Origin: Bispira polyomma
Taxonomy: Eukaryota
Reading direction: 5' to 3'
Length of the DNA stretch: 64,000 nucleotides
Assembly (NCBI GenBank): GCA_965649765.1
Contig: OZ287752.1
Location: forward strand, 86,676,001-86,740,000
The position numbers and the translations under genes were made by a program. A model generated the notes under the pieces. The model was given only the letters and a program-made list of their open reading frames with translations, did no database searches and was not told the DNA's origin. Position 1 is the first letter of the stretch. The number at the start of each line of letters is the position of its first letter. This document shows, piece after piece, positions 1-64,000 of the stretch.

Positions 1-2559
1 CTATGTAAAACACAATGATCTATTCCTTCCATAGCTGTCTCCCAGTTACCAGTCCATCCCCATTTCATCACTTATGATTTTTGGATACTGACTAACATTT
101 AACCGATCACCTTAAAATGTTATGTTATTAAAATATAAGCACTGAAAAAGTTTGTTAATAAAAATAACATCCTCAAACCAAACAAAAGATAGGACTCTTC
201 CTCTAACTTCATCAATTCAAACTTACAGAAGGGTTTTGTTATGAAGTGGAAAATCTCTCCCTTATAAATGATGGACTGTTTTAATAGATATCATACTATA
301 AGGGGTTGTTTCTTTTGAATTAAAAGTATGGTGTAAATATGTGATTTAGTGCAGTGCCAATGAGTGGGAACCTTACAGCAAACTAGGAGGGCTCTTAGCA
401 GAGTGCATAACTTCTCCAAGATGACTATAATTTAACGAAGGAATGGCTGCTTGATTCAGTGGTTACCCGGATTGCAAAGTCAATATTGAACCCATTTACA
501 TTAGTACTCCAATGTAGCACATATGTCATGAAACAATACTTGGAGTAGATCTGGGTGGACGGACTAATCTAGGACTTTGTCACAGTTTGTGGTACTGGCA
601 CACCTTGTTAGTTTGTAATCATTAACTACTGAACCAATTTTGACAGAAATCGGTGTTCGAATGAGACAATGACCCAGGACTAATACAGCAACTGTATAGT
701 ATAAAGGGGTAATGTACAGAAAATGTTTTTCCACTCTATTCTGGTGCCTTGGCGGAGGTTTGCAATCTACGGAATACTCTACTAGTATTTTATTCAATAA
801 GAAAACAGAAAATACTATTGTCTGAAGATAATTAATATTTTTAAGCATGGTGTCATAACAAGATGAAAATTACCTTACCCTAAAGTCAATCCTTTATAGG
901 GTTATACTTAATTATGTGTTCTTTTCAGATGAAGGGACAAGGGCAATTCGTTTCTATAAACAAATTACTGGTTAAATTTCCTTACATATCTAACAGAACA
1001 GAGAGATCATATTCTACAGTAACCCCCTCTTCCCCATGTAATTTTAATCATTGTATTACACTCAGGTTTCATTTTTTTGGAGACAGAATGTTACATTATA
1101 TTGGATTTTTAGGCCTTTGAACTTTTTACTTTGTCAGTTTTTTCCCCAATTATTAAGTTGTTACAAACCTAAACCTAGAATTTTATGTTTGTGGCAATTA
1201 CAACACTTGGTTTTTGTCTTGGTGTTAAGAAAACAAGTAGCGTGTTGCTTTTAGTTTGGTTTAAAATATGCCTGGATTATAAATTAAGCCCTAAATTTCA
1301 ATTAGTTTCTTTAATATTGAAATTTACCATTTTTTAGATAAACACATAATTTAATTACCACCTACAAGGATGTTTCTATGTTTTGGTTGCGCTTTTGCAT
1401 TAAAAAATATAATAATGGAAAGGAAAATGATCAGTTTATAGGAAATGTACAGAATATCTAACATTAATCGCTGAGTACAGCTTTATGGTGATTTTGCATA
1501 ATTTCCATTGTTAATCAGTTGTGTTGCCACCTCGCTATTAAAACTACAGATGCTTCTGAAATCTAGGAAATGCTAATAAATTGTAAATTGAATTTTCTGC
1601 AAAATACACCTTTGAGATTTGACAAAACATTTAAAGCCTTTCGAGTTTAAATACAAAAAGTGATTATGATAACTTTAATGTTGACAACGTTTGTATAATT
1701 TTATTTATTGGACGGGAATATTATTTTTCTAAATAGGGTTGTAGCATATTAGCTCAAACCAGATTTTTGTTAACATTCTAGGTCAAATTTCCAGTTTTAT
1801 GTTAGGGTTACACCATACAGATACAGACTATATTAACATCTCAGTATTTTGGTAATAGTACCTGGTGTAACCAAATTACCACTAAAAATAACATCCTCAG
1901 TCCCCTTTTAGTTCCATAAAGATCCCGGGTGTGAAGTTGAAAGGGAAAGTGATACGTGAACACCAAGTTAATAAAAGGCACTCTTTGGGCATTTATTAAA
2001 TCTACAACAAGTATCTATAATTAGTATTGTTAAAACTACATATTTACAGTTGTCTGATAGCAATAATATATTAAACATTCACAGTTAAGTAATCGAAACA
2101 CAGCCTTAACTGTGGTCATTGCACTGACCATTATTGCTGAATTAACTAAGGATACACTTAACTTTTAGTTAACAGCACTTTACAAGTTATCACTTAACTT
2201 TAAGTTAATTGCACTTTTAAAGTTATTATGATCAAGCATTTTTACATTGATTAAGTTTATTAGCATAAAAGAAAGGGAATGTATGCTAATGAATAATAAT
2301 TTTATAATGTTAAAATTAAGTAAATAATACTTTATGTTTACATATCTATACAAGTTACTAAAGCATGCGCTCATGCAAGTTATGGTTACCTCAAACCCAA
2401 AAGGGTTTTCAACAACAAGAATAGATATAGTAAGTTATATAGTTATACAAGGTAAAATGACATTAAAACAGTAGTATGTAAAATTATATATGTACATAAA
2501 TGAAACATTGCCCCAAAGAGCCCAGACTTGGTGTACTTATTGTAGGAGTTGTTGAATAG

Positions 2560-3433
2560 AAGTGGCTACTGTGGCAGCAGCATTTGGAGTGGATTGTAAG
2601 ACCTCCAGCCCCCATGCACCATGATGGACTGGAGGTCGACATTATTTTCAAATGTAAAAGTCGCACCAGAGCGACGGAAAGCATGAAAGGTAAATGTTGA
2701 CGACTTGAGGTGAAGTCACAGTACATTGTTAACTGAAAACAATGGATCAGAAAGGTTTGGTTGATTGATCTGTATCATTACACGTAACACAGTTACTGGA
2801 CATAGGATTGAATTTTGAATAAAAGGGAGTTGTACAAAGTGGAATTGGTTATAGCGTTGAAGGTTTTTAGCCCATCTTATGACGATGTGCACCCCAGGGT
2901 GTCCCCATATTAAATCTTGGAGTGTAACGTGCCTGTCACGATTGATTTGTGATGAGGTTGTGGGTACTAAGTTTGATAGCCTAAAGAAACAAAAAAAAAA
3001 GCTGTAAGAAATAGAGCTTGAAATACATATGAATTTTTAAAGTGTTCACATTGCTGAATTATGGCAGTGAGTATTGAAATTGAAATAATTGATTTCAACT
3101 TAGGGTTATTAGGGGTAGAGATAGAAAGTGATTTCAGGAAGAGTCGAATATGTGGGTGTTGAAAGGGGGTGGTGGAAACACTCCACAATTGAAAGTAGAA
3201 TTTTATAGCTGAAAGGTAATTCTGAATGGAAGGTGGTTTTAAGCCTTGCTGGGCAAGGTATTCTAAGAATACTAATATAAAATTTGTTGATGTGTAGTCA
3301 GGTACTTGTAAAGCAATTGCTAAAGTTAGATACAGTCTGATACATTGCAGGTATGATTGCTTGGTCTTTTCTGTGACGGCATTTGGAAGTCTTTGTAATG
3401 CATCAGAATAAAGGTTTTGTTGACAGGATGACC
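2560..3433 (-). pseudogene. Tyrosine recombinase of YR-1 (frameshift in the poly-A/T run near 2995)
   Basis: Manual translation gives ILVFLEYLAQQGLKPPSIQNYLSAIK...FFRLSNLVP...RWAKNLQ...FHAFRRSGAT...HGGWRS, collinear with the intact YR at 25841-26817. Confidence 0.85.
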
Positions 3434-3445
3434 CTGAAAAATTAT

Positions 3446-5118
3446 TTAAATATCATAATTAAGAGTGAAGTCATTATCAACTATAGCCCACCACGATTTG
3501 TGTACCAATTCTGACAACAGTTGGTGGGGTACTTGCTTCTGTGAAAATAGTTGTGAAAGGCAATCAGCCATTACATTTTTAACACCAGGAATGTGTTTTA
3601 GTTGTAGCTTTATGTTACATATAGTGACCTCAAGCCATATGGCTCTGGTAATTAGTGTGAGGGAGTCGTCCCGTATTTTCCCTGTATTTAAAGTGTGTAC
3701 CACGGCTATGTTGTCACACCATATTTGTAAAATAGACTCAGAGGGTTTTTCTACTTTGCTTGGGTTTATTGGTAAACCTAAATGCTAAATAAGGGAGTAC
3801 AATGTCTGAAATGATTGTTTTGCTTTTTCAGGAGTATTTCCCGCCACTATGTCATCGATGTAGTTGTAGATGGGAAAGTTCTTGGTACTCATAAGCCGAC
3901 GTATTGAATCTGTCACCATTTCACAGAGGGCGGTGCCGTGCTTATAACCCATCATGACAGAGAGATCAATATAGGTTTTATTGTTCCAATTTAAAGCTGC
4001 ATAATTATAGTTGGCAGGATCTATTCTTAAATTTCTAAACGCCCCAGACAAATCGATTTTATATAGCATACAATTAGGGCCTAACTCATTAATTCTGTCC
4101 ACTAACATGTCAATTTTAGGGAGGGTTAAACCAAACTCATGATTGTCATACACGCCGTCCAACACATAGTTATTGACAGATGAATGGTCATGAGGCCATG
4201 ACAAATCTACAATGATTCGACATGTGTTGTCACTTTTAGGGCGAGTCATGACAGGTGAGAAGTGTATATTTGTAAAGGGAGGGGTGTTAAATGGCCCTGC
4301 AATAGCCTTGTGAAGGCGTTCAGTTATAAAGTACTCATCAACACTGCTATTTTTGCTGAGTGGCAGAGTCATGCTTTTTTGCTATGCTGTTAAACCTGAA
4401 ATTTTGTTTTTCTATACACAAAGGAAATCCAAATTCAAGGTATTCTGGTAATAGTATATTAGTCTTGACGCATTAAATTTCTCCAAGCAGGGATATTTAA
4501 TTCTGATGGTACTGGCAGATGTGCTCCCATTTAATTTGGGCCCCCAATTTGGTTAACCTTATTGTGCTAAAATGGCCCATTCTTCTAGAGTCTGGTATTG
4601 AATTTGGTTTCTACCTTGAGGTATGCTATATACCGGCTTATTGATACACATATATCCATAATTGTCTTTGGACTTTTGAAACTGTATATTTTTGTGCAAT
4701 TCCCACTTTACACAAGTGTCAATTATAGGTTTTGAAAGGGGGCCACCCTGAATGTCAGGTTTGCTGACAGAAGGAGAATGGTGTATTACCATGGATTGTG
4801 GTGACACAGGACATATAGCAATATCCCCCCTTTGAGGGGGGTGAGAATAGACTTTTTGTGTGACATATTTTTGGGATACTAACTTGTTTACATTTTTGTT
4901 TAATTTCACCTTTTTTGGGGTCAATGGCAAGGGTTGTGGAGGGCGGGATTTTTTGTTTTTTTCACACACACATCCCCTGTAAGTTTACCCTGAACCTCGT
5001 TGGTTTTTAACTTTTTAGAATTATTATAGGCCTCCAGCCAAGCAGTGTTCCAAAAAGACTTAGTTTTTATGCTTTCGGGGCTTGCTGGAGGCTTTTTCCG
5101 TTTTCCGGGCCCTTGCAA
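3446..5118 (-). pseudogene. pol (RT-RNase H) of YR-1, frameshifted and partly deleted
   Basis: FSPVMTRPKSDNTCRIIVDLSWP, YKIDLSGAFRNL and YNYIDD are DIRS-type RT motifs. DNIAVV...HIPGVKNVMADCLS is an RNase H motif. Confidence 0.85.
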
Positions 5119-6037
5119 TTGATTTCCCTATGTGCATTAAATTTACTAGTAGAGCTGAAACACTTTGCACAACCATGTTTAAGAATCATTCCAGCAAAGG
5201 CATGGTCACCTAACTGAGTACAAGTGCCTTTGTTGTATGCAGTACAGAATCTACATAACAATGTTTATGTGGACAATTAATATGCTCTTTTATGGTATGC
5301 TCACCAGTACCTAATAAACCAGACTTTAGTTTCTTACCGTGCTCTTCTGGTGAGGAGGCCAGCCTGTTTTTATGTTGTTTTAAGCGTGCTTCGACGTGAC
5401 GTTGGATGTGGTCATTCTGACGCAGAAATTGTTAATTAGGCAGTAGTAAGTCCTCAGAATCCAGGCAGTTGTAGTGTCCACGGTCAGTAGTTCTTGTTTC
5501 TTCACCATGGCCTCGTTCAGTAGCAGGTCTATCAGCTCGTCTGTTTAAAACAGGAGGGCCCCCTCGGCGCTCAGAATCCATGTCTTCCATCAAGCTATCC
5601 CAGTCTCTGTCACCCATCAGAAGCTCATCACTGTCTGGGTTGTAACTCAGACGAGCAGGGGAACGTCTACGGGAACAACCACTGTCAGGGACATATCCGG
5701 ATCTGTCTGGAAACCGACGCCGGGCACTGTCGGGCGCGTACTCACTTCTCTGCTTCTCCCGTTGCTCGCTTTGAACACTGTTAACCTTTTCTTCCAACTT
5801 CTGGAGCTTTGATATGATGAAATCCAACTTCTGTGACCCAGCTGGGTCCACGGGTGAGCGGGAACGAAGTGGAGTTTCAGCTGCCACGCGATGAGGACAC
5901 CCTCTGGCCCTAGCAGGCTGGCGTCCATCAAATTCAGGTGAACCATCATTATTTACAGCAACCAGAGCACAATGCCTTCCCACAGGCCTTGGGTGATTTA
6001 TTCCACATTTTGTGCAATAAGCACTTGGCCTAGCCAT
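5067..6037 (-). pseudogene. gag-like ORF1 of YR-1 (in-frame TAA at 5432, frame break near 5260)
   Basis: N-terminal CTKCGINHPRPVGRHC motif and a coiled-coil segment (KLDFIISKLQKLEEKVNSVQ). The frame continues past the TAA as QFLRQNDHIQRHVEARLK...EEHGKKLKSG. C-terminal Cys/His motif FCTAYNKGTC...HGCAKC...H...C. Confidence 0.75.
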
Positions 6038-7794
6038 TTTAAATCATCACAAGTATAACACAAGGATCCTCCTTCTACAACTTTCGCTGAGACAGGTTTT
6101 AAATTTGATGATATTTAAACTTAAAATGAATGACACAAACTAAAATAGACTAAAATAACATAAAATATAATTCATAAATCTGTCAAGTGCTGGAGTTGGT
6201 AGAAGTAGGGCCCCAAATGAGACCACGATTTTTGACAGCACTTCCAGAGGCAAATGAATTTTGATACTTTCTGCTGGAAAAACAGGGGTTTATAAAGGCA
6301 AAAGCCTGGGTGACAAGTTAGCAATCCCTGCAAGAGTGAGAGAGGGTCATTAAGGATCTGAAAAAGAAAGGGTAAAGAGGGGGGAGGTGGCAATTAATGT
6401 CACCTGCCTGGGACTGAACTCTAGTGATGTCAACGCCCTAGCTCCCTTGTCACTGAGCCATGCCTGTAATGAAGTGGTAAATAGTCACCGACCGTGTCTT
6501 CAGTTAGGAGAATGACAGTTACTGTTGCTGGTTGGCTTTTCTTCGGTAGTCAACCAAAGGTGAATTAGAACTTTGGACAACAGATTATCGTAGATGGAAA
6601 ATGTTAAGTATACATTTAAAAAAAAATCCCACTATTTCTACAACAGTTTGACTTTGAGTGTTTGAAAGTGTCTGAATTATACATTCTTTTACCCCATCCT
6701 ACATAAACCTTCAATTTACTTTAAAAATCAACTAAAATGTACAATATATATAGAAAGAGATCGACATGGTGTAAACACATCAACGCTGTCAGCTCTGAAA
6801 TACAAAAATTATGTAATTAACGATTTAAATCATATATTTTGAGTACATTTATGTAAACTGACTGAGACATCTTTTAAATGAAGCAAGTTATATTTTATAA
6901 AATAGGGACCACAGGGAACATGATGGTTGATTTTTAATTCAAAATAATGATATGTAAAATACGAAAAGTTGAAATGGAGCGAAATGGAGCGAAATGAAGG
7001 TTGATGAAATGCGTTTTTTGTTAATTTCTCCTACTTTTTGTCAATTTCTCCTCCTAATGATCATATTTCAAAAGACTCCCAGGGGATCATATTAATTTTC
7101 AAACATAGAGCTTTTTTGGAAGATGGGAAATAACTTTTGTTCAGAATAAAAAAATTAATTACATTACAAAAAAGGAAAATGATATTGCTTTTAGAAAACA
7201 TAAAATCTTTTTAACGCAACCATTAAAATATATACATCATCTTCTCTGAAGCTTATATTATAAAAAGTTTTACATAATAAAATATCCCACAGCTTTTTAA
7301 AGAATTGCAGAAATCTAACATTCTATGAGTAGAGATGAGATGCTTATAAAAATAACATATTTGAGGGGAACAGAGATTCTAGTCTTCAGAAAAGAAAAGA
7401 AAAACATTAAAATATATTTACAGGACACCTATAAATCATCAATCATTCTGCTTCAGTCGTAAGAATTTATTCCCCAAAACAACATGAAAAGGATCTGCAA
7501 AAAGGTCTTGTTTGATCCATATCTCCCCTAAAATATCAAATTTCACCAGTACTTTCTGCAGCGGGAAGTATAAGCAGGAACTTAATTTACTGAATCTACG
7601 GACATAAAACAAAAAAGACTTCTCGACATGTCAATGTAATATTCAAGAGAAAGAAGCAACTAATGGATTATACAAAACTGCATCTACTTTTCTTTTATCC
7701 TCTCTTTTTATTTCTGTAATTGCCAAATGAGGTGTTTTTAGTCATGTGATTTGTTGCCATGATGTCACATGCTTCAGGTTAGAGGAGAGAAATA

Positions 7795-7955
7795 ATTGAG
7801 TTAGGTTGTACCTTGTTTTCAACAGCTTAGGTCAGATCACAACAGCCACCGACCTACAGCAAGTAATCTTCAAAATGAAGGAACGAACAAAATTCCAACC
7901 AACACTGGTGAGAGGCCAGTGATTGTGTAGCGAACATTTCTAGCCACTAGGCTAA
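7795..7955 (-). mobile_element. tRNA-derived SINE (MetaSINE/MESC-like family)
   Basis: Minus strand starts with an A-box-like TAGCCTAGTGGCTAG and ends with GACCTAAGCTGTTGAAAAC...CAACCTAACTCAA, a tail shared with other copies in the window (44716-44935, 56735-56865, 61295-61505). Confidence 0.6.
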
Positions 7956-8418
7956 TCACTAGGTTAATCACTAGGCTAACCACTGGGCTAATCACTAGAA
8001 CAACGTTTAGGCTATCCGACTAGGCTAATCAGTAGGCCAATCACTAGGCTAACCACTAGGCTAACCCACTGGACTAATCACCAGGCCAATCACTAGGCTA
8101 ATCACTAGATTAATCACTAGACTAATCACTAGGCTAATCACTAGGCTAACCACTGGGCTAATCATTAGGCTAACCCACTATTCTAATAACTAGGCTAACC
8201 ACTGGGCTAATCATTAGGCTAACCCACTATTCTAATAACTAGGCTAACCACTAGTCTAATCACTAGGACAAGCACTAGGCTAATAACTAGGCTAACCACT
8301 ATGCTAACCAAATAGGCTGACCACTAAGCTAACCACTAGGCCATCACTAGGCTAACCACTAGGCTAATCACTAGGCCAACCACTAGACTAATCACTATGC
8401 TAATCACTAGGCTAACCA
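7942..8418. repeat. 12-bp minisatellite (CTAATCACTAGG / CTAACCACTAGG)n, roughly 40 units
   Basis: Directly visible tandem array. Confidence 0.95.
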
Positions 8419-8594
8419 TAACATGACAATGGTGTGTTCACATCTTGCCCACAAATCAAGATTAACCAAATTGTCCCATATGATGCCTTCACATTAGTAA
8501 GTAATATACCTTAGATAAATATAATACCTTTCTCAATTGTTTTAAGGAGAAATTCAAACTAACTTTTATAAATGTTTCCTTAGAATCACCAACT

Positions 8595-8770
8595 ATAATA
8601 ATAATAATAACAATAATAGTAATAATAATTAAAACATTTATATAGCGTAAAATTGATGAGAAACATCCTCTAAGGCACTGGTATGCAAAAGGGGAAAATC
8701 AAGGGGCAAGCAAAGGTCGTTACCAAAAAGCGTCCACCAAGGCAAGGGTGACTAAGGAAGGATTAACCAG
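8595..8770 (-). mobile_element. 3' end fragment of an L2-like LINE with (ATT)n tail
   Basis: Similar to 16240-16390 (ATTGATGAGAA(A)CATCCT...CCAAAAAGC.TCCACCA); (AAT)n run at 8597-8629. Confidence 0.5.
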
Positions 8771-10979
8771 CAGAAGGTTTCAATAGATTAGATTACACAT
8801 CATTGGTTTGCCTTTATTCATAAACTTGTCTAAATATATTGTGAAAAAAATAAAAGTTGCCAAATATGTTTGAAGCAAAATATTTTATTTACATAGAACA
8901 TGCTTATTTCTAGACAATAAATTATTCTACTAAAATATTTTGAAAACAAAGCTCTTCCAAGAATCGAAACTATGACCCAGCAATCGTATCACCGTCTGTC
9001 TGACACTATAACAATATCATCATAGATTAGTCTATAAATGGATGGACACCAGCACCCAATAGAGACCATTTTAATACGGACCAGATCCCCACAAACACAC
9101 TACACATACTATACACAGCCCTTTGATGTGAGGCTTTCATTTTATTGGCTTCTCTTTTAGTCCACAATTAATCCCCACCCTAATCCAACATGAAAGCAGA
9201 ATTACTCTCTTGGTTGGCTTTCGAGACACAATAGTTTGCAGTAAAATGTCTGTCTAAAATCTCCTATGTGACCATTTCCTGGTCTATTTGTATGCTTTTG
9301 GCTTGTGCTGCATACTTTAGTAATTTGTCAAATGTTTGTTTTTTTTCTAATCGTAAGAAGGGTGTAGTTTTTACACACTGTTGTAAAAATATTGACCAAA
9401 CTTCACAACGAATTCTTACATCTCTTTTGTGCAGCAAAGTCAAATATGAAGTATTAATTGGATGTTTTAGACAGATTTTTTTCCTTTACTCACCTATTAT
9501 CGTTCTATTACTTTCATTCATTTGAACTTATCGTTGATCTCACTTTTACTTTCTTTCTTTAGTTTTACAAATGTTTACATATCTAACATGTCATTAGTAT
9601 TATAAATCATATGAAATATACCACGTGATATACCACATGGTATTGCTCACCTTAGAAGCAAGCTCGAGAGCTATATCTATCATAAAGCTTATCCCTTCTG
9701 ACACAGTCTTACCATCCGTCCAGCACAACATGCTTATTGGATAATGATTTGGGTTGTTGGGCCTTAGAATCCACCAGTACGAAGAATAATGGTGGTCAGG
9801 ACTGAATCTCTGATCACGAACCTTTTTCCATCTACCGAACCATGCTCTTGCTTACTAACTAGGATATGCGCCACAGAGGATGCCTGGTCATCGATTGTGG
9901 AACTATAGAAGTAAAAACATTAACATCAACATTACATTAACATTAATAAGTGCCATCACGAAATTGATTAGTTTAGATTGGTCATGCTATTTGAAAACAG
10001 CCCAATATGTATAAAGAGATTGAACCCAATGAGTGATAATTATAGAGCAAAGACAACTTTTTACATATTCTTGAAGATAGGAACTCACGTTTCCTTTCTG
10101 CAGTTCACAAAAACAATATATATAATAGCAAAAGCAGGGTAAAAATTACAATCAAGAATAGTCACACACTGATTTAGTTATTTTTGTTTATATATTATTC
10201 ACAATATCAATAGGTAAATTAACTAAAGTTAACTTACAATGTTTTAAACAACAACATTGAAACTACAATTATATAATTACTTTGTAAGATTGAATGTTCT
10301 TTATAACTCACTAAAAATATTTGACCGGTATCCCCATCTATTGTTAAATTAATTTTGTCTTGAATTTACTTCTGATAGAAATTTGTGCTCCTAAAACACT
10401 TTTTGACTTATTTTTTGCAAGAGAGTCTATCTTTAGCTCATAAATATTTTCGGAACACAAAAAAATGTATCACTTTGTAACAATAATGATAAAGTTTAAT
10501 GGCCCAAATGTATATCATTTTTATGATAACGTAATCTTTTCACTGAAGTCATCAAGTTTATACTTCTAGTAATCTCGCTGGCGATTCAGTGATGAATATT
10601 AACCCATAACTGGGAAACTTTTACGCATTCAGAGAAAAGATGGGTAAAAATATTGATGGATTGTGGCCATTCAACTTGTTTCATCTACAAATTCCTCCCA
10701 GACCATATTTTTTTTTCATTGATGATTCTATCAGACTTTGTTTGGTTGATTATCATATACATGGCCACCTCAGTTCCCCTAGGAATACAAACCTAAGGAA
10801 ACATGTCTGCTCCTCACCTCAAAGCTCTCTCTCTCTCTCTCTGTGCAAGATATGGAACTCAAATAGAAACAGACATTTATTTTTACAGATATTTCATCAG
10901 TTCATATTTGTGTTCTGATACAAAGATGTATTGAATGTGTATGTTTAGGTATAGATATCACATAAATTGATGTCAACAC

Positions 10980-13270
10980 AATGGCTGGCTACGAAAACCT
11001 GATAGTGTCTGCTAGACAAACCGGTTACATTCCGCCGGTGCAGCGACAGCAAGGCTGCGCCTTCCAATTTTCTGTTCAGGGCGAAGTGAAACAGATAGTC
11101 TATTTCCACGTGTCAGGCTGCTGGACTGGATTAAGGAAGATAGGTAGGGTGGTTGGGAATAGTTAATAGCCTTGAAAACTAGCAGGTTGTTCTTGAAAAG
11201 GATCAGATGTTCAATGGGAAGCCAATGGAGATTTTTAAGGTAAGGGGTGACATGCCTAAATCTGTCAAGCCTGAAAACAATGCGATAGAGAGCATTTTGA
11301 AATCTCTGGAGTTTGGCAATATTAGCCTTTCTGACCCCATATAGTAATATATGTGATATTGTTTTGGAGAAATGAAATAGGAAATTTTGGTGTAAGTGAC
11401 TTTGTTGTGGTTTTTTTTTTTATAATGAACTCTGTTTTATTTGGGTTGAATTTTAATTTTGCACAATACATCCACTCCTGGATTGATTTTAAACAGTCAG
11501 TGAGCTCGGCAATATCTGAGTAAAAGTTCGTGGAGTTCGTGATGGGTAACATTAAACTTTGAAATGACTTGACTGAGGGGGGTAGTATACAGGGTGAAAA
11601 GCAGAGGACTCAAGACAGAGCCTTGGGGAACACCGAAGGGTAGCAGACAAATCCTAGAAAAACTGCTACCAATTTTAATTTTTTGTTTACGGTCTTGGAG
11701 GTAGGATTTAATCCACCGTAATACAGTCCCATCAATTCCAAACCAGTCCAATAAACAGTCATATAAAATGGAGTGATCGATGGTGTCAAAAGCTGCAGAG
11801 AGGTCTAGCAATGTAAGGGCCACTGCCTTTCCCAAGTCCACTGAAGTAGCTATATCGTTTTGAATCTTGAGTACAGCGGTCTCTGTGTTGCTAATTGGAG
11901 TTATAAGTATGTCAATACAATCCTTGACCAGAGAGGTCGGAATGGGGTCAAGGTTACATGATTAAGAAGGGGAGAATTGTTAAATTTTGAGCAAGTCCTG
12001 CTCGGATACTGGTGTAAAAGTAGACAAAGTGTGTTTCATGAGGTGTGGTCTAGTGATTGCCACTGAAAATGAAGACTGTAAGGTGGACCTAATATTGACT
12101 ATTTTCTCAAAAAAGAAATTACCAAAAGTGTTAGCCAAGTTGGCAAGGTTTGTGTAGTCTGGCAAAGCAACTGCCGAGGACTTATGTAGTATGGTTTTAA
12201 AACATTTCCATAATGCTTTTGGGTTTCCCTGATTTTGAACAACAATGTTTGAGTAGTGGCTGCATTTGGACCGCTCCAGAAGGTAGTTGTAGTGATTAAC
12301 TGCAGCATGGTATCTGCTACGATTACTCATAGAGTTATTGCGGCGCCATGCATGGTCATGTTTCCTCTTGAGATGTTTTGCAGCAAGAATATTGCTGTTC
12401 ATGAATCCAATCTCATGATGCTTTGTTACACTCTTCCTCTTCATTGGGGCATGCTTGTTAAGGAGGTTATGCAGGGTGGTAAAATATTGATGACTGAGAA
12501 GACTAGCTGTTTTGTGGGGACATCTAATTAGGTCAGAACGAAGGATATCTGACCTAAAGTCTAAGATATTTATATTATGTATCTCCGAAAGTTGACCTGT
12601 CGGAAATTACAGAATTCTTTAACTGGAATAGTAAAAGTAAAGGTGATTGCCAGGTAATCTGATAAACCAGCTACAACTTTTGAGCAAACAGCTGGCGAAA
12701 GGGATTCCCTGACGCACAGAACCTCCAGCGTGTGGCCGTGAATGTGTGTAGGTGAATTAATCAGTTGAACCAAACTGTATTGTTTAAGGGTATCGTTTAA
12801 TTTTAGTGACCAGGCATCCTGTTTGGCCAAATGGAAATTAAAATCGCCCAGCAGGATATTTTCAGAGCTTGACAAAACAGCACCATCAAGGAACAAACCT
12901 AGGTCATTCAGGAACTTGGCTTTTGAGACATCAGGTGGCCTGTACAACACATGAAAGACAATCTCCGGAGCACTGCTGGTTGTTATCTGAACGGATGTGC
13001 TTTCAAAGGTTTCAGAGCATGATAGCGACAGTGTCTTAAAGCACAAATCTTTATGAATGAAGAAACCACCTACCACCCTTCTTGATGGCGCAGGGTACAT
13101 GAGTGAATTTATAACCTGGAGGAGTGACACTGGCGATGAAGCTGTCTGTGTCCTCCAGTTTGAGCCATGTCTAGATGACTGCAATAAGATCAGTCCTATT
13201 GTCCTTTACAAAATCCAGGAAAGCAGCAGACTTGTTTCTTATGGATGTAAGGTTGAGCAGACACTTGAAG
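10980..13270 (-). mobile_element. Decayed L2/CR1-superfamily LINE ORF2 (APE endonuclease + RT)
   Basis: CLLNLTSIRNK, LYRPP, LLGDFNFH and PTHIHGHTLE mark the APE. LLDLSAAFDTIDH and GVPQGSVLSPLLF mark the RT. HVTPYLKNLHWLPI is a C-terminal motif typical of L2. Many stops and frameshifts. Confidence 0.9.
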
Positions 13271-14299
13271 AAAAAAAAAGTATGAAGACTTAAGACTTTG
13301 GAAGTATGATGCCAAAGAAGACACAATTGTGGCTTTACCAAGGTTTGGACCTAGAGTCCCTGATCATCAGACCAACTCATTAACCACTAGGGTATGCTAT
13401 ATTTTGGGAATAAAGTCTGCAAGTGCTTCATTGCAGATTATACTGAAGGACGGCTTTACTGGCAGAATAATGGGCGAGGGCTGATAGAGTGCAAACTCAA
13501 AGACTTAATTCTTATTTTAAAGACCAATAATAGTGTATTTTTAAGTACTGAAAATATATTTTCCATGTTACTGTGCAGTTTTGGCTGTTCCATCTTCTGA
13601 ACACACCCACAACACAAAAGTCGGCAGAATAGAAAACATGGCTACACATATCCATTTATTTATTTTAGAGCACAACAATTTTAATTGTAACATACATTAA
13701 ATAAAAGTCGATGTACTTTAATTACTCCGAAGGTAAATATTGAAATAGGAATGTCCTTTTGCAGCTAACAGCAAATACAATATTCCAGTCATTCACTCAA
13801 CTTGTAAATCTTTTGAAGTTTCGACCAATTTATTTAAAGATACATATAACACTTAGTTGAATTTAATTTACTTAAACTTAGTTGGGATTTACATTGCTTC
13901 TAACAGATCAGGCCTAGACCACTAAGCCTCATGGAACAGTTATCAACACACACACACACAAAAAAAAAAAATAGTTCTATCATTTGTAATGGTTGGCCTA
14001 AATGCCTAAGATAATACCATAATTATTGTTTTGTCAAATAATTTTTAATACTCTAAATTCAAGAGCATGCTCTCCAACCATGAGTAATCAAGGAGAATGA
14101 GGACGGGGAATGGGGCTTAGGTAAAAAGGTCTGGTGTAAACATCAATAAAGATCTGTAATCAACAACAAAAAATATAACAAAGTGAATTCCAGTGGCCTT
14201 TTTGAGACATTGATTCAACAGAGAAAGAAACTATTTAAAATATAACAATTTTGTAAATATTAGTCTATGGAACCTCTGGACGATGATATCAATAAGTAA

Positions 14300-15410
14300 T
14301 TGTAATTAGACTTTTATCGCACTTAATCTCCCCTTAACAAAGGGGACTCTAGTGCACCAGCACAAAAGACCAATTTCCAAAATCAAGGGACAGAAAAGGG
14401 TCAGCACCACAGAGCGTGCCTGGGGATGATTGAGACTAAGGTGGGTATGCTTTAGTGTACAAGTGGGTTTTAAGCTGCTTTCTAAAACAAGCTAGTGAGG
14501 GAGAAGCACGAATCACATCAGGAAAAGCATTCCAAACAATAGGAGCATCAAATGCATACTGTGACCAAACTGTTTAACCGACTTTTGAGTAGATGGGTGG
14601 AATTTCGGAACAACAAGGAAATTACTACCACTGTGACTACGTCTGGTATTGTAGGAACTACTGTAAGTGGAAAGATATGGGGCAATATACTTTGGAAACC
14701 CTGTGTAAAGAAACTTATAAACAAGTGTAGCTGTCTTAAACACTGAACGCTGTTCAACGGGAGTTATACTGGTGTATCGACTGGTGTTTGACACATTTCT
14801 ACCTGCACTATTTTGAATGCATTGTAATTTACGTAAATTAAACATTGAGAGACTCCTGAAAAGCGACTTTTGTCAGTCTACTACTAACAAAAGAATTGGC
14901 CACAAATATAGAAGCATCATAAGTGAGAAATCGCCTGACACGTCTAAAGTCCCGGAGTTGCACAAAACAGCTTTTGCAGACACTTTGAACGTGTTTAGAG
15001 AAAGAAACGTCAGAGTCAAACCATACACCCAGGCTCTTGACAGAATCAGCTGGGCTGAAAGGGCTACCCAGGATGTCAACTAGAAACAATGCTTTCAACT
15101 AATCCTTCTGTTGTTTTGAGCCAAAGATTATGAACTCAGTCTTGTCGGGATTATGTTTGAGTTTACCAGTTGACATCCACTGTGTCACATCGTCAAGGCG
15201 ACTGTTCAACTGTTTAAAGGCAGTAGATGTGGTCTTATGGGATAGATGAACATAAATTTGGGTATCATCTGCATAAAAATGAAACTTAATACCTGTGTAT
15301 TTGCCCATAACCAATCTGAAAGGGGCAGTGTATAATGATACCAACAGAGGGCCCAAAACAGAACTTTGAGGAACACCAAACAAGAGTTTACACAGATCGG
15401 ACAAAGTAGA
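14300..15410 (-). mobile_element. 5'-truncated L2-like LINE (RT C-terminal half, 3' UTR and tail)
   Basis: GVPQSSVLGPLL, HFYADDTQIY, NPDKTEFIIFG, VKSLGVWFD. The 3' end AGATTAAGTGCGATAAAAGTCTAATTAC resembles the end of the copy at 19420-19452. Confidence 0.9.
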
Positions 15411-15423
15411 GTAAGTGTCTCAG

Positions 15424-16231
15424 AGTGGTATTTCAGTAGTACCTGTTTTATGGAGGTGGTATTTCAGTGGTACTCGTTTCATGGATGTAGTATTTCAGTA
15501 GTACCTGTTTCATCAAGGTAGTATTTCAGTAGTACCTGTCTCATAGAAGTGGTATTTCAGTAGTAGCTGTTTCATGGAGGTGGTATTTCAGTAGTACCTG
15601 TCTCATACAGGTGGTATTTCAGTAGTACCTGTCTCATAGAAGTGGTATTTCAGTAGTAGTATTTCAGTAGTGGTATTTTAGTACCTATTTTAGTAGCTGT
15701 TTCATGGAGGTAGTATTTCAGTAGTAGCTGTTTCATGGAGGTGGTATTTCAGTAATACCTGTTTTATAGAGGTGGTATTTCAGTAGTACCTGTGTCATGT
15801 ATGTGATATTTTAGTAGTACCTGTTTATGTACGTATTTTAGTACCTATTTTAGTACCTGTTTTATGGAGGTATTTTAGTAGTACCTGTTTCTTAAAGGTG
15901 GTATCTTGGTAGTACCTGTTTCATGGAGGTAGTATTTTAGTAGTACCTGTTTCATGGAGGTAGTATTTCAGTAGTATCTGTTTCATGGAGGTGGTATTTT
16001 AGTAGTACCTGTTTCATAAATGTGGTATCTTAGTAGTACCTGTTTCATGTAGGTGGTATTTTAGTAGTACCTGTTTCATGGAGGTGGTATTTCAGTAGTA
16101 CCTGTTTCATGGAGGTAGTATTTCAGTAGTACCTGTTTCATGGAGGCGGTATTTTAGTAGTTCCTGTTTCATGGAGGTGGTATTTCAGTAGTACCTGTTT
16201 CATGTAGGTGGTATTTCAGTAGTACCTGTTT
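15424..16231. repeat. 31-bp minisatellite GTGGTATTTCAGTAGTACCTGTTTCATGGAG, roughly 25 units
   Basis: Directly visible tandem array with unit variants. Confidence 0.95.
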
Positions 16232-16239
16232 CTGTCTTT

Positions 16240-16390
16240 GTTTTATAATAATAATTGAAGCATTCATAGAGCGACAAATTGATGAGAACATCCTGTAAAG
16301 CGCTGATATCCAAAAGGGGATGGTCCAGGGGCGAGCAAAAGGTTGGTCCCAAAAAAGCATCCACCAGGAAAGAGACTAAGGAGAGGTAGA
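16240..16390 (-). mobile_element. 3' end fragment of an L2-like LINE with (ATT)n tail
   Basis: Homologous to 8595-8770. Confidence 0.5.
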
Positions 16391-16409
16391 CCCTAGTATG
16401 CGCCTGGAG

Positions 16410-19400
16410 ACGCCAGATCGTTTCTCATTTATAACAACAATATTTGTATCTCTGCCGCTGGTATTATTAGGCACACGGCATCAACTGTTACAAAAAATTA
16501 TCAATACCACTTTGAATACCAACAACACCAAAAAAGCGATACACACCACACAGTCTGGTGTCTTTTACAAAGGAAAAACCGTTTTCCACCGGTTACCAAT
16601 GCCATAAACCTTAGCCTTATCCTGCTCCTTTGTGGTGATGTCTGTCTAAACCCTGGTTCTTTTTAAGTTTGGCATGGTGAACTGTCGTTCCATCCAAAAT
16701 AAAGGCCCGGTCATGCAAGATAAAGTGAATGCCGGCAAATACAATATTTTGGCCATCACAGAATCACACATTAGGTTAACTGACACGCCTGCCTTCTGAG
16801 ATCCCTAACTCCAGTTGACTACAATCTCGTTCAAAAACCATGTCAGTCTGGGCTGGTGTAGGCTTTCTTTATCAAAAGTAATTACAACTTCAAAATAATC
16901 AGTAGTCCAGACTATACTACCTTTGAAAATATAGTCAGCTGCTTTTCCAGATCATAGCTTGTCTTTTGCATGCATCTATTGCCCTCCTACTTCCAATATG
17001 GCAAGTTTTCTGGATGACTTCTGATCATATATGAGTTTTCTCAGCTCTGCCAGCTCCTCATTTGTGGTCAGTGGTGATTTCAATATTCACAATAATGCCA
17101 ATTTTAGTTCTATACTGGATTCGTGCAATTTAACTCAGTATCTTTCCACTCTCACCCACATTCATGGTCACATCTTAGACCTCATTCTGCCTCCCACAGA
17201 TCTCGAGTTAGTTAGAAATACAAGGTGCTGGGACTTCATATCTAATCATGGTGGTTGTTTTATGTGATGTTAACATAATACCTCAAACTGAATCAGTCGA
17301 GCGTACTGTCAGTTTCAGGGGTTATCACCGTATTGACATCTGCAAACTAAAGTTTGACCTGTCTACCATTCCCTTTGTCACAAACCCTTGTAAAAATGCT
17401 ACTGACTTGTATAATCAATACATCAGTGACCTTAAACTATTACTTGACAAACATGCCCTAGTTAAAACTAGATTACTAAAAAAACTAGCACCAAAATGGG
17501 TAACTGAAGCATACCGTACAGCTAAAGCACTGGGCCGTCAATATGAAAGAGCCTGGAGAAAAGAGAAAAGTCCACTAAACAGATCTAGATTAAGGAAACA
17601 GGTTGCATGGTGCAATAAATTGTTAAATAAAGCAAAAGGAGATCACTACAAATCAGTCATTGAAGAAAATTCACAAAACGAGCAAAAGCTCTGGCAAGAA
17701 TTGCGCAGAGTCCTCCATACCACACCTGAGTCCATCCTTCCAGCATTCAAATCAGGAAAATCTCTGGTAGAAAAATTTGGGGTTTTCCTCAGTGAAAAAA
17801 TTAAAAATATCAGAAACATGTTCTCTGGCTCAAATACATGTTGCTTTCCCCCTACCAGACCTCCACCGAATTTCTCTGGCTTTACCCAAGTTTCACAAGA
17901 TGAAGTCCTAAAGACTATGAATGAATCCCCCACTAAAACCTGCATGTTAGACCCCGGCCAACCTTCCTGGTGAAGGAAAGTATTGATATACTCCTACCCT
18001 CTATCACCAGACTTGTCAACCACTCTCTTGCAGAGGGTATTGTACCTGATAAATTTAAACAGGCTGTAGTAACTCCCCTTATAAAGAAACCATCATTACC
18101 AAAAAATGACCTTAAGAATTATAGGCCAGTATCAGGCCTAAATTTCATTTCCAAGCTAGTGGCAAGAATTGTTGCAAAACAAACAACAGAACATATCAAC
18201 AAAAATGGTTTAGGTAATCTCCTGCAGTCTGCTTTTAAACAGGGCCATTCCACTGAAACAGCTCTTCTATTCATCAAAAATGAAGTTCATATATCTCTTT
18301 CAAAAGGTGTCGGCAGGTTTCGATACTATTGATCATGCTACCTTGCTTGAATACTTATCGTCCTGGTTCAGCTTTCATGGTACAGTTCTCGAATGGTTCA
18401 CTTCATATCTCTCAAATCGATTTCAGTCTGTTAAAATAGGCTCCACTCTGTCAGAGTTGTTTAAGCTTGAGTTTGATGTTCCCCAAGGGTCAGTTCTGGA
18501 CCTTATCTTGTTTTCATTGTACACTACTCTGCTCAGCTATATCATCAACAAACCTAGCAATATCAAGTACCACTTTTGTGCTGATGACACACAGCTGTAT
18601 GCTCATCTCTCATATAAAAATGCCACAACTGTTCTCAACAGTCTAAAAAGTTGTCTCAGTGATGTTCAAAAATGGATGTTTGCCAACAAGCTTAAATTAA
18701 ACCCGGAAGACAAGTTTTTACTATCCGAATCAAAAGCACAGGCTGATAGATTTAAGGATTTCTTCCAAGTCAATATTTTAGGAAACATGGTGTATCCTGC
18801 AAGTGCTGTCAAGAATCTGGGGGTGTGGTTTGATTCTACGTTTTCCTTCTCCAAACAAGTTCATGAAGTTTGCAAGTCTTGCTTCATCCAAATGAGGGAT
18901 CCAAGAAGAGTTAGGCGCTATTTGTCAGCCAGTACTGCTACTATGGTCGCAAATGCTCTGGTTACAAGTCGGCTTGACTACTGTAATTCTCAACAAGCTT
19001 AAAATTAAACAGCCACCTTAGTCTACAAATTCTTAAATTATGGCCTTCCAGCACACTGGAATCCATACCTCACACTTTACACATGCAGTCATAATACCAG
19101 AAGGAGCAGACCGGAAGAACGTTACCTGACTGTTCCAAGATTTATCTCAACAGTACACAAATCAAAATGTCAGTTTAACAATAGCTTTGCTCATGATGCT
19201 CCAACACTTTGGAATGAATTACCTGCCGAAATTCGTGGTGCAACCTCACTTACATCCTTTAGAAAAAAACTTAAAACCTACTTATTTGACAATGCTTTTC
19301 CACAATAGCCCTAAATTCACCCAGCGTCTCCATGGTGCTGACCCATGCTTGTCCAACAGAAATGTAAATTGAATAAGGATACTGTCCTGCGCCTTAGAAT

Positions 19401-19452
19401 CCCCTAAGAAGGAGAGATTAAGCGCTATAAAAGTTAGATTAGATTAGATTAG
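16410..19452 (+). mobile_element. Near full-length ORF2 of an L2-clade LINE (decayed) with (TTAGA)n tail
   Basis: NCRSIQNK, AITESH and SGDFNIH (APE); KNYRPVSGLNFISKL, FDTIDH, PQGSVL and CADDTQLY (RT). 3' end AGATTAAGCGCTATAAAAGTTAGATTAGATTAGATTAG. Confidence 0.92.
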
Positions 19453-20389
19453 ACCAGTCTGAAAAGGTAGGTTTTAAGATGACTGTTACTGGTTGGCTTT
19501 ACTGATGTAATTAAAGGAAAAAGTTTGGTGACCATTTTTGAATTGCAGAGAGCAGACGGATTATTTCAACAAGATTAAATATTACAAACAGTTCTAAATG
19601 CATTAATCAGTCTGGTGAATTGTAATATCCCTAGTAACCATCTATCTACCCACTTAATTATATTGGCCAATGATTTTCAGACATGTACAGGTCTACAGAC
19701 CGGCCATAACTCACTCGACAAAAACTAGATCACACAATGACATATTGAGATGTAGAGTGAGCATGCACTAAAGGACTAAAATACTAATTATACAATATAG
19801 AATGACTCATGCCTATAGCTTAATGCTTTATCATCTTGGGGTATATATGTTTTAAGTCATGACTATGCCATCTATTTTACCGGAACAATTAGAAGGAGGG
19901 GAAGGAGGGGCATTGCAAATACAAAATCTTGAGCATCTAAATAATTATGTTCAGCAATATAGACATATATCTTGCCTTACTCATGATTTGTTTTAAATAC
20001 AATGCAATCTCTGTTATATGTTAAATATTAATGTGCAAATCTACTTCTACTTTCAAATTATCAGGATATTATTCATTCTTATATATCAAATATTGCACTT
20101 AGTATCTAGCAAACAGGTCAAATGTTGATATTCTAACTAAAATATAAAGTCGTAACACTTGAAAGATTTGAAAAGTTTGTCTTTGTAATAAATATTAAGT
20201 TATTTTTGTCCCAGCAAAGGCCAACTTTTGTGAGAGTGATCATTTTAATAGACTTCAATTGACAAATATGAGCATGTTCATAAAATTTCTGGATGTTAAA
20301 GTTATAATATAATCTTAAAACAATGCATGCCATATATGTAAGTACAGTTAACTGTATTGTCGAGTTCCTTGCTGAAAAACTGTCTCCTG

Positions 20390-20595
20390 TAGAATAGTGG
20401 TTAAGAAGGTGGTGTGGTGATTAGAAGGTACATGGTTCGAATCCTGACTAAGCAGTTTGGTCTGGCGATCAGCAGATTTCCAGTTCAAGTTACTGGTAAA
20501 ACCTTTAATGGCCATGTAATAGTATAATAATTATGGTTTATCCATATGATGTTGTGCTTTACACGATGACCAGCATCAACACGGCGTATGAATAT
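20390..20595 (+). mobile_element. tRNA-derived SINE copy
   Basis: A-box-like TAGAATAGTGGTTAAG at about 20390 and B-box GGTTCGAATCC at 20434-20444; no intact cloverleaf. Confidence 0.5.
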
Positions 20596-20699
20596 TCAAA
20601 ATTATAATACACAGTTATAAGGTAAAGTAGTACTTGATATAGTGACTGCATGTGTAAATTTATGGTTCTTAAAAAGTAAAAATCATTCGGTTATTGGAA

Positions 20700-21960
20700 A
20701 AATGATTTCAATTAGCTTCACAACCAGTCAACTATGAGTAAATCAAATAAAATGTTAAGGACCTCCCTATGTTTTTGCACGCCTTGATTGGTGAAATTAT
20801 TTAGAAAAATGCAAGACCTCGGTGGTGTAGGGATAACATTCTCGTGCCCCTCATATGTAGTCATGGATTGGAATCCTGGTTTACGCAGAGAGCAGATATC
20901 ATTTTCATGTACAATAACTAACAAAAAATATACAATAATGTTATCTTTTTATACAATGATCACTAGTCATCTTCTAGTCATTCTTAGCCGGAATGTATGC
21001 TATACTTTATGTATACAACAATTGCATAATTTGTACCCTTTGTATGTAATGGTGCATCGGTACATGTCAGTCCCAACCCAAAAGGCGCAAACATATGTGC
21101 TAAAAATTTTTGGAGGTTTTTGTAACATTTGAAAAAGCTTTTCCAGTTTTTTCATATGTTTAAAATATCCATTATCTCTGTCTGTGTGACATGCCACAAA
21201 GGATAACTCTATATTGCTTCAGGAAGTGACCGGAAGGGTGTGCCGTTCATGAAAATGTGTAAATCATTTCTGGATTGTTGATCCGGAAAGCATGATTATT
21301 TTCCATCCAGAGCCTATCCATAAGAAACTGGGGCCCATAAATTACCCCAAATATTTTTCCAAATACAACTTTGCTTGTCTATTTGTAACTTTTTTCTCTA
21401 TTTTATTTTGTCACACTTTATTTTGATTTTTGAAACAAATCTCACCTCTTGCAAAACGTGGCCCAAGCATCAGGTTTAAAAAAAATTAAAACCTAAATAT
21501 ATCAGGGAATTGTTTAGGGTCAAAATGTAGTTTGATAGATGTCAGGGCAATGGACTGCATACATATTTTTTTACTTTATATAACCAGTAATACCACCAAT
21601 ATTGCAAAATAAAATTTTTATAAACCATACAGCCAGTTACGAGCGGCCTGTTGTTTCACCGACTGTAACCCTTTGTGCTCCGGTTTTCCTCTTTTGCTAA
21701 ACGATCACACTCTGATCACAGTTAGAAACCATATAGTTGGTGCTTTGTTAATGTTGGAAGCCATCCGTTACTTATCTTATTCTGTAACGGGAAATTTGCA
21801 CTCTGTAATCCGTTGGTAATCTGTTGGTACCAGAGTGACAATACATTTCCATCCAGATTCATACTTTCCCACTCTGTGTCTTCCAAAGCCTGGTCGGTAA
21901 CGGAACACACAGCAAATAAATAGGGTTCTGCTGCAAACACAGCTCATTCTTCATCTTTCA
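20700..21960 (-). pseudogene. Fossil PIF/Harbinger transposase
   Basis: Fragments across frames, in the expected order: AEPYLF...EDTEW / ESGWKCIVTL (compare EPGLKLAVTL), ALDGK (first catalytic Asp), CAF..., NCCIH..., QKHREVL...DW. Heavily degraded. Confidence 0.5.
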
Positions 21961-22029
21961 CATCTTATTGGTATTTTGATTGCAATTTTGGGAAAGCATA
22001 TATACATATGCATTTCTTTAGTATGCTAT

Positions 22030-22760
22030 GTGGCAGGAAATCTAAAAGAAAAGCAGCGGGGCCTGAATGTGAGGGCCCAGAGGAGGTGCACAGGTGACAT
22101 AGCAGGTGGAACAGGAGACAAATCAGGTAGCACAGTAAACACAGCGTGATGATCCTGGTGAGGGAAAGGTAAAGGTAACTGGCAAATCAGGCGCTGGAGC
22201 AGCCGACATGACAGACAGGGCAAAATGGATAAAATCCAAAATGACCTTCCTGGAGAAACATATATACAGGGTGCACAGCAAACAGACCATGAGTCATCCT
22301 TCTTCGACTTTGACTAAAAGAATAGACAGCCTGGGAAGCAGAAAAGACAGCCAGAAAACAAGGTGTGTGTTATTACCATGAGATGTTATTGTAGCAGCCC
22401 TACCCCAGTGAACACTGGAAGGAGGTCGGCAAAGAAGACCACACCGATCCCTACCGTCAGCGATGAACGGATCTTGTTCCTGAGGAAAAGGACCCAGAGC
22501 AGCCAGACAATGGGAACCAAGTTGCAGGAGTTCATGCACAAGCCCACTGAAGGGTTGGCCTAAGATGCCTGGGCGGGTTCGATTTCAACCCAAATCAAGA
22601 CAATCCACCCAAATTTCATAAAACAATTTTAAGACAGAGAGCTTACTAATAATGCAGAAGTACACCATGAAGTCTGAAAAGCACAGGAAGTAGGAGGAGC
22701 AGAAGAAGTTGTGGGAGAGTAGTCCTTTTAGGAAATTAAGATCCTAGATGGAGACTTCTA
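22030..22760 (+). pseudogene. Fossil Harbinger-associated Myb/SANT-like (MADF) protein
   Basis: 22172-22290 translates as KVTGKSGAGAADMTDRAKWIKSKMTFLEKHIYR, matching the KSG...T.R..W....FL..HI end of MADF domains. Downstream DAWAGSISTQIKTIHPNFIKQF. Divergent orientation to the transposase remnant. Confidence 0.6.
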
Positions 22761-23689
22761 TGCCATCCACACACCTCAGACCATGGCAAACCCAACTGCA
22801 CCAGTAGTAGTCCTATTAAAAAGTACTTAAAGGGATTCCTCCCTTGGCCTCAACCTTATCTTATCTGAGCTGGGAAGTTTAAACAACATTTGCACAAGTA
22901 CGACCACCTTTCGCTTCAATACCGTACAATGATGTCTAAAGGTGATAGAAGTAGATTTATATTCGTTTTATCTTGGATATAACTTTCTAAATATTGCAGA
23001 CATCTTGGCCAAATTCCCTTCTTTAATCAAATGACCATCATTTTACAATAAGTAGTTGTTTTCAATGGCTGTTAAACCTCTTACTAAAACACATCCATAA
23101 CACCATGACTATAATAAAATGAATAAAATCATACAAAACTAATTCAATGTAAAACTACAAAATTCCAGTTAACCAGATTTAGTTTGAAGTATACCAGAAC
23201 CTGCTGTAGTGCCACTCTATAATCAAGGACTCATTATCCCCACCCCCCAAAAAAAACAAAAACATATTACATATACACCATCCCTCCAATGCAGGATTAC
23301 CATGTGAATAAAGACACAGTTAATTATAGTTGACTAAAAATCCGCCAAACCAACCCCACCACTACCTCTAATGTTTGTACTGAAGAGTATGAAATATATC
23401 TTTTTTGATAGTAAAATATCTGAGGCTTCACATAATTATTTACTAAAAAAAATGTGTCAAAAGCTGTGTAGTAAGATCATTTTTGATTAAGTTAGGTTAA
23501 TGTAACCAGCACCCAGTGTCAACATGTGAAGGTTCGATGTCAAACAAGATGTTATCAAGAGCTCAGAAGTGAGAAATCTGAGCTTTGATGTAATTTGTAA
23601 TAAGAATACTTAACAGTCTTCATGACAAGTAATTACCTCACTTTGCAGTCGCTTCAAATATCTAATGGAATCTTATTAATTTTGCAATG

Positions 23690-23880
23690 GGGCTTTAACT
23701 TAGAACTAGCGGATTCTAAGACGCAACAAAAAAAATCATAATTCAGAAGTCGGGTTGTGGTGGACGGAAAAAAGGGGTCGTTATCTAGGAGGGAATAGGT
23801 GATGGTAAGACGGTACCAGGAGGTACAACCTTTTTAATAGAGATGGATCTTGTGCTAATGCTTCTAAAAGGTGAAAGAGA
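23690..23880 (-). mobile_element. 3' end fragment of an L2-like LINE
   Basis: Minus strand TTGCGTCTTAGAATCCGCTAG resembles the 3' UTR of the copy at 59570-59590 (TGCGTCTTAGAATCTGCTAG). Confidence 0.45.
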
Positions 23881-24384
23881 GTAAGGGGTGAGATCAAATA
23901 TGATGGTTTGATTCAAAGCAAAAAGTATATGAGTTTTGACCTTCACAATGTTTGGTCAATGTGTTTGAGGGCAAGACATTTTAACCTTTAAAGTCACTGG
24001 TGGGATAGTTTGATTGATCTATGTACAACTTTAAAGAAAAGTTTAAGATTAAAATTGTAAATGTTCTACAAACATAAAATTTATAAGATAAAGTATTTTG
24101 TTGAATAACATATAATAAGATTTTCCCTAAAAATTGTAGGACGGTTAGGATAATATTATCCATCTTCACACTTTTTAAATTTTTGGGGGGTCAGTGACTC
24201 CACATTGGAAAAGGCACTGTGGCCCCCCTATAAGAAGTGGTGTGATTAGTTATATATATACATATTTTGTGATTGACTAAACAAGTTATTGATACAATCT
24301 GTCAGTGTTTAGTACAGATGAGCAATAAGGTAAAACTAAACAAACTATCGCACTACACATCATGTACAAACTTTAATGATACTA

Positions 24385-24572
24385 CAGTTCCCTATTTGTA
24401 GTCAAAGTAAGTTGTTGATATCCAAGTGTCTATGGTTAGTGATATAAGACAATGAAAAGATACTGTTTTGTAGTTTATTTTCCTGTACAAGTTAGTATGG
24501 CTATGTACAATATACAGTAATTAGTATAAAATATATTTAAAATTGAAGAGGTAGCTGAAATTTGAAATGAAC
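24385..24572 (-). repeat. Split direct repeat B2 (3' terminus of YR-2)
   Basis: Near-identical to 25642-25829. Confidence 0.95.
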
Positions 24573-25000
24573 CCTTCAACAGAATAAAAGATATACAATA
24601 ATACTAGTATAACAAAGCACGTAAATAAAAGTACAAAATAACTAGTGTAAATATAAAGCAAACAACCCATATAGTTGAAGCTTATGAGACTAGCCCGTTA
24701 CATTAAAACCATTAAAATTATCAGGGGTACAACTACGTCTACACACACCAGATATAAGTGTTCCTGGGACTAGCCCACCACATTGATTCAGTATATTACA
24801 TTTACTCTATTATTTCTTTAATTCAATACCACTGACATAATGTCACAGCAGTGAGCCCACGACAGCAGACAAATACACATGCAAGTTTCGCACTATGGTA
24901 GACATTGTCAACCGATTTAGTAGGCCTGTGGCCCATCCGACATTTATAACTAAGTTAATAAATAATCAATGTACTGTTTACTGATTTGTGCAGACGTGCA

Positions 25001-25145
25001 GTGGAACCCGAGGCCTAAGGTACCTATTCACCTAGCAGAGAAGAATTCAGTCCCTGTCCCCTTATTCAACCCTGGCCACTACAGTTGGGCTCAGAGGAGG
25101 GAACAAGGACTGAAAACGTCTCCACACAGCCGAGAGTTCAACCAC
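25001..25145 (-). ncRNA. Putative structured RNA motif, copy 1
   Basis: 17-bp helix UUCAGUCCUUGUUCCCU/AGGGGACAGGGACUGAA whose G-U pairs work only on the minus strand, plus flanking helices; covaries with copy 2. Confidence 0.65.
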
Positions 25146-25215
25146 CCGTTTGCCATTCTCTGAAATTTTTATTTACCTAATTTGTACTTAATCTTACTGG
25201 ACATGCAGGGAGTCC

Positions 25216-25355
25216 GTGGAGCCCGAGGCCTGTGGTACCTAATCACCTAGCAAAGAAAGAATGGTCAGATCGCCCTTACTCTACCCTGGCCACTATAGTT
25301 GGGCTCAGAGGAGAGCGAAAAGACTACCCGATCTTCACCCGGCCATGAGTTCAGT
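25216..25355 (-). ncRNA. Putative structured RNA motif, copy 2
   Basis: Same loop sequences as copy 1, with different but still pairing stems (GUGAAGA/UCUUUGC, UCGCUCU/AGGGCGA). Confidence 0.6.
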
Positions 25356-25420
25356 GTTCATCCTGGATTACCTAGTAAAATGTAACTTAAGTGGTGGAAT
25401 CTTAGGGGTTGGTGGTGGGA

Positions 25421-25641
25421 ATAAAATTTAGTTTTTTGTTGTTGACCCTTTGAATGCTTGGTCCAATATGGCACCCAAAAGTGGGGACATAATTTCTAAT
25501 GAAAGGTGGTCTAATTAGTGATTGGCTAATTGGGAAAAGTGTGGGAAGTATGTACTTGTTGACAAGAATAGTTTTTTAAAGGGGGTATTTACTAGGATGG
25601 GGAACTGATTTAGCAGGCCCCTAAAGTTGTCGTGCTCGACA
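25421..25641 (-). repeat. Split direct repeat A2
   Basis: Near-identical to 30960-31180. Confidence 0.95.
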
Positions 25642-25829
25642 CAGTTCCCTATGTGTAGTCAAAGTAAGTTGTTGATATCCAAGTGTCTATGGTTAGTGAT
25701 ATAAGACAATGAAAATATACTGTTTTGGGGTTTATTTTCCTGTACAAGTTAGTATGGCTATGTACAATATACAGTAATTAGTAAAAAATATATTTAAAAT
25801 TGAAGAGGTAGCTAAAATTTGAAATGAAC
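25642..25829 (-). repeat. Split direct repeat B1
   Basis: Near-identical to 24385-24572; starts just after the YR stop. Confidence 0.95.
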
Positions 25830-25840
25830 TCAAACCCAAG

Positions 25841-26817
25841 TTAGAAAGAGGAGGGGACAATGTTTGCAAAAGTGTGAGGAATCACAGAGGCAGCTTGTGA
25901 TGTAGATTGAAGATAAGTCCAAACTGCTGAGCTGTGCCAAAGCCCATGTGCCATAATATTTTGTAAAAAAATATTGTTATTGAATGCTAATGTTGCGCCT
26001 GACCTGCGAAAAGTGTGGAAACCATGGGTAGAATGGTCAATGCCAATGTGTTGAAGAATGATTTTTAAAGCTGCTCTAATGTGTGAGTCCACCACAGGAT
26101 AATAAGGGGGTGATGCTGAGGTAAACAAGGGGGTGGAAGGTGCCAGTCCCCTGTTACTGATCAGCTGAGTAAGTGCTGTTACTGGGCAAAGTAAGGGAAC
26201 CTTAATTGAGGGCAACTGAACCACATGTGAGTTGGATCTGTCCTGCATGTTCTTTGCCCACTTTATTATGAGGTGTACCCCAGGAGGGCCAAATACTACG
26301 TCATGAATAAGTAAATTTCTAGTGGGGTCAAATTTCCTTCTTGAGTGAGGGGCGATGTTGGACATACGCAAAAATCCATAAAATGCCACAGGAAAAATGG
26401 CCCTAAATAAATGGGGGTCTTGTAGGATTTCGCAAGCCTGTGATATTTTTAACACTTGTTTGATGTCAAATACCCCTTTTGAAGCTGGTCTAAAAGGGGA
26501 GTTGTGAACCAGACTATGTGTAAACAAAGAGATGGCATTGTGTTGAAACACTGCTGGGTTAATCTGATATTTAGCCGACATGAATTTTAATGCAGCGAGG
26601 TAGTTGTTAACTACTTTTGGAGACAAATTATTTTGAGTGAGATATTCTAGAAAGGCCAAGACTGAATGTACAGTTATGTCCTGAATGTGTGCATACTGTA
26701 GGAAAGAGAGGAAAGTCCTAAATTGGCTGGTGTAGGCTGATGTGGTTGCTGGCCTCAGTGCTGTGTTGATCTTGTTGATCGCAGCAGTGGTCAGTGAATC
26801 TGTAGCTGTTGTAGCAC
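25841..26817 (-). CDS. Tyrosine recombinase of YR-2, intact; no ATG at its 5' end, predicted exon 2 of a Gag-YR fusion
   Basis: Catalytic set R (GFLRMSN), K (WAKNMQ), HxxR (HTFRR), H (HGLW), Y (VWTY). The frame is open upstream of the ORF-track start as GATTATDSLTTAAINKINTALRPATTSAYTSQFRTFLSF. Confidence 0.93.
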
Positions 26818-26823
26818 CTACAA

Positions 26824-29627
26824 TTAAATATTATAATCTAGGTTAAAGTGTGTTATGGGAATCTCCTTGCATGTACAATGACTTAGTTTTACTAACATTT
26901 CCTGTTTAGGGGGATTATCTGAATATATGCACGAAAGTGCGTCTGCCCATATATTCGTCTGCCCAGTTATGTCGTGTAAAGAAGATATCAGCCAAATATT
27001 ACAGATGCATGCTGCCAAAAAGGGGTCCCTAGTTTTGCCGGTCTGGACGACCAAGACTACGGCCATATTATCACAGTGAAAGGTAACTTTCTGGTGAGCC
27101 CAGTCCTCACCCCAGATCCTTAATGCAATAACTATGTTAATCATTTCTAGTTATGTTATATGTAATTTTTGCCATATGCCACCTAGTCATGTTAAGCAGG
27201 CATCCAGGTGTAACTCAGTAGCATCACTGATGATCGAGGGGACAATATAAGCGACTCCATTATATTTAAATAGGAAGGCAACAAACCAATCTAAATCTTT
27301 CTTGATGTTATCTGTAAGTTTAAATCTCTTTAGCGTTAGGAGAAGCCCTAAATACCGAAAGTAACCTATTGATGAAGCATCTGGCCGGTTTCACACATTT
27401 GTGAATATATAGCAATTTCCCAAGTATGGACTGAAATTTTGAACGTGATAACCATGATTTTGTACGTGCTTCCACACATGCGTCATAAATTTCTTTAATT
27501 TTTTCGGGGGTTATACTAAAAGTGCCCTCGTCAATGTTAATGTCGATACCTAAGAATGTAATCTGTGTAGAGGGGGGTGCAATTTTTTCTGGGTTCATTG
27601 GGAGACCAAGGTTTTTAAGTAATGTACAAAAGATGTCAAAACCTCGTTGCGCATCCAATTTTTGACAGACACAAATATAATCGTCAATGTAGCATGAAAG
27701 GTCAAATCCTTGCTTTCTCATGTGGTCTGCGATAATGTCCGAGCAGTGCTGAAATACGGCACTGCCGTGCGCCCACCCAAATGCGACTGCAGCATCAACG
27801 TAGTACTTATTGTCGTGACAAATACCAAGTTTAAGAGCATCGACAAGGTCTACTCTCAAATTACGAAAAGCTCTAGCTATATCGACCTTGAACATTACTG
27901 GGTCAGAAAATTTTAAAATGTTAGAAGTGACAGTATCTGTGTTAGGAAACTTAAGGAGAAATTTTGTGTTATCATAGGTATCTCTGCTAACGTGATCATT
28001 TACTGAATCACCCAATGGGTGAGAGAGATTTAGTATAACTCTACGTTTGTCACGGTCTTTCGGTCTGGTTAATAGGGGGGAACAGTGGTAATGTGGATCC
28101 GGAAGTATGTCCACTGGACCTAACATGGCCCCTTTAGACTTCTCTTTGTCTAGATATTGAACAATCGCATTTGAGTATTCAAGAGCAGAGTGATGATTAG
28201 TCACCTGTTTAACCTGTAATTGGTCTGCGTTCTCTAGGGACAATGGAAAACCGAATTTAAGGTATTGGATTACGATTTTGTCTGGGTGAACCTGCGTTAT
28301 GTTTTCCCATGCCGTGATGTTTAACTGGGATTTGACAGGGATTTGGAAGTCCTGTGTCCCTTATGATATTTGCAGCGAGTGTAATGTCCTTCATATTTTC
28401 TAGCAGAACCGAATCTCTGTCTGGCCCTACAAATTGAAATGGAGTGCTAGTAAGCTTAATGAAGCCTGTGTTCTTATCAGGGTTATCAATGTCCTTAGAA
28501 GGTAAAGTTTTTGAAGAAGAATTAACTTCCAAGTCCGGGCCCACCAGCCCATCCAGGTCGTTAATGAGCGGAGCAGAAGTACAACTCACCTTGTGCATTT
28601 TATCCCATTTATTTATGGGTTTCTGAACTTTATTACTATTAACATGTATATCATCATTTTCAATTATCTTATCTATGATATCACACATAAATTGAGAATA
28701 AGCACAACCAAGTGTTTTATGACATGCCAGGTCTTTGTTGTAGTTGTCATGAGCATTTGCTGCCCCTATTATTTCTTTGTCATTAAACTTATAGACCCTG
28801 TTCCATTTATGACCATTCATAATAATTCCTTGTCTTTTTTTAGTCACCCTCAGTTGGAAACCTGGTAACTCGTCTAGACCTGTATAAATAAAATTACTGT
28901 CTGCATTGTCCCACTCCCTAACACAAAAACCTGACATGTCACGACAATTTGGAAATTCTAAGTATACCAATGCTTTAGCCCTGGTGTTAATATCATGATA
29001 ATCATAGAATTCATAGTTCATTATCGAAACTATGCATTTAGTCTTAATTGTGCCTCCATACACGAACACATACTATTTGTCACCTTGATTGATATCTGGT
29101 CTCTGAACATAACAATACCTGTGTCTATAATTAGGCCCATCTATATCAATTGAAAAATTATTGTTACCATTATTATGGTGACCCAGTTGGGTAATCTCAG
29201 ATTTTTGAGGTCTTTCCAAAATATGATCTTTAGTAAGCCCATTCTCATGGTGGCCATTGTGTCTAATATTTTGATTCCCCATCTCATAGAAATTTCCCTC
29301 TCTTGGGCAATTATCTGCATGATGTTTCATCATGTCTGATTCCCCACTACCAGACCTGTCACAGCCTTGTTCAGAGACACCAGAATCAAGAGTTTTGACA
29401 TTACCAATCGAATGTATATTTTTAGCTTTTACATTATAGTCTTTCACACTATGGCACCCCTGAGGGTCCCTATGTGATTTTTTCAAATTATTTGACCATT
29501 GACTTTCCACATTACAATTATCATTATACACAACATTATTATAACTAGTGACTGTGACTTTATCTCTAATACCCTTAAATGCTCTACTCTCTCTGTTAGT
29601 TCGTTCACTTGGTCGTCGACCAACTCC
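26824..29627 (-). pseudogene. pol of YR-2: long N-terminal extension, RT (27320-28243), RNase H (26824 to about 27250); disrupted
   Basis: CSPLLTRPK, FKVDIARAFRNL and CYIDDY (RT); FHCDNMAVV and NIWADALS (RNase H). In-frame TAG at 29073 and frame breaks or stops near 28250-28330, 27320 and 27150. Confidence 0.92.
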
Positions 29628-30887
29628 CTAGCTTGGTGTCTGCTTGTCTGAAGATCTTTTTGCAACATTCGCCTTGACACATTTAAATTCTGGGTGTGTG
29701 TTCTCCCTATTGGCTGAGCGAAAACAGTGATTACATATATGACGATACTGTCCGTGGTCGGATTCGTGGTTGCAAGTGCCATTGTTGTAAAATTTACATA
29801 CATTTTTGGAGTTCTGTGCTGCCTGTGGGGCTTGTGCGACATGGCTATTAATCATAGCCAACTGTGAGGTGTTCATGCGATTTAGAGCCCACTGGGTGGA
29901 GTTCGACCAATCCAACCGACTCTCCTCGACTTCTTGCATATACAATGCCCAACCTGACCTAACAGCAGGCCAGGGAAGAGAAGCTGAGTCTCTGAGCGTA
30001 TAAATCATTTGATACATCATATTCCTCATGGTAGTGACGTCTGAGACCTGCACTATATTAAACAATTGCCCTGCAGCCCACTGTGACAGTGTGAGGTCAT
30101 CGAAACTGGGTCATTTACGAACAGTGCCTCCGATCCAACCCTCGTTCGACCACCGGGATTTAGGGTCAGATGTAATAACATCTGTGGTATTGAAGCGGTC
30201 GGATTTTTGCCTAAGGGAAGTCTTACCTTGCGACAAGTTCGTCCTGAGCTGCACATCATAAGCCACCAGCCATTGGTTCACTGCCGCGTTGACTTCAGGT
30301 GAGGTTTTTAGGACATCCAGTCGAGGGATGATGCCATCTCGCTGATAGTCATGATGTTGTGCCGCCAGGGGGGCCCTATGTGGCAAAGCCTGAGTGGCGT
30401 GAATGTCTGCGTGCATCTGGGTAGTGTGGTGGTTACTCGGATGATAACCGTGTTGTTGTGCCACCAGTGGGGCCGTGGGTGGCATAGCCTGAGTTGCGTG
30501 GACGTCTGCGTGCGTCTGGGCGGTGTATTGGTTACCCGGTTGAATCAAGGGAAATCTGTCTGTAATGGGTGGCCGTAATTCTAACATGGTATTGTTAATG
30601 CCCTGCTGTGTAGGGGAGGTTAATGGGGTCGAGTTATATGCCTCTTTCAGTTCAACTTTGTTAAGCCTCCTATTGATTTCTGAATTTGCTGATTCAAGTC
30701 GTTTAAGTATAGACATAACATCTGAAATACCATTCTCACCCTTCGCTGACTCATCCGTCGCTGTGTCTGTGTTCCTTGAGATCCTAAGTTTCCTCACAAC
30801 TGGGTCTGTGCCTTTCTTTGTCCCACGTTTTGAAGTCATTTTTTTCTTAGATAATGGAACACTACCTGGTGCTTTCGTCTTCCCCAT
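29628..30887 (-). CDS. gag-like ORF1 of YR-2 (one in-frame TGA at 30111-30113, probably CGA>TGA)
   Basis: ORFs 30111..30887 and 29628..30065 are in the same frame (RK*PSFDDLTLSQWAAGQ). Coiled coil, a 33-aa tandem duplication (about 30345-30530) and C-terminal CKFYNNGTC...HICNHC...H...C zinc-finger-like motif. Confidence 0.85.
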
Positions 30888-30959
30888 AGTGTATATATAT
30901 TAAAAACAGATAAAATCACTTGTTGTAAGACACATAAAACCTTCAATATATTCCAGTAA

Positions 30960-31180
30960 ATAAAATTTCGTTTTTTGTTGTTGACCCTTTGAATGCTTGG
31001 TCCAATATGGCACCCAAAAGTGGGGACATAATTTCTAATGAAAGGTGGTCTAATTAGTGATTGGCCAATTGGCAAAAGTGTGGGAAGTATATACATGGGA
31101 ACAAGAATAGTTTTTTAAAAGGGGTATTTACTAGGATGGGGAACTGATTCAACAGGCCCCTAAAGTTGTCGTGCTCGACA
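30960..31180 (-). repeat. Split direct repeat A1 (5' terminus of YR-2)
   Basis: Near-identical to 25421-25641. Confidence 0.95.
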
Positions 31181-31713
31181 TATATTTCGTACTGGCTTGC
31201 TGGAACTTGCAAAATACGATTGTAATAAATTAAATTAAAAGAAAACAATTTTATACATTAGTCTAAATTAAACTTAAATTAAATAAATTTAAAAGCCAAG
31301 TGTAATTTACAAAAAAGCACAAAAAACATTAGAAGACATAAATTATTCAAGAGACTGTTTTTGTCTAATTTTAATCCATCAGAGTATCACAAAAAATGAA
31401 ATAAAAATATGGGTTAAAAAGATCGTGAAACTAATTTCTTATGGAGGATAAGGATTAAAGGTGACTGTATAAGACCATTCTGCATTGGGGGAAAATACCA
31501 GAATAGACTTACACTGTTAGTTATACTTTCAGATGAAATAAGTAAAGAGTTCTACAACAATTACCAGAAAATAGTCATTTTACAAAAAGAAAACAATGAA
31601 ATGGGTCACGACTGAAGTGTGGTCAACCACGATATTATTATTAGGAACTTTTTGTAATTTTTCTGGAATACTAACATTACATCACTTCATCAGATAGATG
31701 TAATTTTTAAAAT

Positions 31714-32130
31714 TTGCAGCCAGAATTGAGCAAACCAAACTCCTGTGTTGATAGTGTAAATTTTGTAAAATTACTTAGGCTTTTATTGAAAAAGCGTTTG
31801 CGCCCATTAATTTCTATATTTTTGTTAAATTTGTATACAAATCAATGTCTCGAGGTCAGGTGGAGATCAAGTATTTTAAAGAGTTTTAAAGTACATAATG
31901 GAGTCAAACAAGGTATTTTGCTTTCACCAGTTTCATTTAGTGTTGATATGGATGAACTTGTAGTTGGATACGTTCTGGCTTGGGTTGGCATATTGGTCTA
32001 ACTTGTACTGGGACTTTCTCTTATGCAGATGCAGATTATCAATCATGAAATGTTAAAGTTGTTTTGTATTTTTGGCAAGTACTATTATGTAACATGTAAT
32101 CCATCCAAGGGGAAGTCCATGGTATTTTTT
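31714..32130 (+). mobile_element. Old non-LTR retrotransposon RT fragment, ending at the Gypsy insertion
   Basis: DSVNFVKL...LLNLYTNQ...NGVKQGILLSPVSFSVDMDEL...SYAD; clade not assignable by eye. Confidence 0.75.
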
Positions 32131-32141
32131 GATAATAATAT

Positions 32142-33901
32142 TGTAACGGACGAGCAGTCTACTTATTTAAATGGTAGGAGCTAGTATATTTCTGCTGTCA
32201 CACGTTGTAGATATGACTATCTAAGTTCAGTTATCTCTTATGAAGGGATGTAGTCTCTCTCTAATCTCAATATAGACATATAGTGGTGCAGTCTATATAC
32301 TTCTGAAGTGATGTAGTGTCTCTCTAATCTCTATATAGACCTATTGTGGGGCAGTCTATATACTTATGAAGTGATGTAGTCTCTCTCTAATCTCTATATA
32401 GACCTATTGTGGTGCAATCTATATACTTATGAAGTAATGTTAATGTGTGTATTGTCTATTATTTTCTTTTCTTAAGATCTTAATTAGTTTTAGATAGGTG
32501 TTTAAATAAGGTTGCCCTTAAGTGACTTATTCAAATAAAAAAAAACAGTCAATTCAACAATGACCTTAAATAGTCCAGATTTATTTATATACAATAAGAT
32601 ATTTGGTAATATTTATAACTATAATGACTACACAGCTAGTTGTAGTTAAATTTCCCACTAACCAGTTATTTAAATATTAGTCAGTAATTTGGGTATAATT
32701 TTATATACATGAAGTAGATATTTACAGAATAAATAAATGTACTGACATCTATGAGTAAGACAGTCAATTTTGTACATCAGTTGTACTGTCGCATCTGTTT
32801 ATAACAGTTAAAAAAAATATCACACAAGTGATTCACTGTATTTTACTATAAAATACTACCAGAAGATAAATTTGTAGTAGGATGTCCAAATTTGGGAAAT
32901 GTTTACATGACCTTCACCATAAATTACCGCCAAATTAATATCTGTCAAAATGGGCCTAAAATAATATATGGAGTTATCAAAGTGGTCCCAAATATTAATA
33001 AACTATAAATAAAATTACTAACTGTCAATATCTGAAAGCTGATCTAATAACTTCTAAATGCTGAAGAGTTGTAAGAATAACTGTTCACACAGGGAGTTTC
33101 CAGACTGAAACCGCCAAATTCACAGAGCAGAGAGGTTATATAATGTATGCTGTAACCAAGGAGATCTGACATGCTCTGTGCTCAGTCACAGAGAACTGTA
33201 TTAATCAATACATTTCTAAGGCTAAACTAAATTTCTAGAACCAAGTATAAATGCCTAAGTAATCATTCTAATGATTAAATATACTAAATAACAATATTAT
33301 ATAACATTTATAAAGCAGTTTACCCTGTTTAATAGCCCTAAACTGTTAATATAAACTTCTACTAAACTTTGTTTTAGTCTCGTACTTCACTTCCTGTCTG
33401 GGAAGATATCAACAAGTAACTGTCAAACATGGCTGACAGCAGCCAAATTAATTCCATAAACTGGCTCAGAAACAACATAGAATCAATATTTATACAACAA
33501 AACCCCTAGAAACCACTTTACACAAGGTCAGTTATAGTTTATACTAGCTAGATTACATAATGTAAGTCCACAGTGAAAACAATATATTTCTCGTAACTTT
33601 AGTCTATTTACCGGTCCAAATTCTGGCTCACAGATCAACTGATAAGATAACAAGGCTATATATTCTGGCTTGTGCCTGAGTTCTAGCTCACCCAAAATCC
33701 CCCTAGCCCACTATTTACTGATCACAGATAAGTCCATTCTCAAATATGTGGTACTGTATAGTTAATTAATTATGCATAGAAAGTGAGCTTAGTTTGCCTA
33801 TAAAATATGCACTGAGTGGTAAATATATCACACAGCTTGATATCAGACAATCAATATATTCCACTCTAGCTGTATAAGACTTAATATCCAGATCCGCTAC
33901 A
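32142..33901 (-). repeat. 3' LTR
   Basis: TGTAACGGAC...TCCGCTACA; near-identical to 40480-42240 apart from scattered substitutions and a few short indels. Confidence 0.97.
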
Positions 33902-33915
33902 TTTCCCCCACCCTA
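33902..33915 (-). promoter_or_regulatory. Polypurine tract
   Basis: Minus strand AGGGTGGGGGAAA directly precedes the 3' LTR. Confidence 0.85.
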
Positions 33916-34263
33916 GATTGATACGTCCCGCTCAATCTTATATATACCAACAAAAATGGGTCAGCTGAGTATATGCCCTCTCAGGCCCCCAAAAATGTAA
34001 AACACACATTACTGTACATGTATAATGAAGAACGCAAATTCAACATGTAACTCCTTGTACCTGACAATATCTGAACACATATTATCTTCAATTCCTTTTC
34101 AAAACTTCTAGAGATTTAACCACTAAAAGTTAATTACCTATGACATGCATAAATACAAACCAATAAATAAATTAATATTAAGTTTAACTTGGTACCTACA
34201 ACAATAAAGAATGTTCATTTTTACAACAAATTTTACCACCCAGGAAGCAAAGTCTCTAGTTCA

Positions 34264-35388
34264 TCAGAAACCCCAGTCGCTGTCAGAGTCGTCAGAGTCG
34301 TCCAATTGTTCCTCATTTTTCCAACACTTCATGCAGTACACTGACTCAGAGATGATCTTTTTCCGGCAAGTCCCTTCCTTTAGAACTACAGTCTGGAATT
34401 CCACTACAGGTAATCCAATACCGTGAGGGCAGCACTCATCTCTTCCACTTTTCTTGGGAGCTGTCGTTTCTTTCGATGAAGTAGACGTGCTTTTAGATAG
34501 TTTACTGGCTCCCAGGTACTTAGGTGATCTAGGGAAGGCTTCGACAGAGCTCATTCCTGTTTGTGTCTCGGTTGTTACACTTCCTGGAATGTAGGCGACC
34601 TCAGGATCAATGTTTGTTGACAGGATAGTCTTTACCATCTTTGGGGTACTGTTAGCCAGGATCTTGTTGGTGGAGGTGCCAATCACTTGGCTCCTTCTCT
34701 GACTAATGCTTCGTTGTTGGTTCTGGTGTGGACTGCTGTCACATTTCTTCACACCAGAGCCTGGAGTTACACTTGCTGCTTCCAAGTATCGTGGTGAGGT
34801 AACTTTGGCTAAGTCTTGGCTTAAGATGGCGGCATCCGACCTTCCTGTAATGACTGCAGGACGACAAGCCGCTAGCTCTGGCAGATCAGCAGTGTTTGGT
34901 AAGGGGGAAGCCGCTAGGCTGTCCGAAATCGTCACTGAGCTCTCTACAGCTGTAACTGGCGTGATGGATGTTATTCGTGCTGCGAACTGCAGGAAATCCT
35001 CCTCCTTCCCGACATACTGGTCCAGGTTGGCCTTTACTGCTGGACTTAGGCCTAAAGAATCATTTAAGTCAAAAGTCTCTACTTGCTGGATGGTGTCAGG
35101 CTGGGATACGGTTGTTCTGATGGGGGTAGTTGATGCAGGAAGATTCACTTCTACCTCTCTGATCATATTTGGATTGGCGCGAACTATTTCTTTCATTGTG
35201 GGGTGATCTAGTCTAAGGTGACCCCTCATGTCGCATAAAATTTTCCTTTGTTTTGGGCAGAACGGGCATTGATACGTTACATCCTTCCTATCATGGACAT
35301 TTTTGAAGTGACGTTCCCAGTTACTCTTCCTACCAAAAGTTAAATTGCATTGGAAGCAATTGAAGGATCGAGGAGCCATCTGTAACAT
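34264..35388 (-). CDS. Extra ORF3 of the Gypsy element: two N-terminal C2H2 zinc fingers, S/T-rich linker, C-terminal Cys/His motif and acidic tail (374 aa)
   Basis: FNCFQCNLTFGRKSNWERHFKNVH and YQCPFCPKQRKILCDMRGHLRLDH; CCPHG...CMKC; DDSDDSDSDWGF. Uninterrupted, located between integrase and the PPT. Confidence 0.88.
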   Translation of the reverse strand: MLQMAPRSFNCFQCNLTFGRKSNWERHFKNVHDRKDVTYQCPFCPKQRKILCDMRGHLRLDHPTMKEIVRANPNMIREVEVNLPASTTPIRTTVSQPDTIQQVETFDLNDSLGLSPAVKANLDQYVGKEEDFLQFAARITSITPVTAVESSVTISDSLAASPLPNTADLPELAACRPAVITGRSDAAILSQDLAKVTSPRYLEAASVTPGSGVKKCDSSPHQNQQRSISQRRSQVIGTSTNKILANSTPKMVKTILSTNIDPEVAYIPGSVTTETQTGMSSVEAFPRSPKYLGASKLSKSTSTSSKETTAPKKSGRDECCPHGIGLPVVEFQTVVLKEGTCRKKIISESVYCMKCWKNEEQLDDSDDSDSDWGF

Positions 35389-35468
35389 GCAAACAACGAG
35401 TCATGTAATACAAGTAAAGACAGTGGTATTAATCTCATAAACACTTGCCACTATATCTTGACTAACCC

Positions 35469-38400
35469 TTAACTGGGATCATAATTGTACTGCAGTCGAT
35501 CTGGGGGTCTGTGATCTCGGGTTGATCTGCGAGGTCTTGGTGGGGAGTTGGTGTCTGTCTGCAAGACAACACTTATCTGGTCTTGAATAAAGCTACAAGG
35601 GTCAACGTCTTCACATATCTTAACTAGATCTGGAGAGTTAAGAGCTAGGGCCACATGGTTAGAATTATCAGTCTGCTCTTCATCTGGAGGATCATTGGAA
35701 GTTCCAGGACAATTAAGTCCACTTCCTGTATCACCACTGGAAGTTCCAGGACAATTAAGTCCACTTCCTGTATTACTGCCAGAAGTTCCAGGATAATTAA
35801 GTCCACTTCCACCCTGAGTTTCCTGGAGGGCACCTTCTCCAGTTCTCAAATCCGAGGATATTTCTTCAACTTCTGGGATAACTTCATGTGGTTCTTCAAT
35901 AACCATCTCATCTTCGTCTGATGAATCAGTGAAAGACGTGTGCTGACATACTCCTTGTTTCCTAACAGCTTGATACAACCAGACTAAATCACCAGTATTA
36001 AATGACTTCCCATAAGCTCTTCTGTCATAATACCGTTTTTGTCGTTCACTTGCTTTCTGTAGTTTTACCCTCACATATCCGTGGGCTAACTCTAGTCTGT
36101 GTTGTAGAACCTGGATATATTCTTCAGCTTCAAGCTCTTGTCCTGGAGGACTGCCGAAAATTACATCGACTGGAAGAAAAATTTCACGACCTAACATCAA
36201 TAAGTTAGGGGATGCATTGGTACTCTCTTGTGCCATCGATCTGTGAGCTAGGAGTAGAAACGGTGTGTAACTGTCCCAGTCTTTCTGGTGTTCAGACACA
36301 AAAGTACTCAACATGCTTTCCAAGGTTCTGTTCATCCTCTCAACAAGCCCATCACTCTGTGGGTGAAATGGTGTTGTTCTAGTCTTGTCAATATCTAATA
36401 ACTCTTGAAATATGGCAGATTCAAATTGCCGTCCTTGATCGGTATGTATAGCGAGTGGTACTCCAAATCTACAGATGAATTCCTCTACTACCTTGCGAGC
36501 TATGGTAATTGCTTCTTGGTTGGGTATGGGATACGCTTCCACCCACTTAGTGAAGTAATCAGAGAGGACTAACAAGTATCTATTCCCTCTGTCACTTCTG
36601 GGAAGGGGGCCCATTATGTCCATAGCAATTCTTTCCATGGGCATCCCAGCTTTAATGTGTCCCATCTTTCCACGATTTTTCTTGCTGGGTCTTTTCTTGG
36701 AAGCACACAACTCACAGGTACTGCACCATTTTTGGACATCTCTTCTGTGACCATACCAGTAAAATCTAGCTCTTACACTGGCTAGTGTTTTATGTTCCCC
36801 AAGGTGTCCACCAGTGGGATGGTCATGGATCATTTTCAGTACCTCTTGACGTCTGCACTCAGGAACCACCAGCTGCCATATAGATTTTCCAGTAACATCT
36901 TCATCCCACAGTTTGTAAAGGACCCCTTGCTTAATCTCTAACTGATTCCACATGCACCAGTAAGTTTTACTGGCTGCTGACAAAGATGATATTTCACTCC
37001 ATTCACACTTCCATTTCTGTACTTCACTTATTATTCTGTCTTCGCTTTGTTCGTCTGCAAGTTTACTACTACCGATACTGGCAATCCACTCAGCATCAGA
37101 CACATCATAGTTGATTCTTTTGGCACCATTCTCATGTTCAGCTTGGGCTCGAGTTAGTACTGACAGCTGTAGAGGTGTACTCTGCTTGTCTATTGCACTG
37201 ATTACATTGCCTTCGGGATAATGTATCTGCATTACTGTGTAGCCTACGGCGGATTTTGAATGGCGGATTTTGAAATCGTACATTGATAAAGTACGAATGA
37301 TAAAATGGTTGCCATAGATGAAATGTCTCAAGTGTTTTACAAAATGTACCACTGCCAGAAGTTCTTTTCTGGTAACGCAATAACATTTTTCTGGTTTGGA
37401 TAAACTTCGACTGGCATAAGCAATAACCCTTTTTTTTCCCTCAATGATTTGTGATAGAACTGCTCCGATGCCGTAGTCACATGCGTCAGTGTCAAGTATG
37501 AATTGACATTCTGGTCATGTGTATGCTAACACAGGTGCTTCTGTCAGCTTCTGTTTCAATACTTTAAAGGCTTCCTCACACTTTTCAGTCCATACAAATT
37601 GCCTTCCTTTCTTTGTAAGTTCATGTAGAGGTGCAGCTACCACAGCAAAATTCTTGATAAACCTGCGGTAGTATGAACAGAGCCCCACCTCTTCTAACTT
37701 CGGTGATACTTGAAGGACGTGGCCACTTCTGAATACTCTCGATTTTTGCTGGATCAGTAGAGACCCCCTCTTCAGATACCAAGTGTCCTAAGTATGAAAC
37801 TTGTTTTTGAAAAAATACACATTTCACTGGTTTTAGCGTCATCTTTGCGTTGCGAATTCTGGCGAATACTTCCCTTAATCTTTTTATCTTCTCATCAAAA
37901 CAAGAGGCAAATATGACCATGTCATCTAAATATATCAGAAGCATTTTGTACTGAAGTCCATTGAAGATGTTTTCCATAAAACGTTCAAAAGTTGCGGGAG
38001 CATTGCATAACCCAAAAGGTAAGACTTTGAACTGATAAAGCCCTCCGTCGGGAGTGGTGAATGCTGTCTTTTCACGGTCTTTTGGCTCTACTTCGACCTG
38101 CCAATATCCGGCCTGAAAATCAACTGTTGAAAAGTATTTAGCGCCTGCTAAAAATGGAAGATCTGTCTGATAATCAGGGATAGCTTTAGCATCGCCTCTA
38201 GTCACTGAGTTGACCAATCTGTAATCTATGCAATATCTCCAAGTGTTATCTTTCTTCTTCACTAAGACCACTGGAGAAGACCAAGGACTGTCCGAAGATT
38301 CAATGATACCTGTGTCTAACATATCTTGCGTCTGTCTCCTTGCCTCTTCACGGAGATGAATTGGAATTCTTCTAGGGCGCAACTTGATAGGATGTGCATC

Positions 38401-39399
38401 ACCAGTATCATGATGTTTTACTTTGTCCATCCTTCTAAGGTCACCGGAGTCTTTGGCAAAAATATCTTGATACTGCATCAATAATTCTGACATGGTCTGC
38501 ACTTGATCTTCATTTAAATGTGTTGAACTCCTCAGAATTAGGTCTCTTAAATGTTCTGGAATATGTTGAGGATGATCCTGGCTATGTGTGTGTACTGTTC
38601 GTCTAATGGAAGCACAAGTATCTTGTCCCACATCATCCCATGAGTCTGCAGGATGACACAAGGCAACAGTGGTTCTTTCTCTCAGTTCAATATCTTCTTC
38701 AGTTGCATTCATGATTTGCATGACCACTTGACCTTTGTGTATATTCACGAGAGATCGTGCCACCAGGAGTCCATATCAGTCTGTAAATTTTTCTGTCCCT
38801 TCTAACACATTGATCTGACATTCATTCCCTCTACGATGAACTTGACCAATCACCAGTTTTTCATGTCGTGCTGGTACTGTAGTAGTGTGTTTGAGTGACA
38901 CTCTGCAACAAGAAAACTCTTCACCTTCATTACACATGTTGATATTTGTATTCTGAATTGTTAACAACTGGCTGGCTAAGTCTAACTTACAGTCATGTTC
39001 GACTAAAAAGTCCATTCCTAAGATGGCATCGTCTTTTATATCGGCTACCACAACTGTGTGACTTACTCTCAGATAACCTAATGTAATTTCACTCAATCTT
39101 TGGCCCATCACTGGCATTGGGTCACCATTAGCCTGGACAAGTTCAAAATCCACAGGTTCAAGTGCTTGTTCTGGGCAAACTAAGTTCCTCTTTGACACTA
39201 CAGTAATGCTGGCTCCCGTATCCACTAAAAATTTCATTGGTTGACCATCAATTTGTCCAATCACTACTAATCCGGATCCCTTCTTAATTGTTATGACTTG
39301 TTTTGGCCTTTCACATTGGACTGTACCTTTCCCAATAGGCACAGCCCGCCTTAGTTTGACGTATTTTGAATCTTGTGGTACTGTCGAGGTTTGTTGCAC
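35469..39399 (-). pseudogene. Gypsy pol: protease (38776-39399), RT (37621-38763), RNase H (about 37330-37680), integrase (35469 to about 37000); several disablements
   Basis: FLVDTGAS; WRYCIDYRL and IYLDDMVIF; ILDTDACDYGIGAVL; HDHPTGGH...C..C, MDIMGP, HTDQGRQFES, DGLVERMNRTL. In-frame TGA at 38776 and frameshifts near 37680 and 37200-37350. Confidence 0.95.
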
Positions 39400-40401
39400 T
39401 CAGTCTTGTAGTGTCCTTTTTCCCCGCAGTTCCAACATTCAATATCTTTTCGGTCCTGCCTACTGGTCCCTTGTCTTCTATATTCCTGTTTTGTTTGGAA
39501 TTTTTCTATGATTTCTTGTAAATGACTAATTTGCTTCTGCATCATCTGCAAACTTCCAGACTCGTTGACTGTAGTTGGTGGTGTATTTTTTTTGCTGTAG
39601 TTGTCGATTAGCCTCAGATTCTTTCATCCCTGAGCCCGCTGACGCTCAGCCTTTTTGTATGCCTCCATCTCTACTGCTGCACAAACAGCATCATCTAATG
39701 TTTTGGCTTTTACTTGATATATCCTCCATCAAAGATCATTGTCATCCAAAGCGTCAATAAATGAGTCTCGCCCGAGAATGTCCATCACATCCTGCATGGC
39801 TGTCGGGTAGGCCCTCTGAACTAAATGTCGTATTTCTTGAGCTAGTTCAGGTAGACTCTGTGATCCCTTTCTTTGAAAGTTTCTTAATTCCGCTCTGAAC
39901 AGTTCAGTCTGGATTAAGGGCGGCCACCAAATCTTGATAATTCTGTCGTGTCTGTGGAGTTAAAGTCCTCATGAGCTGACAAGCTGCTCCTCTAAGACTA
40001 ACACTGAGATACTGGGCTTTTTGTCTGTCATTCCACTCGTTGAGATCCGCACAGATTTCAAAATGGCTAATAAATTCTGACCAGGATCCACATCCATTGA
40101 AATGATCTGGCATAACTTGTGGTCGCTTATTACTGGCCATTACCCCACCTGGGTTTCTGTTCTCCCTCTCCTGGTATCTCACCGGTCCTGGGGCACGACT
40201 TCTAAACATATCTGGCCCCACGTCGGGTTGTGGAATCTCATTATCACCTTGTTCGTACATCAGACATTCTGCAGCCGCTTGAAGTCTTTCCATTTGGCCA
40301 TCATCCCTGGTATCAATATCAATAAGTGATGATTCCTTAGGACGAACATCCCCAGATCCATGCTCTTCTGAGCTATCAATACAGTTAGGTGTGTGTGACA
40401 T
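39351..40401 (-). pseudogene. Gypsy gag with zinc knuckle (frameshifted)
   Basis: VMPDHFNGCGSWSEFISHFEICADLNEW capsid-like region; CWNCGEKGHYKTEC is a CX2CX4HX4C knuckle. Confidence 0.9.
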
Positions 40402-40459
40402 TTCTATGATTACTTCAAGGCAGAATTCGTACCACTGGATCTCTTATCAAAAATAAAAG

Positions 40460-40477
40460 ATCCCACTTCTGACACCA
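40460..40477 (-). promoter_or_regulatory. Primer-binding site complementary to the 3' end of tRNA-Leu
   Basis: TGGTGTCAGAAGTGGGAT, 2 nt inside the 5' LTR; complement of ATCCCACTTCTGACACCA, the 3' end of metazoan tRNA-Leu(CAG/CAA). Confidence 0.9.
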
Positions 40478-40479
40478 GT

Positions 40480-42240
40480 TGTAACGGACGAGCAGTCTAC
40501 TTATTTAAATGGTAGGAGCTAGTATAGTTCTGCTGTCACACGTTGTAGATATGACTATCTAAGTTAAGTTATCTCTTATGAAGGGATGTGGTCTCTCTCT
40601 AATCTCAATATAGACATATAGTGGTGCAGTCTATATACTTCTAAAGTGATGTAGTGTCTCTCTAATCTCTATATAGACCTATTGTGGGGTAGTCTATATA
40701 CTTATGAAGTGATGTAGTCTCTCTCTAATCTCTATATAGACCTATTGTGGTGCAGTCTCTATACTTATGAAGTGATGTTAATGTGTGTGTATTGTCTATT
40801 ATTTTCTTTCCTTAAGAACTTAATTAGTTTTAGATAGGTGTTTAAATATGGTTGCCCTTAAGTGACTTATTCAAATAAAAAAAAACCAGTCAATTCAACA
40901 ATGACCTTAAGTAGTCCAGATTTATTTATATACAATAAGATATTTGGTAATATTTATAACTATAATGACTACACAGCTAGTTGTAGTTAAATTTCCCACT
41001 AACCAGTTATTTAAATATTAGTCAGTAATTTGGGTATAATTTTATATACATGAAGTAGATATTTACAGAATAAATAAATGTACTGACATCTATGAGTAAG
41101 ACAGTCAATTTTGTACATCAGTTGTACTGTCGCATCTGTTTATAACAGTTAAAAAAAAGTATCACACAAGTGATTCACTGTATAAAATACTACCAGAAGA
41201 TAAATTTGTAGTAGGATGTCCAAATTTGGGGAATGTTTACATGACCTTCACCATAAATTACCGCCAAATTAATATCTGTCAAAATGGGCCTAAAATAATA
41301 TATGGAGTTATCAAAGTGGTCCCAAATATTAATAAACTATAAATAAAATTACTAACTGTCAATATCTGAAAGCTGATCTAATAACTTCTAAATGCTGAAG
41401 AGTTGTAAGAATAACTGTTCACACAGGGAGTTTCCAGACTGAAACCGCCAAATTCACAGAGCAGAGAGGTTATATAATGTATGCTGTAACCAAGGAGATC
41501 TGACATGCTCTGTGCTCAGTCACGGAGAATTGTACTAATCAATACATTTCTAAGGCTAAACTAAATTTCTAGAACCAAGTATAAATGCCTAAGTAATCAT
41601 TCTAATGATTAAATATACTAAATAACAATATTATATAACATTTATAAAGCAGTTTACCCTGTTTAATAGCCCTAAATTGTTAATATAAACTTCTACTAAA
41701 CTTTGTTTTAGTCTCGTACTTCACTTCCTGTCTGGGAAGATATCAACAAGTAACTGTCAAACATGGCTGACAGCAGCCAAATTAATTCCATAAACTGGCT
41801 CAGAAACAACATAGAATCAATATTTATACAACAAAACCCCTAGAAACCACTTTACACAAGGTCAGTTATAGTTTATACTAGCTAGATTACATAATGTAAG
41901 TCCACAGTGAAAACAATATATTTCTCGTAACTTTAGTCTATTTACCGGTCCAAATTCTGGCTCACAGATCAACTGATAAGATAACAAGGCTATATATTCT
42001 GGCTTGTGCCTGAGTTCTAGCTCACCCAAAATCACCCTAGCCCACTATTTACTGATCACAGATAAGATAAGTCCATTATCAAATATGTGGTACTGTATAG
42101 TTAATTAATTACGCATAGAAAGTGAGCTTAGTTTGCCTATAAAATATGCACTGAGTGGTAAATATATCACACAGCTTGATATCAGACAATCAATATATTC
42201 CACTCTAGCTGTATAAGACTTATTATCCAGATCCGCTACA
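40480..42240 (-). repeat. 5' LTR
   Basis: Near-identical to 32142-33901. Confidence 0.97.
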
Positions 42241-42479
42241 ATATATAGGTACATTTTTTGATAATAATATATAGGTACAGCATTTTAAACAAACTGAATT
42301 TGTTTTGGAGCTTTATACTGGAGCTACTGGTATCGTGAGACAGGGAGGATAAGTCTTTAGAGATAAATGTCTATTTACAAAGGTAAATTACTTCTTGATG
42401 TGAGGGCATCATATGGGAAAATGGAAAAAAGTGGTTAAATTTGATTCGTTATCCAGATGTGAACATACCATTGCCTTAT

Positions 42480-44400
42480 AGTATTATTATGACGAATTTT
42501 TAACACGCTTTATTGATGCTAGGCATTTTCTAAAGCGCAACGGCAGAATCATGGGTCCAATCATTAAGTCCATGGACATTGTAAAGTCGTAAGGAAGGAA
42601 GTTGGAGCGTGCACGAGGAAAGCTAAGGTGGGTAGGTAAGATTAAAAAGATAGATTTTAAGCCTTTTCCTGAAACCGATAAGTGTGTCATCTGATCTGAG
42701 GTCAACTGGGAGACTGTTCCATAACAGTGGAGCTGCAGTGGAGAATGTTCTAGATCCCGCCTTCCTGATTGGTCTGACTGAAGAGACAGAGAGTCTGTTG
42801 CCTCTCTTGCGGTTACTGAAGGAGAGAAGGGCGGCAAGGTAGGATATTGTTGAGTCACTACGGCCTTAAAAGTAGTAACATGGATCTTGAACAAAATATG
42901 AGAATGAATGGGCAGCCAGCGTAATTTTTTGAGATAAGGAGTGACGTCTGTGCAACAACCCAGGCGAAAAATGACCCTACATAGGAAGTTTTGGATGGAC
43001 TGGAGCTTTTTAATGTTGACTTGAGTATCATCTGCATACATGTGGTGTTTTATATTATGTTTATTGATGACAGTGCTGAGAGGATGTGTATAAAGGGTGA
43101 AGAGTAGAGGGCCAAGGACGGATCCCTGGGAAAATCCATATGGTAGCTTAATGGAAGATGATAGGTAATCATCTAATTTAATTCTTTGTGCCCTAAAAGT
43201 AAGGTAGGATCTGATCCATTTAAGGACACTGCCATTTATACCGAACCACTGCTTGAGAGTGTCACAGAGCATGACATGATCAATAGTGTCGAATGCAGCT
43301 GACAGATCCAGAAGTACTATATTGATTGGTAATCTGATCCATTTAAGGACACTGCCATTTATACCAAACCACTGCTTAAGAGTGTCACAGAGCAGGATAT
43401 GATAAATCTTGTCTAATGCAGCTGAGAGATCCAGAAGGGTGAGGGCCACTGTCTCGTTGCGGTCCAGTGCAAGATTGATATCATTGCTGATGTCAAAAGG
43501 GCACTTTCTGTAGAGTGGAATTTTCTGTAAGCAGACTGGTGGCGATTTTCAATGTTTTGTCCATTAAGGTGGTCAGAAATTTGTTGAGCTGCAGGTTTTT
43601 CAAAGACTTTTGAGACGAAGCTGACGTTTGACACCAGTCTGTAGTTTTTGAGCTGATTTTTATCAAGCCCTTGTCTTTATCAAGGGAGTTACACTTTCCG
43701 TCTTGAAACAGGTGGGAAAAACAGCATCCCGAAGAGAAATATTTATTTGTGTTTGTTATGGGTGTGACTAGAATGTCAAGACACTGATTTAGAATAACTG
43801 CTGGGATAGGATTTAATTCACAAGATTTAATAGTAGAAGATATTATGAGTTTCAAAACTTCCTGCTCTGACAGTGTACTGAAATGGAACAGGTTAAAAAC
43901 CATATATCCTGGGGTTGGAGGACTAAAGTGATATATTGTTGGAAAGCCGTTGCGAATATTGCTGATTTTTTCTATGAAAAAGTTTCCAGATTTTTCGGCT
44001 AAGAGAGTTAGCCAATGGTTTATGGGGAGAACTTTCTCCGATGTTTGATGTAGAATTTTGTTTATGGAGGCCTATAATCTTTTGGGATTATCCTGATTTT
44101 CACTGATGATAGAGTAGTAATGTTGCTTTTTGGCATCAGATATTAGCCTGTTGTAATTATTTGTTATTTGACTTCTGTCAAAGGAGGATTTTGTACGTCG
44201 CCATTGATGCTCAAGTTGGCGTTTGCATCTTTTGGCCTCTGTAATGGCGCCCTTGGTCCATTCATGGGGGTTAGTTGGGGGAAGGTTTTTAAATACCCAA
44301 GCCGCATGTTTATCAAAATAGTAGAAAGGCAATGATTGTATTGTAAGCTAAGGCTATCAGCATTTTTGCGTGGATGGTTGATGATATTTGTTTCCATTTA
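42480..44400 (-). mobile_element. Decayed L2-like LINE with an internal tandem duplication of about 120 bp
   Basis: QSAYRKFHSTESALL; LLDLSAAFDTIDH present twice (duplication about 43210-43440); QGSVLGPLLF; YADDTQ; VTPYLKKLRWLPI; (ATA)n tail at about 42485. Confidence 0.9.
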
Positions 44401-44715
44401 TTTATAATGACCCATCAATGCTACGTTATTGTGCTATACTCCTTTTTGGAAAAGAGGTGATTTAACATCAATATGATGTTATAGAAATATTGTAAATAAT
44501 ACTTCAAATATGCAAACAATGCAAACAAATCAACTCTCCATACACTTGTAAAACATTGACATCTTTAGTTTATAAACAAAAATATCCGTTCAACATAATC
44601 TGATTTTTATTCACATCTCATGTCAAAGAAATGCTAATTTTTACAAACTTAATCACAAATCTAATTGTTACTGTAGAACTGTCCTTTGAATATCATCATA
44701 TTCAAACTGTTCTCA

Positions 44716-44935
44716 GGGTCCACGGTGGCCTAGTGGTTACAAATCGTAGCTTCAAAAGCACTGGCATCAATGTAGGTTTGTTAACTGTACATTCCTTCAT
44801 TTGGGATTGTTTGTCAGGTTCTGGTTGTGTGGTCGTGTTTTGCAAGTGCTTCAGCACTGCTCTATTTCGACATTAAATCTGGCCGTTGTGATATGACCTT
44901 AGCTTTTGAAAATTAGGCAAAACCCAACTGAACTC
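44716..44935 (+). mobile_element. tRNA-derived SINE (MetaSINE/MESC-like), near-complete copy
   Basis: A-box GTGGCCTAGTGGTT, core GTTTGTCAGG...CAGCACTG, tail CCGTTGTGATATGACCTTAGCT.TTGAAAA...CCCAACTGAACTC. Confidence 0.65.
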
Positions 44936-45569
44936 TTTCTTGCCTGTGCCCTAAAGCTTTTTGACATCATGACAAAAATCACGCGCTCCAACATGATCAC
45001 ATTTTGGCTCTGGGACTAGTTTTAGGTAAAGTGCAATTATAGGAACAAAATAGGAAGATAAAAGAAAACTAGATGCAGTTTGGTATAATCCATTAGTTGT
45101 TTCTTTGTTTCTTTGAATATTGCAGGGACATATCTGGAAGTTCCGTGTATGACGTCAGCAGTTTCAGTAAATTAGGTTTCAGCTTCTCTTGCCCCCTGCA
45201 TAAAATACTGGTGATATTTGATGTCTTTTTGGGGAGAGAGATGCATAAAACAAGACCTTTTTGTAGACCTTTTGATGTTGTGTTCAGAAATAAATTCTTA
45301 CAAATGAAGCAGAGTGATTTATCACTTGTAAAACTGGCTACAGTAATAATATAGCTAAAAGAATCTGTTTCTGTTTTGCAAAGGCCATTTTCTAAAAGTA
45401 GTGCATCTGTAACAAGTGTTATCAAGGAAATAATACATTTGAAAAGGAGGAATGTTTTTAGAATTTTCTAAAACAATAATGAAAGGTTCTATTAATTTGT
45501 AATTTTTATGTTACACAAAGTTGTAAACCTATTGTGGTAAACATTTAAAGAAATACTGTAACAAGTTAT

Positions 45570-46160
45570 TGTATCATACCATTTCTACGATTCTGGACAA
45601 TCATGCTCCATGGATCTCTAAAAACCTGCCCCCAAAAACCCCCATGAATGGACCCTTTGCTGCAATCACTAAGGCCAAAAGATACGCAGACTCATCGATT
45701 TCACTCAATTCCTCAAAAAACTACACTGACTTCCCATTCATTCGTAAATTTTGTTTAAAATTTACGTTACCACATTCAAGGCTGTAGTTACTCAACATCC
45801 TGCCTATCTCGCGTTCTGTCTCTCTTTAAGTAACCTAAAAAGAGGCAATAAACTCTTTTTTCTTCTTCTTTTAAACCCTCCAGGAAGGCTGGATTTAGAG
45901 AAATCTCTGTTGCAGCTCTCTTGTTATGGAACAATCTTCTAGTTGACACACTTATCGGTAAGGAAAAAGCTAAAAACCTATCCTTTTAACGTGGCTTTTC
46001 CACCGTCGTTTCCCTCAATTACAACCCCCATCCTTTCTTGCGACCTTGCTATGTCCATGGATTACACGATTAAATCACTGATCTGCTGTTGTGCTTTAGA
46101 AGATGCCTAGCATCAATGAAGGTTATTAAAATGCATAATAATACTACTAATAATAATAAT
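45570..46160 (+). mobile_element. Rearranged fragments and 3' end of the same L2 family as 42480-44400
   Basis: LDNHAPWISKNLPP and FKIYVTTFKAVVTQHP match the 42.5-44.4 kb copy; tail GCCTAGCATCAAT.AAG...(AAT)n. Confidence 0.75.
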
Positions 46161-46439
46161 ACAAGTGCACTGTAAGCAGAGTTTATTGCCTTGGGTTTAT
46201 CTTATGAAGACAAAATATCTGTTCCCCTTAACTATTTTATGTTCATAAACATCTCATATTTACTGAGACAAGGTTATAATTCTGTCTGCTAATACAATAT
46301 ATTTTATAATCTAAAACTTTTGATAGTAACAGGTTTAGCATTCAAAATTTAGTTGGGATTTACATTGTTTTCAACAACTTTGGTTTTAATGACCGACTTA
46401 ATGGTGCAAGAAGCCAGTGCTGAATGACTGTTTGTGGCC

Positions 46440-48555
46440 TTAAAATTGGACGGTAAACACAGTAATAACAATAGGCGTGGGGAATATTAGTTTTATTCTA
46501 AGTTGGTTAAACTACATCATATACACACTGAGAGACTAAGGTCACCAGGGATTTAAGGAGATCAGAAAGTGACCGCTTAAACTGAGTTTAAGTTGTGATA
46601 TTAAGGTTAATTGAGTTTTACAATTAGAAATTAAGGTCGTTTTACCTTAAGATGCCGGATTGGATTACTTTAAGGCCATTTTAGCTTAAGATGGTTGTTT
46701 GAGTTAGGGTAACCTTAATGGCTTTAAGTTTTAACTTAAGTCTAGTTTGAAGATATAGGTGACCTTAGTCTGAGATACACACGTAACAAGTTTAAGGTTT
46801 AAAATGAATTAGAAAAAACACCCAAATTAGTGAGTAGGGTTGGAAAGTAGGTTTTGAAAAGCTATGGCCACTTGGTCGGAAGCTTTATGATCTTTTGTAA
46901 TATATTTCCATATGCATTCTGAGGTCCATGTGCCATGGCTTTAAATTTCCTGTAATGGGACGTGGTTATTAAAGGCCAGTGTGGCCCCTGAAAGCCTGAA
47001 ATCGTGAAATGTTATGGGAAAATATGTCGTTTTCAATCTGACTAGTATTTGCTTCAAATTATGTCTTATTTTTGAATCCGTCAGAGGGTGACTTGTTACG
47101 ACCTGGTGACAGGGCTAGGACATTTCTAATTGCTGCCACAGGGCAGAGTACTGAATTCATGATACTTGGAACCTTAATGATTCTTATTGAGTTTCTATTC
47201 TGGATGGTTATGGACCATTTCATTATTACTTGCAATCCAGGGGGAGCAAAGAGCACATCCGCCCTGGCAAGCTGTTCTAATGGATTAAACATACTGAGTG
47301 TATGAGGGACTAAGTTTGATATTCTTAAGAAGGAGAAAAAGGCTAACAGGTAAGCAGCCTTGAAAATTTGCCCCATGAACATTGTATCACAGATCTTCAC
47401 TATTTCTGTAAGCAAGGCAATATCAATAACCTTGTTAATTCTGGCTCTGAAGGGTTTTTGCAAGATTTGTGCCTTCTGAAAATACTTTATATAAGGTTCT
47501 GATTTTAAATTTCCTGCCATGTTAATTCTCTGAAGGTCCTTTAGTCTGGTGTCCACTCCCTCTGGAGCTGGTTCAGCTGCCTCAACGTCTGGAGAGAGGG
47601 AACCATGAGGTCATCCAAATCCGTGGGCCAACGGTTCTTCTGCCTGCCAAATGCCTGAGACTCCTGTGGCTGCTGCATCGCGTGCTGCCTGCCAAATGCC
47701 TGTGAATCCTGGGTTTGCTGCACCACCTGCTGCCTGCCAAATGCCTGAGCCACTCCTCCCACCTGTGGCTGTACCTGTGTGCTACTGACATAATGATCTA
47801 AATTTGTAGGCACACGAGCCACTTTCTGAATGAGGGAATTAACACACTGTCTGTCTGTTTCTACCCGTTTCTCAACTTTTGACATTCTGCTTCCGAGGTC
47901 TTTAAGTTATTGTAATATGCGCAAATTCACCTCCGCCGATGACATGGCGGTGTTATCATTATTGTCCTCACTCTCACTTTCTACATCCTGCCAATGTTTA
48001 CCTGGTGCCATCTCACTGGCACTGTTTATCACAGTTTTTAATTTAGTTTCTTTAAGTCGATACACTGAAATATATAATATAAACACTGGGCTTTGATATT
48101 TGCGGATATAAGGCTATAGATGTATAATTAATTTGTATAATGACTAGAATGAAATATAATGGTTACGTCCCCCAAATTTTTGCTCCCAACATCAAAGCCA
48201 GAGCAATATTCGCATATATCAAAGCATAGGTTGTCCGTCACACTCCAATATGATCCCTGATCCACTGTAAGCACGTCCTATGATTGCAGACTTGTAGAAT
48301 AACACACATATGACAGACATTAACAAAAGTAGAATTTTAAAAACAAATTTAAGATATCTTAAAATGGCGTGTTGCCTAGTTGACTTCAATTATAAAAGTG
48401 AATCCCTCAGGCTATTTGGTGGGAATTGGCTGTGTAATTGAGTTAATGAGAGCCAATGGCAATTGGGGTCATGCTGACCAGAATAGTTTTTAAAAATCCC
48501 TTCTGGCACTGACCCTACTAGACCCTTCGGGCTACCTTGCATACCTACCGGTCTA
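46440..48555 (-). mobile_element. Internally deleted YR retrotransposon (YR-3): gag 5' part fused to YR 3' part, no RT/RNase H; inserted into a SINE
   Basis: gag-like 47500-48050 (coiled coil, Q-rich AFGRQ repeats, VPSLQTLR). YR 46827-47500 (FSFLRISNLVP, FHDFRLSGAT, HGTW, IWKY). SINE halves at 48555-48650 and 46348-46440. Confidence 0.85.
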
Positions 48556-49124
48556 AGGCAAGTACCTAACAAACTCTCTCACATGATGGGACAAATAGGA
48601 TTTGAGCTCACTTTAGTGAGAGACCAGTGGCAGTGAAGCAGGTGAGTAGCAGTTTTAGGATATATTGTATTCATTTTAATGGTTGTGTTGAAAACAATTT
48701 TATTTTTGTATGCCTTTATTGCAATGCAGTCTTTTTTCTGAATGAAAGTAATTATTTATCTTCAAAAACAGTTTTAATGTTTGAAAATTAATGTGATCCC
48801 TGAGAGTCCTTTGAAATAATGATCATTAGGAGGAGAAATTGAAAACGAAAACAAGACAAAAACACCTCTCATAAAGTTTTTTTTTATTAAAATTATTTTT
48901 CACATTTTCCATGTCATTATCGTCAATGAACAATCAACTATCATAGTCAGTATTTTCCCATTTTGATCAAATATTACTTGGCTTCATTAAATACATGTCT
49001 CAGCAAGTTAACATAAATTCACTCAAAATATAAGATCATTTTTAAATAAAAAAAACAACAACACTTTGATTATTTTTTATATTTTTGGGGGTATTTCATG
49101 GCCAACAGGGTTGCTGTGTTTATA

Positions 49125-49310
49125 CTAATCTAATCTAATCTAACTTTTATAGCACTTAATCTCTCCTTCTCAGGGGATTCTAAGGCGCAGGACAGTATCC
49201 TTATTCAATTTGCATTTCCGTTGGACAAGCATGGGTTAGCACCATGGAGACGCCGGGTGAATTTAGGGCTATGGTGGAAAAGCCTTGTTTTAAGTTTTTT
49301 CTAAAGGATC
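49125..49310 (-). mobile_element. Short 3' copy of the L2 family at 16410-19452
   Basis: Close reverse-complement match to about 19255-19452, including the (TTAGA)n tail. Confidence 0.9.
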
Positions 49311-51626
49311 ACTTTCCTTATATACTGTACTTTTAGTTGACTTTTAATTGGTTCAAAAGTAAATGTAGCATGGAATAAAACAATGAATTATTGAGACACT
49401 TTCAAACAATCAAAGAAACCTTTTGTAGTACTTTATCTCGTTTGAATCAGTAGGGATATGACCATGTGACAAAGGAAAAGGCTGGTCTGGGATTAAACCA
49501 AGGTCCTAACCAACTGTGTTACTTTTTTGGCTAAAGTGGCTACTGTTACCAAAATATTATAAAGTTATGTTACTTAGTTTACAAATTTGTTACAGTCTGT
49601 ATCTGTATAGTGTAGCTCTAACATAAAACCACATGACGGGCCTGCTGTGTCAGTTCACCATCCCACTAAAATCATTATTGTTAAAACCTTTCATGTTTAC
49701 ACTTCTGCCAATCCCCGCTCACAATCAATATCCTGTCACCAATCACCCCTCTCTGAATGTTGTGTATGCTGCCTTAAGTTCTGGCACCATTTTAAATGAG
49801 ATTTTAACAGTTGAACATTGGAATTTCATATTTTCCACCACTAAGGAGAATTAGAGCAAATATTAGAAAAAACAACATGACGGGTTCGAACTCAGGGCCG
49901 TGTAGAGCCAGGTTCCCTATTGTATTAAAGAAACTACAATCCAAAAATTCAACGTGTAGTAATTGCAACACAAAGTTCTGTTTAGGTTTGTAACAACATT
50001 ATAACTGGGAAAAATACTGGCAAAGTAGAAACTTCAAAGGGCAAATAATCCAAAATTATGCATCAGTCTCCAAAAACCGAAACTTGAGTGTAATACAATG
50101 ATTAAAATTACATAGGGAAGAGGGGGTTACTGTAGAATATGATCTCTCTGTTCTGTTAGATATGTAAGGAAATTTAACCAGATCATTTGATTAGAGAAAC
50201 TCTTTGTTCTTTTCCCTGCATCTGAAAATATACATAGTAAGTGTGACCATTTCAAGGATTAACTTTATGGTAAGGTAATTTACATTATGTTGTGACATGG
50301 TTGAGAATATGAATTACCTTCAGACACCCAGCGTTTTCTGTTTTCTTATTAAATTCCTTTTGTATAGAAAACTAGAAGGGTATTCGGTACAATGCAAACC
50401 TCTGCCAAGGCACCAGAATAGAGTAAAGAAAACATTTAGTTACCCCTTTGTGCTTTTTACACAAATCACATATTTACACCATAGTTGTAGTTGAAAGAAA
50501 CAAAACCTCATTGTTGGTATCTATAAAAACAGTCCATCATTTATAAGGGAGAGGGTAAGTTTGACATTTTGGAGTTAGTGTAAAATTCTGGTCACAGCAC
50601 TTGGCAACATAAACCCATTATAATGATTACTCAGATATTTTTTAATAACTATTAAGCTATTCATATGCAGAATATAAATCTGTCAATTGTATATTTCTTG
50701 AATTTGTGTATTCTATCTTCGACATCAAATGCTGGTAACTGTTAGACAGAAGAAATGCATCATTAAAATAATATGTTTTAATCTGCGATAAAAGAAATGT
50801 AAGATAGAAGCTGTCCTCATGTAAGTTGGTTAACTATCCCACAGGTTTGAACCATCCAGTGCAAAGCTGTTGTCAAAGTGAACCTTTTATATGTGTATTA
50901 TAGACTTAAGGTGAACATCAAGGAACTTCTTAGGGGATTTCATCTCCTGGTGATAACACACAATTTGTAGTGTTTTTGGATCGAACTTACGACCATAATC
51001 AAACTCATGACTATAACTAAATCAATTTCTAATACAGTTGTGTTAAATGTGTCATAGGATTTGATATATATATATATCACTCCATCACATATAATATCTA
51101 GACGCTGGCAATGCTGAAAATCCCATTGACTGTTAAATGATGTTAAAACTGAACATTATTGAATACCAGTTACCTTTAAATTTAAAAGTTATAGTACAAA
51201 GATACTTATCTCTTTTCTAAAATGCAATTCCTAAAATGTATCAAAATGTGATCAGTATTTGTTTTTCTGTGGATAATTTATTTTTGTGTTTGCACAAATT
51301 TAAACTGATAAATCAGAAGTACATGGACACAATCTTTGTTGTAAATATGATATTGTGTTTAAAGTGTTGTATGAAAAATTATTATAAAAATGTTATAAGT
51401 GAAAAGTGTTTGAATTTGTCAAAGTAGTTTACATAACATTATATATACCTGTATACAACACGAATTCATTCCAATTTAGATGTATCTGTCTGTTTATACT
51501 GTGTATGATAGCTTGTTTGTTAAAACATTTCAACTATAATCTTATCTTGGGGCTAAAGCCTAAATCTCCTTTCTCCATATTGCTTTATACACATATACCT
51601 TCACGTATCCATATGTGTATATGTTA

Positions 51627-52734
51627 CAGTCAATCTGTGAAACCAGTCATTACGCGTAATGACTGAAACTTCAAGTCATTTCGCGTAATGACTGAAATTA
51701 TGGTCCAGTCATTACACATAATGACTGAAAATATATTGAGCAGACAATAATATTATATATCGAGATCACATATGTGTAATAAGAATTACTTTGAGAGTAA
51801 GTAGTATACTTTTCTACATTTTGTCTGACTGTTGCTTGCAGTTAATTTCAGATCCACTATCAAGTTGTTAAATTGATCTTCAAATGACTCTGCCATTATA
51901 ACAATCAACACCAAATGATGTGTAATTGATGTAGAATTCAAAACAGTTATATTAGACAAGTCTTATTGAGGGATTATTTATACTCAAAAATGTACTCGGA
52001 ATTTGAGTTGGGGCTCAGCTAAATCCCTACTCAGGCTTTCACACATTTAATAAATTCCATAAAGATGAACCTTTGTTGCTCAGCATTAAAGGTGCTATAA
52101 ACTTTGAATAGGAGGACCTTTCACACAAATATCCCACTAGAACTTTACACAGGTAGCAGCAAAAATAGGACAAGTACATAAGAAGGTTTATGCTAAATTG
52201 CACTTAAAGCAATACCAGTAGACAAGATTAACTTCAAAGTATTCATCAACTGGTTTCTTTGAACTTTGATTTCAAATAAAAACACATAAACATCAGAGAA
52301 ATGGCCTTTTTTTAAAATCAAAGAAGTTACATTTAGAATTCACATTTAGAAGACAAATTAAGAAATATTTCTAAATTGGATCTTGTCACAACCACAATAT
52401 ATAACCCCACTTGAGATACTTATAATGCATAAAATAATGTTAATTCACACCATATAATTTACATCTGAGATACTTATATTGCATGAAATAATTATGAATT
52501 TAAACAATCCTTCATAGAATTTAAGTCCACCTGTTGCTACTGAAAAGAAATAAAAAAGTTACAGAAAGAGGGTTTTGCATTAAAATATTCAAAGACATAC
52601 TATATTGACTAACTACACATCTTTTCACAGTAAACTATTACAAGCACCAAAAATGAACCATCAATTTCAGTCATTACGCGAAATGACTGAAAATTTTAGT
52701 CATTACGCATAATGACTGTTTCACAGATTGACTG
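51627..52734. mobile_element. Non-autonomous DNA transposon (MITE), probably Tc1/mariner-pogo type, with TIRs of about 75 bp
   Basis: TA|CAGTCAATCTGTGAAAC...GTTTCACAGATTGACTG|TA; subterminal palindromic repeats; no internal ORF. Confidence 0.8.
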
Positions 52735-53894
52735 TAACACATACATAAAAATACATTTTTTCCCTTAATACATGTATGTATTTGAGTACAGAGATATAAA
52801 GACTCCATCTTTGTCGTGTGAAATATAATTATGACTTCATAATTTTAAATGTTAATAAATAAAGTACACCACATAAATTATTAATCACAAAATACTAACG
52901 CAATATCCACTGTCTAATGACCTAAGAATGCCTATTTAACTCCAACAATGGTAAAGTTATTTCAGAGGTTGGTGTTGTGATTTGTGCTCCTGTCTGTAAG
53001 CCAGGGCGAACCTGGGGTGGTCTTGTATGTAATGTTCAACCAGAGTCTGATAGAATGACTAATAAGCAAACAAATAGTCTGGCAGAACTTTGTAGATAAA
53101 ATGAATTGATTAATATCAACAACATTTTTCCTCAAAGATATTAGAAATTGGTTTTAAATAAGTGATGTTATATTTGAGAAATCAAGACATTTATAAATAT
53201 ACTAGATCAGGAGTAACAAATATTAAATAATATGTGTTTGTTGTCTTTTCTGTAATTATCACTAATTAGACGGAATATCTTTTTACATTGGTCTGATTTC
53301 AAATAAAACATAGCTTTATATTTGTGATAAAAATGAGGTATCAGATATGTAAACATTGGTAAAGCAAAAACAAAAGTAAAAGTAAGATCAAAATATAACA
53401 GATATGTCAAGTAAGGTCTCTCCTTTTCATCCAATTAATGTTGTACTTTCTCTATTGTAATTCTTATATCACTAACTTTACTACAATAAATGAGCAAGTA
53501 TTATATGTGAGATTTTAATAATATTGTAATTCAGATATATCAGTGTGAAACTACATCACATAAGATTAAAAGAACATGAACTATTTGACAGAGTATTGAA
53601 GTATGCAGCACAAGCCAAAAACATACAAATTGACCAGGAAATGGTTACACAAGGGATTTTACACAGAAACTTACTGCAAACTATTATTTCTCAGAAGCCA
53701 ACAGAGTAATTTTCCTTTCATGTTGGATTAGGGTGGGGATTAATTGTGGACTAACAGAGAAGCCAATAAAATTAAAGCCCCATATATGAGACAAGATTGT
53801 ACAGTGGAGTGTGTTTGTTGGGAAGACGTCTTTTTAAAATGACCTCACGTGGGTTATGGTAGTGTCTATCAATTGATAGACTGATAAAAGATCA

Positions 53895-54030
53895 TCCTAG
53901 TGGTAAGTAATGGTAAACTTAATGCATGGTCACTGGCTTGATTTATTTGAATCTTGTTCATTCGTTCATGTGGGAATGTTTGTCAGGTACTTGCTCCAGG
54001 TCAGTGGTTTACTAGTGCTTCAGCACTGGC
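53895..54030 (+). mobile_element. SINE fragment (MetaSINE-like core)
   Basis: GTTTGTCAGGTACTTGCTCCAGGTCAGTGGTTTACTAGTGCTTCAGCACTGG. Confidence 0.55.
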
Positions 54031-54139
54031 TGAAAGTAGTCCATCTTTAACAAATGTTATTTGGGAAATAAATCAAGGAGTATTTTAGAATTTCCTACGA
54101 AAATAACTAAAATTTATTATGGTTTATCAAATTAGAATC

Positions 54140-54245
54140 GACCTTGCTCTGTCCATGGATCAGGCAATTGGATCATTGATTCTGCTGTTACGCTTTAGAA
54201 GATGCCTAGCATTAATAAAGCGCGTTACAAATGCATAATAATAAT
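54140..54245 (+). mobile_element. L2 3' end fragment with (ATA)n tail
   Basis: Matches 46040-46145 and the reverse complement of 42485-42580. Confidence 0.7.
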
Positions 54246-54989
54246 AAAAAATAATTTCCATGTCACATAAAGTTTTAAACCTATTGTAGTAAACATTTAA
54301 AAATTGCTTAATCAATATCATATAACGAATGTCATAAATGTAAAGGAATGTAAATGAAGAATTGATTCATTGCATTTATATTCATCACTGTTTCAATTAT
54401 ATTCTGGTCTTGGGTTTTTAAAATATATCTAGTAATTTTGGACACTCCATCTTAACAAGAATAGTCCAGATGTCAATAGCACATCACAAATATTTAGGAT
54501 TTTATGCAACTTAATGCTTATCAATACATTTTACACTTAAAACTGTAAATACATTTCAATGTTTTTGTGTTATTTTCTGGGGACAACAGTATCTGTTCCC
54601 TCAAATATTACATTTTTATAAACATCTCATCTGCACTCAATTATACTGTTCATTTAGTTGCCCTTTTAGTTTACCTAAAAAGCAAAGAGGATAATTGATC
54701 AACTTCCAATCTTTCGGAAGAAAAAACTGTTTTAGCAATAGTGGAATAAAACAATCTGTTGTTGAATTAATCTGTATACTCCACATTTTCCATCTACCCT
54801 GGTGTTCAAAGTGCTAATTAACATTTACTTGACTACCTGATTACAGCCAACCAGCAACAGTAACTGTCATTCCCCTAACTGAAGACACAGAGGTTGACTA
54901 TTTAGCCAATCATTACAGACATGACCCAGGACAAAGAATACCAGCATTGTTTATTGTCACAGTTGTCAAGTGATACACATACACTAGAG

Positions 54990-55105
54990 AAGTAGTGGTA
55001 ACACACTTGGCTATGCTTGTAATGGGTTCGAATCTCGGCCATGGCATATATATGGGGAAGTTTGTCAGTATGCTTGCTGAAAGTTGGTGGTTTGTTGAGC
55101 GTTAA
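54990..55105 (+). mobile_element. SINE 5' part (tRNA head plus MetaSINE-like core)
   Basis: B-box GGTTCGAATCT followed by GAAGTTTGTCAGTATGCTTGCTGAAAGTTGGTGGTTT. Confidence 0.55.
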
Positions 55106-56734
55106 ACCATGACCAGCTACCCTGTTCTGATATATTTCACCAGTGAACTGCCCGTCATGATCAAACAAGACATGTTTAAAGCTTAATATGTTTGAACCCA
55201 AACTAAACTAAAAACATGCTACCTGTTTTCCCTACTACACGAAGACAAGAATTATGTGTTGTAATTACCACAAACATCAAATTCTAGGTCTTGGTTTGTA
55301 ACAACTTTATAATTAGGGAAAAAAACTGGCAAAGTAGGAACTTAAAAGGCCTGAAAATCCAATATAATGCAACAGTCTGTCTAACAAAAACAACACTTGA
55401 GTGTAATACAATGATTAAAATTACACGAAAAAATGAGGTTACTGGAGAATATGATCTCTCTGTTCTCTTAGATATGTAGGGAAATTTAGCCAGATAATTT
55501 GTTTACAGAAACTCTTTGTCCTTTTTCCTACATTTCGGAGTCACTGCCTCAAGGCATATCTTGTCAGTCGCACAAATTAGCCACCTCACTGTAACTTTCC
55601 TAGCGACCAATATGCATTCAGGGTCGTTAGGATTCAATACACACGCCCGGTCTATTTCTCTTTCTCTTCATTATTAAACCCACAGCCAAAGGGTGTACAC
55701 GTTTTAAAAATTAACCTCACCCACCCTCCTTGTGTTGAGTGGTATCATTTGCTTCTTTAAAATCATGCAACTCATACTTGGGTGGATTCAACGTTGGAAC
55801 CGTGTAGTGGTGCGATCCTTTCCTCCATATACTTGCCCTTGGTGTGGCTGCCAAGGGAATTCGGAGCTCTGCGGGGAAGGATTGGCCATTGCTAGGCGTG
55901 TTAGTGCCATAGGTTCCGATTTCGAGTCCATCCTTGTTTGGATTGCATGATTCAAGTCTATATATTGATTTATTGTTCGGATCATGTTTGAATACTTGTT
56001 GTAACTTCTTTTGAGATGAACAGGTTTAAAGTGTGAACTATACTAGGTTTACAGTTGTTAGAACCCGCGTATACTGTGGGATTATGTTATTTGAGGACTA
56101 CTTTAATGTTACAAGATTTGTCCTTATTATACTAGTTATATTTTACATGTACAGAACCCGCGTAGATTGTGGGATTATTTGCTGATTACCTTAATGTTAC
56201 AAGGTTTGTCGCCTACTAGTTTATATTTTATGGTTTTTTTATGCCTTACAAGTAAGCCGTATGGGCTTTTAAAGTTTTAAAAATCATATATTTTAAAACT
56301 ATTGTATAGTTGTACAAAAATTATCTGTAAATAAAAATTCTCCAAACTAGCATCAGATTTTCCAACATCCAACATATCACTACCACTTCATCTTTACTTC
56401 CAAATAAAGGTCCAAATCTCTAGACACAAGTATACTATTTTGACCATTATTTACTACCAGCTATCTTGTGAGACTGGGAAAAGAAAACCATATCAAGTGT
56501 GACCATATCAAGGATTGAGTTAAGGGTAAGGTACTTTACATCAGTTTTGTTATGACATGGCTAAAATGTTATTTATTTACAGTAGCCACAGCATTTTTAT
56601 TGAATCCCTAGGTAGAATGCATACCTCTGCCAAGCCACGACAAAAAAGTGAAAATTAATTTTCTATATCTGGAATTTATTAGTTCTTGGTCCTGATCTTA
56701 TTGATACAAAATTTTATTCATGATACAAAGTTTG

Positions 56735-56865
56735 ATGTAAATTGGGTCAGTAGTTTGTCAGGTACTTGTAGGTTTACAGCGCCTCATCACTGGTTTCTTC
56801 CAACATTAAATCGGTCTGGCCATTGTTGTATGACCCAAGCTGTTGAAAGCGACGTAAAGATTCAA
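56735..56865 (+). mobile_element. SINE 3' part
   Basis: GTTTGTCAGGTACTTG...GGTTTCTTCCAACATTAAAT...ATGACCCAAGCTGTTGAAAGCGACGTAAA. Confidence 0.6.
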
Positions 56866-57081
56866 ATTCTATATCAGGCAGTGTTTGGGACTTCAGGCAC
56901 ATACTAAGTCCCATTTCCATACCATCCCGGGGACGATAACTGATTCTTTTTATTGTCTGACTTTGATTGTAAGTTGTGAGTCACTTGGAGGATATTTACT
57001 CCCTCTTATGGCCTCTCATCGTCATTAAACTTAATGATTCTACTACTGAGTCGGCTACTGGCTGAATACTAAGTTAACTTC

Positions 57082-57130
57082 TGTCTGTGTGTGTGTGTGT
57101 GTGTGTAGGGGGGGTGGGGTGGGGGGTGGC
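57082..57130. repeat. (GT)n microsatellite followed by a G-run tract
   Basis: Directly visible. Confidence 0.9.
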
Positions 57131-59339
57131 TATTTTACCAGACAAAACTGGATATTTTATAAAACTAGTCACTGTTTAGTTATCACACAACATGTTTTAA
57201 AATATAATACTGATGTAGCTCCCATGTTTCAATAAATATTGACTATTTAGTGTTTTGTCACTTTTAAGTTTGGCTTGGGTATTTTTAAATTTTGGTTGGT
57301 GGTTACTCTAAAGAAATAAACCAGGCTCCAACAAACTGGTACAAATACATTTACACAAGTATTTTGTGTTGTGAAATATTTGAAAAGTATTTTAAAACAC
57401 GTGTAAAAGTTTTTTTTACTTTTATAGCTCGTTGATAACTAAGTTCAAACATTTTTATGAGCTCACGCTTGCTGTCATTTACTATAGTGTTAGATAATAA
57501 TCTAACTAACATTGATATTATAACATACAAACTGTAATTAGTGATAGTCATATCAAAATATAGAAAAGGTAATATTGCTAAAGTAATTGCTGTGTATTAA
57601 AATATGTTGTCTGTTAAAATAAAATCATATAATGTTTTCTTTTATTACAACGTTCCATTCAACTTTCACTTCCATCTCTTGGACTTACTTTTCCGTTGAA
57701 CTGTGAAGTATTTTGAGAAATAAATTACATTTTATTATTATCTCCAAACTGGAGCTACTATAGCTTGAATAATATCTTAAATTGTACAATATGCAATTTT
57801 GTTTCTTGAACATACATACCTATTTGTTATTGGTTAGTTATATCGTTTGTCTCCGGGATTACACAGAAGCTACTGAACAGATGTACATGGAATTTGTTGA
57901 TGCAATGTTGACACAAATGCAAATCCCTAAAATCGGGGATCAAATAGAGGTCAAATCTGGAGATCAAGGATGTTGTTTCTTCACCTTTTAGCACTGTGGC
58001 TCCTTGGCAAGGGTATGTACTCGACTGAGTGCTCTTATAGGTTTGATTTTTTGGGGTCAGAGTTCCAATGCTATCTATGCCACAAGTTCACATTAACAGT
58101 GTACAGACAACAAACATGTTTTTGTCATAGTTCCAATGCTACCTAATCTTATCTAATCAATTCCGTAATGACGCTTATCAAAATTTAACAAGAAGCCAGT
58201 GTAAATCTTATTAGTGATGATACAAGCTAGAGTATGTTGTATTGTGACACAAAGTTTACACAAACAGTATATAGAGCACAGACTTTTTCCCTCTTTTGTC
58301 CTCTACCACTAAGTGTGTGACACACAGAGAATCAGCCAGTTGTGACCCAGATAGCTTTCACAACTGTCTAACCCTTAACAAATAAATTACTACACGGTTT
58401 CCTGTGGACTGGATTAAATAAACACTATGGGTTTTTTGGTCATATTTTTTGCAATGATCTATAATGAATTTTTGTTACATTTACCCATATATTCTGGGTT
58501 AATAAGTTTTACCATTGCTATTTTCAGGGATCTGTAAGTTTTTAATACATAATTATTATTTCAAGAAATTAAGTGGGTAAATATTCAAAAGTAAAGTGCA
58601 AGGCCAGTTTTGTTCATTATAAACTGGCAAGTGAAGGTGTGTATGTATAAAAACCTGTTTTGCTAATTAATCTTCTTGAGGTTTTTTTTAGTGAAGGCTT
58701 TCAGAAGAACTGTAAGTATAGGTCTGAAAAGTATTGTAATATCAATGCTGTAAACCATGTCTCTGTGAATAAAGTTATGCTCTAGAATTATCAATTTAAA
58801 CATAGTTGTAATTGAATGTTGAACTAATCTGTTTTCATATGTAAATATTGATGTTAAATGTTAATGTTCAAAATCTATACCACCACAACTGATATGTCAG
58901 CATCCTCTGTGGGGCTACACATTCAAATCAGAAAATTAAAAGGTTTGTGATCAATGAATCCAGTCACGGCCGGAAGATGTATGTTATGTCAGAAGAGTCG
59001 GTTTATACCTTTGAACCGGAAGGGAAAACTACTAGTACTGAACTCAATAGTAGCCAGTGGAGTTTAAAAGGGGTTATATGTGTGAACCAACTTTGATATA
59101 CAATTCTGCAAAGATTGTTCAGGGTATTCAGCAGCTTGTTTATTTATGCTTGTATCATATCACACATTAGTGAATTACAATAGTCAAGTAGGTTTTGCAG
59201 TCAAGGTATTTTGCAACTGCAAAAGCATTTTCAACAGTCTTGGTGCCGAGAGTCACGAATGTTATAATAGCAGGATTGTTAGATATTTGAAAACATGCTT
59301 TTTTTGTAGGAGGTCTTTCTTTCTGGCATAGTAGACCTG

Positions 59340-59629
59340 AAAATGCTTTCTTAAGTGTCCCTACATACGATGCTTCTAAGCTGTGAAATGATCTGCCTCA
59401 TAATATGACCACTGCCTCCTCACTTGGCTGTTTAAAAAAATAGCTTAAAACATACCTATTTAGCAAGGCTTTTCCACTTTAGCCTCCTTACCTTTTTCTG
59501 GCGTTTCCATGGTCACAACCCTGTACGTCCAATTGCTATATAAAATTGTCAAAATGATTTCTGTCTCGTGCGTCTTAGAATCTGCTAGCACAGAGATTAA
59601 GTGCTATAAAAGTTAGATTAGATTAGATT
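59340..59629 (+). mobile_element. L2 3' end with (TTAGA)n tail
   Basis: LKTYLFSKAFP-type end of ORF2; AGATTAAGTGCTATAAAAGTTAGATTAGATTAGATT. Confidence 0.8.
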
Positions 59630-59849
59630 TGTGCCTCAATTGCATAGAAACCTCTAAGGTGCAATATCCATGGAGTTAACCATTACAATATTACAGGTAC
59701 ATAATGGAGTTTCATAAGTTGTGGTGTACTGAGCGAAACTTTAAGTACAATAAGCCTGCCCAGACAGGTTTGAGTGTAAAACACATAGAACTGTCAGGCT
59801 AGAGATATCTTGTTCCATTGACTTGGAACTGTATAAGTGACACGATTAC

Positions 59850-60100
59850 CAACTTTTTTTTAGGTGTGATAGTTGAATTAGAAGCCAATGTAGATTTTCT
59901 AGAAGAGTGGGATGATATGGCTTTGGGCAACAATGCGATACAATCTCGAAAGATGTAATTTGTCACAGCCTGGGGCTGTCAAAGATTATCCTCAATAGCA
60001 CGGTATAAGAGGAAGTTACAGTAGCCCAGGCGACTACTGACAAGTGCATTTGCAACCATGACTGCAGTGTCCCGACTTAGATGGGGACGAATCCTCTTCA
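59850..60100 (-). mobile_element. L2 ORF2 fragment
   Basis: Translates as KRIRPHLSRDTAVMVANALVSSRLGYCNFLLY, homologous to RRVRRYLSASTATMVANALVTSRLDYCNS. Confidence 0.75.
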
Positions 60101-61294
60101 AGAAGAAACTTATGATAAAAAGTAGAATAAGACTATAGCCTTAAGGGTCTTACATTTAATATTCTGGAGTAATATCTGTATTTGAAAGTCAAGTCAATGC
60201 TTTAAAACTAAAACGGGTAATTTGCATAAAATTATTTTAGGGATGTTAATAATTTACAAATTGCCATTGTATACATCTTTTGTCAATGAACGAGTGCTAG
60301 ATAGCTATTCGTAAAACAAGATTGGACAGCAAGATTGCCAGCAGGAATGCAGAATAAGTATCAAAATATATGAATTATATGTAATAGGTTGGTAGAGCCA
60401 TTTCCATCATGGTATGGTGACACACATGCGCAAAAGAGCAACTTTCACACCCCCCCCCCCCCCACACCCCCTTCATAAAAATAGAGAAATTTATGTTTTA
60501 GAAGTGTTTGTTGCTCTAAATAAACAACTCAGGTTGAGACTGGCATTTGACCTTTTTCATAAATTCTCAACACTATGAACAATTGAGTCATTAAAATAAC
60601 AAGACAATACTTCCACAAGCTAATGATCTATGAAGCTTAACTATCTAAGACAGATAAACGCTAAACGTAGTCATGCAGTGAGTTGATAGATCAGCTCACT
60701 CTGTATTCCAGGGAGGGCAAGAAAGGCCCATTACAGCAAATCAGCCAGACATAGTTAAATGGTTTCCAACTGCAGCTATCTGCCATTGAAATTTAGATCA
60801 AACAGAAACTTTTTCTAAATTATTTTTAATTCTAATTGCACTAAAAATATATACTTTTGGCAGACTCTAGAAACTTAAACCTGTTATTTTACTAAACATC
60901 ACTCTTTCATGTAAATTATGCTGTTTGTGAACACTGCTGTTAGTGAACCCCTTGTTACCTAGTGGTAGGGCAAAAAAATATAACCAGCTCCAGGAATGTG
61001 GGAGACCAGGCTCTTGAATGAGAAGGACTTTATGTTAATACATGTTTACAGTACAACTATAAGTTTGTGTTGAGATTAGTTAAGTTTAATTTGGCTGTGA
61101 TTGTTATTTTAACTTCAGAGCCCTCAGCATCAGTCATCTCTGCATCATTGATTCTGTAATATTATGATGAATAATTCAATGTTATTGTTGTAAGCATGTT
61201 GCTGTTACTATATGCTGGCTTCTATTGGTTTGGAAAAGTGACTTTAGGAACACTGACGAATATTATCACTATTATATATCTTAATGAATTTGAA

Positions 61295-61505
61295 ATTGGT
61301 TGGGATTACTTTAACAGTTTGGTCATTCACGATGTCCAGATTTAATGGTGGAAGAAACCAGCATTCTAAACCACCAACTTACGGCATGTATTTGACAATA
61401 GTTTCCACATGCAGCCACAAACAGGATTCTACAAGCCACCCAGCCATCAGAGAAGTCTATTGCAAACACATGCCTGTCGAGGTTTGAAAACCCTTGACTA
61501 CTGAG
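61295..61505 (-). mobile_element. Diverged SINE copy
   Basis: Minus strand TTGTCAAATACATGCCGTAAGTTGGTGGTTT...GGTTTCTTCCACCATTAAATCTGG...GACCAAACTGTTAAAGTAATCCCAACC. Confidence 0.5.
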
Positions 61506-63469
61506 GTGGGGAGTCAGAGTGTTACCATTCTGTAATTTAAGCCTTATCCTACTCTAGAGACAGGATGTCCCCAATACCTTATCAAGTTCATTCACCACTA
61601 ATTATTTACAGGCTTTGTGCTTAAAAATATTAAAATATTTCATCACATTTATTGGAATGTGGTTATAACTACATCACTTACATGATCGCCATATCTTGGT
61701 TTTGGAGAATTTGTTGAAAATGTTATGGAACAGTCTCCCAGTTGAGCTTAGATCTCCAAACGTGCTTACCCCAATTAATTCACTCACTGTACATCCCCAA
61801 ATCCTTCCTGTTTACCTTGGCTGTATTTTTTTTAGTTTTCGATTAGAAATATTTTATTTCGGTGGTGCGCTTTAAATATGCCTCGCTTTAATAAGTCAAG
61901 TTAAAAATGCACAAAACAATTAGAGCCCTTGTTTGTATCCTTCCCATTTAGCCCACCATGCCTAATTTTTTTAGATGCTGTTGTCCTTGTATCACTGGAG
62001 GACTTACAAGCCCCTGAGGTGCTCACACTGTTTACTGAAGTGACTGTATCTCTGTCCCAGTACCCATGCAGTGTGGTGTTGTGTCTATGCTAATTGCTCA
62101 ATGGTCAAATGGGTTATATAAACTCTAAAAAAACAGTGTGCCAAAAGGTTATGGACAGGCTAATATAAACCATATACAAGGCACAGAGCTCAGATATTAT
62201 ATTTGCTTTGTGTATGTTAACCTTGGCCAAAAAACAGCTCCAATATAAGCCGAGGGGACCGAGGTGTACGTTCATGGCACTCTCCGACCTCTGCATTTGT
62301 GGGTTTGAATTCAAGTGGAAATTGGCAGAACTTTGGCCAAAAAGAGCTCTACCATAGGTCATTGAGGCTCAGTGGAGTATCAGTAACACTCTCACCTCCC
62401 CACCTTTGTTGTGATGGGTTTGAATCTTGGTAGGGTAATTGGATATATACTTTTTTAAAAGCCAGTGAATTAGAGTGAAAGTGTGGTATCCAAAAAAGGG
62501 CTAAGCGAAGACTTTGTTTTAGATCTTATATACATTTGTGCAAGATTGAGAACAATCATCTGGCCTCTTTGTGAATACTGCCCCAGAAATATTGACAGGC
62601 TTATTCATACCTGGGTTTGTCCACCAGCGACATACCCTTTGGAGTGGTATTGTATTGCATTGCAGTTTTGTTGTTCTTTTCAAATTTATACTCAATTTTT
62701 CTTGATGCCAATAGCCACTCAACATCAGTTAACTATCACTCTCCGGAAGAGAGACAGACTTGGGAATGACCATAATCAGACTTAATGGAATTTTTAAAGT
62801 TTGCGAAGTTTCATGTAAACCCATTCCCATTTAGAGGACAAATTATAATATATTTCCAAATGTTATTTATCTTGTCATTCACACACACAATTGATATAGA
62901 TGGGTTTTCTAACATGTTCTAGGTTGTTAATTCCCGGGTTCTCTAACTTAGAAGCCTTAGTGACCTGGTGGTCTTAATGGCGAGAACCTTTTTGGTTGAC
63001 AGTCACTTTCCTCTAACCTCTGAGGACAGTGGTTTAAACCCCATGGATTGTTGTTCATGCGGCAAAAGGGCATATATCAGATGGTTAAGCCACCCTCACT
63101 CTGTGACAAGGAGTGACATGAAATGTTGTGTTATATTGCAAAGCGTTCTTCCCATGATCTCTTTGTTGACAACAATAGTACAATGATAGTAGTGTCTCTT
63201 TGATGTCTCCACTTATCGGCTTCACTCACTCCACTCTCGTGGCTCAAAATTTAAAAAAGACACCACCACGATAAACCCTTGCGACCACAATGAGGAGATA
63301 TACAAAGTGTTCACATTGTGTTACATATTAAGGCACAGTAAAGCATTTACCAAAACACCACATGTACAGCATATGTGTAAAACAATCAACATCCTATTGC
63401 CTTGGTGTTGTGTCATTGTCTTCTATTGTCGTCAAGCAACTAATTAAATAGGCAACAGTAAGGCACTAA

Positions 63470-63905
63470 AGGGGGAGACACAAAAGAGACAATGAGGTAA
63501 CAATGTCGCATTAATGTCTCACTTTGTTTCATGTTTTTCTACCATTATCCTATCCTTGTCTCAATGCTGTCCCATCTGTGTCAACCAGTATCAGTTAATT
63601 ATTATTCTCCTGTCTAAAGAGAGAGGAATGACTCTATTTATCAATCCCCCAAGGATCTTTACCCTGCCACGGGGGATAGGATCCACTGACAGTGGGCCAC
63701 CCTTTTAATATATATACATAAGTATATATACATTGGGACAGTATATATAGGCTACAGAAAGGAGACAAGTGTGAGATATAAAAGAGACAATCGGCCGACA
63801 ATGTCGTCCAAAAATGGTGTTAATGTCTCACAGTGGCGCAACAACCAAAAATCGTCAAAAAAATGTTGTACTGTCTTATCCTTGTCCCAATGCTATCTCC
63901 TGGGT
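63470..63905. repeat. Imperfect direct duplication (period about 300 bp) rich in GACAAT/ATTGTC motifs; probably part of an unclassified repeat running off the window
   Basis: GAGACAAT...ACAATGTCG...TTAATGTCTCAC...TATCCTTGTC.CAATGCT at about 63486-63570 and 63783-63900. Confidence 0.5.
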
Positions 63906-64000
63906 GTCGTCATACTGAGAAAGACAGTCTATCACAACACTGTCATGCATTTGTGTGGCCTATGTGGGACGCTGGCTTTAGAGTTGATTAACTCACGGCC

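Follow-up and report, generated by a model that had tools for sequence, protein, structure and literature searches.

Related expression systems

Ngaro retrotransposons of the DIRS order encode gag, RT/RNase H and a tyrosine recombinase (YR), lack a protease, a DDE integrase and a methyltransferase, and carry split direct repeats of the type A1...B1-A2-B2 (Goodwin and Poulter, 2004, via PMC7192593, PMC9210276, PMC3783388). The Ngaro descriptions consulted speak of overlapping or frameshifted ORFs, and splicing for YR expression was not found in them. The missing methyltransferase domain sets Ngaro apart from DIRS1 and PAT-like elements. Three viral systems offer further points of comparison. 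In avian sarcoma/leukosis virus, the env mRNA uses a donor inside gag, by which the gag AUG and the first codons are joined to a downstream ORF. Foamy viruses express Pol from its own spliced mRNA, unfused to Gag. Caliciviruses and influenza B virus employ termination-reinitiation at an overlapping stop and start (ATGA or TAATG).

The element described here has the gene order, the missing enzymes and the split-repeat type of Ngaro. It departs from the textbook scheme in that A2 and B2 are held apart by a spacer, 590–850 nt long in the present elements, and no hydrolase ORF was seen in these. The expression route proposed below resembles that of avian sarcoma/leukosis virus env, since a gag-internal donor would serve an ORF without a usable start of its own. 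However, that virus donates six gag codons, whereas here about 220, the whole N-terminal half, would be donated, and the downstream gene encodes the envelope protein there and an integration enzyme here. As in foamy viruses, a replication enzyme would be translated from a spliced subgenomic RNA, with Gag-Pol frameshifting or read-through playing no part in its synthesis, but foamy virus Pol is not fused to Gag, and here RT/RNase H would come from unspliced RNA and the recombinase alone from spliced RNA. Lastly, some lineages recall caliciviruses and influenza B virus by an ATGA at the pol stop and YR-frame ATG; in contrast to those viruses, this ATG is missing in the clade of our element and in several others, and the YR is still under purifying selection.

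Identity and organization of the element

Judged by gene content and repeat layout, the copy in the window (the whole analyzed stretch of 64,000 nt from Bispira polyomma) is a decayed Ngaro-like YR retrotransposon. It lies on the minus strand in the order A1-gag-RT/RNase H-YR-B1-A2-spacer-B2 and thus has split direct repeats A1...B1-A2-B2 with a spacer between A2 and B2 (Table 1). An intact relative from a second host (L051) has the same A1...B1-A2-spacer-B2 layout, with A1/A2 and B1/B2 each 100% identical. Pfam detected RVT_1 in the window pol, which the ORF map shows to be broken across three frames with internal stops, and gag is disabled by a TGA. The 842-aa pol of L051 contains RVT_1 at residues 442–583 and RVT_3 (RNase H-like) at 719–807, and terminates about 35 residues past the RNase H match. 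[quoted passage not shown] In the copies with an intact gag-pol junction that were checked in both hosts, gag and pol are in the same frame and separated by one TAG-G (TAA in L036), and it is plausible that Gag-Pol would be made from the same transcript as Gag.

The tyrosine recombinase ORF sits downstream of pol. Its product matches Phage_int_SAM_4/1 (Pfam) above cut-off at residues 16–79, and Phage_integrase weakly, below cut-off, at residues 195–293. The alignment of relatives shows no or almost no variation at R150, K185, H267-x-x-R270, H290/W293 and Y301.

Table 1. Features of the element copy in the window, from its 5' to its 3' end.
Feature	Positions	Strand	Description
A1 terminal repeat, element 5' end	30959..31180	-	222 nt; recurs in direct orientation as A2 (95% identity)
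gag start codon	30887	-	ATG
Predicted exon 1	30227..30887	-	661 nt; gag ATG, 220 codons and one G; open frame
Predicted 5' splice site	30221..30230	-	CAAG|GTAAGA, phase 1; GT at 30226-30225
Predicted intron	26818..30226	-	3409 nt; gag C-half and decayed pol with its RVT_1 and RNase H regions
Disabling stop in gag	30113-30111	-	TGA
Native gag stop	29630-29628	-	TAG
RVT_1 match in pol	about 27542-27907	-	Pfam
Predicted 3' splice region	26818..26855	-	TTTAAC branch-like motif, AT-rich tract, TTGTAG|
pol/RNase H stop	26826-26824	-	TAA, followed by TTGTAG
Predicted acceptor AG	26819-26818	-	6 nt beyond pol stop
Predicted exon 2	25841..26817	-	977 nt; GT, 324-codon tyrosine recombinase and TAA; open frame
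B1 repeat	25641..25829	-	189 nt, 97% identical to B2
A2 repeat	25420..25641	-	pairs with A1
A2-B2 spacer	24573-25419	-	847 nt
B2 repeat, element 3' end	24384..24572	-	pairs with B1

Predicted exons and splice sites

The initial annotation had proposed that the YR is made as a fusion to Gag by splicing across the rest of gag and pol. Its coordinates and exon arithmetic were all reproduced: the exons, which were checked and searched one at a time, are open, phase-compatible and bordered by CAAG|GTAAGA and TTGTAG|GT. Together they comprise 1638 nt, i.e., 545 codons plus a stop, and the codon at the predicted junction (G+GT) encodes Gly between ...LSQ and ATTATD.... The product of exon 1 has a basic N-terminus, a conserved helix and a Q/H/P-rich linker; it has no match in Pfam. 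That the YR frame opens at an acceptor just beyond the RNase H stop was likewise confirmed on the minus strand. The frame is shut by a TAA five codons upstream of the junction, and its first in-frame Met is codon 83 of the open frame, inside the SAM-like N-domain, whose Pfam match covers residues 19–79. The junction is positioned 12–18 residues ahead of the SAM-like domain. The branch point and the pyrimidine tract are weak in the window lineage, and both overlap pol coding sequence.

The same annotation had observed that every disablement of this copy lies in the intron. This is true but uninformative, because the intron accounts for 68% of the span, so that about five disablements would all be intronic with p ~0.15; moreover, exon 1 of the close relative L031 is interrupted by a stop.

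Conservation of donor, acceptor and phase

Genomic relatives of the YR were collected, of which 123 were scored (more than 13,000 candidates in a first look), and homologous gag N-halves were recovered from 18 genomic copies as well as from the second host. All 18 genomic copies having both regions, among which identity falls as low as 38% in gag-N and 70% in the YR, have the donor CAAG|GTAAG, the acceptor YAG|G and phase 1 on either side. Donor, acceptor and phase also occur in the second-host elements (ENA ERZ22147071) at a YR identity of 45–53%. Taking all informative copies together, the recurrence spans about 12 lineages and two hosts. Donor, acceptor and phase are thus kept in every related copy with both regions, and the sites are therefore beyond chance.

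The donor codons CAA GGT AAG are invariant in 21/21 copies. These codons encode conserved residues, and part of the donor conservation is therefore exerted at the protein level. Synonymous sites are saturated between lineages; among 38 conserved degenerate codon columns of gag in nine lineages, three are invariant, and these are the consecutive donor Q-G-K codons only (background in the YR: 2/83). Lineages with a Q-to-P replacement use CCA GGT AAG and thereby retain CCAG|GTAAG, i.e., donor position -3 toggles between two consensus bases despite the amino-acid change. At the other end, the acceptor codon shifts non-synonymously (TCA, GTA, TTA, CTA), but YAG|G is always kept, at the same place in every copy except one decayed copy and in the variants TTTCAG, TTTTAG, TTCTAG and TTGTAG; the second host retains ATTTCAG|. 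In a distant family with a gag of 571 aa, the candidate acceptor follows a pyrimidine tract (TTTGTTTTGCAG|GT) in the noncoding spacer past the pol stop, and the homologous position in gag carries a phase-1 CAG|GTAAT donor. A third family in the genome has an ACAG|GTAAT donor, again in phase 1. By the standard applied to retroviruses, conserved and phase-compatible 5' and 3' splice sites thus flank the genes that would be skipped. The putative splice sites are held by nucleotide-level selection over deeply diverged lineages in two hosts.

A recombinase without a start codon

The YR had been described as lacking an ATG. This applies to the window's lineage but not to sister lineages and second-host elements, in which an ATG at codon -4 relative to the junction overlaps the pol stop as ATGA. 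By lineage, the codon at -4 is ATG, ATA, GTG, TTG, TTA, CTA or GAA. Because ATGA is found at the pol stop in many lineages, YR translation without splicing would be possible there, and in ATG-bearing lineages a second, unspliced route may coexist with splicing. The restart AUG is absent in the window's lineage (TTAA) and in a sister lineage (CTA), and the lineages with TTA and CTA group together as a clade with support of 100/99. With dN 0.05 and dS 0.70 between the YRs of the two (omega 0.07), the YR of this ATG-less clade is under strong purifying selection. With an omega of 0.07 over a dS of 0.7 in a clade without the ATG, the YR has therefore stayed functional without it.

Proposed expression mechanism

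Splicing probably joins the recombinase to the front half of Gag, because the window copy keeps a donor inside gag and an acceptor at the start of its YR, which has no start codon, and every relative examined keeps both sites. The pairing of the two sites is strongly supported by the comparison, whereas the arguments from the start codon and from the disablements had to be corrected as described above. A single full-length transcript would quite likely be the source, in the living family, of Gag, Gag-Pol and a spliced product consisting of the N-terminal part of Gag and the YR, Gag(N)-YR. Translation of the unspliced transcript would yield Gag, and read-through of the in-frame TAG-G stop Gag-Pol. 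A fraction of the transcripts would be spliced from the mid-gag donor (MAG|GTAAG) to the acceptor (YAG|) that directly follows the pol stop, in phase 1 at both sites, and would thereby lose pol entirely along with the C-terminal half of gag. Translation of this message would start at the gag AUG and give a fusion of the N-terminal ~220 Gag residues (basic tract, conserved helix and disordered linker) with the complete recombinase, the two parts meeting via a Gly/Asp codon just upstream of the SAM-like core-binding domain. We infer that splicing occurs, that the fusion protein is made and that its Gag half aids localization or assembly; any tethering of the recombinase into particles by the Gag coiled coil is speculation. 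The wider proposal, that Gag(N)-YR splicing is ancestral and general in a broad animal Ngaro-like clade and that the Gag half, with its basic tract and conserved helix, is a module that takes the YR into the nucleus or into contact with the Gag/cDNA complex, seems to us evenly poised.

Accounts of recombinase expression in the DIRS order have so far gone no further than "overlapping or frameshifted ORFs", and a conserved intron giving rise to Gag(N)-YR would be a concrete, testable answer. If it is true, the logic of retroviral subgenomic splicing would extend to a third class of retrotransposons, and a physical coupling of the recombinase to the structural protein would be suggested; were the splicing also ancestral, it would constitute an expression and assembly strategy not known to have been described for any YR retroelement. 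ORF annotation that considers ATG starts only will miss or mis-call the recombinase of such elements.

Alternative explanations

Termination-reinitiation, in which ribosomes that end pol at its stop would resume a few nucleotides off, or independent initiation on the unspliced RNA could produce the YR alone, the splice-like motifs being incidental. In several lineages and the second host the pol stop and YR-frame ATG indeed overlap as ATGA, the classic coupling arrangement, 10 nt before the junction, and the position of the pol stop is fixed in nearly all copies. However, the window's clade has TTA or CTA in place of the restart codon, either of them differing from AUG at two bases, and ATA, GAA, GTG or TTG occur elsewhere, yet the TTA/CTA clade has the low omega reported above. 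Reinitiation also leaves unexplained the synonymous freeze at the gag donor and the CCA substitution, as well as the AG kept through amino-acid changes and the acceptor in the noncoding spacer of the distant family; we consider it unlikely. The gag motif might alternatively be a U1 snRNP site that acts without splicing, for instance by blocking premature polyadenylation or in nuclear RNA retention, with the YR made by another route. Unspliced retroelement RNAs are known to exploit U1 binding, and nucleotide-level constraint on a perfect U1 match of 8–9 nt would be in keeping with such a role. A separate explanation would then be required for the conserved acceptor exactly at the YR start, for the matching phase in every lineage and for the translation of an ATG-less YR, which makes this reading very unlikely.

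A conserved acceptor directly 5' of a downstream ORF is what would be required if it took a trans-spliced leader or a donor in the 5' leader, resulting in a monocistronic YR message without Gag residues. In the window's clade such a product would still have no AUG, and the constrained, phase-matched donor inside gag would be unexplained, so that we regard this route as highly improbable. In line with a Pol-YR fusion through -1 ribosomal frameshifting, as is commonly assumed for overlapping retroelement ORFs, the YR of the window's lineage and of its near relatives (L055 and L059 excepted) lies in the -1 frame relative to pol, with a few nt of overlap. The usable overlap is only 7 nt, however, and varies (TATTTAA, TATCTAA, CATATGA, TGTATAA, TGTGTGA), no variant being a slippery X XXY YYZ heptamer, and in the distant family pol and YR lie ~100 nt apart, every one of the three frames being closed by stops in this interval; frameshifting is accordingly to be judged extremely improbable. 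Finally, the window copy is decayed and GT and AG dinucleotides are common, which might suggest a functionless chance resemblance in a dead copy. Such a resemblance would hardly reappear at the homologous sites of about 12 lineages from two hosts, with a synonymous freeze only at the donor; we give this explanation practically no credence, and donor conservation across copies and lineages effectively refutes it. Thus, a spliced Gag(N)-YR message remains our preferred explanation.

Searches for spliced products

A search for sequencing runs containing this sequence returned no RNA run, only three DNA-like runs from one study. These had genomic-type coverage of the whole element (25700–31200), which is uninformative on splicing, as is the lack of a 30227/26817 joint among the joints listed for these runs. 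According to the match coordinates of gag-N and YR in the genome, intron-less copies were not found: none of the matches were adjacent, all being 2.6–3.6 kb apart. Searches of protein collections yielded no gag-N plus YR fusion of more than 500 aa; a search with the YR returned nothing longer than 348 aa, and one with the gag-N region only proteins of 244–427 aa. A phmmer search of gag-N against 1.84 billion representatives gave six weak matches and no fusion, and a metagenome scan no relatives. No paper describing a spliced Gag-YR fusion was found.

Two candidates were rejected. The 571-aa protein adjoining L057 is not a fusion but the longer gag of the distant family. A third YR element in the window, in which gag-N abuts a truncated YR, resembles a spliced copy but is a plain deletion, because the break is located 14 nt beyond the donor and within the YR.

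Structure and Identity of the Element

The retroelement extends from approximately 31180 to 24384 on the minus strand of the window, and its layout is that of Ngaro, an assignment made by gene order, domains and repeats (see table). RVT_1 was found in the element interior by Pfam, and exon 2, which encodes the tyrosine recombinase (YR), matches Phage_int_SAM and, weakly, Phage_integrase; the canonical YR residues R-K-HxxR-H/W-Y are invariant or nearly so among relatives. An intact relative encodes an 842-aa pol, in which Pfam finds RVT_1 and the RNase H-like domain RVT_3; no methyltransferase was identified in this pol, which ends about 35 residues past RVT_3. The window copy itself is dead, with a TGA in gag and pol spread over three frames.

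The genome (1.04 Gb, 75 contigs) contains a very large family, with more than 13,000 candidates at first look, of which 20 full-length genomic loci were taken for comparison. Elements of a second host (ENA assembly ERZ22147071), reached via the protein collection, share 45-53% YR identity; in some of these gag, pol and YR are all open, and the A1/A2 and B1/B2 repeat pairs are each 100% identical.

The spacer between A2 and B2 measures 590-850 nt in both hosts (7899-8486 in L051, a second-host locus) and includes a short direct repeat (25059-25111 and 25273-25325 in the window; 8025-8092 and 8194-8261 in L051). In L051, pol residues 1-440 include about 400 residues N-terminal to the RT domain without any Pfam match. 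Directly upstream of A1, at 829-2016 of L051 and of a further second-host locus, L052, stands a tandem array with a 74-nt unit, present in approximately 15 copies; this array, the same at both loci, may be part of the element or of its preferred target.

Features of the window
Feature	Position	Strand	Remark
A1 split direct repeat	30959-31180	-	
gag ATG	30887	-	followed by 220 open codons and one G
Predicted donor CAAG/GTAAGA	GT at 30226-30225	-	directly after gag codon 220 and G
pol/RNase H stop TAA	26826-24	-	followed by TTGTAG
Predicted acceptor TTGTAG/	AG at 26819-18	-	
Predicted YR exon	from 26817; TAA 25843-41	-	GT, 324 open codons, TAA
B1 split direct repeat	25641-25829	-	
A2 split direct repeat	25420-25641	-	
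Spacer	24573-25419	-	847 nt, between A2 and B2
B2 split direct repeat	24384-24572	-	
Distant YR element, YR match	2599-3434	-	acceptor arrangement seen at 3380-3560
Third YR element	46845-48030	-	pol absent
Tandem arrays	15317-16317; 7907-8442		31-nt and 12-nt period
Segmental duplication	32141-33901; 40479-42240		approximately 8.3-kb spacing

Conservation of the Predicted Splice Sites

The initial annotation had proposed that the recombinase is made as a spliced fusion to the N-terminal half of Gag, and its coordinates, exon and intron lengths and phase were all correct on re-derivation from the window sequence. The two exons, which were translated and searched separately, each by its own coordinates, comprise 661 and 977 nt (1638 nt; 545 codons and a stop) and flank a predicted intron of 3409 nt. 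The junction codon, G+GT, would encode Gly between ...LSQ and ATTATD.... A stop stands in the YR frame five codons upstream of the junction, and the first Met of this frame is open-frame codon 83, within the SAM-like N-domain; in nearly all of 123 scored matches the YR frame opens just 4-9 codons ahead of the match start.

Donor, acceptor and phase are kept far beyond the window. CAAG/GTAAG follows gag codon 220 in all 18 genomic loci with a match to the gag N-half at the donor position, and the same 18 loci have YAG/G two bases ahead of YR codon 1, even at 38% identity in this half of gag. The second-host elements share the phase-1 donor CAA GGT AAG, and have ATTTCAG/ where YR begins. In gag lineages at a still greater distance, P encoded by CCA takes the place of Q, which gives CCAG/GTAAG, and the acceptors are ATTTCAG/AT. 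One distant family, whose gag is 571 aa long, has a phase-1 CAG/GTAAT donor at the homologous gag position and the acceptor TTTGTTTTGCAG/GT in the noncoding spacer past the pol stop, with a clear pyrimidine tract upstream, and a third in-genome family has ACAG/GTAAT, also in phase 1. The acceptor arrangement is shared by the distant YR element of the window (30-40% YR identity), in which the pol TAA precedes TTTTTCAG/GG (AATAATTTTTCAG/GG) where the YR frame opens without an ATG.

Synonymous divergence between lineages is saturated. Across nine lineage representatives, gag has 38 columns in which a degenerate amino acid is conserved, and in 35 of them 2 to 6 different codons are used; conserved residues near the donor (Leu, Ser, Arg, Gly, Gln, Lys, Asn and Asp) all vary synonymously. 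Just three columns show no codon variation, and these are the adjacent Q, G and K of the donor (YR background, 2/83). At the acceptor the pattern is the opposite, as the amino acid of the pre-junction codon changes (TCA, GTA, TTA, CTA) whereas YAG is always kept, with G as the next base. Because synonymous sites are saturated, yet the donor Q-G-K codons alone are invariant among the gag columns compared, the conservation of these sites is more than protein conservation. The predicted Gag(N)-YR splicing is largely supported by independent comparative tests of sites, phase and codon freeze.

Routes of Recombinase Expression

The absence of an ATG ahead of the recombinase, also noted initially, holds for the window's lineage and not for the whole family. 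Some lineages have an ATG overlapping the pol stop (ATGA), four codons upstream of the junction, from which YR could be translated by reinitiation on unspliced RNA. In the window's lineage the same position is occupied by TTA, in its sister by CTA and elsewhere by ATA, GTG, TTG or GAA. A well-supported clade unites the TTA and CTA lineages, whose YRs differ with a dN of 0.05 and a dS of 0.70 (omega 0.07), so that purifying selection on the recombinase was strong and long-lasting even though it had no ATG of its own. Reinitiation does not readily account for this, whereas an AUG supplied by gag does; in the ATG-bearing lineages reinitiation may operate alongside splicing. A -1 frameshift from pol into YR is unlikely, as the 7-nt overlap differs among lineages and is slippery in none.

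The most likely reading, which we consider probable, is that a single transcript is shared between the products in retrovirus fashion. Left unspliced, it would yield Gag and, when the in-frame TAG-G stop is read through, Gag-Pol; once spliced, it would yield the Gag N-half fused to the recombinase. In both hosts gag and pol lie in one frame with a single TAG followed by G between them (TAA in one lineage), as seen at the gag ends of the window copy (29628-29630) and of the relatives L036, L041, L043, L044, L046, L049, L051 and L053, which suggests stop-codon read-through. The DIRS, Ngaro and VIPER literature searched in full text, a coverage outside which the founding Ngaro papers fall, gives the ORFs as overlapping or frameshifted and makes no mention of native splicing for YR expression; an earlier description may exist.

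Search for Spliced Products and Other Features of the Window

A search for sequencing runs containing this sequence yielded no RNA run; in the three runs that it did yield, genomic-DNA-like in look, the relevant joint was absent among the joints listed. No intron-less copy was found, matches to the gag N-half and YR never being adjacent among the genome matches listed, and the protein collections searched contained no Gag-YR protein of more than 500 aa. A metagenome scan returned zero relatives. That every disablement lies within the intron is true of the window copy but is not significant, and in the close relative L031 a stop lies in exon 1.

In the third YR element of the window the gag N-half runs directly into a 5'-truncated YR, and in full-length relatives (L061-L065) the matching sequence is divided into two segments separated by 1.5-4.9 kb. 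It was rejected as a spliced copy because its breakpoint, 47501/47500, lies 14 nt past the ACAG/GTAAT donor of these relatives, and is an ordinary internal-deletion derivative.

The window further contains a segmental duplication, several blocks of which are 97-100% identical, and two tandem arrays, the 12-nt period being ACTAGGCTAATC-like.

Follow-up and report, generated by a model that had tools for sequence, protein, structure and literature searches.

Non-env ORFs at the 3′ end of LTR retrotransposons are as such already known, from CERV and from the ORF3s of bdelloid rotifers. CERV of C. elegans Cer1 sits at a position comparable with that of the gene reported here (ORF3), is reported to lack obvious homologues beyond Caenorhabditis and to have H, M, and G domains and a possible C4 finger, and acts on RNA export (PMC10309623); ORF3, compared by description only, instead has tandem C2H2 fingers and counterparts in many lineages. 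LTR retrotransposons of bdelloid rotifers carry non-env, family-specific sense ORF3s past pol, typically expressed from spliced messages; the types described are env-like, GDSL, DEDDy, coiled-coil, and TM, and the term "zinc finger" does not occur in the main text (PMC5408684). Other reported cases are sORF2, which sits past pol in some moth elements (PMC11952523), and plant elements with additional ORFs (as cited in PMC8220671). The env genes of errantiviruses and metazoan Ty3/gypsy elements share position and likely spliced expression with ORF3, which differs from them in having neither signal peptide nor TM segment; "zinc finger" and "C2H2" are absent from the main text of the metazoan env survey (PMC13524379). 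Term searches within a paper on zinc-finger genes and transposons gave no Gypsy-borne C2H2 ORF (bioRxiv 10.1101/2022.11.29.518450). The C2H2 type of third ORF is widespread in animal Gypsy elements and apparently undescribed so far: for a clade-wide C2H2 third ORF in Gypsy, no description was found in the literature, of which Repbase reports, subscription papers, and supplements may hold one.

Two further proteins resemble ORF3 in proposed working mode or in build. Tas belongs to the Retroviridae, has a 3′ position and an acidic activation domain, and is, to our knowledge, not a C2H2 protein; ASCIZ has N-terminal C2H2 fingers. Foamy-virus Tas/Bel1 is described as a DNA-binding protein that is encoded by a retroelement and regulates the LTR of that element, which is the working mode that we propose for ORF3 (PMC517496, PMC4929722). 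ASCIZ/ATMIN is a transcription factor that has, like ORF3, a disordered region with LC8 (TQT) motifs (PMC5963919); the likeness is one of analogy only, ASCIZ being a host gene with many TQT sites, whereas ORF3 lies in a transposon, has a single TQT, and possesses a zinc hairpin in addition.

The Ty3/gypsy element and its third gene

Coordinates refer to the window, the whole 64,000-nt stretch of Bispira polyomma DNA that was analysed. ORF3 lies within a complete minus-strand Ty3/gypsy element that extends from 42240 to 32142 (Table 1). Both LTRs are bounded by TG...CA and are 97.9% identical (1732 of 1770 aligned columns); together with the target-site duplication, primer-binding site (presumably matching tRNA-Leu), and polypurine tract, these are the characters of a Ty3/gypsy LTR retrotransposon. 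According to Pfam, the pol domains follow the gypsy order of protease, RT, RNase H, and integrase; the GPY/F module is missing here, though present in most related integrases. Integrase matches at 47–57% come from mussel, sea cucumber, fish, beetle, moth, and spider. Such relatives, with a GC content of about 36%, suggest an animal host, probably a marine invertebrate. The element is young but broken, gag and pol being interrupted at about 7–9 places.

Table 1 Features of the Ty3/gypsy element and of ORF3, in window coordinates
Feature	Position	Strand	Basis
5′ LTR, about 1.76 kb, TG...CA	40480..42240	-	LTR alignment
Primer-binding site	40460..40477	-	sequence
gag with CCHC knuckle; one frameshift and two stops	39354..40443	-	sequence
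pol (PR-RT-RNaseH-IN); two stops and three frame changes	35469..39399	-	Pfam, sequence
Splice-acceptor-like tract; AG directly ahead of ATG at 35379	35380..35400	-	sequence; enrichment across relatives
ORF3, zinc-finger accessory gene; 374 aa if begun at Met1, the likely start being Met4 (35379), which gives 371 aa	34264..35388	-	ORF call, homologues
C2H2 finger 1, recognition helix RKSNWER (R-1, N3, R6)	35293..35358	-	
C2H2 finger 2, then conserved helix-strand cap to about residue 80	35203..35268	-	
Conserved central block, residues 104–165, two predicted helices	34894..35079	-	58–65% identity to P0002–P0004; model
ETQTG, TQT motif in disordered region, candidate LC8-binding site	34555..34569	-	
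C-terminal C-x-H...CxxC β-hairpin, probably one zinc site	34324..34431	-	
Acidic tail ending DSDWGF	34267..34320	-	
Polypurine tract (PPT), about 350 nt past ORF3 stop	33902..33914	-	sequence
3′ LTR; near its 3′ end three 63-nt tandem copies	32142..33901	-	LTR alignment
Target-site duplication (TSD) ATAT, 4 bp	left copy 32138..32141; right copy 42241-42244		sequence

Several other repeats lie in the window. A tyrosine-recombinase (YR) retrotransposon with RT and YR occupies 24384-31180, about 1 kb from the Gypsy 3′ LTR, and has split direct repeats (25420-25641 = 30959-31180; 24384-24572 = 25641-25829); a second YR remnant is found at 47059-47906. Broken non-LTR reverse-transcriptase remnants are located at 42487-44071 and 17212-19002, minisatellite arrays at 7907-8442 (12 nt unit) and 15317-16317 (31 nt unit). 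Three 42-nt tandem copies in the integrase tail (35684-35809) are present and expanded in the sister integrase P0154.

The 374-aa sense ORF that had been proposed between integrase and the PPT is there and intact, from the ATG at 35388 to the stop at 34264; of the span first given for it, 34264..35395, the lower boundary stands, but 35395 falls in the acceptor tract. The ORF begins about 80 nt past the pol stop and lies in sense orientation ahead of the PPT and 3′ LTR. Two C2H2 fingers, an S/T/P-rich linker, a CxxC motif, and an acidic tail, all named in the original prediction, are present in the sequence. The fingers (C11–H32, C41–H62) have the pattern Cx2Cx12Hx4H, kept in homologues, and are joined by DRKDVT, not by the TGEKP of Krüppel-type arrays; in this family the helix of finger 2, ILCDMRG, is without a basic residue at -1. 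Pfam gives five C2H2-type models with E 0.002–0.026, all under the curated cut-offs. Residues 66–315 are rich in S/T/P (14/11/8%) and are followed by C320-x-H322...C352xxC355 and the tail DDSDDSDSDWGF. In 6/6 family members checked the last 15 residues have a net charge of -3 to -9, and in 5/6 a basic patch precedes the C-terminal domain. The highest 19-residue hydropathy of ORF3 is 0.96, hence no membrane segment; with neither a signal peptide nor a TM anchor, the gene is not env, as had been argued. A 167-aa frame on the plus strand overlaps ORF3 at 34703-35206.

An AlphaFold2 model built on a 17-row alignment predicts a ββα finger pair (pLDDT 86–92 over the first 80 residues and the fingers), two medium-confidence helices near 116–139, a disordered middle, and, with confidence, a hairpin and helix at about 328–363 that would join the C-x-H and CxxC ends. 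The C-terminal 62 residues modelled alone reached a pLDDT of 61, with no informative fold match (best Z 2.9). Fold searches match the finger pair only, and weakly, to DNA-bound pairs (CTCF, Z 5.1, rmsd 2.1 Å over 59 residues; tramtrack, E 0.046); Foldseek returned no match at E≤0.001 for the ORF3 model, and a search of the ESM Atlas with ORF3 gave generic C2H2 or unnamed clusters only, with low recognition.

Homologues of ORF3 and C2H2 genes in related elements

A word-indexed protein search gave three ORF3 homologues among 3359 candidates, and phmmer 383 matches at E≤0.001, of which 150 were listed. Assigned to the ORF3 family were 15 of the listed matches and P0002, on the basis of a match outside the bare finger pattern or of near-identical finger helices. 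These at least 16 homologues have 31–50% identity to ORF3; the blocks are kept and the linker varies. The remaining listed matches are generic finger arrays, and P0091 was discarded as a generic finger. Identity with P0002–P0004 is 72–73% in the fingers, 67–73% over residues 4–80, 58–65% over residues 104–165, and 20–30% in the linker; with P0002/P0004 it is 65–70% around the TQT motif and 57–61% in the C-terminal domain. P0002 alone among the family homologues covers ORF3 over its full length, and several stop early or lose frame, like decayed transposon copies. No member of the family was found in viral contigs, metagenome contigs, genome contigs, or five MAGs.

The closest integrase, P0154 (85%), shares the GSGLNCPGTS tail repeat with this element. 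It lies on a contig of the same size as that of the ORF3 homologue P0003 (1,260,813 nt each), and this equality of size is the indirect basis for linkage of ORF3 and integrase in a second lineage. In the sister pair, ORF3 is 53% identical vs 85% for integrase, which indicates that ORF3 evolves much faster. Logan contigs (three public sets from two samples of one study) cover ORF3 and gag-pol to similar depth (summed depth in X1 104–160 for ORF3 vs 66–159 for gag-pol), with 7–9 loose ends at the LTR edge and several different LTR flanks; a diverged copy spanning 34384-35063 (680 nt of ORF3) has 84 differences (12%) and a net length change of 3 nt.

Related elements were chosen by integrase similarity alone: 143 loci, comprising 80 of 547 confirmed metagenome stretches, 62 GTDB-genome loci, and one viral contig. 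A profile built at first from the finger pair of the ORF3 family alone, and iterated at E<0.01, was run against all 11,059 stop-to-stop ORFs of at least 40 aa on either strand of these loci. It matched 28 ORFs, 27 of them sense and 74–1893 nt downstream of integrase and one antisense (L093). The sense zone 0–2 kb past integrase makes up 8.9% of the sequence searched; a nominal P would overstate the significance of this positional clustering because the matches are related. Dropping five near-duplicates leaves 22 distinct elements, 21 with a separate ORF and one with an integrase fusion; two fingers are present in 20. The fusion, L024:3540-4208, has a C2H2 finger in-frame with the integrase C-terminus, and in its neighbours on the tree, L029 and L032, the fingers are encoded by an ORF of their own. 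At 85% identity and a length of at least 200 aa (L071 was dropped for its short segment), the integrases form 108 clusters; the gene is present in 21 of these, and in 16 of the 60 with at least 1 kb downstream. On a FastTree tree of 76 integrases, from which clusters lacking a match were omitted if they had <600 nt of downstream DNA, this element and P0154 group together (support 90) beside a clade of seven finger-bearing elements. Gene presence takes 7 changes on the tree vs a mean of 19 and a minimum of 14 in 500 shuffles, and elements with more similar integrases tend to have more similar fingers (Mantel rho 0.36, P 0.0015, n=20).

Among relatives, pN<pS in 11/11 ORF3 pairs, of which seven are saturated, two near-identical, and two informative; in the latter, diverged and unsaturated, dN/dS is 0.16 and 0.17. 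These values point to purifying selection on the ORF3s of relatives, and neutral evolution, named beforehand as a ground for rejecting the gene, fails on them. One-off host capture, the other such ground, fails on the family-wide presence of the gene and its same position in 22 distinct relatives, which also uphold the proposal of an element-borne, non-env accessory gene with transcription factor-like anatomy. The observation that ORF3 is intact while gag and pol are broken is correct but does not serve as evidence: at 7–9 breaks, chance intactness has P 0.13–0.21, so that at the observed break density intactness of this copy is no evidence of selection.

Of 32 ORFs run against Pfam, TatD-type and doubtful ones among them, 14 have support for C2H2-type fingers at E<0.05, and a hydrophobic segment is missing (hydropathy below 1.6) in 20 of the 21 ORF3s of relatives. 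Outside the fingers, sub-clades have in common only a long low-complexity body. Beyond the fingers, hhalign detected no homology of this ORF3 to those of other sub-clades (probability <5%); it also ruled out an apparent likeness of C-terminal hairpins between sub-clades. Since median finger identity across sub-clades is 12%, ligands excluded, and the C-termini have no detectable homology, one origin or several are both possible; the gene may have been captured repeatedly and may differ in function between sub-clades. By regular expression, a PPT-like site past ORF3 was recognised in 3 of 18 closed ORFs, convincingly in two (L048, L060); the majority of contigs stop short of this point. Terminal repeats suggest unit-length contigs for the finger loci L032, L096, and L117.

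Other domains occur in third ORFs of this set. On the unit-length contig L096, the finger-bearing ORF3 (L096:7326-9089) ends in a BTB_2 (KCTD-type) domain (E 7e-13). A Gypsy sub-clade has sense ORF3s of 500–1100 aa with a TatD DNase domain at the C-terminus (Pfam E 1e-21 to 1e-43): L079:6627-9347, L081:5650-7785, L105:2827-6129, L109:9097-11439, L112:9311-11926, L113:2164-4578, L118:7518-9032, L128:9115-11262, and L078:6372-7693 (in pieces). In several of these a degenerate finger-like Cys/His motif lies ahead of the TatD domain; no report of TatD in Gypsy elements was found in the literature searched. L088, L091, L099, and L117 have a common ORF3 C-terminal domain of no named family (GAPS...helix...hairpin...W), kept in that sub-clade only. 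Other ORFs beyond pol or just ahead of the next gag are L114:3029-3658, L115:5905-6537, L101:7304-8113, L113:5396-6259, and L013:4100-5635; by motif we take three to be SGNH-hydrolase-start-like, one helix-hairpin-helix-like, and one PHD-like. The GTDB loci L082–L141 include many prokaryotic MAG records with animal-type Gypsy elements, about half from one Sedimenticola MAG. Many are titled Sedimenticola or Ca. Thiodiazotropha MAGs and probably represent co-binned host DNA.

Start site, predicted DNA contacts, and TQT motif

The AG that had been reported directly ahead of the ATG of the second Met is found at 35381-35380|35379. Of the seven family homologues that include finger 1, six begin at the Met equivalent to Met4, the second Met, which makes 35379 the likely start; the seventh reads ...SALVLQ|M, as from a CAG|ATG acceptor. 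Acceptors were scored as pyrimidines in the 14 nt ahead of YAG, within 75 nt of the first Cys, a site being strong at 10 or more. The mean score of 22 ORFs is 8.8 vs 6.2–6.4 in pol, antisense, and shuffled controls, for which the highest means of 500 replicates are 8.4 (pol), 8.8 (antisense), and 8.2 (shuffled); 11 of the 22 ORFs score at least 10, and L015 is without a site. The acceptor of this copy, with 9/14 pyrimidines, is under the strong-site cut. Four of the 21 stand-alone ORFs (L052, L060, L092, L096) have no Met ahead of finger 1, so their start must come from an upstream exon. Taken together, the sites suggest that ORF3 is likely made from spliced RNA; eight donor-like sites are present in the LTR and gag of this element, none of them singled out as the donor.

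Helix positions -1, 3, and 6 are the usual base-contact positions of C2H2 fingers. In finger 1, R or K is found at -1 across the family and N3 and R6 are invariant; finger 2 has R or K at -1 in 15 of the 20 two-finger ORFs of the clade. This conservation at base-contact positions favours DNA binding over RNA binding. By the standard finger code, R-1/N3/R6 of finger 1 would presumably read a GAG triplet; the LTR shows no significant excess of the corresponding predicted site, C.GAG (8 vs 5.0, P 0.13). Two C2H2 fingers alone bind weakly.

[TS]QT is kept in all nine family sequences that cover it. In ORF3 the peptide SVTTETQTG (residues 270–278) is modelled at a pLDDT of about 50 or less, has neither proline nor a bulky residue immediately ahead of the TQT, fits the rules for LC8 motifs, and is a candidate LC8 site; its +2 residue is G, not the favoured P/D/E, and many TQT peptides are reported to fail to bind LC8 (PMC6607443). 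Across the clade the strict TQT is not enriched (4/22, P 0.10), and a relaxed motif, defined post hoc, is (5/22, P 0.002). No LC8 gene was found in five MAGs.

Competing explanations and significance

ORF3 is, in our assessment, almost certainly a selected, element-borne gene. Position and homology identify it as an accessory third gene of Ty3/gypsy, one of many C2H2 genes at that place in relatives. The contrary account, by which a piece of a host gene was captured once and has been carried along neutrally, is largely refuted and very improbable: the chance intactness of this copy and the generic host C2H2 arrays that match the fingers at 25–39% among the matches listed are compatible with it, and set against it are family-wide depth, block conservation, dN/dS, the 22 distinct relatives, and the lack of any host protein matching beyond the fingers among the 150 matches listed. 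As to function, we give an even chance to a DNA-binding regulator of the element's own transcription. A leader exon would be spliced to the acceptor at 35380 to yield the ORF3 mRNA; the protein would act in the nucleus, where the finger pair would bind DNA sequence-specifically, and the effect would be to raise LTR-driven transcription of the element or to protect it. The disordered linker, TQT motif, and acidic-aromatic tail would, like foamy-virus Tas, bring in host factors of transcription or chromatin, and the TQT motif might give LC8-mediated dimerisation, as in ASCIZ.

The same fingers might instead bind element RNA, in a post-transcriptional factor of Rev/CERV type that promotes export of the unspliced genome, as would be needed given a strong internal acceptor. 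Acceptor enrichment across relatives implies that a splicing/export problem exists, and C2H2 fingers can bind RNA; we nevertheless hold this unlikely, as helix positions -1, 3, and 6 hold basic, Asn, and Asp residues in keeping with the code for DNA binding, the structures matched by fold are finger pairs on DNA, and the ORF3 model contains no CERV-like M or G domain. Improbable, too, is a role in integration targeting or tethering, with the fingers reading DNA and the tail or hairpin binding integrase or chromatin so as to steer insertions: the gene travels with integrase on the tree and is fused to it in L024, but 21 of the 22 elements encode it in a separate ORF, a weak search of 8000 long candidates turned up no pol-finger fusion in the ORF3 family, and the one insertion site of this copy shows a plain AT-rich TSD. 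We judge it quite improbable that ORF3 works as a decoy or inhibitor of host silencing through protein contact (LC8, or mimicry of host zinc-finger factors) and not through LTR binding. Against such a decoy count the conserved DNA-contact residues, the presence of TQT in a minority of other ORF3s, and the fact that the PICTS transposon-silencing complex is known from flies; in its favour are the invariant TQT of the family, the rapid divergence of ORF3 relative to integrase, and the dimerisation of Drosophila PICTS by LC8 (PMC7861614).

On a broader scale, a large old branch of animal Ty3/gypsy could consist of "complex" retrotransposons, with a spliced third gene that combines a constant DNA-reading C2H2 pair with an interchangeable effector, be it a BTB domain, a TatD nuclease, or an acidic tail plus zinc hairpin; we put this forward tentatively, as a possibility well short of an even chance. 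C2H2 zinc fingers are usually cast as a host weapon against retroelements (bioRxiv 10.1101/2022.11.29.518450), and about a quarter of related Gypsy lineages (16/60 with at least 1 kb downstream) bring a C2H2 gene of their own. They explain why one class of zinc-finger gene models stands as orphans in assemblies of invertebrates and in host-contaminated MAGs, and their proteins are small, soluble, and easily tested. If they regulate the LTR as proposed, env-less retrotransposons have an overlooked Tas/Tax-like regulatory layer. If the "complex" reading is true, transposons would deploy zinc-finger transcription factors of their own against host silencing, a mirror of the host KRAB/ZNF repressors, and such elements could supply zinc-finger genes to their hosts.
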